DNA of 63,613 nt, the filler included, from Dugesia japonica (Eukaryota): NCBI GenBank assembly GCA_001938525.1. It is 6 parts of 6 records of this genome, joined end to end, with 100 filler letters (N's around TTAATTAATTAA, not from the genome) between each part and the next. Parts side by side here need not be neighbours in the genome. Positions count along the whole stretch, not along the records: positions 10,067 to 19,136 come from MQRL01634352.1; positions 19,237 to 31,733 come from MQRL01614127.1; 4 more parts are not named here. The stretch is one strand, 5' to 3'. The position numbers and the translations under genes are program-made. The notes under the pieces are model-generated. The model saw nothing but the letters and a program-made list of their open reading frames with translations, had not been told where the DNA came from and made no database searches. This document shows positions 1-63,613 of the stretch, in pieces (the first letter of the stretch is position 1; the number at the start of each line of letters is the position of its first letter).

Positions 1-462
1 GTCAAACGGTTTTAGGTCTAAGTCATCTAAGCTCAATTTACTGTTTAGGAAATAAGGAAGTTTGTCCAATGTTTTTAAACTTATGGAAAGCTTCGCTTCA
101 TTTCAAATTTTTTATAATTTTCAAATTTAAAACACAACCAAATGTGATTATCAAGAGACATATTAAATATGCTTCGAAGGTGACTAGACAGAAAAGATGA
201 CTTTAATGAATGTAACTGAAGATAGATAAATTATAATAACAAAAATTTAGGATTACATATTTTGTGTTTTATAAGGAGAATGGAATTATATAGAGGGTGA
301 CATTATAGAGGTTCGACTAAATTTAAGACATAGTTCCACAAACCCATGGCTAAGAATCCATGAAATATACCGTTACACTAAATATATTTTTACCATATTT
401 GATATAAATGTGTTATAGGTTTTTAATTTTAAGTTAAACTTTTCAATATATAATATCATTAA

Positions 463-695
463 CCCGTTAACGCACAATTTGATTTTGTTTTAGTGCAGAG
501 AGCTAAATGTTTAAAGAAGTCTAGAAGCAAATAACACAAACACTAAAATACGTCTGATAAAAGTAATACATGCCCAGCATAGGCATATTATTGTTTATTA
601 TTCTTATTCGAAAATTAGAATGGAATAAAGTTTAGGTAGAGTTCTAGAAAAATTATAAAGCGTGTCCTCAAAAGAGGACGCTGGATGCTAATGAG
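463..695. mobile_element. piggyBac-type MITE (degenerate)
   Basis: TTAA on both sides (459-462, 696-699); imperfect termini CCCGTTAACG / reverse complement CTCATTAGCA; internal palindrome CGTCCTC-like/GAGGACG near the right end. Confidence 0.45.
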
Positions 696-1297
696 TTAAG
701 TTTCAAGTATGTTTCTCTTGTGGGAGTTAAGTTGAACATTTGCTTAAATTTTAGCAATTGTAGAAATCAGAAAACAAATTATATTTTAATTTCAAATCTT
801 TAAATACATTTTATAAAAAATGAATATCAATACATCCTCCAAAGCAGTAAGTATTAAAATTAATAACAATTATCGGTGAACAATGCAAGTCACAGAGGAC
901 TCAGAGAATGACTTCCTCGTACGATTTTTTTATATTACAATTTTTTTTCATTCTTATTCTTGGTATTATTTATTTGTTTTTTATTTTATATTTAATATAA
1001 TAAAAGTTAATTGGAAATTTAATAAATTTAACTTGATGTTATAAATCTATATATTAAAATTATTATTCATATATTTTATTTCGCAGTAACCGTATTTACT
1101 ATTTTTAGTAATGAAATTAATTTAACATGAACATCGATTTCAATATTATTTTTATAAAATGGATTATTTATTCATTTTTACAAATATTAAGTTCAACTAT
1201 CTTTAATGAAATATATTAAATATTAATGTAAATTCTATGGGTACTAGAAAATAGAATTATTGTTAATTGAAAATACAAAACTATCTAAGCAAATTTG

Positions 1298-2169
1298 ATG
1301 CCTTTAAAATTGTGTACCAATACAAAAAAATTGACAATAATTTTATCACTAACATTAGCATATTTCTTTGCTGAATTAATTGTCGGTACATGGATAAAAG
1401 CTATATCATTAGTGGCAGATTCATTTCATATGTTATCCGATGTTGTATCTATAATTATTGGAATTATCGCAATTCGTCTATCAAAACTTCCGAAATCAGC
1501 AATGAATACATTTGGATGGCAAAGAGCAGAAGTTTTTGGTAGTTTAGTAAACTGTATTTCTTTGATGGCGTTATGTTTTACCATTTTTGTGTCTGCAATT
1601 CAACGACTTTTTGATCCGGAACGAGTAACAGATCCAATGACAATGCTATTTGTTAGTGCGGGTGGTTTAATAATTAATTTTATTGGCTTAGTTGTACTGA
1701 GTTCAACCCACACCCATAATGCAATTAGTAGCGTACCGATGAAAATACCAAATTATGTAAAATCTGTTGACAGCGATGGAGAAAGCACTTTAATAGTAAT
1801 AGAATATTATAGTGGTCAAATTTATTGTATTTCATTAGCCTACAGATAATCAAACAGAAAATGATAGTCACACTCAAACAGAAAGTGACAGTAACACTCA
1901 AACACTTGAAGCAGAAAAACCTTTACCCATTCAACCTATATTGATAATTAATGAAGGTTTAGTAAAATAAAACAAATTAACATACGGTAATTATGCTTTT
2001 TACATTTGCTAGAACAATCTATGAATATGAGTGCTGTTTTTCTACATGTTTTTGCAGACTTTGTTGGATCAATTATTGTTTTTTGCAGCGCCCTACTTTT
2101 ATTGTATGGACCGGGAGACGTAAATACAAATCAAGGCAAATATAAATTATATGTTGATCCATCATTAAG
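1298..2169 (+). CDS. SLC30A1: CDF-family zinc exporter, ZnT1/SLC30A1-like (partial; 3' exons not visible)
   Basis: Exons 1298-1795, 1839-1956 and 2013-2169 joined in frame by GT-AG introns of 43 and 56 nt. Motifs SLVADSFHMLSD, NTFGWQRAEVFGSL, NMSAVFLHVFADFVGS, YVDPSL (HD-HD metal site). Donor at 2170 runs toward an N gap. Confidence 0.92.
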
Positions 2170-3454
2170 GTAGGTTAACTGAAATAAATATTTTCGAAAA
2201 TACTGAGTTGTTTAATGATTTTANNNNNNNNNNNNNNNNNNNNNNNNNNNNNNNNNNNNNNNNNNNCTCACTCTGGAATGCTCGCATGTAAAATCTATTT
2301 AATTTTAGCTACTTATAATAGTAAGCATATTTTAATTTTTTTTAATTTGAATTCATCATTGTAATCGATATTAATATTTTATAAATTAAACTTATAATAA
2401 TAATAATTATTATTATTATAACAATAATGATAATAATTAATAATAATAAAACAGAAGTATAAAAGTCAATAATCATTTGTATAGGTTTTATTAGGTTAAT
2501 ATAATTTAATAAACTTGTAGTGTTATCATTTTATTTGAAGTAGTTTTATTTATTATTGTCTCTATTATTTTAATTATCAAAGGAATCTATTGAGCCCGGC
2601 ACTGTCTCCTGTCTCAATGTTGGGACAATCGGGATTTATGCTTTATTAATAATTCTTTTTTAAACCTTCGACAAAAATGTTTAACAAAATTAATAATTGT
2701 TTAACAAATTTTATTAACGAAAAACTATAAAGATTTACTGTTTTTATTTTTGGATAAGTGACAATTGAACTTAGATTTGTTTCTACTAGAAGAGTTCCTT
2801 TGGCTTTCTAAAGTTCTTCTTTTATATCTTTGCTTTGTGAAAATTTAGCTTTTTTGCTAATAATTCTAATAATCTAAGGTTCTTTCTTTCAATATTTTAT
2901 TGGCGGTTATCACGTTGTTTCAATTTCAATATTTAGTTTAAAGTTTGATTTGAATTTTATTTCAATTAATTATGTACTTTTATAACATTTGACGGTTGCC
3001 AAGTTTGTATTTTAAATTTAAATTTGTATTTTTTCTGTCAATCATATTTTTTGACATCTACTTCTATAATTTTTATTAAGAATATAAGAATAAGAATATA
3101 CATACACTCATGCGCGTATGTATGTACTTCATAAATTACATTAATGCATTTTTACAAAGAAACCGAAATAAAATAAAAATAGCATTACATGTTTGTTGGA
3201 ATTTGCAAGTGTCTGTGAATTAGAAAACTAATATACGATAACGGTTAATGGATTAGTTTCGGGTATGTAAAAAAATCCCAAAATTAAGGGCGTCTCAGAA
3301 TAAATTAGTTGTAAATATTTGAAAACAAATTTTGATTGGTAGCATTTANATGATTTCAATTGGACGGTCTTATCGAAATCTATATAAATTTAAATGACCT
3401 AACTGCGTAATTAGCCACTAATTTAAGTTGAATAAGATAATCAAATCGGTTCTC

Positions 3455-3733
3455 ATGAAAAAAACTTCAGAAAATTTTAATGGCGATGAAGCAATTATCT
3501 CATATGAATTAGCTTCGGAATATGGTACAATAGAAAAACTGTGTCCGAAGTACGGTTTTATTAAATGTCTTAGCAATGAAAATCAAGAAAAAAGATTATT
3601 CTTTCATTACACTGCAACTAAAAATCCTTTTGAAGAATTACAAGTTGGAGATAATGTTACTTTTCACAGAGGAATTTCTAAAGGAAAACCTCTCGCCAAA
3701 GATATAATATTTCAAAGTCATGTTGTGAGATGA
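3455..3733 (+). CDS. single cold-shock-domain protein resembling CSD1 of UNR/CSDE1
   Basis: GTIEKLCPKYGFIKC...RLFFHY...LQVGDNVTF...GKPLA matches the UNR-type CSD pattern; first ATG at 3455, 92 aa. Confidence 0.8.
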   Translation: MKKTSENFNGDEAIISYELASEYGTIEKLCPKYGFIKCLSNENQEKRLFFHYTATKNPFEELQVGDNVTFHRGISKGKPLAKDIIFQSHVVR

Positions 3734-4756
3734 TTAGTTCCAATGCTGTCAGTGAATTTTTTTTGAATCAAAATTAATGTTTAAATTTTTTTGTTAGAAA
3801 TGCTATTTCTTAATGAATTTAGCATAATAAAATTCTACAAATAATTTCCAAAATTACATATCTAAAGAATTATCACAACAATTACAATAGTGAAAGAAAG
3901 AATTCTTCTGAGGATTTTGTCATCTTCTGGTTTATAGTAAAAATCGATTCGCCATACATAAATTTATCTAAGGAATATTGACTCCCAATTATTAATTTCA
4001 AATATTTTATTTTATTTAATTCCATTTATTAATTTTAAATTGTCAAATCTCACGTTGCTAATTGATAAATTTAGGATTTGTTCTAACATAATTATTTCAA
4101 GTTTCATAATGTTGCTGGTTATTCACTTGATTTTTGTCACGATTTCCCTGATTGATTAAGATCTTGTTATGTGTACAATTAACGGTAGGATCAATTTTTA
4201 CTGACTATTTTTAAAGGACTTACATTCCAAGAAGTGCTTATATCAAAAGGTAATAAAAAATATCATTTAGGGTTTATTTTTGTGGCAGAGCTTTATTTCT
4301 TGAGAATTATGGTTTTAGTTGGGTTTTGAAAACTCATCGAATCATTAACATCAGAATTCAAATTCATTACAACGATTTATTAATATTAAAAAACTATAAC
4401 AACACTAATTGAGTTTTTAAACAAATTAAATTCTTGCTTTAAATTAGTGATCGTTTTTTAAGATTTTTTTAAAATCTATTTAAAATCATTTGATTTTTTA
4501 TTCAGATTTTAAAATAAATTTTCAATTTATTTGTTAAAATTTAATTTTAAAATTTAAAACAATTACTTATTAGTCATTTGATTTTTTATTAAGTTTTTTA
4601 AAAACAATTTTCTGTTTATTTATTAAAATTTAATAATTTTACGTTTTTTGCAGCCTGTTACTGGAGCACGAGTCACATAAAATGTCGTATTTAGTAGATT
4701 TTTATTAGATTACTGATGAAACCCTTGAAATCACCACTCAAGAATCAGAGCATATA

Positions 4757-5857
4757 TACATAATCGGTGCAAAAAAAAGGACACCTTGGTATACTATTCG
4801 TGGATATTCGCAAAATATACCCCATGCAATTTGTTAATAGTATTAATAATTAATGTTAACTTTGTTCAAAAATATTAGTTGAATTCTTCTGTATACATTT
4901 GTTTGGCGTCATTTTCAAAAGGACAGCAACAAAGTATATTCTGCATATATTTTACATTTTTATTTCAAGAAAGCAAATGTGTATGCAAAAATATGCAATA
5001 TATATGGTTCTGAAGCAGTAATAGAATGTCCTTGCCAAAATTGATATCAAAAATTTATTTTTGGAAATTTATCATTTTAAGATGTCGTCCTTTCCAGTAG
5101 GCCATTGGAAACACCTGAATTCCAAAAAAGGCCATCATTAAAGTTTGTAGACATCAAACTGTTTGTGAAATAGCTGGGCAGTTTAAACTATTAAAAACAA
5201 CTGTTAGTGATCAATTCAAAAGGCTTGAATGCCTAAGGAAGTTTGATATTTGGATTCCTCATCAACTTCAGAAAATTCATTTAATGTAAAGAATCAATGT
5301 GGAATACTCTGGAGACGTAATCAAACCAAATCATTTTGGCGATGAAAAATGGATTGTATACAATAATATTAAGCGCAAAAATCATGGTCTAAGGCCGATG
5401 AACAACCTCAAACAACACCATGGCTGAAACTTGCTATACAAATTCATATTGCCAATAAAGTAAGATTATAATGGAATTGTATATTTTGAAATCTTACCGG
5501 TTAAAACTACAATAGACTCAAATATTTACTGTCTGAAGTTAAACAAATTAATGTATTCCTTGCAGCAAAAAATTTCTGAAATCAGTAAATCATTGAGGTT
5601 TTGTTTTCGTTCACGACAACGCTAAACCTCGCACATTTTGTAAAACTCTTTGCCTGCGAAAACCCGTACCTTAGATAGCAGTATCAAAAATTACCTTTAA
5701 GCATATTTGCTGAACAAAATTAGACATTTAATGAAAAAAGAATCATGACAATGACAGAGAGATAGCAACAAATTATCGATAATAGAGGCTACTATGTTTG
5801 AAAATAAAAAATTTTTATGCTAAAACTTATGTTACGACTCAAATTTTTCTCAATATA
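4757..5857 (+). mobile_element. decayed mariner (Mos1-like) transposon
   Basis: Fragments WIPHQL (about 5251), GDEKWIVYNN (about 5338) and HDNAKP (about 5612) interrupted by stops and frameshifts; end coordinates approximate. Confidence 0.85.
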
Positions 5858-5889
5858 AACTAAACATTTAATATTTAACAATATTCATT

Positions 5890-6065
5890 AAAATAAAAGC
5901 TTCGATCAAATTTTTATTGTTTTTGATAATATTTCGAATTTTTGACTTAGTCTTCAAAATATTATCAAAAACAAAAATAATTTCATCGAAGCTTTTATTT
6001 AAAGGAAATCTGAAAAACGATCAATGGTTTCTTAAATAATTATTCTCGAAATAATTGTAATTGTA
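5890..6065. repeat. inverted pair of Penelope pLTR-like repeat fragments
   Basis: AAATAAAAGCTTCGATCAAA...TGATAAT is mirrored by ATTATCA...TCGAAGCTTTTATTT, then CGATCAATGG...ATAATTGTAATT shared with the copies at 17040, 31310 and 34590; truncated hammerhead at 5931-5957 (-). Confidence 0.7.
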
Positions 6066-6987
6066 AAATGTAAAATATTATTATTACGTAATGCTTCAAT
6101 AATGCTTCTTAAGGAAAAATTATTGAATTTATTTCCGTAAAAATAATTTTTACACCCTTATTCATTTCTGATAATTGAAATAAATTATAAATAGAATTGC
6201 TGTCTTTAAAAAGTGTAAATTTTATAAAAATTCATTTCCAAATTAAAAGTTTATAACTTATATTTAAATATTACTTTATATTATGAATTACTTTTCTTAA
6301 TATTTAAAAAAAAAAATTTGAAGTAAATCAATATTTTACAGTATTTTGATGGTTGTGATCATTATTTTACCGACATTTTCGCTAGGTGAGTTCAGTAATA
6401 CAGTGAAACTTTACACGACGACAAAATTAAACTTATTATCAAGGTAATTAGCATTTTACTAATAATAGTAATTATAATAATAATATTTAATTTATATTGT
6501 TATAGATATTTTCTTTAAAATTATTTTAAATATTTAACTGAATCAAATTAGATTAAATAGTTTATTTAAAATTTGTAAATAGTATATTTATTGTAATATT
6601 AATTTACGCAACAAATAATATTTTTTAGTATTAATTTATGATTGAAATATTTCACATCAAAATCCATATTAGATTGTTATNNNNNNNNNNNNNNNNNNNN
6701 NNNNNNNNNNNNNNNNNNNNNNNNNNNNTTTAAAAACATTTCATTACACTTAAAAAGATCAAAATCAAAAACCTGGTTGCAATTTATTTTTATTTGTTTA
6801 AAATTTTTAATTGGAAATAATTAAACAGGCCGAAGTAATTATTTAGGAATAAAAAACCAAAATTATGACATTTGTAAACTTATACTACTACTAATACTTA
6901 ATTTAATTTATATCGGATTCAAATAAACAAGACCCTAAGTGAATAAACGTAAACATTCCTGAGAATCGATTTAAATCCTTTATGGCT

Positions 6988-7739
6988 TGTGAGGATATTA
7001 TATATCTATTATAAATGGTTATTAAAACTGTGTGTTGCATAATTAATATTTGATAATGAGTTCAAATATTTTGTATGTTGTATAACAGATCTATGTTTGT
7101 TAGCTGATTGAGGTATGTTGATTGCTCAAATCATAATTACATATATATTTATTCCTCTTTTTTAGATTGTCATATTAATAAATATTATGGTTATGAAACA
7201 TACTTCTAACATGGCGACCACGCCAGGACATATGCTCAATTCCTTTGTTCCTATTCCAAAATCCTTTCATATTGGAAATGATGTGGAATAATTTTTAATC
7301 GAGATAACAAGATTTAATGAGCTTACAATGACTCAAGGTCCTGTTCAAAGAAAATTTATAAAAGCATTTCTTTCCTCAGATGCTGTTAAAAGATAAGAAT
7401 CCGTGGATGATTCTATTGAAGATTATGCCCAAAGATGCCGAAAAGCTTTTGAAGAACCAGCAAATATCGATAAAGAGTTATTATCTGCATTAAATTATCA
7501 AAAAGGAAATGAATCCATNNNNNNNNNNNNNNNNNNNNNNNNNNNNNNNNNNNNNNNNNNNNNNNNNNNNNNNNNNNNNNNNNNNNNNNNTTTTACAAAA
7601 TGCTGTTGAATATATGGATTTTAAAAAAGAAATAAAAATTCGAGGATTCAGAACAAATGAAGAAATGAAAGATATTATTTCAAAAATGGACAGTATCAAG
7701 AAGGAGCTTAATTTAGATATTAATGTTGCATCAGTTTAA
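6988..7739 (+). mobile_element. 5' end of a Gypsy-type LTR retrotransposon (LTR, PBS, gag relic)
   Basis: Putative LTR TGTGAGG(6988)...TCTAACA(7211); PBS TGGCGACCACGCCAGGAC at 7212-7229 (tRNA-Arg-like); gag-like MLNSFVPIPKSFHIGNDVE*FL...RKAFEEP with stops. The same LTR termini recur at 32172-33877. Confidence 0.7.
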
Positions 7740-8259
7740 ATCGAAAAGAAGAATTATGCAACATACAGTTTCATTAATCATTTATAATAGATATAAAATA
7801 TCTTTGCATGGCTGAAAATGTATTCATAGTGCTAGAAATAGAAGTAGCAAAGAGGTTTTATATAAAATAAAATGCAATTATAATTGTGAAATATCTAAAT
7901 TAATAAGAATGATGGTTAGACAATATCTTGGACCAGTAATCAATAACTTGTGATCGCAAACGAAAAATGGTTCACAGAGTGTAAATTATTGAGGATTCTT
8001 CGGACTGTAATAATTTACATAAAAATTTAAGGAATAAGAATATTTAGAACTCATATAAAAATAAAATTAATTTAAAATTTATTTCTTTTAATCAAAATTT
8101 TCTTTTTTATTACAATTGTATAACAAATGTTGGTACTTCCTTATTAATTCACCGGAATTAATTTTCTTTTAATTTTTTTTTATTTAATTAAATTGTAATA
8201 TTTTGTGATTTTTTTTTAATAACAAATAACTAAAACAAAAAATTATTTAGTTAGATAAC

Positions 8260-8545
8260 TGGGCACTTTCAACTTTCTACGATACTGTCTAAAACACAAC
8301 TATATCATGCAAAATTGTTTCGAACACATTTGTCTNNNNNNNNNNNNNNNNNNNNNNNNNNNNNNNNNNNNNGAACAGGGATGTCTTACTTGGTGACATC
8401 TCCAAAGATCTTGTCGATCCGTTAGCGATAAATCCATGAGATGATTGTTTACACAACTGATTACATTGTAAGTAATACCATGCTGTTGAAAGGTTTTTAC
8501 ACTGTTTTCCTTGTCATATGAACCACAGCTGACAACCGGAGAAAA
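8260..8545 (-). mobile_element. Merlin/ISXO2-like transposase N-terminal relic
   Basis: KTFQQHGITYNVISCVNNHLMDL...LWRCHQVRHPC zinc-ribbon pattern, broken by an N gap. Confidence 0.45.
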
Positions 8546-8789
8546 TTCATTACGGTATAAAACATTAATTTAATTATTTTTTAATCTAAATTTGAAAATT
8601 GATTTTTTTAATAAGTCATGAAAACATAATCTGATGAAAAGTATATTCATAAATTTGATCTTTACAAGACTGAATAGTAATAATACTCGAATTATTAGTT
8701 AGTTGTTTTTATTAATTTGTAAGTCGATTATCATGAATTCATTTAATTTTGAAACGAGAAAAATCGATTTAATTTCAAGTATTCTATAC

Positions 8790-9713
8790 CTATATATTGA
8801 CATTATAATTCTCCAAGCTCCTCAATATGTACGAGGCAGAAGGACGATCATCAGGTGACTTTATTAATAGTGATCGAATTAGATTTGCAATAAATGGGTC
8901 AAGATGACAAATAAATATTTCAGTGATTTCTTCATTAACTGTCATTTCCGTAATTTTATCATTAGTAATTTTATTTGCGTTAAACAGATGATGGCCAGTA
9001 TAAACAACATGCATAACAACTCCGCATGCCCAAATATCAACGGCTGGAGTTTGTGGATGGTTTAACAAAATTTCTGGAGCCATATATCCTCTTGTTCCAA
9101 TTAATTTTGATTTAGGCTTCATTTCATTGTATCTTTCTGCAATTCCGAAATCGATCAATTTCACTTTTGAAAGAAAACCATTTTTCTTAAAACAAACAAT
9201 ATTTTCCAATTTGATATCGTGATGGATTATCGATATCGAATGCAAATATTCAACAGCACTAAATATCTGTATCATGGTTCTTAATGCTTTAAAATTAAAT
9301 AATCTACCATTATTCTGAATTTCTGTACACAAATCTCCTCCATTCGCATATTCATAAATCAACGATTTATCAACTTTACAATATTCAATGAATTTAATAA
9401 TATTTTTATGATCACCAATTTTTCTCATGATTTTCAATTCATTCTTCAAATAATTCTCTCGTTCATATGTTTTCTGAATGTAAACTTGTTCTGTTTCTAT
9501 ATTAATTATCAAATTAATAGTCGATTCTTTTTCAGAAAATAAAACTTCGTGAATTACATAAACATTATTTATTAAGGGTTTTTTACGAAAATTATCATTT
9601 GTAAAAATTGAACCGAATAAAGTGTTTTTTAGTCTTTCAAAAAAATTCAGTTTATTTTGATTTTGTTTTGGTGATTTATTATATTCATTTCGCAAAAACA
9701 TCTGTTTCAACAT
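8790..9713 (-). CDS. intronless Ser/Thr protein kinase, CAMK-like, divergent
   Basis: 307-aa ORF with YEYANGGDL, IIHHDIKLEN, KLIDFG, GTRGYMAPE, DIWACGV and RPSA. Confidence 0.93.
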   Translation of the reverse strand: MLKQMFLRNEYNKSPKQNQNKLNFFERLKNTLFGSIFTNDNFRKKPLINNVYVIHEVLFSEKESTINLIINIETEQVYIQKTYERENYLKNELKIMRKIGDHKNIIKFIEYCKVDKSLIYEYANGGDLCTEIQNNGRLFNFKALRTMIQIFSAVEYLHSISIIHHDIKLENIVCFKKNGFLSKVKLIDFGIAERYNEMKPKSKLIGTRGYMAPEILLNHPQTPAVDIWACGVVMHVVYTGHHLFNANKITNDKITEMTVNEEITEIFICHLDPFIANLIRSLLIKSPDDRPSASYILRSLENYNVNI

Positions 9714-9966
9714 TTATGGTAATATTAATGGAGAAATTCTAGGTATAGAAAAATATTTTATTGTAAATATCATATATTTGATAAATATTGCGTAATAACT
9801 ATATTATTATTAATACCGGAATTTTATTNNGAGAAATTTTATTCAGATTAATTTCAGTATTAGTATAATTTTTTTGCAAAACATATTTTCTGAAATATCA
9901 ATAATTTCCATTGAAGATGAACTCATTTTAAAATATTAATCGTATATTCTACTCACTATAATAATT

Positions 9967-10066
9967 NNNNNNNNNNNNNNNNNNNNNNNNNNNNNNNNNN
10001 NNNNNNNNNNTTAATTAATTAANNNNNNNNNNNNNNNNNNNNNNNNNNNNNNNNNNNNNNNNNNNN
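9967..10066. other. artificial scaffold-joining linker (N44-TTAATTAATTAA-N44)
   Basis: Same spacer with stops in all frames at 9967-10066, 19137-19236, 31734-31833, 46768-46867 and 55166-55265. Confidence 0.95.
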
Positions 10067-11113
10067 ATTTATAATAAATATTTTCAAAATCAGTAAATCA
10101 TAGAAACAGGAAATTTATTTGTTTAATAACTAATAAAAAATATTTACTTTAAATGTAGAATTTGTCTCAGTAAATTCAATTCTTAAAACATGAATTTGAT
10201 TGGATGAGATTTCATATAAAATATGCTTTGACCAATTTATTGATTTGATTTGTTTGATTGCTAATATGATNNNNNNNNNNNNNNNNNNNNNNNNNNNNNN
10301 NNNNNNNNNNNNNNNNNNNNNNNNNNNNNNNNNNNNNNNNNNNNNNNNNNNNNNNNNNNNNNNNNNNNNNNNNNNATTTATTGCATGATTAGTATTTTAT
10401 AAAAAAATATTTTCCACCCAATATTTTTCATTCAATTTGTGGTCAAAGACTTGAAAAATCTTTGCCGATTTAGGAGGAGTGTCATGTTTTATGGAAAACT
10501 AAGAATATAAAAAAATTGTTAAAAGGTATATTAGGTAACAATTATATCTGTATATACTTTAATCGTGTATAGTAATCACCCAATTGACCCGGTTATACAA
10601 TCAGATATACATTATCTCATTCAGATGTACAAGCAATTATACTTTTACATAAGTGTTTAATTTTTATTAAATTAATTAATATATTCGAACAATAATAATA
10701 CTAAAAATAATAATAATGGTAATAATAATTAAATGCGTATGTAATAAACGACGGTAAATGCTTGATAAAAAANNNNNNNNNNNNNNNNTAAAATAAAACG
10801 TTAATGTTATATTTCGACGTATCAACATTTAGTCGTAAATGCCAATATTTGACTAGACACAGGCCTGCAAAATGGTCAAGAATCCAAAGTCAATTGTTAT
10901 CAATTCAATGCATGATTTTAGATTAAGCTTTAAATTAAATCATTACAGAAAGTTATTACTTATTATCATTAAAGAAAATCATTACCGCTTAGTAAAAATC
11001 ATTACAAAAATTATTACCATTAAAGTAATTATTGTCAAAGTTCATTAAAAAAACTTGTAGATATATTTATATAAAGAATAACCTTCGATCAAAATAAATG
11101 AATTTGTAAAAAA

Positions 11114-11147
11114 GTTCAAGTTTTCGACAATAGTCCTCTTCAGTAAC
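11114..11147 (-). ncRNA. minimal type I hammerhead ribozyme (Penelope pLTR repeat)
   Basis: Minus strand GTTA-CTGAAGA-G-GAC-TATT-GTC-GAAA-AC-TT-GAAC. Confidence 0.7.
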
Positions 11148-11359
11148 ATGACGACTTNTGGATTGATTCAANGCAATAGATCTTTGTTACTCAATTNTCT
11201 AGATTTTATCGGATTTTTATTGGTTCATTTTAATTATGAATTTTAATCTTATTTTTAAATTAAATTAACTCTTAAAACTTTTTAAAAAAAATTTTTTTTA
11301 TTAATTAAATTGAAAAGTTTTTCAGATATTTAATTTTTTTAGTTGTTTTTATATAATGT

Positions 11360-14300
11360 TTTTGGGGTTTCACCTGAGTTGAAATCGAAACAACAGGTGG
11401 CTGGGGAAAATCAACCCTCAGGGGACCCTTCCAAGAATTTAACCTAAAGTCCCTAATTTAGGTATTCAGTGCAGAGTGGTTGACCTCCAACTTCATGGGA
11501 GGTGCACACTCGTACACCTTTGGTTTGGGTTCATGATTTTTCCTTATCAACATAGGCAATAAATTAAACAGAAGTTAATGAGAAACATCTATTAATATGA
11601 CACCTATAATTCTTCCAACACTCCAGGATCTAACCACTAGGCGGGGTCAGTTACTAGAAAATCAAAGGCGGCCAAATCGGCACAATCGTCCCACTGCACC
11701 CAAGCAGGGTTACCTAGCTGGCGCGAAAGATCTGAGAAATACTGTTTTAAAAAATCTATCTTTCGTTGGAGCAACTGTTTGGTTTCATCCTTGAGAGCTT
11801 TGGTTTGACCGGCTAGCTCACCTTGTTTCTTGACAATGAAGTCAAGCTTTTTAATCAACCTGTCCCGCTGAGCGATATGTTTAAGGAGAGCCAATTGGCT
11901 TTCTCCTCTTCAAGTTTCTCTCTATCAACAGGCGGCGAATTATGCGTCGGCATCGTCGGAGGCTATTCGGAAAACAATGCGTGGCACTAAAGTAAGAGAT
12001 GTTATTACACAATTTATTTTCACACATAATTGCAAGTTAGTTTAATAAAATAATTTAGAAAGAAAGATTAATCATAGAACAAGTATCATTTATTTATAAA
12101 TCAACCGTTCTCAAGATCGCGCCGTTTGATTACTCTTATCCACCATTAATGGTTCGAGGGGCCTCGCAGTTTTTAGTTTATGGATTTCCTGAACCAGTTT
12201 ATTCTCACGGTTTTGGTAGGACCGGATAATCTCGGTAAAGGACTCTATTTGAGCCTTCCAGACTCTTTCTTGCTTGTGTGACGCTTCAGCCTCGGCTTTA
12301 AAAGCCAAACACTTTTATAATACCTCTGAACTTTGGCAGCTGCGTTTGCTACATCAGCCTCCCAGCGTCACTTGGCCAACTTATAGAGATCTCATGTGAT
12401 CTCGGTGTCGTCACTAGAAGCCCTCACCTTCTTGGTTGGGGCCGCAACGCGATTCAGTGATGAGTGCACTGGAAGAAAAAGAATTTGATCAATATAATAA
12501 AGATTTGGGGAATAACACCAACTACTTACAATTATTGTTACTCGGTGGACAATTATCTATCCTTAATATTATTTTTAACAAAAGAAAACTTCGAAATAAA
12601 AAAATTTAGTGATAAGTCCGTACAATATTAATCCGTAACAATGAGGGATTTTATTTTAACACACAATGAAAATAATAATAACCCACTACTGGGTAAGTGT
12701 CGAATCAGCCACGGGGGCAGTATTCTCGGAGTCCTTGCTACCCGATGGTTCTCTTACACCCCATAATAAATTGTTAATAAAAGGCTGCACCACTGGGGGT
12801 GGGGCTGCAGGTTGATACTGGAATGTCGTGACAAGGGTTCGATCCGGTCTCGTCCAGCTTTGATAATTTTTTCGCTCGCCAAAATCCTGGATTCTGGCTA
12901 CAAGGGCTTCTACCGGGGTAAGTTCGACCGGTCAGACAAAACACCCGCGTCGCGGTTATGTGGATTCTTATGTCGCCGGAAAATTATGCGACGAATCCTG
13001 CTGTTGATTACCCTCTCCCATATCAATTCCATTTCCGACTGAAATTAAAATTACCGTCAACATAATTCGAGATTCGTAACATCAATAAATATAAAGATAA
13101 AGTTAGTTAAACAATAACAATGAGTGTAGTCAACACGGAATTTTATTTTATGATTCATAGACAGGTTCAACGTCTAGGTCAACCTCCCAGGGAAGGGGAG
13201 ATAATTCCATGAAACACCTTAAATCCGTTTCATCCGGGGAGAGAACAAGATGAGGGAATAGGAGGTGACCAATCAATTGCTTACGACGGGCTTGTTGCCT
13301 TTCTTGGCGAATTAGGTCCAATGTCTCCTTCAGGATTGTAGCCATGTGCCTGAATTAAGGTATCAAAAATCATCCTAGTTAATAAGTCTTTGTGGGATAT
13401 ATTCGTGGCTTATGAAGGTGAGTTTATTCGGCTGCTTTGGTGAAGTCTATTGACGTACCCAAGAGCCTAGCGCCTTCCCAATCTTACTCTGGGGGTAGTA
13501 TTTTTTAAGTTCTACCTGTGAACGTTTATTGAATAGTTATATCAATGATAGTTGTCAACAAAACGCCGACAATCTACGTATTAATCATGATTTTAATGTG
13601 AGTAATAATGATACCGTCAGTCGGGTTAATAAGGGTAGTATTAATCGAGATGATAGTGATATGATTGATAATAATATGCATTACGTTAAAGATAATATTA
13701 AGGATAATAAAAATGTTACTCATAATATTAGTAATATTAATGATAGTGACAGGAATAATAATATTAATGCCGGTAATACGATTAATCGTCGTAATAACAT
13801 TAATAATGCTAATAATACTAAAATTACAAGGAAACTATAATAAAATGATTACGATAGCAATTTGGTTTCTGGCGAGATTATTTTGATATTAATTTGATAT
13901 CAGTGCTCGACCAAATAGCCCAGATTTTATATTATAGTGAATAAAACGCTTCATAATGTGTCACTAATGGTGTTATTTCCATTAATTAACAAAAACAATC
14001 AGTGATGATGTAATATTCTTTCTGTTAATCAGATTAATTCTGGATATAATGTCATCAATTTCGACTCCTACAAAAGTGGGTGCGAGTTGTTGATTGTCAC
14101 ACAAAACGATAACGGATAAGTCAGGAACATTTTTTGTCATAGTGTTTCTCATCAGTAAAATTCCACACCAGTGGCGACAACAACTTTATCCCCATTCATG
14201 GCGAATTCATCTATATCAGTGAATTTGCATCTTACCATTGATAAACGGTGTGTTAGATACTAAACCGGAATTTACACACAGATGGTTGATATATAGACTA

Positions 14301-15655
14301 CGGCCAAGATAATGGTTATCACACACCTGCCTCTGAGTCATTAACACTTTCCTGTCTGGTGTGATTGGATTGATGATATTGATCACGAGTGGAATGTCAT
14401 TTGTTGTGGTTCGGTTAGAAGGGACTAACAACAAACTCATATGCGGCTAGATTCAGATGTCTGCGAAATGGCATGTATCCGAGTGTTGGAGTATAATTTT
14501 CAGAAATCAATGAACGAAAAATGTGGATAAGTATTGGGTTATGCAGCAGGTAATATAAAATAAATTTAATGTTATTTGGCTTCAAAAACTTTTGTTTTCT
14601 TTTTCAGTCGATCTTATTAATATACACCATAATAATTTATCAAGGGTTAAAAAATAGATAATTCTACCTGTGGTATTTATTCACCATCAGCATTTAATAA
14701 CTTTTACATAAATTGAAAATAAAACCAATTTTCATGTATAATAAGATATATTATAGATATTAAAATTTATGAAACAATAAGATTACTTTTTTCTTTTTTA
14801 ACGATAGGCTTTCTGCAATGGGTTTTCCTTGATATTATTATTTCTCCTTAGTCGATAGCTTCAATTCCAAATCTTAAGTAAAATATCTCCTTTTTTTATT
14901 TCGGTTTTTCTGCTAACTATTGGTGAGAATCCTTCACAATCGCGTAAGAATTGTTTAATTGCTTGAGTAAGGTAATTGCCACAAATTAAAAATTGAAAAA
15001 TTGTTGTTGTTTTCAACTAGTTTTCCATGCCTTTTTATAGGATTTCTCGATACAACCCGACTGTGTTCTTGTTGGTCTGTTATTTTTAGATTAGAGTTCT
15101 TAATTTTCATTGGCGTNNNNNNNNNNNNNNNNNNNNNNNNNNNNNNNNNNNNNNNNNNNNNNNNNNNNNNNNNNNNNNNNNNNNNNNNNNNNNNNNNNNN
15201 NNNNNNNNTATGTTTTATTTTTATTTTCTTTGTTTTTATTGGTCCAATCTTCCCGTTTCTGTGAGGGTCCTCCTGATAATGTTAAGGTCTCTAAATGGCA
15301 AAGATCCATTACTCCAATGCATGGCTTTCTCAAATTTTCTTGTGCCGAGCTTTTACGAGCTTTCTGAGACCAGATATCCGTAAAGAACGGATTTTTGACT
15401 AATTTTAATTCATTTTTTATTTAAAATTGATTAATGTTTCTTGATAATAAATTATTTTTCTAGTAATGTTTTACTTCTTTTTATTTTTAATTTCATAATT
15501 TTCTTTTAATTATAATTGATATGGTCGGATTTGTTAAACTAAGATCTTCGTCTCCATCTCCTTTGTATATTTTTCTTTTTTAATTCATCCATGCTGATTG
15601 TTCTCAATTACTTTTCTTTTGCTTTTCTTAACCGACTGGGTGTCTCACCCCAACA
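11360..15655 (-). mobile_element. Ginger-like integrase element (TGTTGGGG...CCCCAACA) with short cargo ORF cassettes, copy A
   Basis: Termini TGTTGGGGTGAGACACC (15655, -) and T(T)TTGGGGTTTCACC (11360, +); flanks ATGT/ATTT; no LTR. Decayed integrase-like sequence at about 14780-15070 (H..H..QAIKQFLRDCEG, then frameshifted RFGIEAID..SRKTH..PIVKK). Cargo ORFs at 13345-13148, 13038-12910, 12468-12111 and about 11986-11637. Confidence 0.6.
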
Positions 15656-16983
15656 ATTTTAATATATTAGTGATTTTTAAAATTTTGTTGTTCGATTATA
15701 ATTTTTAAATATAAGAAATTTTGAAAATTTTTTACAATTATATTATAATTAAAATGTTTTAAAATTTTTGAAATTTTTTGAAATTTTGTATTTTTTTTTG
15801 AAAATTTTGACAATATATTGATAAAACATTTATATTCTGTTTTTAATTTAATTATTTACTATGTATATATAATTAGTGTTTTTATGTGTGTTATATACAA
15901 TTTATGTTATTTTAAAAATGGATTTTCATAAATTTTTTTAAAATTAATTTAAATAAATTATTCTCATATAAAACTAATTTTTTTAAATTAAAGAACATTT
16001 AAAAGTTTCTTTGAACTTCGTATTAAAAAATTTTTTTTATTTAATTAATATTATTTCGTATTTTATATAAATATTTTTATTTTAAACATATTATTTTTTG
16101 ATATTGATATAAGCTCTTTTTATTTAAAATTTTTTTTAATTATTGTAATTGTTGAACAACACATTGATCTGAGGTTTATCATCTTTAATTAATATTTGTT
16201 CATGTTATATTAATTAATTCAATATTTAAATTTCATATGAATTTATTTTTTAAAAAATTATAAATGTGGGTATTTGTGGGTATTGGGATTGATATTGTGT
16301 AGTATTGTGTGTGTTTTTGGAAAGTGCAGGTATATATTTGAGTGCATGTATGTTGTGATGGTTGAAGTATGGTGGAAGATATGTGTGCAAAAGTGAAAGT
16401 GCATTCAAGAGCACTGTGCATTTATTGATTTTAACTTTTTTGAGGTTAGTGTGGTATGTTGTGGTGGTGCAAAAATTCTGACTATACATTGTCAAAAATA
16501 CTTTTGGTGTAAAGTGCATCGTTCTGGCTATGACAGCTGATAGTGTATTGGAAGCGCTGATGAGTTATCGCGCACTTTNTCTTAAAATCTTTAAAGCTTT
16601 CGATNNAAATGTTGGATTTTGATGATTTATGAATTGAAGAGATAATGTGAGGGCGGATATGATGATGATTGGTTTAGGTTGTTTTAATGAATTATTGATC
16701 GGTAATTTGATTGAATAGTTTTTGTAAGTATTATATGGGGTTTAAAAAATTTACCTGGAGTTGTAATATATTTTGTAGGAAAAAGGATGTTATAGTTGGT
16801 TATGGAAAAAACAATTCAAATATTTCAGAGGCGTTAGATTTTCTGTGAATTTTAAAAGATGACGCCGGGGCAGATTTTATATGTATCTTCTGGGTAGTCT
16901 AAATATTTTGCAAGCTCCGGACAGTCCTAATATTTTTTATGTATGTTTCGGGCAGTCTAAAATATGTGAGTTGAATGCATGTT

Positions 16984-17125
16984 GTTCCTGAAGAAGACTA
17001 TTGTCGAAAATTTGAATTTTTTTACAAATAAATTTTATTTTGATCGAAGCTTTTTCTTTATTTTAATGAAATCTCAAATGCGATCAATGGTTAAGTCCAA
17101 CAATTATTCTCACAATAATTGTAAT
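16984..17125 (+). ncRNA. hammerhead ribozyme plus pLTR-like repeat
   Basis: GTTC-CTGAAGA-A-GAC-TATT-GTC-GAAA-AT-TT-GAAT at 16984-17017, then the shared repeat body; (TTA)n tract follows at about 17137-17178. Confidence 0.78.
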
Positions 17126-17135
17126 TATAAAAAAC

Positions 17136-17179
<44 letters not shown>

Positions 17180-17279
17180 CAATATATTATAAGTATATTA
17201 TAAATAAATATAATTAATTACAAAAATGATTAATCAAAATTTTCTTTATTATTTCTTTATAATTTATAATAGAATCTAT

Positions 17280-18403
17280 TAATTGATTATTTGTAAGAAA
17301 TTATTATTTGACCTGGTAATGATCTCCATCAAACAATAATTAATCGATTGTTGTGTTATCCATGCTAATTTCACATTTACAGATTTTGTGTCATTGTCAA
17401 TTATCTCATATGTTTGAAATACATCCGTTTTTGTGAATAAATCTGAAAAGAATTGTTTAAATTAACTTGAATAATATGATTAATTAATAGCATAAATAAA
17501 AATATTAATATTCAAATTCACTTTTGTAGCAATGTTCAGCCGTGTTCATTTCTGAGAATGAATGTTCACATTCAATAACATGTTTATCATAAAAATTTGT
17601 GCTATTTTGACAGGTTTCATTGTGACAAACTGATTCAATTATTTCCTTATAGCAATCATTAAAGAAATTATTTCCTTTCATTTCTAGTTTGATTTGTTCA
17701 GCATTGACCTCAAACCAAAAAATGCATCCAATGATTTTATTTTTGGACCATTCAGAAAAAGAGCCTTTATTGTTAATTTGTTTATTGGAATATCCAAACC
17801 AAATTTTTGTATAACTCTTCATGTTGTGAAAATCTCCAGCATCCGGCCAATCTAATGCTGAATTTTTACAAATCAATATTCAAATAATCAATTTTAAAAA
17901 AATAATTTACAGATTTGTTTATTTCGCTTGGTACTATTGAATACATTTGACAATAATAATAAAAATGATTTGTTCATATTCCGATAATCATATTCAAATA
18001 AATTATTTTGTTTAAATACAATTACCATACGAAATATTTCGGGAAATTTTGAATCTAGATTAAAATCATTAATAATAACAAATACATCAAAATTAACAAT
18101 AATATCGGCTGCTCACATTGACATTGCATGTCAATCCATTGAAATCAATAAGAAAAGTTTTGTCATCATGAAATCTTGTGCTTGTTTTAATTGAAAATTG
18201 GTTTTGCTTTGTATCGATAGCTTGCAATAAATATTTATTTGCAGCACTAATAAAATCAATTCTCATCTTAATTCGAATTCCATTTACAAATTCTCCGTTG
18301 AATTTACCAAATACAAATCCACAACAAATCAATACAGTATTCGTCAAAACTAAATAACCAATCAAAATAATAAAATTAAATCAATAAATTCTTACCTGAT
18401 ACC
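17280..18403 (-). CDS. multi-exon gene for a probable secreted protein (weak BPI/LBP-like resemblance); 5' end in gap
   Basis: Donor near 18395 (GTAAG), exon about 18350-18117 (hydrophobic VLICCGFVFG then GIRIKMRIDFISAANKYL), micro-exons near 18056 and 17935, exon from about 17858, final exon about 17442-17280 (LAWITQQSINYCL). Exon boundaries approximate. Confidence 0.5.
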
Positions 18404-18682
18404 NNNNNNNNNNNNNNNNNNNNNNNNNNNNNNNNNNNNNNNNNNNNNNNNNNNNNNNNNNNNNNNNNNNNNNNNNNNNNNNNNNNNNNNNNNNNNNNNN
18501 NNNNNNNNNNNNNNNNNNNNNNNNNNNNAAATAAAATACATTTATCGAATTTCAAATAAGAATTGTAAGCGTGACTTCAATATTTATGCTACAATAAAAA
18601 ATTAATTGAATTAATGTATTATTTACCATTTAGATTTTAGATTTATGTTGATATAAGTGTAAAAATTCTAATTTAAAACATA

Positions 18683-19136
18683 TTAGGTGTGTGCATTAAT
18701 TTTAAAGGTATTTTTTACAAAATTTTACAAAAAGAAAAGTCGAGAAAAACAGCTTTATTATAAGAAATAGATACAAATTGTTCATTCAAAATATTGACCA
18801 TCGATGGACACTACTTTCTCCTATCTTTCTGGTAAAAGGCNNNNNNNNNNNNNNNNNNNNNNNNNNNNNNNNNNNNNNNNNNNNNNNNNNNNNNNNTTTT
18901 TTATATCCTCATAAGAATGAAAACACTGATCAGACAGGGCATGGGTCATCGATCGGAAGAGGTGAAAATCCGGAGCAATATCTGGGTAATATGGCGGGTG
19001 CGGTAGTATTTCCCAGTTCAGGTTTTCTAAAGTGTCCATTACAACCTTTCCCGTATGTGGGCGAGTGTGTCTTCCTTTATAATCTGGTCTTTTTACCTGT
19101 AACTCTTGACTCAGTTGTTCTATTTGGTGTTTGTAG
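18683..19136 (-). mobile_element. mariner transposon 3' relic
   Basis: WEILPHPPYYPDIAPDFHLFRSM (YSPDLAP motif); TA followed by TIR-like TTAGGTGTGTGCATTAATT at 18683. Confidence 0.9.
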
Positions 19137-19589
19137 NNNNNNNNNNNNNNNNNNNNNNNNNNNNNNNNNNNNNNNNNNNNTTAATTAATTAANNNNNNNN
19201 NNNNNNNNNNNNNNNNNNNNNNNNNNNNNNNNNNNNTCGTTTTCTCCTTCTTTTATTCCAACAATTTGGTATTTATTATTAATTTATTTATCATTATTTA
19301 CTTCTTTTGCAGTTACTAATTCCTTCGGGTTAATTAACTTTCTCCTTTGTGATTAATATAACTTCCGATTTTCCTTTATTTTCTTTTTTATTATTTATTC
19401 CTTTTAATTATGTAATTGTATTTCACCAATTATTTTAATCATTTCTCTTCTTAAATACTTGATTCCATTTCTCGTCATTATTTCGAAACAGCTCATATTT
19501 CATTCTGCTATATTTAACTACTCTTTTATCTCGTTCTAGCCCAACATTAGTATCGTTGAAAAATGATTGATTTTGTGTTGTGAGTGTCG

Positions 19590-21938
19590 TTATATATTAC
19601 TATTATTCTCGATAAGGTAACAAATGATTGTCAGTATTCTAAATTTGAACCTGGTTCTTAAGGTTTTGACCCCCTTACCAATTAAATTATTATGTACTTT
19701 ATCATTAGGATTATAGTTATTGATAAGGTTGTTATTAGTATTACCATTATTTGTCTTATGAAACATTATTGCCTTGAGCATTAAGATTTTACTGAATGAA
19801 ACGAGCTTTCATAACATCCTGTCTAATTATAATAATATACCATTGTGATATGATGATATAATTAGCATCACCATATTATTATTAACATTATCGAACGCTG
19901 GGTTTAGTTTTTCTTTTCCTTTAAAATAATAATGATATTTAATACGGTAGTCTATGCCACATAAATCTTATTTTTAAATGATCTCCGTATTTTAGGTCAT
20001 GCTGGCAGATTTAAAACATACACTGCTTTTGGTTTTAAAACAACGCAAGTCAGCACATCTGAAACAGATTATCAGACATCGGTTATTCCCCAATCTAACA
20101 GAGCATCCCGATGAAACCAACTTAAGTTATTAAGTTGAGATCTTCCCGTTGAACCGTAACGTAGATATTGACAAGGATCTATAACGGAACGAAACCAAAC
20201 TTGTAACTGTGTCTTAATTGGTTTATTTTATTATTTTCTAAAATAAAATCTCAGACCTATTTATCCGCCTTTTATTTCTTTTTCTTTTTGCACATATATT
20301 GTTTATAAATGCCTGTGTAATTTCAGTTGAATTTAAATGGGAGATACTACTCGATTGCCGGACAAGCCGAACGATATTTAAACGGTACAAAAACAGTTTA
20401 ATAGAGGTGCGGGAGTACTAGCTCCAATCTGTCAACCGTAGATGCAAACGACGAACGACGAACGACATTGGGACTCCGCGGAGCATCAGGCTTACTACGA
20501 TTGGACCGGTCCCAATCGGGCCCATGAGACATATCATCCTGTTACCTCTACTCAATAAAATTCTAATGGCAAACCTCAGACAACCAGAGAGTGGCGGGAA
20601 GGCCCCTCCATTGTCCAGTTGTTCTACATCTCATTTGCCTCCCTTTTTCGAATAAAGCGATTTCATCAATAATATGTTATGGAGACTCAGAGAATTAATC
20701 AGATGTTTTTTGTTCGGTCAATAATAAAGTTTTTCGTTGTAGCTTTGTCTTAATGCTTGCGTGGATTCTTTAATTTTGTATTTTGTCTTTAATAATCATT
20801 AAAATAACTTAAAGCTTGTTTAAATATAAATAAGCACTTACTAGATGAGAGTCCGTTGTTATTGATATTATTTTCTTATATTACATTCACCACTCAACCG
20901 ATCAGTTGCTCCCACAAAGAAAATTAGAGAAAGTAGCGAAGACATCGATATGACTTGGGATGTCTACTAACTCGCGAAACGCCATTGAGAGGCTGACTCA
21001 GCTGCCGCGGAGAGTAAAGTAAAACGTTACAAGAGTAAATGTGTCATGTTCAGTAAAGAGGCCGAAGCTTCTCATGCGCCAGAACGCGTCTAGAGTCATT
21101 TGCGGATATCATCCGGTCCCTCAATGACCGTAAAAATAAACTGGTTGCAGCCGTAATGAAGCTGCAAAAGCGCATGCCACTCGAACCCTTAATGGTAGAC
21201 AAGTCGACACAGGCCTCGCGTCAATAACTTGCTGTGATTTTCTTTTATGTATAAAATAAAGTCTTTGTTGTACCTTTATGACTAGTATCCATTTGAAACG
21301 CTTGATTTATAATAACTTAATAGAATTTTATCATTTGAGTTAACTTTTATTTATCCATTTCTTTATAGTGCCCAGAATACTCTTACCCACAATTCTTCGA
21401 CGGTGCCATCGCCTTATACAGAAACTTTTGTTAGAACGACATATTAAGCGACAAAATGAGAGGGCATGGTTACGTCACCTGACCCAGAAAAACCAACTGA
21501 TTAAAAAGTTATACATTATCGTCAAGAAACAAGGTGGGTTGGCACAACACACCAAGCAGCTCCTTCTTCACAAGATAGAGTTTTACAGCAATATATCACG
21601 GACTTGAACAAGAGACCTGGACCCACTGGAACAGCGACGATGACGAGACCGCCTTTAATTTTATAATGGCGAGCCTACCCAGTGGTTAGATTCTGGTGCT
21701 CTGAATTTCATGTAGTACAAAAACCAATAAAATTTAGTTTTAAGTTTCTTTTAATTTACTTGATAAATAAGTCATGGGAAAATTACGAACCCGAAATAAA
21801 GGTATGCGAGTGAGCACTTCAAGTAAACGATGGAAGTCAACCACTCCGTACCGAAGACCTTATAGGATACGTTAGGTAAATTCTTGAATGGGTACCCAGC
21901 CGAATTTTTCTTCTGCAAACTCAGGTGGGATCCCAACA
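19590..21938 (+). mobile_element. Ginger-like cassette element, copy B (3' half)
   Basis: Ends CTCAGGTGGGATCCCAACA (21938); the last 250 bp align to the reverse complement of 11360-11600. Four ORF cassettes at 19999, 20327, about 20884 and 21369 are homologous and colinear with copy A. Confidence 0.7.
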
Positions 21939-23692
21939 CTATTAAATGTATTGTTATGCAACCTAAATCTGATAATTTTGCTATAGTTATAAGTAAATAT
22001 CATGGATTAATTTATTTTCAATTCTGAAATGAATAAATATTTTTTATATTTTTTAACAAATTACATTTGCCAATTATTTGTCCAAATTCAAATTTTTCAA
22101 GGTCATTATAATGAATAAACTCCATTACTATTTAGTAAAAAATTTTCTGAAACAAAAATTTTTAGTAAATTTTTATTTTAATTTGATTATAATTATTATT
22201 TATTTTCAATGAATAAAATTAATTGATTACCTTGGAAATATTTGCCACCAACCAGAATTTCCTAANNNNNNNNNNNNNNNNNNNNNNNNNNNNNNNNNNN
22301 NNNNNNNNNNNNNNNNNNNNNNNNNNNNNNNNNNNNNNNNNNNNNNNNNNNNNNNNNNNNNNNNNNNNNNNNNNNNNNNNNNNNNNNNNNNNNNNNNNNN
22401 NNNNNNNNNNNNNNNNNNNNNNNNNNNNNNNNNNNNNNNNNNNNNNNNNNNNNCCAAACCTTAACAAACAACAATTTTAATATGAAATAACATAATTAAT
22501 TAATGATGCTGGTTAATTTGAATAAAATATTAATTAATTGAATAAATATTATATTAATAAAATGAGAAAAATAATTTCTTAATTAATTAACTGATTTTTC
22601 GAAAATTTATTTTAAAATTAAATGAATTTTATTTTTAATTTTATTAATTTATTTAACATAAAAAATATTTCAAAAAATTTAATTGATTTAATAAATCAAT
22701 TTACAAATAAATAAAAATCGAGGAGAATGAATAATTTTTCTTNTTAAAACCAATTTAGCATTTTTGCAGCATTTCTAAATATTGAAAATATTCAAATCAA
22801 ATTGTAAATGATAAAATGAAAAACCTCATCGTGTTGATAGTTTTCTTCAATTCCAAAATTGATTAAACATTTTTCTAAATCGAATGACAATTCTTTGTGC
22901 TTAAAAAAGATGAATAAATTGTTAAAAGGGCATATTTGAATTGTATTAAAACAAATTTCATGTTTATAATAAACTAACTGGTTTTTTTACACATAAATTA
23001 CTAAAGGAAACTTCAGATTTCTTCGTATTTGAACATGTGGTACAAAACACTTTTAACAAAAATCTCCCGTTAAAATTATCTAAATTATTAAAAAAATTAT
23101 TAAATATTTTCTAAAATTATTTAGAAAATATTTTCAAAATTTTCATTTTCATTTTAAAAATTATTTATTTGAATGATTCCATAATTATTCATCTAATTAA
23201 ATTATTTANATGATTAACTTACAAAATAAAATGCTTTCAGTTTACTTATTCACATTTAAATATAAATGTGGTTATTGACACACAATCACACACACAGTAC
23301 AATAAATAATTGTCTGTGTTCATCTACTAAGAATTGACTATTTACACAAAAATTGTTTGTATATATTAAGAAAAATGCGACCTCAAGATCAGTATAGATA
23401 ATAATTTTATTACATAAAATGTTTAAAGAAAATGTCTACATTGTATTCATAAACTAAAATATATGAAAACCAAAATTCTATATCTATAAATAATATCGAC
23501 TTTATTTTTTATTGGAATCTAAATAGATATCATGAGTTACAAGACCATTTTAAATGATTATTATTTAAAAATAAGCATTTTTTGTATGAATTTTAATGTG
23601 AAAAGTTACATAAAAGTAAAGAATTGTTAAGATATCATATAGTTGGTATATGCATTATTCTGTGAAAATAAAAGATAGTTCCGAGGAGCAAC

Positions 23693-24148
23693 AGTAGATG
23701 GATAGTAGCAGTCCGCACCACGCACACATTCAGTATCCCCCCACCACCATCCCCACCGTGACGTAATGAAATTTAATCCTAATGCATTTAGTTGAGAATT
23801 TAAAAATTGCATCATAAGGTAATATTACTTAATTTGGTGTTACTTTTTCCCTCTGTATTTAGTTGGGAAAATTTTTAGCACACAAATTATGTCATGAAAT
23901 TAATTTCATCGGTNGAATTTAACGTAATAGGATTAACTGGTGTTTAATTTTTCTGTGAATTNANTTGGGAAAATTTTTTAGGCTTCTTAAGCAGCAATAT
24001 TACAATTACAATTCAATAAATTTATAATTAACAAATTGAAAATTAAATTTACTATTATTAGAAAAATATTATATTATTATAATCTGCAATTTTACATTTT
24101 AAAACATTAAAAAATTTACACTTAGAAATAGCTAATAGTAATAATCAG

Positions 24149-24180
<32 letters not shown>

Positions 24181-26243
24181 TGATAATAATAAAAATCAAA
24201 TCTTTTTAAACTAAATGTATTTCTTGTTCTTCTTACTGTTGAAAATGTTATAAGATCCCATCAAAGAGTTTCATTATACACTTTATATGTCTATATTTTC
24301 TACATAATTATATCATCGTTTATGGGATAAATGTTTTATCTCTGTATTTCACTCTATTAGCCTATTTTACTATGGTTTACACATATTTACGCCATTTACC
24401 AAGTTTTACCAAGATCTACCATATATTTTACACCTATTCACCTCATTTTACTCTGTTTTCACTATATTAAACCTTTCTTTTACCCTAGTTTACCATATTT
24501 TTACCATGTTTACCCTATTTTAACCTGTTTTTACCCGGGTTTCCCGATTTTACCATGTTTTAACCCTGCTTATCCTGTTTGACCCATTTACACTATTTTG
24601 ATTTATTTTGCCAGATTTTCTCATATTTGGAAGAGTTTTCTATATTTTACCGGATTTTATCATATTTTCTTTATATATTTGTATTAAGTTTCAAATGATA
24701 ATAACTCATGGTTTATTCTATTGAATGAAGGATTGAATCTGTTATAATTTAAGTTAAATATAGGTTTAAACATGAAAAATATGAGTTTTATCTTTTCAAT
24801 AAAATCCTTCACTATTTGCCTTCATATTTNNNNNNNNNNNNNNNNNNNNNNNNNNNNNNNNNNNNNNNNNNNNNNNNNNNNNNNNNNNNNNNNNNNNNNN
24901 NNNNNNNNNNNNNNNNNNNNNNNNNNNNNNNNNNNNNNNNNNNNNNNNNNNNNNNNNNNNNNNNNNNNNNNNNNNNNAACATTAGAAAATAATGGTTCAT
25001 CGCTGAAAGTATTAGCTTTATCATAGAAAAGTTATAGACTTATTGAAAATATAAGTTTAACATAGAAAGTAATGTCTTGGTCATATAAAAATATTTAATA
25101 GAGTAAACCAGTCACTAATTATACGGCATTTATTATATAGATAGCCATTTAATATGTTTAATTTATACACAATTCGTCACTTTTTACCATATTTTGCCAT
25201 ATTTATAGTCATTTACCAACATTTACCCCTATTTAAAGATATTTAGCTATATTTCCTCTTATTTTCTATTGTATCTTAATACATATTTTCACTTCCTATT
25301 TTCATAGACCTCACTTCACTAATCTTTAAAAAGTGTTATATATTAATAAAAGAAATCAATAAGACTGAGTGATAGTGAGTAAGAGTTGATATGACATGCT
25401 TTTTATTTAAAACAATATAACTATTTCAGTATATTTTAATCGCTTGATTATCCTTTCTACTTCTTTGCTTACTCCTTGGTTCCCAGCGTGCACCTTGGCA
25501 ACCCTGCTTGCACTTTGGTTTCCATGGGNNNNNNNNNNNNNNNNNNNNNNNNNNNNNNNNNNNNNNNNNNNNNNNNNNNNNNNNNNNNNNNNNNGTTTAA
25601 CATAGAAAATACGGGTCTTATTATTAGAAATACTTGATTCAACATTAAAAATATAGGTTTAATGGAAAGCAGGGATTTTATCATGAAAAAACTGGTTTTA
25701 ACAAGAAAATATGGGTTTTATAATGAAATATGAAGGGCAGTAAACCAGATTCTTTTATTAAAGCGATTGTTGTAAGTAGTCCTACTACATTATAATTTAT
25801 TATTTAGAACTTAAATACCCAAAAACTACCAATCCCGAGCCAATATTAGACTAAATTTATCTGAACCAGCCAAACAATTGACCTCATTCGACCTTACCAA
25901 GAAAACCTTCAACTAATTTCAACTAAACCAATCAAAAATTGACCTAATTTAAACTCACCGAGCAAATTCCCAACTAAAAAGCCTAAAAATATTGCTGCTT
26001 AAAAAGCCTAAAAACTTTCCCTACTAAATACACAGGGGAAACGTAACACCACATTACCACTAAAAAGCCTAAAGAATTATCCCAACTAAATACACAGGGA
26101 AAAAGTAACACCAAATTAAGTAATTTTACCTAATGATGCAATTTTTAAATTCCCAACTAAATACATTAGGATTAAATTTCATTACGTCACGGCGGGGGGC
26201 TAATGATTGTGTGCGTGGAGTGCATTGCTACTATTTATCTACT
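23693..26243. mobile_element. non-autonomous Maverick/Polinton-type element
   Basis: About 300-bp TIRs beginning AGTAGAT..ATAGTAGC; perfect 6-bp TSD AGCAAC at 23687-23692 and 26244-26249; interior of 10-11-bp tandem repeats with no ORF seen. Confidence 0.8.
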
Positions 26244-26286
26244 AGCAACCAATCTATTAAGATCTCGACATGAAAATTGTTATTTC

Positions 26287-27700
26287 TAGGGCTGCAAACG
26301 ATTAATTTAAATTTAATAGTTAACTTTGGATAAATTAAAGATTAATTAATAGTTAATTTCGATTAAATCATGAAAACAAAAACTTTAATCACATAAGTCA
26401 CATTTATAGTTGTATTTGTCGAAAATCGAAATAACTCTAGATAAGCTTGTTCATATGTCATCTAATAACCAACTACACAAACAGACGAGCATGTTGACAG
26501 TATTTGGTTCAAGTGATGAGCAAGTCATATTAACAATATAACCAACAGTGCTTAACAGTCGTTCACATGGAACTGAGGTAGCTAGTATGCACAGAATCTT
26601 TCTTCTCCATTTTATAACGCAGTAATTTATCAGAAGTGCTGTCGATATGATCTTCAGTGTCTGAGTCAGAGTCAGATTCCATTAGCTTAATACGCTTTTC
26701 ATTTGGTTCACAAATACTATCTTTATCAATATCAGTATCATAATCATTCATTGCAGCAGCCTCCATCTGCTCACTATGAACATCAACTGCTATTTGTTGT
26801 TCAACACATGACCAAGTTCGTTATTTTTCATTTTCTGACAAACACTTCAGGTATTTGTAGAGTGCATCAAGTGCTGTTGCAATCGGCAGTAATTCAATAC
26901 TTGTCATATCAGGTACAAATTCATTGAAATCCTTAACACTTGAACACTAGCTGCCTTGAATCTGGCTATGTCATGTTCTTTGTCAACGATGATAGCAGTG
27001 GCAATACATAGCTGCATGAGACATAACCTTCACCACCAAGTAGGACCGTGACCTGCCAGAATAAGTCCAAAACTTTGACAAACTTTTTGAAATCTTCTCC
27101 CAATCCGAATCTGACAGTTTTGGATCTTTTTATTGCTTCTTTTCATCTGACATGTAGAAAGTGAGTGCTTCTCTGGTCTGCAAAAGACTCTGCAGCAAAG
27201 TAAAAATACTGTTCCACTTGTTTGGTACATATTGTTGCAGCTTTCACAATGTTGACTCAGTACAATTTTCCTATTCAGTTGTGTTTACAGTACTATGTCT
27301 AAAATGTCTGACCATTTTTCGACATTTGCCAAACAATTTTTCAGTATTAGCGGCTTTAAATCCATGCAATATGCTTAGCTGTATGTTATGAGCCAAACAT
27401 GGAATATGAGCAAAACCAGTTTTATGAACAGCCGAAACCATATTTCTTACATTATCTGTAACTAGAGCCTGAATCCTGTTCGTTACATCCCATTCTGTTG
27501 CGAACTGTTTATATAACTCGGCAACATTGTCAAAATAATGACGTTCAACAACATTCACACATTCAAGAACAACACTTTTCAACTTCCAGTCATCGGTAAT
27601 CCAATGGCTAATGATTTCACAATATGTTTCGTTGCATTTGCCGAAAAATACGTAACGTTTTGCATTTTTAATTATGTAATCCATTTACTATGAAATTTAG
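26287..27700 (-). mobile_element. hAT (ZBED1/4-like) transposon relic
   Basis: TIR TAGGGCTGCAAACGATTAAT at 26287; HWITDDWKLKSVVLEC, VTDNVRNMV, HIPCLAHNIQL, NKWNS and dimerisation-like SLEPNTVNMLV. Confidence 0.9.
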
Positions 27701-29156
27701 CCATGCAAAAAATTACATAACTTTTGTTTATATTTTAAGTTCGAATTATTTGAATTTTTATTAATTACATAGTTTAATTATTTTNNNNNNNNNNNNNNNN
27801 NNNNNNNNNCTTCTATTAAATTAAATTTTATTGGATTATTTTATATATAAGTTCAGTTTAAAGAAATAGTTTTATAAATATATTATATTTCGTTACAGGT
27901 TTACAGTTACTTTAAATAATGTTTCATGGTTATTTAATAAATAAATTTTAATAAGTCTTAGTAAATAAACAGAATGGAAAATTTTAACTGATGTGCAAAT
28001 TATTTAGTTTGTTTGAATATACAAATTATTGTTTTTATAATAAATTTTAATGTATTAATCAACTGGTCTTGTGAATTCAACGATGAGTGACACAAACTCA
28101 TATAACAATGTTAATTTATTTTCGTTTTGTATCNCGTTTTGAATATATTTATTTTTAAAAGCAAATTAGGAATTTTGACAATCCTTGTATTTTACATTTT
28201 GTATTATATTTAATACTTGTCTTGTGCGAATATTCAACTCTATTGTGGTTGTAATATTTCATTTTCTATGGTATAAAATAGATTCCGACAAAGTGTGAAA
28301 TCCGAACATAAATTGTGATTTTCTTTATAATTGATCAACTTTCCCAAAAAGATCAAAGTTGTACAATTCGAAATAATATTAGCGGAATAAAATAACTTTC
28401 TTGTGTCTTTAAATTGGTGTGGTTCCTGTTAATGCTGCCAACTGAATAACTTTGTTCATTTCAGGGCGGTAACGTATTACAGTAAAAATCTTTTCAAATT
28501 TAATTAAGAGTAAAAAAAAGTACTGGAATATTCTGCATTTAAAAAGTTATAAGACAAGATATTTTATTTATTAAATTTGTAAAGCTGTTAATTTGAATAC
28601 AAATTTCTAAAAGAAAACGTATAATTTTAATTATTTATTTAATGATTATTTATACGGTGCTACATTCTTAAAATTCCTTGAAATATTATTAATAATCGAG
28701 ATAAATNNNNNNNNNNACTTAGACTTAAAAAAGATCTAACAGTTTATTAGATCAAGAAAATTAATTATAAATTTTTAAATCTCAACAAACAATTTCACAT
28801 GGCTTTAATACAGAAGCCTATAAATAAATAAAATTATTTATAAAGAAATAATTAATTATCCTATAAAATTTCCATTTTTCTTAACATTAATTTCATTTCA
28901 TATTTTCATAAAAACTAAAAATCATACCCTTTATAAAGTTGGAATTAAGATGATTGTCGGATCTGGAATTTTATATTTTGGAATTGATGATTATTTTAAA
29001 TAAAATTATTTTACTTAAATATTTCACGGAATTCTTCGTTATCTGTAATTAACTTAATATTTACGAAAATATAATTTAAACATTGATGAAGGGTCCAACT
29101 GAAAATGAAAAAAAATATCAAATTAATAAAATTCAAACAAAAATAATTTTAATAAT

Positions 29157-29600
29157 AGTAGATTGATAGTGTCGCACGGGCACAACACACCCACCCTGCT
29201 GACACGATCACTTAATCCCTGTGTTTTTGTTGGAACTTATTATGGCATTATTAGATAATGATTACGTAACTTTTTATGTGCGCACAGTGCTCGATTCGGT
29301 CGAATTTTTACTCGGGATAGTCAGTTTTGCTCAATTCGGTCAAATTTGTTCTCAGTAATTTCGATTTTTGATCGGTTTTAGGTGAACTTTGGTGATAATT
29401 TACTCGGTGAGGTCAAATCGCGTTAATATTCGTTCAGCTCTAATCAGTACAGATCTATTTTTGAATGGTTTTAGGTGAATTTGGTTGATAATTTCCTACG
29501 TGAGGTCGAATTTCTTTAATTTTGGTCTGGAATTATCTGGGACAAGTAAATTAACTAATCACAATGAACAATTTGTGTCGAATTTAGGTGATTTTGTTTA
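29157..29600 (+). mobile_element. Maverick-type terminal inverted repeat (one end)
   Basis: Begins AGTAGATTGATAGTGTCGCACGG...CACAC like 23693; followed by subterminal repeats resembling the reverse complement of 25830-25980. Confidence 0.55.
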
Positions 29601-31304
29601 AATATTTAAAATTTTTTAAAAGAAATTAAAATTTTGAGAATACAAATGACCAACCCAAATTTTGAAAAAAATTTTTATCGAGATTTTTACAACAATTGAT
29701 GTAGAATTCAATGGGGATTATTTTTCAAAAAAACATTTTCGTAAAAATATTTTCTTAAAATAACCATGTCTATTAGATAAATAATTTTTTGCTGATCATT
29801 ATAACCAGAACTCTAAATCGTCAAATTTTTTTCTGGATGAAATAAAGGAAGTCTTGTCTCGAAAAATCATAAATTTTGAGATTTAGTGCTCAATTTCTTC
29901 GGTGTACATAACTCATATGGTCTCAAATTAGTAATCATTGAACTTAGTAATAAAAACGGACTGGACAAAGTAAAATTTTCATCTCGTGAAAAACGCTTCC
30001 TAACGAAGTTAGACAGCCGTCCTCTCGGATTTGCTAAGTTTTTTCGAAAAAATAACAAATATTTCAAACTTGATCATCAAGGGACCTATTCGATTGAGAA
30101 TGTTTCGCTGATCACAAAAAACCTTACCTAACATCGTCAAACCGTATAGATAAAAAATTAAATCAATAAAACATGCACTTAATATCGGTTGCTCCTCATA
30201 GGAACAATCATATTAGTTGCGCCTTGAGCATTCAAAAAGTTTTTTTAACACAATTCTTACAATCAAAGTATCTATTACATGGAAAATTTTAACGATAAGT
30301 AAGAATAAATTATTAAAAATAGTGAATCTTTATCACGGAAGAAATAAAATTTAAAAACATTGTGCAAAATAAATAGTCAATCAAGAGATTCTACCTCACT
30401 GAGTAAATCATCACCTAAAAAACAATCAAGATTGAAGAGATCACTATTTGATCATATTCTTGTACAAACCATAATAGATAAAGTAAAGATAATATAATAA
30501 TTCAAAGGGTTTCTCAGACTCTCAATTTTAAGTAATTTTTTATTGAAAATTTTCAATTTAAAAGTAAACACTAAGATATAAAGAATTGAAGTCTAATAAG
30601 TGAAAAAAGAATACGAAATTCGACTATAAAATACCTAAACCCATGGTGATCGGATAGAAGTCGAAAATAGAGAAAAGGCATTTTTAGTTTACTGATAAAC
30701 AAACTATTTGAACATTTATTAAATTTTCTTGGCAATATAATTTCCACAAAGAAATTCCAGTTTAGATGGTATCAATAATTAAAAATAGGAATGCAGAGAA
30801 AGCCAAGTTTGCTTACCATTTCTTGAAGCATTGAGAAATGAGTAATTTAANNNNNNNNNNNNNNNNNNNNNNNNNNNNNNNNNNNNNNNNNNNNNNNNNN
30901 NNNNNNNNNNNNNNNNNNNNNNNNNNNNNNNNNNNNNNNNNNNNNNNNNNNNNNNNNNNNNNNNNNNNNNNNNNNNNNNNNNNNNNNNNNNNNNNNNNNN
31001 NNNNNNNNNNNNNTTATATATCAAATAATTATTTCAAAAATTAAATTAAATATTTATTTAAAAAATAAAAATATTATGTAAACAGTAAAATTAAATAATT
31101 TAAATAATATAAATTATTGAAAATGGTAAAAGTTTTTTTTAAAAGAATTCTAACACGTAAATGGAGCACCAAAATAGAAGACATGTCAAATATAGAAAAA
31201 AATATGTTTTTATGACATTTTTCAGCAGATTAACTAGCATTTATAAAATAACTTTTATAGAAATTAAAATCACTCAAATCTATTAAAATTAGCATTACTT
31301 AAAC

Positions 31305-31530
31305 ATTGCAATTATTGTGAAAATAATTGTTGGACAAAACCATTGATCGATTTTCAGAATATATTTAAAATAAAAGCTTCGATCAAAATTATTTTTTTGG
31401 ATTTGATAATAATTCTATATTTCGACTTTGTCTTCGTTAGGAATTGATTTACGAAGACAATGTCGAAATATAGAATTATTATCAAAAACCAAAAAAACAA
31501 ATTTTGATTGAAACTTTATTTTATTGAATT
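31305..31530. repeat. inverted pair of hammerhead-bearing pLTR repeats
   Basis: Minus copy AATTC-CTAACGA-A-GAC-AAA-GTC-GAAA-TA-TA-GAATT (31411-31445); 5'-truncated plus copy ACGA-A-GAC-AAT-GTC-GAAA-TA-TA-GAATT (31451-31477). Confidence 0.75.
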
Positions 31531-31833
31531 ACTTAAACAAATAAAATTAACTAAAAATATTCACTAGACTTCATTCAAATACATTTTCTAAACATATATA
31601 TTTATTTTGTTTATTGTGAAAATTACACTTAGTGTAATTATTAACTTTTTAAAAATTTTAAACCATTGATCTGTGAAATAAAAAATTAAATATTTTAAAA
31701 ATTACGAAAATAAACTTAGGCGTAGATCAAAAANNNNNNNNNNNNNNNNNNNNNNNNNNNNNNNNNNNNNNNNNNNNTTAATTAATTAANNNNNNNNNNN
31801 NNNNNNNNNNNNNNNNNNNNNNNNNNNNNNNNN

Positions 31834-33877
31834 AATAGAATTTACAATGAACGCAACAAAGCAGAAGATGACTGGAAAGACTCCGGCTGAGATCGTTTTT
31901 GGAAAGATAATTAGCTGAGAAAAGTGGTACGAGCCAGACGTTTAAGATAGAATTAAAGAAAACATTTCAGACGTGATTACTAAAAGAGAATTCAAAGTGG
32001 GTGATTTTGTACTCATCAAGGTAGAAACAAGAAATAAAAGTCAAGACAGATTTGAAGGACCTTATCGAATAATTGAGAAAATTCATGAAAGGCGATATCC
32101 AGTACAAGGAGACAATGGATAGCGTTTATAAAGAGATGTGAAAAACTTAGGAAATTTCTTAAGAAGGGGGATATGAGGAAATAATTATTAGTTAATAATC
32201 TCACCCAATAGGAATTGAGATATCTAAATATTAATATTTAAATCCTTGTATTTCATAATTATNNNNNNNNNNNNNNNNNNNNNNNNNNNNNNATCTTATG
32301 AAATATAGTTTGTAGTGTTGGGGTTTACCCTAGGTGGGTTGAATTCTTGTACGATTTAAAGCTAGGGGATCGAACTTTATATAAACTTAAGTCTAGTGTA
32401 ATTGACCTGGTAAAACCCCGCGATGAATTTTATTCTGGTGTCCCCAAAAAATCCAGATCTTCGGGATGAAGCCGTTGACTCGTAGCTCGAGTACAGACTT
32501 GCACCCTTTTGGTTCGAGTTCATTTTACATGATACTCGCCTGATTTAAATCCTACTTTTTAATCATAAAGTTATTCGATTTCAGTTTATAACGGATTTTA
32601 TTGAATTTTTATTATAAATCAGTTGAGTCCTAAATAATTATAAAAATTTTTTTTAATGCGTATCTATCTGAGTTCATTTAATTACTACTTTAATATATAA
32701 AAATCAATACCTTAAGTTTTAAAGTTATCAAGAACACAAAATTTTAACAAGTGAAAATTATATTCGATTATTCAAATCTTCACTTGTTATACATAAATTA
32801 ATAATTAGGAAAAATAACAATACTAACGTGATCTGGATACCAATTTGGAGCAAGCACAAGAGTATAACATCCATTCCATTCGTCCAAAAGTGACTCCAGA
32901 GGTTCTCCATAATAATGAGTCCTAGNNNNNNNNTCGGAAATCGTTGCAACATGAATTAACGAGTACAAATAATCACCTTTTGTGATAATAGAATTTTTTC
33001 CGGTCAAACTCGATATTTGTGTGGGTAAAAAATGTTATTTTTTGTGAAATTTTCATCGGTATTTATACCGGTTTCTCTTCACACCCCTATTCTGTTCATT
33101 GGTTATTTGGATTCGTATGATTTTTCTGACGTTTCCATTGGCTTGAACGTCACGCGAGTTCTTTTTATTGGTTGATATTTTTAGATTTTGAATCTATTNG
33201 ACAACCTTCAAACCCTTGTATCTTTTTCCTGAGACTCATAACGATTTTTTAACTTAGATTTTCAAGATCTCTGATTTTTTCTTGACCAGAACCTTTTTAA
33301 CTGCTAATTTTTCACCCATGGAAAGTCGTCGTTTTTGCCATTTTTCACGAACTAATTATTTTTCTTTTAAAAATAATTTATTTTAAATTNNNNNNNNNNN
33401 NNNNNNNNNNNNNNNNNNNNNNNNNNNNNNNNNNNNNNNNNNNNNNNNNNNNNNNNNNNNNNNNNNNNNNNNNNNNNNNNNNNNNNNNNNNNNNNNNNNN
33501 NNNNNNNNNNNNNNNNNNNNNNNNNNNNNNNNNNNNNNNNNNNNNNNNNNNNNNNNNNNNNNNNNNNNNNNNNNNNNNNNNNNNNNNNNNNNNNNNNNNN
33601 NNNNNNNNNNNNNNNNNNNNNNNNNNNNNNNNNNNNNNNNNNNNNNNNNNTTGTTGTAATTTTTTGGGTTTTGTTGATTATTTTGTTGGTTTTAACTACC
33701 AATCTTGGGTTTCCTTTTAATTATTTCCTTCTTTGACTAAACTATGTTCTTCTTAGGTCTGAATGCTTCGCTTTCTTTTCCGACGACAATTTTTTAAGTT
33801 CGCGTCTACTTGTCGCCATTTTTTCGGTACCATGTGTTTTACCCCAACAGTAGTAGTAAAATAAAAAATGTCTAACA
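31834..33877 (+). mobile_element. 3' end of a Gypsy element (integrase tail, PPT, 3' LTR interrupted by an insertion)
   Basis: TGKTPAEIVFG...FKVGDFVL...RFEGPYRI (GPY/F motif); PPT AAGAAGGGGGA at 32161-32171; LTR TATGAGG(32172)...TCTAACA(33877). Confidence 0.8.
32316..33849 (-). mobile_element. TGTTGGGG...CCCCAACA element (Ginger-like, deleted derivative) nested in an LTR
   Basis: Termini TGTTGGGGT / ACCCCAACA; perfect 4-bp TSD GTAG (32312-32315, 33850-33853). Left part shares motifs with 11360-11540; right part is homologous to 58670-58870. Confidence 0.75.
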
Positions 33878-33930
33878 ATATGAATTTTGATTTGCAAAAT
33901 TAATTAACAATTGAAGATCTACCAATTAAT

Positions 33931-34340
33931 ATGGAAGCTGCATTAAAAGCATTGTTTAAAGATGGACACCTAGACAATTTACAAACTGATTTGGAAAAGA
34001 AATTCTATAATTCAAAAATCAAGAATATTATTTCACATCTCAAGATCAATCATTATTCTGTACAATCATTATTACAATACAATACAAAGCAGCATATGTT
34101 GAAAGATTTAATCAAACATTGAGAGATGCATTGAAAAAGTACTTTGTATATACCGGTAATAAAACCTGGATACACGCCTTATCAAAGATAATTGATAGTT
34201 ATAATCATACAAGTCATAAAGGATTAAATGAAGCAAGACCTGTTGATGTATCATCTGATAATTCATTGAAATTATGGCTATCTAAACAAGATACAAAACC
34301 AATTAAGAAACCTAAATATAAAGTTGGTGATTTTTACCGA
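33931..34340 (+). pseudogene. Maverick/Polinton retroviral-like integrase relic
   Basis: LQTDLEKKFYN...INHYS...(frameshift) AAYVERFNQTL...WIHALSKIIDSYNHTSH...RPVDV...KPKYKVGD. Confidence 0.85.
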
Positions 34341-34517
34341 AATAAAACTGTTTTTTTCAAGAATATTACATGCTCTTAGCAAACAGTTAAAGTCGCGGTG
34401 GAAACCCTTCGCAAGCAGAACTTCTTACTGCGAATATTATTTTAAAATTTCTATTAATTGAATTATCTGCCCGAAATTCTTCACTTAGTTTATTATTAAA
34501 AGAAATTTTTTTTCCTG

Positions 34518-34667
34518 AATTCTTGAAGAAGACTAAGTCGAAATATCGAATTGTTATCAAATATCAATAAAAAAACAAAAATTTTGATCGAAGGTTTTGT
34601 ATTAAATGAATTCTGTAAAACGATCAATGGTCATGTCCAACAATTATTCTCGTAATAATTGCAATTG
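34518..34667 (+). ncRNA. hammerhead ribozyme (C3U variant) plus pLTR-like repeat
   Basis: AATTC-TTGAAGA-A-GAC-TAA-GTC-GAAA-TA-TC-GAATT at 34518-34552. Confidence 0.75.
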
Positions 34668-34789
34668 AAAAAAAAAGAAAATTTATTTCAGCTTATAAAA
34701 GAAAGACGTACTATTTATACAGACATTCCTACACAAAACCCTTTATTCGATTTAATCATGAACAGTATATGGAATTCGAAGAACATCCT

Positions 34790-34980
34790 TACCACTGGAA
34801 ACATACTAAACACATTTTAAACTTCAAAATTACTATTGCCGCTTTGAGTCACAAAGGTGCTAATCTTCTCACAAGTGAAGAAATTTTAAATTTTTATTTC
34901 ACGCTCTACAAGTTGAAAATTCAATTCTTAGTAATAATATTCTAAATAAATTGTAGAGCCAAATATCAAAAAGAAATAAT
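34790..34980 (+). mobile_element. probable hAT-like transposase fragment
   Basis: FKITIAALSHKGANLLTSEEILNFLFHALQVENSILSNNILNKL*SQISKR resembles the helical C-terminal part of hAT-like transposases. Confidence 0.35.
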
Positions 34981-36553
34981 TTAAAAGCTTCATTAATAAA
35001 ATTTAAGAGGCTGTCATTTTTTAAATCAAAAATTTTCAGACAAGTTTTAAGCCTCTCTCCTAACTTTGTCCACTGTCAAATTTCTAGTGACCCTCCTAAT
35101 AAAATTATGTCAACAAATGTTTATCCCTCCCCCACAAATTAAGACTAAAAAAACGATTGTTTATTGTATATCAATTTATCGTTAAAAAAATTGTTATAAA
35201 TTTATCTTGGACACCCTCTTCGCCTTATTAACAATTATCAAACTTCTTCCCTGGATTTTGTTGACATAATTAATGAACAATCACCAATTTACGTAATCAA
35301 GATTACGAGTTCATTAATTCTTCATCAAAACAAAAAATCATTGAATTAACTAAAACGTACGCACAAATACTTTTCATAAGTAATATGAATAAAGTAGATA
35401 TTCAACCGATTCAATAAAATTTAGTAGATAGTGTAAATAAACAATAAACATGAAGCAACATTAAAACAAAAATTTGAATAGTCAATACAAGTTAGTTTAA
35501 AATAAATTAAACCGTTTGTTTCAAATAAGTTTGTTTCTATCACAAAAGAATTTATCTATATAAAGTTAAAAAGCTAAGGTACATATATATTAATCTAATC
35601 ACTTTTTATAAACAAGATGTCACTAGCCTTGTATTATTTTTGTCAGCTAATAAAATAAATGCAAGATTAAATTTTAAAAACTTTCCAAGTTAACTAAATA
35701 TTCAAAAATGAACATAACATAACAATTTATTTCCAGCATTATTCAACCTCATGTAACGAAAAATACTTTCAATAATAGATGAAAATATAAATAAACCACT
35801 AACATTCAAGGTAATGTTAAACTTATTTATGACAGGACCAGATTATAAAAAATACAATAGTGAAGTAACGGGTTGGGTACCTGATTTAATAAAAATAGCA
35901 TCTGAAAGTAACCATAGACAAAACATGGAAAATAAAACTACAAAACAAATAATCAAACCTTAATATTTTAGATTGGATTTTAGCGCGGTGCATTTGCACT
36001 TAATTTGTAATTATCATATATTACATTCAAAAGAAACAAACGATTTTAGAATTAAATCACAATTTAAAATATTTATCAATTTAAATAATAACCACATGTC
36101 TTGATTTTAATACTTTTCTATTAGCAATAAATTATTAGCACATAAAATTTGACTTTCTACAGTTGACACAGAATTATCGATTTTCTCAGATATGTAAAAC
36201 AAAATTAATATTTTAACTAACCAAGTCTTCAAAAACAAATTTCAAATAACATTCATAAGCAATTCCAAAATTTATCAATTACAATTTTATTGTTTATTTT
36301 AATAAAAGCAAAAATTAAAAGAAATTTTTCTGTCAGAATAATAAATACCGAAATCATCTTTAGTAGAAAAATTATATTCACATTTAATGAAAATAAGTCT
36401 ACATAAAAATGAAGTGCATCTTTATAAATTCAAAGTCGTTAGTAAAATTTATTGATCCAACTGTACTGCATGCGTATTTACAACTTTTTAATTTTATGTA
36501 ACACTATACAGTTTGACTTTAACTGATGATGCTGCATCTACTCAAAATTTTTG

Positions 36554-39500
36554 TCAGATAGCTTGTGACATAGATGTGAATCCATAATCCTGAAATGGAA
36601 TATCATTAGATCAATTCAATAAACTAATTAAATAACACAAATACACATGCAAATATCGCATAAGATCATAGTAAATATGGCTCGTGCATATAGACTAATT
36701 TTAAAAAACATGTTTGTTTTTAAAATTTATCATAATTTAACCTTTTCGACACAAATAAAACATATCAATGTAGAATAATAATGCCTTTGAAATAGAATTT
36801 TTTGAATTATTTTCATTGGTTTTGTAAATATCAAGTAAAATTTATTTAAAATAATTCTATTTAATATATTAATAATTAACAAAACATAATGAATACAATT
36901 TATCTTCTTTATGGTTTAGATAGATATTTTCGATATGTTACAGATTGTCATTTAGAAAACATTTTGCAAATAGTATTAATGATAACATTAAATTCACTTT
37001 TTAAATTTCAATTCCTTTTCTTGATACTTTAATCCAAAAGAAGCCTTGTGAAATATTAACTACCAAATTATATTAAACCATTTCAGTGGACATATATTAT
37101 CTAAGAGTAGTAATAAATAATAACCAGGCATAAAATTGGTTATTAGTGGGTGAAAGAATTAGAACTGAAAGACTATTTTTAAATGAAGAAATGAAATTGA
37201 TTTCTCTCAAGTTGATAAAAAATAAACTCTTAAATAACGGCTATTCAAATAAAATTATGTCAAAATATATATCTTCGAATATAAATTTCATTAAATTAAA
37301 TTACAAGCTGCGATCAAAATATAGTTTTTCTTTTTTATTTTAATATTTTTTATTTTTCGAATTTTCGACTGTCTTCGTCAGGAAATTATTTTAAATGATT
37401 AAAAACAAGCACAGCAATTAAACTACCTTTTGTTATTGAGAAATCTAGCCAAATCATGCAAAATTTAATAAAGTCTAAACTCAAGCACAATCAAGAATTA
37501 TATTCAAGAAAAATATCACTTATAAAATACCATGCACCATTTTTAAAGAAATATAAATGTGAAACATGTAGAACCATATGGACAAGAATTAAGGAATATC
37601 TCAAACAAAAGGAAAATGAAGTCTTCGAACACTTTCAACACAAAAATAAAATTTCAACTGGAAAAATCACATAACGTGGAAAACACTAGGAACAGGTAAC
37701 ATTTCTACACTTCAAAGAGAAACATGAACCTAAAATCAATGTAATTTATAATTAAAATAAATTAATTCTAAAAAGTATTTCTAATTTACCAACTTTGAAG
37801 AAATCAAAAGGTTAATTCCTGAGCAAGAGTATAATTTGATTTAAAAAATTCCATTGAAATGGTTAAATAAAATAAATAATGAGATAAATTTGTAGTGGTT
37901 ATTTAAAAGCAACAATAATCAATAATGGATACATTTAAAAATGTCACCATAATGAGTACAATAGTAAATTTAAAAATAAATGTCAGCAAACAGTGATTCT
38001 CGGCCTGTATGCCGCTAAAGCTTTTCAAAATATTTAAAAAAAGCTATAAGATAGTTTTTAAAAGCAGATTTAAATTTATATTTTAAAAATTGGATTTATT
38101 AAAGTCAGATTTTGTTAAATATTTGTCAAATTGAATCATTAAAATAATTTGTAAAATAAATTTTAAAATTAACCGTTAACTCTTTGAGGCACAGAATTTT
38201 AGAAAATAATAATTAATGAAATACTAATAATTATTATTATTACTAATAAATTACTAATAAATTATTAATAAATTATTAATAAATTATTAATAAATTTGTA
38301 ATAAAGGAATAATATAATATAAAAACAAAAAAATAATAATAATTCAATTACGTTTTTAGCATATTTACGCATCAAAAAGGTGGGACACTTTTAATACCAC
38401 CGTGCCTCAAAGAGTTAAAGGCAAACGAATTTTAAAATTTATTTTATTTATAGAAAGCGAATTTGAAATTAATAATTTTTGTTAAACATATTAATTTTTA
38501 TTGTAATTAGTAAAATTATCAAATTTTTAATTTTCAAAATATATTTTTAATTGTATATTTATTATTTTTAAATCTTAAGTTAATTATTAAAGTTTAAAAT
38601 AAACTGAATCGAATTTCTAAGTCTTATACCGTCGAACCTCCCTATAACATCACTCAGTGCTTTCCCGATGGATGACGACGTTATAGGGAGATTCGATTTG
38701 TAATTTATTGATTTGTAATTTCAATTATTATTAAATCAATTAACTGATAACTCCTAATAGTATCACTATGTTTTTTCAATAGTCATACTAATAGTATGTC
38801 CATTGTTATAAAATTTTAAATCTAAATGAAAATTCAAAAAAGAACTTTTTTTGGTCATACTATTTATTAGTATGGGTCATACTAATTGGAGTTATCCGTT
38901 AATTTAAATTATATTATTTATATATACTGTTAAATAAAATGCGATAATAAAACAGTCGATTATCTGAAAATGGATTTTACTTCAAAATTGTATTTAATAA
39001 CAATTATATATCGTACGATATAAACTTCTTAATTTGCGCATTTTAAAATATTTTAAAACAAATATTTAACGCATAATACATACTGGAAATTGAGGACTGG
39101 CGTTGATAGGACCTCCTTGGTGAGATAGAAATTGTGCAGAATTGGAAGGTCCTCCTGGCATCGACTGCATGCTAATTGGCCCGTGATGTGAACCAATACC
39201 TTGCTGCATCATGTGAAGCTGAGAAATAGGTTGAACACCCATCGATACTGATGATTGACTGACTCTCATTGCATGTTCAGCTGAAAATGAAGGACCATTT
39301 GGAGGCATAGAATTGCAATAATCTGCAATATTGTTTCCCATAGTTGGAATAACATCCATATTAGGATTATGTAACTGTGGTGAATGTTTCATTGAAACGG
39401 CTGGTTCAAAATTCATTGCTGACGATGGCATGTATTCCATTGTATGTGACTGATGTTGTGAGAATTGAGGCATTTGTGGTCCACCATTTCCACCATTCAT

Positions 39501-42500
39501 CATACCAGATGAATTCTGTTGGTCTGAATTACTTTCAGAAGCTGGTGGCGGAGGGAAAGCTGGAGCTGGTTGAGAAATGACATGAGACGGACTTCTTGAT
39601 GATCCGTTTGGTCCAAATGGGTCTTGACCAGGATTGTTTTGTTGTAATTCATTTTGTAAACTATCATTCGGACTCGGCATTATAGGAGGACCGGTTTGAG
39701 GAGTTCCAGAAGGACCCGGACTATGAACAATATTGAGTGTTGGAGCTGAACTGTTAAGAAACCTGTGTCTGGACATTGCTCCTTGAGGATGATAATTACC
39801 CATCAGAACACCTTGGGGAAATCTTATTGGATGTACGGCTCGATTCCTCATAATATCTATAGCTTGTCCACTGATATTGGGCATCGGGTGGCCAGGCTGC
39901 AAAATAAATATATTTATTTATTAATTTACTAATCTAATTAAAATTAATGTAATTTGTGGAATTGTAACAGTATTACAAATTTTAAATTTAATAATGGATT
40001 TGAACCAAATTTTAATTTACTTTCCAATTTTATATTATTTCCATATTTCGAAAACTTCTAAATTATAAACCATCAATTTCGTTATAAACAGCACACATTT
40101 TTTTTAATTACTGCTTTCCTGAATCAGTTATATAATTATAGCTAGAAATATAAATTAATTTCCTCTTCCAATTAGTCTGCATAAAATCTCATCAATATTT
40201 ATTAAGTTTAAAGAAAATTTATTCGATACCGATACGATATATTGGTAATCAATAAAAGCCCTTACTGTAAAAAATGAGCCTCCAGGAACCAGCATTGGTC
40301 CACCTTGAATCGAGACTGGTGTGTGAATATTATTATCTGGTGGCATAATTCCTTGTGATGAAGGAGGTCTTCCTCCAGTAGGTGGCATTCCACCACTAAT
40401 TGGACTTGGTATTGAAGGATTCTTTAAAAATTAAATGAGAATAATTCTTGAAATTTATTGAATTTTTCTATTGCAAATTTTTACTTATGACATTTCCCTA
40501 TTTAATTAATTAGATCACTGCTTCTCATAAAGGTACGACTCTTGCATTATAATCAATACTAAATAAATTTCGACAAATAGTAGTGAAGAGCTTTTAGAAA
40601 TTTTAGATAATGGAGTTTTAAAATTAATTTCACTTCCAAACATGGGTCAAAAGAATATTACTTAAATTGGAGATAGCATTTGTAAATTTAATACAAATAA
40701 AAATTTTTCTTTATAATTGAGATAACATGATAAGAAATCGTCTAGATTCTAGAACTTTAAAATAATATTATTCAGTACTCAGTATAAATTTATCCCCTTA
40801 TTTTTCTCTCTTAAACTATTCTAACATGTTACATTGTTACCGTAATTATTGTGATTGTAATAAAGGATTTATTTTATTTTTATCTTCAGGTTACATACGA
40901 ACTCCAATTAGAGTCAAAATTCACATTTTGGGAAGCACTGAATTGAATAATTTTTGGAATTACCTTGTTAACTAATATAATTTAAATTAATTATAGCCAT
41001 TCGCAGATTTATTATTTTTATAAAAACTGGTTCGCTAAAATCAAGAATAACGCCGGCCGAATGTTCAGTGGACCATGCTGGAAGTGTTTTCTGGTCAAAC
41101 TATCCTATCACTGTGCTAAGACATTGATAGGTAGCAATCAATTTCGGAAAATATTGAACCTCGTTTGGTTATATATTATGACAGTTGATGTTCATAGAAA
41201 ACTGAGAAATTGGTGGAAAAAATGCTGTTTCGTCATTTTCAAGTAAACCATCAATGTAATTTAGTCGATTCATACGCACTGCTATTCAAACTGAAAACAT
41301 CGAGAGATTATGGGGATAAATAGCCACATGGAACTGTAAACGGCACTATTAGAGTTATACTTGGCTGAATTTATTTGGAGATTGCAAGATATCGATAACA
41401 ATGATGCACTAGATATTAATTTTGAATTATTCTATATAAAATGTTAATATGAGGCCTGTCGCGTCAGTAATTCTGTTTATTTCTATTGTCTGAGAATTTC
41501 TCTTTATCCACATAAATTATTCGCACATATCATTATTGATCATGCTTCTGGTTTGTTTCATTATGCTGTTTTGTATGATTTTTTGTAAATTTTTCAATTA
41601 TTATTATTTATTTTTATGAATTAATATTGTGAATTATTTTCAACACTCGCGTCGTCTACATATCCAACGATCTTGAATTTCACCCAACCACAACAACATT
41701 AGATGCCCATTAGAATAAATTCTTGGATTGTGCAAAATTCCATGTTTTTGGAAAAATGCAATATTTAATTGTTTATCATTAACTATTTCTGAACATGTTA
41801 GAAGATTCATAATATTAGAATAATTAAATTTTTATTTTGTTAACATATTGCAATCAATAAATTAAAATTATATATCTTTATTTAATCAAAAATTTAATTG
41901 GCGGGTGAAATAACAAACAAATACCAAAAAAAAATCTTTAATAAAGTCAATAAAATATTTATAGTTAAAATTTTCAACCAAATAATATATTTTTTATCGT
42001 TTTAAATAAAAAACAAAAATGCAATTCCATCAAGCAAACTCGTCTAATAAAATTGTATGTATTTATTATAAACTCATTAATACTGAAATTTATCCATCTA
42101 TGAACCGAAAAATTATCTGCAAAATACATAAATAAATTCGCTGCAAATTTCATTTCAGAATTTTTTTCAAAAAAAAATTATCAATCCGCATATAAACAGT
42201 AGCAAATTTTACGAAAAAGACTAGAAGGAAAAAATTTAATAAAAATTTTCTCACTGATAGAGAAAAAAAAATCAGTTAATTAATCACCAGTTGTCGATGA
42301 AATGTATTATATATAGTTGAATAAGAGAGATGGGAAAAATAGAAAGAGAAATAAAACCAAATTACATTTTATCCAATTAAATCGATTGAATAGATATAAA
42401 ATGATGATATATGTAGAGAAATCCATTTTCCCCAGTATATACCGATGAAGAATAACAAGTGAGATCCACTGACAAAACTGAGATAAGGCTAAAAATTTAA

Positions 42501-43370
42501 ATTCAAGCAAAAACAAACAAGTTTGCTTGTTGAGGAAATTATAATCGTTTCAGTGTTTTCAATTAAAAAAAACAACACTGCATTGATGCGCATGCATTCT
42601 CATTGAGGAAAACTGTTAATTTAAAGTCAGTCGCGCACACACATACTCGCTTTAGAGTAATAGGATACAAATAACAATTTAGTTGACTTTCGTCTGACTA
42701 AACCGATAGATATAGGTACATAATACAGCATTAATTTGAATATATTTATCGAAAAAGTACTCAAAAAATTATCAAAATAGCTTTAAAAATTCAATAATTC
42801 TTTATAAAAATTAAAATAATTAAATATCAATATAAATTATAATAAATTCAATATTAACCCTCGGCAATCCGTTTGGATATCCAGAATTAACAAATCCCTT
42901 GAATTTCAAAAATAAAAATATTTTTATAAATTATAAATAAGGCTACATAATCATGAAAAGCTTTAGCTTCACTTGAATGTTCAAACGTTTCTCTTCTTTC
43001 TGGTGCTGCACTATATAAGTCATAAAACACACTAGAGTATTATTTCATTAAAATTAATAATATTTTTATAATAAAACTAACCACCACCATTGATTCAAAA
43101 ATCCAGGAGGTTCACCAATTTGCCATGGTTTTTCCCAATGAATCTAAATGTTAATAAATAAAATGGTTAATAAGAATTTCAAATTTAAACTTCTTGTAAA
43201 AATGTTTGTGCAGCTTTATTTGCTCCGGTGTGTATTAAATATTCATAAACATGATTAGCAAGTCTAAATTAATTAACAAATTAAACTAAAATTGTCGATA
43301 AATTTATTGATTACTTTTCTTTAGCTTGGGTATCAGTTGGTATCGTTGTACCTTTACCTTTTGGAAACAT
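36554..43370 (-). CDS. Ssdp: single-stranded DNA-binding protein Ssdp (SSBP2/3/4 family, LisH/LUFS domain), about 426 aa
   Basis: Exons 43370-43315, 43263-43191, 43143-43082, 43031-42947, 40421-40266, 39896-39084 and 36589-36554, all GT-AG and in frame. MFPKGKG...[10 protein letters not shown]...[45 protein letters not shown], then a P/G/M-rich tail ending [11 protein letters not shown]. The last exon is inferred. Confidence 0.93.
36920..37750 (+). mobile_element. Penelope-like element relic (RT C-terminus plus GIY-YIG) in an Ssdp intron
   Basis: [17 protein letters not shown] and [12 protein letters not shown]; interrupted by an antisense hammerhead repeat at 37308-37385 (TTTC-CTGACGA-A-GAC-A-GTC-GAAA-AT-TC-GAAA). 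Confidence 0.8.
38180..38414. mobile_element. piggyBac-type MITE
   Basis: Perfect 13-bp TIR CTCTTTGAGGCAC / GTGCCTCAAAGAG with TTAA on both sides. Confidence 0.85.
38627..38700. mobile_element. pogo/Tigger-like mini-MITE
   Basis: TACCGTCGAACCTCCCTATAAC ... GTTATAGGGAGATTCGA inverted arms; similar half at about 300-320. Confidence 0.6.
38742..38901. repeat. small inverted-repeat element (MITE-like)
   Basis: AACTGATAACTCCTAATAGTAT versus the reverse complement of the right end, AACGGATAACTCCAATTAGTAT; internal GTCATACTA repeats. Confidence 0.55.
41050..41400 (+). mobile_element. Merlin/ISXO2-like transposase relic in Ssdp intron 4
   Basis: [13 protein letters not shown]...TENIERLWG...YLAEFIWR. 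Confidence 0.75.
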
Positions 43371-45536
43371 TGTCTTTAAATTATAATTTTTTTAAAAAAA
43401 CTATTGAAATAAAATGTTGATAAATAATTCAAAATATTAAAACACCATATTTGGAATATATTTTTAACTTAAACAAAGTAATTTAATTTAGAGTTATCTA
43501 AAATCGATTTCATATTTTATAATTTCTACATTGATTTTATCTTGAAATTAACAAAAAAGTTAATAACTAAATTATTTTGAAATGTAAAAATATTCAAAAA
43601 TGTTATATTTTATTTTAAAAAATTTCTGTTATACAAATGTAGTGTTTAAAATTTATTTGGAAAATTAAGATTTTTAAGCATTAATTTTAGAAATTATTTA
43701 AATTTTGGAATTTTGAAAAGTATACTCAATTATATGAAATCTTGTACGAAATACTCTAGTTAAAACGAATGAGGTTAATGTAAACTAAATTTTTTATTGT
43801 TATGAATATAGAAAAAAATTATTTTGGGTGGGATATTTATAACTCAAGAATTTTATTGAAGCAAAACTGTACATATTTAATAAATAAACTTCAAAACTAG
43901 AAAAAAATGTTTCAGCAATGTTTGTACCAATTATTAATTTTCTTGGCTTAGTATTCATTTCAAATTTTAATCACAGTAATAAGGGTCTCGATTTTAATAG
44001 GCTTATAATACTACTTTATTGTTAGATTTGTTACGGCATAAGTAAAATGAGATTCCAGTGAATTGAGGTATAGGTACCATATGAATATATACTTTCTCAA
44101 AACTCACTTCTGTATAACTTGCAAAACACATTCGACTTTCGACAAGTAAAATTTGTATAGGAGTTTATGATTCTGATTTGCGTGTTTACTGTCACAAAAA
44201 TGACTTACATGTAAATGAGATGATTAACGATGCATGATAACGATGAGTGATTATTTCTCAATTTTTGCGTACACATAAGGGCTGTTTACTTTTAGGTTTA
44301 TTCTACTAATATATAAAATTTCATTTAGCAAAAATTTGATCCCCGGATATGTAAGCATTCAAGGTAATCATACATGATAATCAAAACTTTAGTATTTTTA
44401 AGTTTCTATTGGTAATCTCTCGTTTTTTTAAGTGTCCTCAGGATTTTTTGAACTCAATAATTCGTTATTTTCACATTCGTATTCTTGAGTTTCTTCGAGT
44501 GTTAGCCTATATTTATTTTGTTTGTGTTTTTAATGTTTTTCATTTCGATCAGTGATCCACTGAATTATGTCGCCTTATCAACTGAGAATTTATCAATAAC
44601 GTCCACAGAACACTTTGTTTGATTTCAATTCTGCTCATTTTTCTTGAGAATCCCGTCATTCATGGTGTTTATATTGAAACTCTATCAAAATGTAGTCGAA
44701 TAGCTTTTTGTTGGAAAAGGCTAGATCGTTTCTTTTTGAAAATGAATTTTCTTATATGTAAATGGATTTATATAAATACAAATACCTCGGTACTAATATC
44801 AGTAATAACATGAAAAATACAACTTAAAACTTTTTCTTTTCTTTTTAGTCTTACATGATTAAAATTCCTGATACAGTATTATATGAGATCGCAAGTCCGA
44901 ACTTCTCAATTGAACGCAAAGAGTTATCCTGAAGATTAAGATCGAAAAGTGTCGATAAGTCTGTTTACTTGACACTAAGAAACCTTATGACAGCAAGAAT
45001 AACATGGGAATCAAACACTAAACCAACTTAGTCAATGCCTAAAAGCTGAACTTCGAAACCTCTTTCTTAATTGGAAGATTATCCTGAATAATTTGGAGAT
45101 TCGATTTTTTCGGTTCATAGAGAGCAAATATTTGTGACTTTTCACAAAAATTGAGTATTTTTAAACCAACGATTTGCAAAATAAAATGAGACATGATAAC
45201 CTCAAATATCAAATGAAGCCACCTTACTTGGATCTCTCATAACAAATTTAGTTTTTTCGATGCTAAGTTACTGGAAATTAAACAACTTATAGTGAGGTAG
45301 TAATTGAAATTAATATTCTTTTATTGTAAGCCTATGTTTGATGAAGAAATATCAATTGAATTGAAAATAATGAAATTAAACAAACAAAAGCATCATTCAT
45401 ATGATATTAAAGCATCCGAATGATAACAATTCACAATACTATATAACTTTCAAAAACTTATAAGATAATAATTTTTAACTGAATTTTAACTTTGTGATTT
45501 AGAGATATTGTTATTGAGTACTTTGAAGCTGTGTAG

Positions 45537-45586
45537 TTTTTACAAGGCCCAATGCAGTAATTATACTGCATTGGGCCTTGTAAAAA
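45537..45586. repeat. perfect 23-bp palindrome with 4-nt loop
   Basis: TTTTTACAAGGCCCAATGCAGTA-ATTA-TACTGCATTGGGCCTTGTAAAAA. Confidence 0.9.
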
Positions 45587-45849
45587 TATTTTAATATTTT
45601 AAATATATCACTGGGCATCTCTATAATTTTTTGTCAGTTTCTTGAATAATTTTAGGCGGGTTTTGGAAAATTTTCAGGAAAAATAAAAATTTGGGATTGA
45701 CTTATTCTTTTGTGTTAAAATTTATTTTCTAATTTCACTTAATAAAATTTATTAAACTATCTTTCCAAAATGTAATCTTTGAAAATCTAAGAAATCTAGA
45801 TATTTTTGAGAGGTATTTAAATTGTTTTATTTTTTTGTAAGAACTCTTT

Positions 45850-46320
45850 TTTCTGAGTATTTTTTCACAAGAATGCTACTTAATGTAGCAGCAACACTAG
45901 AAACTTTTCATTATTAAATTAATAATAAAAGTTTTAATGAAGTTGAGAGAAAGGATGCTTTATAGTGATGACCTACTGATATTTTCAGAAAATAAGGAAC
46001 GACACAGTTTAATAATGGACCTTGCAATAATCAGAATTGAGAATAAACAAAGAAAGTGTAATTTATTACGAGAAGTAATTTTTTAGGATATCTGAAGAGT
46101 TAAAATTTATCCAATAAATATTGTGAAGATCTTGAAGATATTTTAGAATATATACTTATTATAAACAGTTTATTTATAATTAATCAAAGAAGGTTAGAAG
46201 TCTGTAAAATTATGTAATGAAAAAAGTGTAAGGTCGAACAGTTGTATTAAAGCTTTTAATGAGATTAATGAATCATTATTAAAACCATCGATAATGTGTT
46301 TTTCACATGTTAAGACAATG
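45850..46320 (+). pseudogene. heavily decayed Gypsy reverse transcriptase fragment
   Basis: TRMLLNV...LYSDDLLIFSEN...KCN...FLGY. Confidence 0.6.
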
Positions 46321-47553
46321 CAACATTGCGGAATATTTCAAAGAGATCTATGCAATTTTGAAACATTTGATCAAAAAACTCATTTAAAAAAACCTATAAT
46401 AATCCTATAACTACCCTATGAAACCCTAGTGAAACCATATAAAACCTTATAATAACCATATAAAAAGCATTCAAAACCATATAGAAACCTTTCGAACCAC
46501 ATATAAAGCTTTAAGGAGTCCTACAAACTCTATTGAAACCTTATAATTTTATATAATAACATTATAAAACCTTTAAGTTCTATAAAAACCATATTAAATT
46601 CCTATAATACCAAAAATATATATAAATGATTATAATGATCCACATTTCCATTGTTTGTTGGCTAACTAACTTTCTCAGATCATAGTATCATTATTGTTGT
46701 TTCAACAAGAATTTGCAAACTGTTTGCATGATAAGTAGGTAGACACTAGCACACTGTACCACCCCTCNNNNNNNNNNNNNNNNNNNNNNNNNNNNNNNNN
46801 NNNNNNNNNNNTTAATTAATTAANNNNNNNNNNNNNNNNNNNNNNNNNNNNNNNNNNNNNNNNNNNNACTTTTTATTTGATCAAAGCAACAGGACATTCT
46901 ATTATTCTGATCTGACTTATTATCTGACTTATTATTTTATTCAACTTTACTTTTAATATTTATGTACAAATGTTAATTTACTTTTTTTTTTATTTCTTAT
47001 TTTTCTGAGTATGTACAAATTTTATTTTTAATTTTTACTTTGATGAATATGTGCAAATGCGGTATTTAATTAATTTTATTTTTACAAATATTAATGCGAA
47101 ACCATATTGTAATTATAACGTTTATTTTTACAAATATTAATTAATGTGAAATCATATTGTAATTATAGCGGAATAAACAATTCCGAAATTTTTCATATTG
47201 TAATTATAACGGAATAAACAATTCCGAACATCTGCAAATTTTAAAATAAATAATTTTATAAATCAGGTAAAACTAATGAATATAATGGATTGTTTTAATA
47301 AATANNNNNNNNNNNNNNNNNNNNNNNNNNNNNNNNNNNNNNNNNNNNNNNNNNTAAATCAGGTAAAACTAATGAATATAATGGATTGTTTTAATAAATA
47401 TTTATGGTTATCGCTAAACTGCATGTGTGTCTCTCTAGTATAAATAGAGAGCTCAATTTCATTTTCATTACCCTTTTTTAGAAGCGAAAAGCGTTTAAAT
47501 CTTTTGAGATTTACAACGAAAAGCTTAAAAATAATAACTCTTGTATACAATAC

Positions 47554-47776
47554 TGTGCTATATTAATAAAAAAATTTTAAAGTAAATTTTGTTGAATTTT
47601 AATAGGAAAGACTATATAGCATATTTAAATTGATATCATTGTGTCTATAATAATTATATTAAGGTATATAAAATTGTTTATTGACGATAATACATTGGGA
47701 TTGCCTACTACTAAAATCTTATCAAACTCACGCAAAGTTGATTTATCTTGGCAAAATTTCCCAAGGTATCTCAACA
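47554..47776 (+). repeat. 5' LTR
   Basis: TGTGC...TCTCAACA; aligns end to end with the reverse complement of 57345-57573; immediately precedes the PBS. Confidence 0.75.
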
Positions 47777-47780
47777 AATT

Positions 47781-47798
47781 TTGTGCCCCGAGTGAGGA
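47781..47798 (+). promoter_or_regulatory. primer-binding site, elongator tRNA-Met type
   Basis: TTGTGCCCCGAGTGAGGA versus TGGTGCCCCGTGTGAGGA, the complement of the metazoan elongator tRNA-Met 3' end as recalled (2 mismatches). Confidence 0.7.
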
Positions 47799-48118
47799 AC
47801 CAATTCATATAAAATAAATATATATTTAAATATACAAGTGTTTAATACGAAATTTAAAGTAAAATAAAATTGAAACGAAATCTGATAAAATTTCTGATTT
47901 AAGCGAAATTCGAATAAGATAATTTTGAAACAAAATTCACTGTATAGTTAAATTATTTTTTAAAATGTAAAGCTTAACCCTGCGAATAAATAAATTATAT
48001 AAGAATTCCTTTGACAGTTTTATATTGAATTCAAAATATATTAATTTAAAAGTAAAATAAATACATAATTGATACAGACAATAATATTAGAAAAAAATTG
48101 AGAGGCAGATATATAATT

Positions 48119-49190
48119 ATGGCGCGTAAAAATGATGAAAATGTAAACGACCAAGAAAATGGTTTTAATGTAGCACCTTTATTTAGTTTTGGTGATAGAA
48201 ATAAAATGAATTATCTACCGTTACGTAGAAAAGAAAAGTATTCCGGGAAACCCGAAGAATTTGACGAATATTTTGAGGAAATGTCTAATTGTGCGATAGC
48301 GTGTAATTGGACAAATGAAGAATTAGCTAAAAGAATTCCATTGTATTTAAAGGGTTTTGCACTGCAAAGCTATAAAAATTTAACAGATCCGCCTAAAAGG
48401 TTTTATGAATTAGTAAAAGAGCTCAGGAAGCTTGTAATAGTTCCCATAGAACTAGAAAGGATATGTATTCAAAAATTTCGAAATAGGATGCAAGGAGCTA
48501 CAGGAACCGTGGGTGAATATTTATATGATTTAAACAAGTTGGCTAATATGGCCTTTGGAGAAGGTGACAATATTGAACATGTTATATAGGACCAATTCCT
48601 GAGTGGAATACATAGTTATATAAAATCTGCTCTGATAGCAGTAGAATAAAAAAATATTGAAGAGTTAATGGCAAAAGCCCGGAGGATTGAGGCAAATTAT
48701 AATCATAAACCCAAAGATAAGCAAACATATGCTATAGAAACAAGTAGGACAAATGACAGAGAACCCACACAATGGGGTGATATGAAACGAGCATATCAAG
48801 ATCATCAAGACAATAGAAAAAATAATTATGATGATAATAAAAATAAATATAATAGAAATTCAAACCCTACGAGTTATTATAAATATACGGATATCCCAGA
48901 GAAAGGTTACATGAATAGGAATTCCAGCCCTAGTAGAAACTGGAATAATAATTATTATTATAATAAAGGTTATCGAAATGCAAGTCCAAGATTTAATAAT
49001 AGGGGATACAGCCCAAAAATAGAATTAGAGTCAAATTATAGATATAATAGAAGCCCAAGGAGGAATTATAATGATAGAAATAATAATAATTATTCAAATG
49101 AAGGGAGAGATCGAGTAAATAATAAAAGACAGATAAAATTTTATAATTGTAATAAATATGGACACTAAGCTAACGAGATCCTAGAAGTAT
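48119..49190 (+). pseudogene. gag (capsid plus degenerate CCHC knuckle)
   Basis: KYSGKPEEFDEYF..CAIACNW..LYLKGFA..RMQGATGTVGEYL..DQFLSGI; KFYNCNKYGH*ANE; in-frame stops. Confidence 0.85.
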
Positions 49191-50606
49191 AATAAAGAAA
49201 GATGTATCATTTGGGCCTGAGAAAAAAGGCGTGAACGTTATTGAAGTAGCTCAAAACAATGAATATAAAAATATTAGAGCAGAGCTACTAGAATTACGAA
49301 TCAGATGTGAGAGAATGCAAGAAAGGCAACAAAATACTAATGGATATGAAATAAATACTAACGAAACCACTAATGTAGATTTAGATGCGGAAAGAGACGA
49401 CAGTAAACAAAAATCGATGATGGAAAATTTAAGGCATGAAATGGCCAAAGAGAATATAAACGAGCTTAGGTTGATACAATATTTGAAGGATATAATTGAA
49501 TATCCTATAAATTATCGCGAATTAAAGAAATTATTAATTCCATTAGTGAAAGTAAAAGATAAAATAGAGTTTGATGAAAATCAAAGAATAATAAATGAAT
49601 TGATGAAAAATTATAGCGAATTTGTTAAAACAAATGCGGAATGGCAGAAACCTATAATAATACAAGTTTCTACAGAACCTGGTAACTGTAACATAAAAGC
49701 TTTAATAATAAGCACACATGCGCTTACAAAAACTGAAAAATGGCGAAAGATAATAAGAGCCAAATGGCCGATAACACTAGAGGAAGATGATGAAATAAAG
49801 TTGTATTTTTATAACCAGGAATTAACTGAAAATGGAATATGGAATTATTCCTGAACATGACAGTCATATAAAGTCAAGATAGTGAATAGATTATCTGAAG
49901 GGCAGTAGGAAGCGATGAATGAAATATTGGATCTCCTTGATCAAGATATAGTAGACGAGATAAAAGACGAAAGTGAAAAGAAATACATCCCACCTAAAAG
50001 AATATTTACAGAACCAGATTCCCCAGTGGATAGTCAACAAACTCAAGTAATAAATAACAATCAACCAGCTCAAATGGTGAATACAAGTCAACCAATGCCA
50101 ACAAAAAATGCAGAATCAAAGAAACTAAGACATACGGACGAACCAGGTCCTTCAAATGAAGAAAATGTGAGACGATCAAGGGGTAGACCAAGAGCAAGTA
50201 AACCATCACCATTGTAAAATCAAGTAGTTAAACTAAAAGATATAGCAGAAACATTTGGTCATGCAAAAGAAAGAAATTCAAGTAATTTAATCCGAGATCT
50301 TATACTATTAGCGAATATTGAGCTTTTTGATGTAGTAAGAATAAATGAACGAGCAAAATTGATATTGCAAGATATGGAAGTTGTAAAAATGCGTGTGGAA
50401 GCAGTTGCAGAAACAAATAATGTTGATGAATATAAAGTAATAAAAGTTTTATTAAAAGATGGATTAGATTTAAATAAAGCACTCGTAGTTATATTATATA
50501 TGATAATTCGGTTAAAAGATGTATTAAAAGAAAGCCCCGTGCAAAGATTGAAGGTAACTAAAAATATAGTTTCCAGAATGATACAAAAATTTCTAAAAAT
50601 TTCTAG

Positions 50607-51836
50607 AAAGCAACTCCCACTATATATGTAACAAATTCTTCTAAAAATCTTATGAGATTTATTGGCAAAAGAGAAACAATCAAATGTGCAACAGCAGTAA
50701 AGAAAACCAACTATAACGGATTATATATATCTACCGAACTCATTAAAGCTTCTAAAGATCAAGTAGATAAATTAGACATCAAATTAGCATCATATTTTAA
50801 TAATAAACTTGACTTTGCATACAATAATTTAATATACCAAATGGAAAAATTATACGATGAAACAATATCAGGAGATTGTAAAGTAAATGGAGAATTGTTG
50901 CGTACAAAAATGGCATTAGCTTCTACTAATCCAGATTTAATAACTCCACTACTGTTCGAGGAAAAGGGAACTTTTGGGAGAATTATAGGCGAGGCATTAC
51001 TATCGTTTAAATGTAAAATAGCAAAGGTTATTTTAACAGATCACCCAAAATGCACAAATCAACTGCCAGTTATATATAACAATAAAAACGTCTTTCTATT
51101 ACCAGCGACACTAATTTTAACTAATGAAATTATAAACCTAAGGAAATCAACAAATGTAGTATTGTTTTCGACCCACTATACAAACTAAATGGCAATATTT
51201 GGATCACAGCTTCGGACCGTAAAACAGCGAAAAAGCCTGTCGTATTAGAAATGATGGAACTACAAAGACAAGTGATATTTGATAGGCAAGATGATATAGA
51301 AAATGCTGGTATATATACTCAAGAGGATAAAGAAAAAGCTAGAAAACATGTACTGTTCCCTATAATAAGAGAAAAAATAATATCAATTATGATCGACAGA
51401 CGATATTAATTTTGAGTCCTTATTGCATATGAATCATTATAAAAGAGCAATACAAGGTTTTATTGATAAATGTTTAGGTAAAGCACAAGCAATCGGTGGT
51501 ATATTCTCGTTTTTTCTACCAATATACTATGTTTCAATTCTATTAAAATTAGCTTGCCATCAATTAATATCATTAANACAATTACATTCAGTATTTGGCG
51601 TTACATGGAAACTAGCAGCATGTATATGTCCATTTATCGCAAAACATTTAATCATGCAAAAACACCAAGATAAAATAAGCAAATTAGAAAGACAAAATCA
51701 AACATACACAATGGATTTATCAAATAGAAATGAGAACATAGAATCAAACAATTATGACAATAAACCTTATAAATTAGAAACAGATAAACTTAACGAAATA
51801 AAATCAAACTCTGAAAACCAAACAGTAATAAGATAA
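50607..51836 (+). pseudogene. chuvirus-G/herpes-gB-like (class III) envelope glycoprotein, C-terminal half with TM
   Basis: C...LASTNPD...GTFGRIIGE...C..V...C.NQLPVIYNNKNVFLLPATLIL; after a frameshift at about 51137, CSIVFDPLYKLNG.W...AGIYTQEDKEKARKHVLFP.IREK; then TM-like AIGGIFSFFLPIYYVSILLKL...LHSVFG..WKL. Confidence 0.8.
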
Positions 51837-51896
51837 ACTGCACCACAAAAATAATATGAGATATGTGTAATAAAGGGAGATACTCCTAGACATACC

Positions 51897-52490
51897 ATGA
51901 TAATATCAATAAATGGATATAATATACCCTCATTGATAGATACTGGAGCCGCATGCTCAATGATTAAAGAGGTATTCTTTAACAAAAAACAANNNNNNNN
52001 NNNNNNNNNNNNNNNNNNNNNNNNNNNNNNNNNNNNNNNNNNNNNNNNNNNNNNNNNNNNNNNNNNNNNNNNNNATATTACTATAGAAAATGAAAATATA
52101 CAACACCCATTCCGAGTTGTAGATCAAGGGGTACAAGATTGTATTTTGTGGATGCATTTATTATCAAAATTGACAGGATATGTTATAGACTTACAAAATA
52201 ATAAATTATCAAAAGCAGCCACCGTAAACGATAAAAAAACAAATAATGATTTATATCTAAAATCTAACACAAAGATAGAATATTCATGTGAATGTATAAT
52301 GCCTGTAAAATTAGGGTTCCGTAGTGAAAATACTTATTTTTTCGAACTAAATAATCAATTAGAGAAATAATTTAATATATCAATAGTACCCGGATGCTTT
52401 ATACCAGAAAAGGGAAATATGCCCATAAAAATTGCTAATTATAATAATCAAGATGTTAATCGTCTTCCAGGAATGAAATTAGGTAAACTC
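51897..52490 (+). pseudogene. retropepsin protease plus dUTPase-like spacer
   Basis: LIDTGAACSMI and DCILWMHLL (ILG.D.L equivalent); downstream IPEKGNMPIKIAN....LPGMKLG. Confidence 0.85.
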
Positions 52491-52711
52491 TATATAAAAA
52501 ACGATTATTGTGAAAATAAATGAAATTACAATTAATAACAATAATCCTGTAAAACAAAAACAAATAGTAAAAAAACAAAATCATACCTAAAAAAACAAAG
52601 TTCTCTGAAAAAACTAAAATAACTAATAGTAACCTAACAGCGTGGCAACAACAACAATTACAGACAGTAATATATAAATATGAGGATGTTTTAGCAAAAC
52701 ATGAATTCAAT

Positions 52712-54527
52712 ATGGGTGAAGCGGATATCTTACAACATGCTATTGACACAGGTAACGCTAAACCAATTAAACAAAGGCCTTCATATAAATTGAGAGAAGA
52801 AGATAAGCGGCAAATCAAAGAATTAAAAGACAACGGAATAATAGTACAAAACTTTTCTCCCTGGGCATCACCGGTAGTGCCAGTAAAGAAAAAGGACGGA
52901 GAAATCAGAATGTGTGTGGATTATAGAAAATTGAACGAAGTTGCTAAGAAAGATACTCATCCTTTTCCAAAAATACAAGAGCAATTTAATAAATTAAGTA
53001 AAGCATTATGGTTCGCTATATTTGATGCTAACAAGGGTTTTTATGGTTTAAAAGTATTATTACAAGATAGAGAGAAAACTGCATTCGTAACAGAAGATAG
53101 TTTATACGAATTTACAAGAATGCCATTTGGTTTAACAAACGCAATGGCTTCTTTTCAGAGATTGATGAACACAGTCTTGATAGATGTGGAACGTATAATA
53201 GTATATATGGATGATATTCTGATCGCATCAGAACCATTTGAGCAACATTTGGTAAACATAGAAAACATGATGTCCAGATTACAAAAGGCAAATATAAAAT
53301 TGAAACCAACAAAATGTAAATGGGCGGAAGAACGGGTATTATTTTTAGGCCATATCGTCTCATCAAAGGGTTTGCAACCAAATTCAGATAAAATAGAAGC
53401 AGTAAAAAATTTTCCAATACCAAAAACAGTACAACAGCTACAAAGTTTTAATGGATTAGTTGGTTATTATCGTCGATTTATAATAGATTTTGCCAAAATA
53501 TCTGCTCCATTAGTAATATTAACAAAGGGATTAAAAACAAAAGGAGAAAGTAAGAATGTGATGATCACTAAAAAAATAGATGAAAGCTCATTGAAATTAC
53601 AAAAGCTATGGGAAAATAACCAACAGAAAGGCTTCGAAATGTTAAAAGAAAAGTTAATAACAGCACCTATATTGCGATATCCAGATTTCGACAAACCATT
53701 TATAATCATGACAGATGCAAGTGGATATGCCGTTGAAGCAGTTCTTGGACAAGAAGAGGAGAAAAACAAAGATTATGTAATCGCACACGCAAGTAAAATT
53801 TTAAAAGGAGCAGAAACTAGATATTCAACAATTGAAAAGGAGTATTATGCAATATTATAGGCATTAAAACAATTTCGACCATTTATTTACGGAACAGAAG
53901 TAACTATACGAACAGATCATAAACCACTTGAAGGTTTATGGAAAAACAAGGATACATCCAGCTGGATATTAAAATGGGGTATGAAAATACAAGATATGAA
54001 TATAAAAATCAAGTACAAGACCGGAAAAGCTAATAGAAATGCTGATGCCTTATCAAGAATTCCCAATATAAAAGATGTAGAGACAATAGAACTTATGACT
54101 ATAATAACTGAAGGTATAAACGATAAAACTTTCTCAGGTGAACAAAGAAAGGATAAAATCATCAAATCAATAAGAAATAATCTTAATGAAAATACTTAAT
54201 ACAAAATATACAAAGATCTACTCGTATACGATAACATGGGGAAATATTTATGGGTTGTCCCTGATTCATTAAAGCAGATGCTACTTCTCAAATATCATGA
54301 TGGTGCTCTTAGTGGACATTTATCAAGTAGAAAAACAGCATCTAGAATTTTACAACAATATGATTGGTAAAATTTGCAGGAAGATGTAAAACAGTGGTGT
54401 AAAGCCTGTTCAGAGTGTGCAACAAGAAAGAACACTGGGACCAAAACAAAAGTACTACTTCATCCCATGTCAGTACCAAGTTCACCAATGGAAATATGTG
54501 CTATGGATTTTCTAATCAAATTACCCA
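52712..54527 (+). pseudogene. pol: RT, RNase H and integrase N-terminus
   Basis: SPWASP, RMCVDYRKLN, RMPFGL, YMDD; TDAS, YSTIEKE, TDHKPL, NADALSR; HDGALSGH...CKAC; ICAMDF. Confidence 0.95.
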
Positions 54528-55165
54528 AGTAGGGGGATAGTAGTGCACGGGCCCCACGCACATAGCGCTGGGCAAGGGGGACCCCTCCACCGAGGGAGGC
54601 TCGGAAACACATTACAATGAGCTGCGTTTTTTTAAATCGATAATTATTGATTATCGATTTTTGATCTGATTGATTATCGATTTTTGATATGATCATTTTT
54701 TTTGATCGGATCAGATTTTTTTGATCAGATCAATTTTTTTAGATCGGATCAGTTTTTTTAATCTTTTTTTTTACCTTTTTTTTATTTTTTTTTACCTTTT
54801 ATTTTACCTTTTTTTTAAGAGTGAATTTTTTTTTTAATTGTTTTTTTTTGTTTTAATAATTAAACATTTTTGTTTTAATTAATACTAGAATTTTGTTGGT
54901 AATTAAAAAATTTTTTTTGTGAGAAGAATTTATATTTATGTATTCTTGATATTTTGGATGCGAAGTATTTATATTTTGCATAGAATGGGAGGAAATCTTT
55001 TAAATATAATTAAATTTAATTAAATTAAATAAATTAAATAAATTAAATAAATTAAATAAATTAAATAAATTTATTTATGCATGGTATAGGCAGTCTCTCT
55101 ATTTATGCATGGTATGGGTAGTCTCTATATTTATGTATGAGATGGGGCAGTCTTGATATTTTTAA
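54528..55165 (+). mobile_element. Maverick-type TIR inserted into the Gypsy integrase
   Basis: Begins AGTAGGGGGATAGTAGTGCACGG..CCACGCACA (compare 23693 and 29157), followed by GATC/T-rich short tandem repeats and (TAAAT)n; other end lost at the linker. Confidence 0.65.
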
Positions 55166-56085
55166 NNNNNNNNNNNNNNNNNNNNNNNNNNNNNNNNNNN
55201 NNNNNNNNNTTAATTAATTAANNNNNNNNNNNNNNNNNNNNNNNNNNNNNNNNNNNNNNNNNNNNCTGTATTTTTGTGTATGTATGTTTATTCTATTTGT
55301 GTGTGTCATGTCTGTATGCATATGTCACTAACTCAACACGGAGATATAATTTGTAGAGAAAATAAACACTCGTAAGAACATTCATGGTATTTAAATAATA
55401 AGTATCACAGAAAATAAGGTAAAATATCTTTGTTAGCCAGATCTACTAACATCTTTTTTATACTTGGCTTTGGAGCATTTGTATATGGGACGCTTAAATT
55501 TATTTGAATGAATTGTTGCATTCTTTTCATCCGAGATCCTTCACTTTTTATACTCGCTTAGGCTATTATGGTTTATAGCAATTCCTCGTTTTTAATATAA
55601 CAAATGCAATAGTTATTTGTGTTTCCGAGAACTATATACAAATCCCTTTAGTATCTGTAGTTATTAATTTATTGATTAGATTTTTATCTTCCATTCTAAG
55701 CTAAATATTAAAATAATTTTAGCTTTTTTCCTCGCAAAGAATTTATTTAATTTATTTTTCTTCGCTAATTATCAATTTAATTTAACGTATTTTATTCTTA
55801 TTAATGAATTATTGACCATCTTGAATTCTCACAGTTTCTTTGTATTCTTGTACTGTTGTTTCCTTCCTTCATTGAATGCTTTCTCTTCTTATTCCCGTTG
55901 TTTCTTCATGATAATTCGACTGTGTATCTACATCTTTCATCAATTATTGTGCTCTCCTTCCTATTTAATAGTAGTGTTAGGCTTCCAGGCTTAACAATAG
56001 GTCTTCCTTTCATTATTGTTTTATGATCTTTAGAAACACAGTAAATAAATGATGGAACAGTAAAGAAAATTTACTTAATTTTCTT

Positions 56086-56150
56086 ACCTTACCCTCACTC
56101 TAACCCCTAATCCTAACCCGAACCTTTAACCATAACACCCTAACCCTAAA
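56086..56150 (+). repeat. degenerate (CCCTAA)n telomere-like tract
   Basis: ACCCTCACTCTAACCCCTAATCCTAACCCGAACCTTTAACCATAACACCCTAACCCTAA. Confidence 0.6.
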
Positions 56151-56339
56151 TTTTATGGATTCAAATAACGTCAAATATAATTTAGAATGCAATATATATA
56201 TTTATTTATAAATATTTTTACATCATGGCTTTTTTTAACCTATTAGATAAAAAAAATTCAATGGTCAAAAAATATTAATATTCATTTTAATCGATTTCTA
56301 TTGGCTGAAATTATTAAATAATAATTTTCTTTACTGAAC

Positions 56340-56970
56340 CAGTTCCATCATTTATTTACTGTGTTTCTAAAGATCATAAAATAATAATGAAAGGAAGACC
56401 TATTGTCAATACTTCTGATACTTCATCTACTTCATTATGCAAACTTATGGCAGATTATCTGAGACCACTATTAAGTTTTTTTCCGGCACATTTGAAAAAT
56501 AGTTATGAGCTTGTTGATCGAATTAAAAATTATAACAGGAAGAACGATGATCAATTTAGTTTATTAGATGTAACAAATCTTTATGGATCAATTCCCATTG
56601 AAGGATCTGAAAATGTCATCGATATTGTAAGTGATTTTTTGAAAGATATAAAGAACATAAAGACATTCCAAAAATGATTTCAAATCTCTTATCAATTTGT
56701 GTCTGTTCTCTGACGGCATTTTTATCGATGAACAGCTTTTTAAACAAAAATGTTGTATGACAATGGGTAACAATGTGTCTCCTATTTTAGCAATGATTTT
56801 TATGAACTTCATTGAAAGTAAAATAATTCTCAAAACTAATTAGATATATAGACAATATGTTCTTTGTTACTAATTCTCCTTTAGAAAATATTTTAGAACT
56901 AGCCAATAGTTTTAATGATAACATCAAATTCACTTTAAAGAAGTCAATCGACTTTCAGATTCCTTTGATA
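56340..56970 (+). mobile_element. Penelope-like reverse transcriptase relic
   Basis: KDHK..KGRPIVN, LLDVTNLYGSIP, FKQK..MGNNVSPILA, RYIDN, NIKFT; an inverted copy of its first 65 bp lies at about 55993-56060. Confidence 0.88.
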
Positions 56971-57344
56971 CAACCTAAAATCTGCGTCCAAATACTATGT
57001 ACATAACAAATTGTTAGATATTGAAGAGGTTTTCTACAATGATAAATTATGATACTATATACGTCATAATTCGAAGCGTTTATTAAGCTAAATTACTTCT
57101 TAGAACTAAAATAAATTATGTGTTCTTTAAGATTAAAGAGATCTATTAACTATATAATTGTAATTGATGAATTATCGATGGTATCATCATCCATAAGGTG
57201 TACAATATATATTATTTTAAAATAATCAAAATATCTAGAATTAAAATTGTCAATTTTATTCAATTAGTAACTGTAAATGTTAGATATATAATAAAAATGA
57301 ATCTAGTTTAAAATTTATTATTAAGCAAGAATTACTCTTCAAAG

Positions 57345-57573
57345 TGTTGAGATACCTTGGGGGAATTGACCAAGATAAGTCAACAATGCGTGAGTTTAAT
57401 ATTCAATTAATTGAGAAAATCCCAATATATTATAATCGATATTAGATCCTATATATCCTACAATATTTAATATAGATACAATAATATTGATTGTAAATAT
57501 AGTATATAGTAGTCCTTATTAAAATAATGAAGTTTTACTTTTAATAAAAGTCTTTATTATAACCTAAATTACA
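57345..57573 (-). repeat. solo LTR related to the env-bearing Gypsy LTR
   Basis: Reverse complement TGTAA...AGGTATCTCAACA aligns along 47554-47776 with many substitutions. Confidence 0.7.
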
Positions 57574-58419
57574 ATGATACAAAATCATAATGACTGCTTA
57601 TTATTTTTGCCCAGTTGTGAATTGGAAACAATTCAAACTGTTGTATGGCTTGGTAATGGGTGTTTAAACTGAATTTATCAATAGTATTTATACTAAATTT
57701 GAAGGATACAACAGAAACCGTTAAATAAAATATTTACATAAAAGTTTTCAATATTCTCGTATAAAATTATTAAGAATTATAACAATAATTATAAATATTT
57801 AATATTTAAACGACAATTATTAATAAAATTGTCAAAAAATTATAAAANTTATCAAAATCAGTTTTAATTATAAAGTTCACGAGTTATTTACAACATCGAA
57901 ACACGAATTATTTACAATATAATGAAATTTCACATAAATGTTCGAATCACTAATTGTTCATATTTACAATATTCTAAAAATAAAATGTTGAAATTTTACA
58001 CAAGAATAAAATTTTTTTACAATATTATAAAAACAAAAATGTTGAAAATTCAAATCACAAATAAAAATTAAATTGTTCACTTTAGTAATTGATCAGATTA
58101 ATAGTCAAATTAATTGTTCACATTGATAAATGATCTTGGATTCTGATTGTTGTTCTCTGTTGATCTTGAGTTAGTTGGTTGAGGTGCTGGATGTTCTGAT
58201 TATGTTTATATGTGTGCATGTGAGTTGTTTTGAGAGTGTTCATGTAAATGTCAATTTGGCTTTTGGTTTTCCTCAACAAAAGTAATTATAACAAAGATTA
58301 AAGTTGAAATTTCTTATTAAATAGTTTATTATAAACGATAATATAAAAGATAAATGAAACCTAAATAGCATAATTACACACAAGTATAGATAACATGTTG
58401 AAAAATAAAATATAAACGG

Positions 58420-58870
58420 GCGCCTCACCGGAACTCATAATTTTATTTTCTTGGTGCATCTTAATTAAGTGCTCATTTCTTTGTTCCTTGATTTGGTTTT
58501 AATTTAATTTCACTGTTTTCTTTATTTAATTAATATGTCGTTCTTTCAGTATTAATTCCATTTACTTGATTTTGCCCAATGAACTGATGATTATTCGTTA
58601 TCTTTCTTTTTCCTGCTACAACTTATATTACTTCTTTTCTTCTTTGGTCTGTTCTTTTTTGTGTGGTTTCTTGTTGTAAAGTTTGGGTTTTGTTGATTAT
58701 TTCGTTAGTTTTAGCTACCACTCTTGGTTTTCTTCTAATTATCTCTTCCTTTCACTGAATTATGTTCTTCTTAGGTCCGAGTGCTTCGCTTTCTTTCCTG
58801 ACGACCATTTTTTGAATTTTGAATACCTATTGCCATTTTTATTTTCGATACTAGGTGTTTCATCCAAACA
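58420..58870 (-). mobile_element. 5' end of another TGTTGG-terminated Ginger-like element
   Basis: Starts TGTTTGGATGAAACACC; close match to 33650-33849; decayed K/E-rich ORF leading to LIKMHQEN (possible start of an integrase HHCC finger). Confidence 0.55.
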
Positions 58871-60633
58871 ATTTTATTATTATTATAATTATTATAGTAT
58901 TAGTATTATTTTTTTATTATTGCATATTTTAATTATTTGTAATGTCAGATTAATTCAATGTATGATAATCATTATATTTGTACTATCAAAGTGTAACTAA
59001 TTCATATTTTATTTATTTGTAATGTTATATTAAATAATTTTTTTTTTCAAAAGTTTACCGACATTTTTTTTAAATATAAATAATAATTTAAATATGGAAA
59101 AGATTTGTAGTTCAATGAATTCTATAAAAAAATGTAAAAACTTTCATGATTATCATCAGGTCAACGCATGTAGACCCTAACGCAAAATCAGTATAAATAC
59201 TGATTTGATTTAGTTAATTTTCAGAGAAAAATTAATTATTTGAAGACTCGTATCTCTGAGAGCGACAGTACTTCATTTAATTAAAATTTTGCGTTATAAG
59301 TTTTGTTACTATCAAAAATATATTTGTATGCATAACAAATAAATATTTAAAAAAAGATTATCATTTATTTATTTATATAGGAAAACAAATACACGATATT
59401 ACCATATTTATACATTTTGATTAAATATATTGAAAATATAATACTGTATTAACATAAAATAGATCAGTTCTGAAAGTAATATCAAACACCCTGAAATACA
59501 AACATTTTGTTATTCATTTAGTTTTAAATTACGAACCATAAAATCCCTTTGTTGAGTAGAAATACCCAACATTACAATCTACACTTTAATTTGCCAACTG
59601 CTTAAGAACAAAGATACATAAATATTACACAAGGTCAGGGATGTGATTCAGACGAATCCCGCAAAATTTGCGTATTAAACATTATGTTATTTTGATTACT
59701 TGACTTTAAGTTGGCAGCCAGACGTGAAAGAACACTGAGTCTAGGAACTAATTAAACTTATTAACCTAATAGGAAGTTTAGACAGGGATAAAGGAAGGAA
59801 TATGAGATATTTATCGTAAACTTAGTCACTCAGTATATCAGTAATGGACGAGAATTAGAGAATAAAAGACCACTTTTTGAGTCACCAATCTTTCCCAAAA
59901 AATAAGAACTAGGGCACTCGTTATAAATCTTGTTAATCTCTGTGGGTCAAATAGACCCATAAGAGTCATTATAGATAATGAGAGGTAGGACGATGGCGAG
60001 GTGTCACGAAGATCCTCTTCAAAATCTCCAAATTTTACTTTGATAATTTGTAGAATTATAATTTGCCTAAATATTGTAAATTAAGAAAAATTATTTTATT
60101 GAATAAAATTGTAATGGATCTTGAAAATTTTGTAAATTGAAAATTATACATTTATAATCATCAAATTTCAGAAATGTTCATTGTACTCATAGTAGTATTA
60201 GTTTAGCAGTATTTTAGATATTGAAGTGATGATAATTTTTTGAAAATTATCTCATCGTAAATTTTTAATGTTAAATATGAAAATAGACTTAAAATGTTTT
60301 ATTTGCTTTCCGTCATGAACATTTGTGGCATTCTTTTTTCAGCTTTAATTTGATTTCCAATTATCGCTTATGATAACATAATTTTGAATCTTTTTTTTTA
60401 ATAAAATAGATACTTAAGCTTATAGTTCTATAATTCAAAAACCCTTCATTATTAACGCTGGTTTCAAGATTTTTACTATTATTGCTATTTTTAAATATTT
60501 TTAACTTACTAACTTCTTTAAATATTCAAGAATTTAAGCGTTTGTTTAATAATTAATTTTTGTAAATAATTTTAATTAATATTTTAAATTAATTAAATGA
60601 AACTCGAAATAATATTTCTGAATTTCTAGAGTT

Positions 60634-60810
60634 ATGGATAATTATCGAGCACTTTTGTTTGGTGTCGGTGCGATTTTCTCTGCAATTTTAGGGAGTCAAA
60701 TGGTACATAATTACTATAAGCCCTTAGCTGACGTTGATGAAATATATAGGAAAAATCGAAGTGAAAGAAAAATTATTATAATTAAAGGAAATGAAATTAT
60801 TAATAAATAA
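60634..60810 (+). CDS. UQCC6: BRAWNIN/UQCC6 (C12orf73, sloth2)-like mitochondrial microprotein, 58 aa
   Basis: MDNYRALLFGVGAIFSAILGSQMVHNYYKPLADV...: hydrophobic helix followed by G(A/S)QxVHxYY(K/R)P; too short for the ORF track. Confidence 0.75.
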   Translation: MDNYRALLFGVGAIFSAILGSQMVHNYYKPLADVDEIYRKNRSERKIIIIKGNEIINK

Positions 60811-63613
60811 AAATAAATTATTTATTCTTTGTTTTTTCCATGTTAATTTTTATTTGTATTTATTTGAAATAAAATTTTCAGTCGTTTGTAAAAACCAATA
60901 ATTTGTTCTATTATATATGGATATAATAAAATTGATTCATCAATTTTTAAGGTCCCATACATTTTGACATTTAGCATTTCATTAAAATCCTATTTTGAAT
61001 TATTCCGGATTTGTCATATGTATGTCTAATCAAAATCCAATCACTTTCAAAAGTAACTTTGGCTTTCGTTTTTAAAATACATTTGGTTGTATAATAATCG
61101 CTTCATTTCTAAACCATTTATTTATTTCCGGAAAAATCTTTATTTGTGGTGTAATTAATTGATGTTTTATTTTTTGAATTAGTTCATGTTTCTAGATTAA
61201 ATATATTCAAAATTCTAGCTAATTTCATATGACGCATCAATCATTGATCGATTTCGTAATTACATGATCGAATCGTGCTTAATTTCATTTGAATAAAAAC
61301 TTCCAAACTTTAAGCTAAGGCATTTTAAATTAAATCAAATATCACCACTGCTTGATTTCATTATGGATAGAATATTTATCAAATTTTACTGGGTGGTTAT
61401 TATTAATAAAAATTCGGAAAAAAGACGGATTTAGAAAACATAATGACTTAAGTTTATCAATTCTAGTTTAAAAAAAAGCCAAAATAAAAAGAAAAATTAT
61501 AATGAAAAATAAGTACAAACAACTAGGATCAGATAATAATTATTCAATAGTATTAATAAAATTCACACAACATGAAGTAATTTCCTGGCTCTTTTGTAGA
61601 ATCCGCCCTCACAAGTGAAGCTAAATCCACAGAAACACATGTAACTACCATTTAATTACGAAATCAATCAGGAAAATATTCACAAAATGTAATCAAATTA
61701 AATGACAAGAAAAACTACTAATAGAAACAGAAAATTATTTAAAATAAATCAAATTCAATATTAAAATAAAATGGACAAATTAGGAATAAATCAAATAATA
61801 AACTAATTATTAAATAAAAATAAAATTACGCCATTTAATAAAATATTTATTTGTTGCCATTAATTTCAAAGGTACAGGTTCAATGGGATTACTGATAGAA
61901 ACTTCAACAGTATCTCTTTATAACGACATTCTAATGAAATCTGTGAAATCATCAACAAACAGAAACTTGTCGTACACTCCACAAGCAGTAAGAGATCAGC
62001 ATTTGGAATATCTCAGTTTTATTGCAAAACCAGCAGCATTAACATAAATGCAAAATTGTTAGTGACGATTATTCAGGTAAAATTAATATTATTTCTGCGA
62101 TTATATATATATATATATATATAAATATGTGTGTGTGTGTGTTGAGGTATGGGTGGTAATAAAATTTAATATGAAGAACTTTTATCTAGGATACTTGCCC
62201 ATACCAGCCCATGATTTACCCGGCCTTCCTACGACCGGTTCTATCGGCAGTGTCTGTGACTTCTCCAAGGAGTTCAGGCGCGTACTGATTTACTTTGAGT
62301 TCAAAAATAAATAAATAATCTGTATAGAGCGATAGAAGCTCTTGATTGATCATGCCTAATTGACGCTCCCCTATATTCATATGCAAGTAAAATAAACGTC
62401 AATAAATCAATATGTTTATTGAATAATAAATATAAAATCACAACATTATTCATTTTGAATCAAATGTCGATATCAGCCAGTAGAGTGTTTTTGTGGGTAT
62501 TGTTATAAGATCAGTTGTTAGAAGTTGTTGATCATGGCATCTTCCTTTCGAAAGGTTGTAAAATAAATTAGTGAAATAGTGAAGATTCAGAATATTAGGA
62601 AGAATATTATTTTATTTTGGCATATTTTCTGTTGGTGGTACTTGACAAGAAAATCAGCGTGGCTCGTAACTATTCTGAGAATTTAATTTTCATGGATACT
62701 GTTTCACTTAATTAATGGAATATCTGGCATATTGTAATAAAAACCCTTCTCACCTTCTTCAGAGAATATCCATAATTTAATAGTCGGATGAGATCAAACC
62801 AAGCTACCAAATTTAAATAAAAATAGATAAATTCTTACCAAAAATAAAAATGGCGGATGATTTTCTCCTCTCGTTGAATTAGAAATTGGTTGTCGATTTC
62901 AAATTTTTTACTGAATGAAAAAGTGAGATAAAATCCACTTTGGACAGAATTTTATATTTTATTTTCTGCACTCGAATTTCTTGCAATTCATTATGTCCTA
63001 GCTCGATTGGTGTAGGGAAATGATTTCTGAATTATTCGGGATAGAATATAAATTTTAACATGCGAACTGGGATCTGGTTTTCCAAGTTGATCGCGATACT
63101 GATTTAACAGGAGGGGATTTTGATAACTTGCACGCGATTTTGTTATACAGAATCCAATTTAATCAATTGAATGAGAAATTGTTTGTTGGGTTTTATGGGA
63201 ATAAAAATTTTTAATTCTTCACGAAAATTATGTTTGAATTAAATACTGTTGTATTTTGTATAGAGGTAATTGATAATTTAACTGATTTATTTTCTATAAC
63301 TTGACAGAAAGGGATATTTGTTTGATTTAGATTTTTACCTTAGATTGAATTCTGATCTTCTAAGTGTAGATATTTTTGTCCTTCACAATGAATTCCGAAT
63401 CGATCGTTGACTTTCATGTAGATGATTTTCTGATTTTTATCCGGAGTATTTTGAATCTTTTTACTGAAATCTGATTTTTTATTGGTTGTATAAATTTAAA
63501 TTTAGTTCCAATTATAACAATTTATTTTTGTTTATTGCGAATTATTTTGCTTACCCTTCAAATTTGATTATTTAATAAATAATTCATTCCCTATCTCGAA
63601 TTTCATTGGAATT

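Follow-up and report, generated by a model that had tools for sequence, protein, structure and literature searches.

Four selected small cassettes in probable solo LTRs of a Ty3/gypsy-type element of Dugesia japonica

Organization of the locus

The window, which is the whole 63,613-nucleotide stretch of DNA analysed here and joins parts of six records of the Dugesia japonica assembly GCA_001938525.1, contains two decayed copies, A and B, of a very abundant mobile element. Both carry the same four colinear cassettes, C1 to C4, at the positions where a sequence-only reading had placed four shared peptides. The features are listed below, with a slash marking a putative splice junction.

11360..15655, minus strand: copy A, full extent, 4,296 bp with the gap of 92 N at 15117-15208 counted in; resembles a solo LTR
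11356..11359, unstranded: left target-site copy of A, ATGT, three of four letters as in the right copy
15656..15659, unstranded: right target-site copy of A, ATTT
13360..15655, minus strand: 5' half of A, lineage-specific, with an A-rich start
13481..13490, minus strand: second donor-like site, AGA/GTAAGA, cut between 13488 and 13487, in A only, 138 nt before C1
13148..13349, minus strand: A C1, first exon base 13349, own ATG at 13345, 65 codons, open; AATAAA at 13147
12686..13038, minus strand: A C2, acceptor at 13038, own ATG at 13032, Arg-rich start; AATAAA at 12655
12111..12468, minus strand: A C3, AG/TG acceptor at 12468, phase 1; AATAAA at 12094
11604..11986, minus strand: A C4, AG/TG acceptor at 11986, phase 1, stops at 11637 and 11604, predicted helical hairpin
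11360..11544, minus strand: A terminal block, donor-like A/GTGTG at 11510/11509
19996..20184, plus strand: B C1, acceptor at 19996, own ATG at 19999, one internal stop; AATAAA at 20242
20327..20655, plus strand: B C2, acceptor AG/TT, phase 1, no ATG, broken, end set by eye; AATAAA at 20651 and 20723
20882..21227, plus strand: B C3, acceptor lost, phase 1 by alignment, broken; AATAAA at 21255
21369..21715, plus strand: B C4, AG/TG acceptor, phase 1, 78 codons open, then broken; AATAAA at 21726
21770..21938, plus strand: B terminal block, donor-like A/GTGAG at 21809/21810; left limit approximate
32316-33849: a third element, element C, with ends as in A and a weakly related terminal block
48056-54200: gypsy element, gag-env-pol, laid out like Burro

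In copy A, C2 is disrupted by one stop and a frame change, C3 by stops and one frame change, and C4 by frame changes. An Rfam scan of positions 9000-25000 gave no match, and a search for tRNA found none.

Conservation and selection of the cassettes

Within the window, tblastn relates A to B at C3 (E 3e-14), C1 (3e-8 to 6e-8) and C4 (4e-9 to 2e-6), and at C2 the likeness is less strong (local score 28; p 0.005 in 200 shuffles). Over 307 aligned codons, identity at the first, second and third codon positions is 0.59, 0.72 and 0.34, and pN/pS is 0.41 (0.35-0.48) with dS saturated, an estimate drawn from the two copies A and B only. On this count the sequence-only reading is supported. A frame-blind DNA alignment served as a control: third-position divergence appears in the cassettes and not in the spacers, and of the changed codons in the annotated frame 41% are synonymous, with 7 codons that bear a stop. 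Four other frames gave 5-10% and 24-37, and the mirror antisense frame gave 30% and 17. The spacers are as unalignable as they had appeared by eye, with 42-48% forced identity and no codon pattern. C1 to C4 were protein-coding sequences under purifying selection on one strand. Paralogy among the four was not detected, the single marginal score among 66 pairs being that of A C1 with C3 (p 0.01).

Identity of the carrier

Copy A has inverted ends of the TG...CA type, 9 bp long with eight of nine letters matching and the G absent at position 2 of the left end, and it is flanked by a 4-bp target duplication with one mismatch (ATGT/ATTT). Its flanks (11350 and 15655) are joined in one public X1 DNA contig of depth 10, and a search for an internal long repeat found none. 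Copy B ends on the right in CCCAACA, where the depth falls sharply from 764 to 3.65 past 21938; a search for its left boundary and target duplication found neither, and CTATT-TG at 19120 was discarded as a candidate left end because it lies inside a mariner-like frame. In element C the inverted ends match in all nine letters and the target duplication (GTAG/GTAG) in all four. The X1 run may be the source of the window and is therefore not independent support for the locus itself, and the summed X1 depth of 19,770 over the A terminal block is a rough sign of abundance only, giving no copy number.

Together, the inverted ends, the 4-bp duplication, the flank-joining contig and the sharp depth drop at 21938 are LTR-like, and the carrier is very probably an LTR; A and B most likely represent solo LTRs of a large Ty3/gypsy-type retrotransposon. 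Both the terminal sequences and the target-site duplication speak against the earlier placement of the cassettes inside a DNA transposon. Such a reading, in which a non-autonomous element of DNA-transposon type with TG...CA ends and a 4-bp duplication would drive the cassettes from an internal promoter, is improbable. Ginger-like DNA transposons do combine TG...CA ends with a 4-bp duplication, and the reading would suit the fact that neither A nor B showed a PBS, PPT or gag-pol next to it, and that there was no PBS or PPT among the loose contig ends listed (7 of 189 and 24 of 1,332); the gypsy element at 48056-54200 has no DNA in common with the copies. It could also draw on the internal donor-like site ending in A that precedes A C1 and on a mariner-like fragment near B (Pfam E 0.06). 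However, the inverted ends of A are only 9 bp long, the match stopping there with no arm pair at the ends, and the frames of 11300-14600, scanned in part, yielded no transposase or integrase and no Pfam family at E <0.008. The two ends of the element are moreover unlike in kind, an A-rich start facing a conserved non-coding end; the internal donor is missing from B, and the mariner-like piece lies across a gap from B and has no counterpart in A. Searches for related loci in phages, viral contigs and metagenomes found none.

The orientation of the LTR bears on a further alternative, that of a reversed LTR in which the cassettes form an antisense unit driven from its middle. HBZ-type and plant antisense ORFs are known antisense units in LTR elements, no PBS or PPT fixes the orientation here, and on its opposite strand the 5' half of A bears a stretch rich in Asn together with a GT-AG pair resembling an intron (14550-14607), so that the middle of A may be a two-way promoter. 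Against this arrangement, which we regard as very unlikely, the cassette strand begins A-rich (skew +0.30), as does the coding strand of the gypsy element in the window, and in the terminal blocks of A and B the first mates of RNA reads lie mostly opposite to the cassette strand (small counts), a direction consistent with sense RNA provided that the libraries were made by the dUTP method; one C3 bin is reversed. We infer that the cassette strand gives the orientation of the LTR. In the A terminal block the opposite strand contains a Walker-A-like word, which was set aside because B lacks that stretch.

Stops, poly(A) signals and probable separate last exons

The stop of C3 falls on the same codon in both copies (TGA in A, TAA in B). 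Where C4 ends is ambiguous: in A it stops at 11639-11637, and in B it reads on to 21713-21715, a position that in the alignment corresponds to another in-frame stop of A, at 11606-11604. AATAAA follows seven of the eight cassette ends against 1.14 expected, and six of seven (P ~3e-5) once the end set by eye is left out. From one cassette to the next the order is a stop, AATAAA, an AT-rich spacer of 110-220 nt and an acceptor. As the sequence-only reading had proposed, the aligned stops of C3 and C4 and the poly(A) signals indicate separate terminal exons and not one multi-exon gene, and we consider splicing to separate last exons highly probable.

If the cassettes were instead exons of one ordinary gene, their stops would be products of decay. 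Both copies are indeed decayed, and donor-like sites lie within all four cassettes of A. None of these sites, however, is a consensus donor in both copies, amino-acid conservation runs past them to the aligned stops, and AATAAA after the stops is far above chance; we hold this reading to be very improbable.

Putative splice entry and start codons

The first exon bases after an AG are 13349, 13038, 12468 and 11986 for C1 to C4 of copy A, and 19996, 20327 and 21369 for C1, C2 and C4 of copy B; in B C3 the AG is absent at the aligned place (20882). The earlier description of cassettes beginning just after a pyrimidine-rich YAG holds for the AG, present at seven of eight, and only partly for the tract: a simple pyrimidine-tract filter passes four of the seven intact acceptors (A C3, A C4, B C1 and B C4) and also 11 further sites in A and B. 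Since the acceptor score is not strong, the acceptor calls rest on position and conservation. At the B C4 acceptor (21367-21370) no alternative letter reaches 40% or more among the family copies (full table of 37 rows), so that AG/TG is the majority state there, and the same is true of the donor-like site at 21809-21814 in that table.

At A C3, A C4 and B C4 the cassette opens AG/TG in phase 1 with no ATG of its own, which bears out what had been read from the sequence. B C2 is likewise in phase 1 (AG/TT GAA) and lacks an ATG, A C2 is in phase 0 and does have an ATG, 6 nt past the acceptor, and the offset of the C1 start from the acceptor differs between A and B. The conserved frame opens at exon base 3 in five of the eight cassettes (A C3, A C4, B C2, B C3 and B C4), and the background frequency of TG is 4.5% of 110 acceptor-like sites. 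Completion of the start codon at an A/TG junction is accordingly a likely reading, and a phase-1 junction could also yield GTG, CTG or TTG, or extend an upstream coding exon.

The phase of entry also bears on whether the cassettes form a polycistronic, operon-like unit resolved by spliced-leader trans-splicing. The succession of stop, AATAAA, spacer and acceptor is operon anatomy as well, and C1 in both copies and A C2 have their own ATG. Reported flatworm spliced leaders terminate in ATG (PMC12582326). A leader ATG reads from exon base 1 and is compatible only with C1 and A C2; in that frame 4, 7, 21 and 24 non-conserved codons would be read at A C3, A C4, B C4 and B C2. Because such leaders give the wrong frame at C3 and C4, the trans-splicing that the sequence-only reading had entertained is not supported, and we judge it quite improbable.

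Candidate donors

The terminal block is a fifth block shared by A and B and the most conserved DNA between them (69%), with no codon pattern, and is likely the promoter/R/U5 end. Sites of the form A/GT[AG][AT]G number two in A and one in B, and the one in the terminal block is common to both. That the only shared donor-like site lies there suggests splicing from the 5' LTR to the 3' LTR. Its assignment as the leader donor is tentative: the site is weak in A (GTGTG) and in the distant element C (GTCTG), and RNA reads span the block.

The same region is relevant to a reading that keeps the LTR and the last exons and takes the shared upstream exon as a short coding exon, with its own ATG and an end in phase 1, so that TG is the remainder of a codon. 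Every phase-1 entry fits it equally well; in A, and likewise in element C, an ATG in frame with C3 and C4 stands 25 nt upstream of the donor-like site, and in the ZAM/Beagle subclade splicing joins env to a short peptide encoded upstream (bioRxiv 2023.08.03.551782). Yet at the corresponding place B lacks an ATG and the frame contains a stop, an exon of this kind would not be in frame with C1 in either copy, and the common TG start of unrelated cassettes, set against its background frequency, would go unexplained. We consider a coding upstream exon unlikely.

In five RNA runs, of which 6-26% each was examined, no junction reads were found at any acceptor; the few reads that mapped belonged mainly to diverged relatives, and no acceptor was covered. 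An index search for RNA datasets containing copy A listed none, an outcome that carries no weight as to expression.

Proposed mechanism

Overall, we think it probable that A and B are solo LTRs of a large Ty3/gypsy-type element with four selected small genes as alternative last exons. In an intact element, cis-splicing would join a single short non-coding leader, with A as its last base, to one cassette at a time, and the stop and poly(A) signal used would be those of that cassette. C1 would supply its own ATG, and C3, C4 and probably C2 would gain one only at the junction, from A and TG; these three would consequently not be made from unspliced genomic RNA. The preferred donor is that of the terminal block. 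Transcription would begin close to where the 5' LTR ends, and the splice would cross gag-pol into the U3 of the 3' LTR, like the accessory genes of complex retroviruses. If splicing runs from the 5' LTR to the 3' LTR, a solo LTR could not express the cassettes in cis. Alternatively, an internal U3 promoter may act with the donor at 13488 found in A only. Full-length genomic RNA is assumed to bypass the internal U3 poly(A) signals.

Predicted products

Pfam searches with the cassette pieces, the only search made with C2, gave only sub-threshold matches of coiled-coil type (best E 0.008). Word-based protein searches with C3 and C1 in limited length ranges scored none, a HMMER search with the C4 alignment found no match among 1.84 billion representatives, and PDB sequences gave nothing below E 0.03. 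In the ESM Atlas, C4 had no match and C1 had weak matches to unnamed bacterial proteins (0.91; 129-138 shared features), with recognition below threshold. A model of C4 from two sequences has pLDDT 64 and two long helices. The pieces of C1 to C4 tested are hydrophilic (GRAVY -0.25 to -0.88), and by hydropathy the transmembrane segment and the N-myristoylation of an MDG1-group sORF2 or FAST-like fusogen were not found. The products are predicted from sequence to be small basic or coiled-coil proteins with no signal or membrane segments; that they are intracellular regulators of the element's own RNA, acting in export, expression or anti-silencing, is a speculative suggestion.

Relation to known systems

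Complex retroviruses carry accessory genes in or near U3, as in MMTV sag, HIV nef and foamy virus tas and bet, and in the adenovirus late unit one leader is spliced to several downstream ORFs with alternative poly(A) sites. The retroviral U3 genes differ from the cassettes in belonging to vertebrate viruses, in which U3 holds one ORF or two, all with an ATG of their own; no homology is claimed. To our knowledge, LTR retrotransposons of invertebrates are usually depicted as having LTRs that encode nothing and no more than a single additional spliced gene.

According to the accessible part of their published account, Burro/GYPSM1 elements are giant Ty3/gypsy elements of dugesiid planarians with thousands of copies; they have an internal part of up to 25 kb and a total of >30 kb, which implies LTRs of several kb, and accessory ORFs and decayed fragments in a related genome are mentioned (PMC6431247). 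Burro resembles the present element in copy number and implied LTR size, and that part of the account describes no array of ORFs in the LTR, spliced last exons or split start (PMC6431247). Knockdown of PIWI releases planarian LTR elements from repression (PMC8532177).

Among Drosophila errantiviruses, env of the springer subclade is reported to be spliced to an AU dinucleotide (bioRxiv 2023.08.03.551782), a likeness in that the start codon of a Metaviridae element is completed by splicing; here, several small non-env ORFs lie in an LTR-like unit, with a suggested A/UG split and separate poly(A) signals. CERV, of the C. elegans element Cer1, is a spliced accessory protein reported to be required for export of unspliced genomic RNA (PMC10309623). 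It is alike as a spliced Ty3/gypsy accessory gene without outside homologs, and offers a functional model, but is a single 517-aa protein of five exons, with exons common to gag, situated before the 3' LTR (PMC10309623). The small ORFs sORF1 and sORF2 of the Drosophila MDG1 group, about 110 and 70 aa and reported to be under purifying selection, are likewise small selected accessory ORFs, with an alternative poly(A) site between them; they differ in lying upstream of gag and being reported as unspliced, and sORF2 is like a membrane fusogen (bioRxiv 10.1101/2025.03.14.642691).

Split start codons are thus already known, from errantivirus env in Drosophila. An array of the C1-C4 kind was not found in the published literature.

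Significance

An array of selected small genes in a 4.3-kb LTR would bring regulation in the style of complex retroviruses to a Ty3/gypsy-type element, and would account for the unusual length of the LTR. The cassettes would represent four new protein families, testable in an animal with RNAi, and the one-letter start-codon switch, if shared, would couple the translation of several genes to splicing. It is possible, though doubtful, that a giant invertebrate LTR serves as a multi-gene accessory unit in full, with at least four last exons in U3, one donor in the far LTR and a terminal A that completes the starts. If this were true, accessory proteins would come only from a complete two-LTR element after splicing, and thousands of solo LTRs would be translationally silent.

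Conserved Cassettes and Selection

Two diverged copies of one repeat, copy A (11360–15655, minus strand) and copy B (plus strand, ending at 21938), carry four small-ORF cassettes, C1–C4, and six-frame translation with alignment agrees with the sequence-only reading: A and B each have all four of the described peptides. Across 307 aligned codons in eight frame pieces, identity between A and B at the three codon positions is 0.59, 0.72, and 0.34, and the dN/dS check gave a pN/pS of 0.41 (bootstrap 0.35–0.48; synonymous sites saturated), well below 1. Since protein-guided alignment is biased toward a codon pattern, the test was redone on DNA aligned without regard to frame. The annotated frame has 211 changed codons, 87 of them synonymous, and 7 stop-bearing codons, against 5–10% synonymous changes and 24–37 stop-bearing codons in four other frames, and 30% and 17 in the mirror antisense frame. 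Under forced alignment of A with B, the spacers (GC 21–26%, identity 42–48%) lack the codon pattern. Because the pattern is found in the annotated frame and not in the spacers, the cassettes were once real, selected genes on the cassette strand. Decay has followed in A and B alike, leaving C1 of copy A as the one cassette still open from end to end.

Probable Separate Last Exons and Their Start Codons

A and B end C3 at the same aligned codon, with a different stop triplet in each; their C4 stops are aligned at 11604 (A) and 21715 (B), and A also stops earlier, at 11637. Seven of the eight cassette ends are followed within 80 nt by AATAAA (1.14 expected from dinucleotide shuffles), the sole exception being C4 of A. 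Excluding C2 of B, whose end was placed by eye, the count is 6/7 with P ~3e-5, a generous value because the reverse word also occurs at 4/8 and the copies share ancestry. No consensus donor common to A and B was found inside the cassettes. The aligned stops, the AATAAA excess, and the lack of a shared internal donor argue against joining of the cassettes into one multi-exon gene and support their proposed status as separate exons.

The conserved frame begins at exon base 3 in C3 and C4 of A and in C2, C3, and C4 of B (C3 of B, whose acceptor is lost, is counted among these five). Three of these phase-1 entries read AG/TG (acceptor AG, then an exon starting with TG), so that, as had been proposed, an upstream exon ending in A would complete the ATG; C2 of B reads AG/TT. 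Among 110 background sites in the window that resemble acceptors, 4.5% are followed by TG. C1 carries an ATG itself, at offset 4 in A and 3 in B, where it would be out of step with a phase-1 exon, and C2 of A has one at offset 6. At the C4 acceptor of B (21367–21370) no alternative letter reaches 40% (depth ~295, complete 37-row table), and AG/TG is the majority state there among family contigs at least 80% like B, the set included in this comparison. The flatworm spliced leader ends in ATG (excerpt of PMC12582326); such a leader would read from exon base 1, where the frames at C3 and C4 are short and unconserved, which argues against the trans-spliced form of the earlier proposal.

Abundance, Boundaries, and Identity of the Carrier

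Summed contig depth in a DNA run (X1), which is not equivalent to copy number, is 467–642 on C1 of copy A, 921–1,400 on C2, 1,191–12,315 on C3, and 345–1,532 on C4. It reaches 19,770 on the terminal block, a conserved non-coding stretch 3' of the cassettes (A 11544–11360; B ~21770–21938), and is 46–235 over most of 13360–14979; contigs matching A exactly have depth 6–12. The copy A family is very abundant, and its 5' half is lineage-specific. A short motif at the C4 end (21680–21703 in B, 11640–11620 in A) is conserved in the family far above its neighbours (X1 depth 3,677 versus 128–737).

A single X1 contig (depth 10) joins 11350 to 15655 and represents the uninterrupted target. Copy A ends in TTTTGGGGT at 11360 and ACCCCAACA at 15655, with flanks ATGT and ATTT. 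Copy B has a CCCAACA end at 21938, where depth drops from 764 to 3.65; its left end was sought and not found. TG...CA ends are stated for rotifer LTRs (excerpt of PMC5408684). With such ends and a 4-bp duplication, and lacking both long inverted repeats and, in the frames scanned, a transposase, the carrier fits a solo LTR, and the DNA transposon proposed earlier is disfavoured. No gag-pol link, PBS, or PPT was seen for A or B. Our preferred reading, with moderate confidence, is that the carrier is a solo LTR and the cassettes are its alternative last exons, several of which have a start codon completed by splicing.

A further element and the surroundings, AT-rich animal DNA with assembly gaps, host genes, and many decayed mobile elements, are as follows:

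32316–33849: element C, smaller and solo-LTR-like, ends TGTTGGGG...CCCCAACA (9/9 letters matching), perfect GTAG duplication
48056–54200, plus: decayed gypsy-type element with gag, then fusion ORF, then protease, RT, and RNase H
18899–19135, minus: fragment of a mariner-like transposase with the motif HPPYYPDIAP (Pfam DDE_3, E 0.06)
26454–27684, minus: hAT-transposase-like fragment, by eye
34011–34376, plus: Polinton-type integrase-like fragment, by eye, Pfam rve_3 E 6e-4
56318–56674, plus: Penelope-like reverse transcriptase fragment, by eye
5874–6086, 11065–11148, 16983–17146, 31305–31529, 34520–34674: dispersed palindromic MITE-like family, 73–87% alike
8793–9713, minus: host gene, intronless Ser/Thr kinase ORF
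1289–1846, plus: host gene, zinc-transporter-like exon, named by eye
3422–3730, plus: host gene, cold-shock-domain exon
39069–40430, minus: host gene, SSDP-like, named by eye

Alignment of element C's terminal block with those of A and B is weak, at scores of 42 and 46 against a best of 37 in 500 shuffles. The middle of element C is hidden by a 250-N gap, a 50-codon hydrophobic frame lies near 32910–32760 (minus), and 58671–58870, 80% identical to its right end, is probably another LTR end. An assembly gap separates the mariner-like fragment from copy B. The gypsy-type element has no DNA similarity to A or B; its fusion glycoprotein ORF, between gag and pol, is of Monjiviricetes type (Pfam PF24664, E 1e-28). 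The gag-env-pol order is described for planarian Burro (excerpt of PMC6431247) and also among errantiviruses from Platyhelminthes, Nematoda, and Bryozoa (excerpt of PMC13524379); on that ground a planarian host is likely.

Opposite to the cassettes, copy A (13500–14620, plus) has an Asn-rich frame, which lacks a Pfam match and may be a divergent fifth gene, together with a clean GT-AG stretch of 58 nt that resembles an intron (14550–14607, plus); an Asn-rich stretch also lies antisense in copy B (~19550–19950). In the 5' half of A, two pieces on the cassette strand (15211–15420 and 14800–15116, minus) are richer in GC and look coding; they are possibly further cassettes.

Possible Leader and RNA

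The cassette strand has the donor-like motif A/GT[AG][AT]G at two places in A (13488 and 11510, in 4,296 nt) and at one in B (21809, in 2,701 nt). Those at 11510 and 21809 are homologs, both within the non-coding terminal block; no alternative letter reaches 40% at 21809–21814 (depth ~3,100), a conservation unspecific to the site since the whole block is conserved. Being downstream of the cassettes, this site could serve them only from 5' LTR to 3' LTR of a full element: a leader would be spliced from the terminal-block donor of the 5' LTR into the cassettes of the 3' LTR. Splicing from 5' to 3' LTR is the layout of complex retroviruses. Counting against this donor are a weak site in A and in element C, and, in A and not in B, an in-frame ATG 25 nt upstream and a stronger internal donor.

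The RNA reads came from five runs, oligo-dT or cDNA, that carry the same species label, with 6–26% of each run covered. Reads on A (91, 255, 114) are nearly all partial matches, many on AT-rich flanks, with those of run X3 covering the C3 middle and the terminal block; reads on B (11, 5, 14) are all <95% alike. Among these reads, few and mostly from diverged relatives, none lies at an acceptor or shows an RNA joint with a cassette. Diverged relatives are thus transcribed at a low level.

Known Systems and Cassette Proteins

Splicing completes the start codon of springer-subclade env (bioRxiv 2023.08.03.551782), MDG1 elements have small selected ORFs and an alternative poly(A) site (bioRxiv 10.1101/2025.03.14.642691), and accessory ORFs are known in Burro (PMC6431247); excerpts of PMC8532177, PMC11410931, and PMC7828637 give further background. 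Full-text literature, mostly outside subscription papers, yielded no account of small ORFs arrayed in an invertebrate LTR, each with an acceptor and a poly(A) signal of its own; the ORFs may already be noted in the primary Burro paper, its supplements, or Repbase.

Searches including Pfam, HMMER, PDB, and ESM Atlas (C2, Pfam only) returned no family or homolog for the C1–C4 proteins. C2 and C4 are Arg-rich at the start, the tested pieces having pI values of 11.8 and 11.5; C1 as a whole is acidic, and all pieces tested are hydrophilic; a C4 model from two sequences has two long helices (pLDDT 64). By analogy with CERV of Cer1 (excerpt of PMC10309623), the cassette products may have an intracellular regulatory role.
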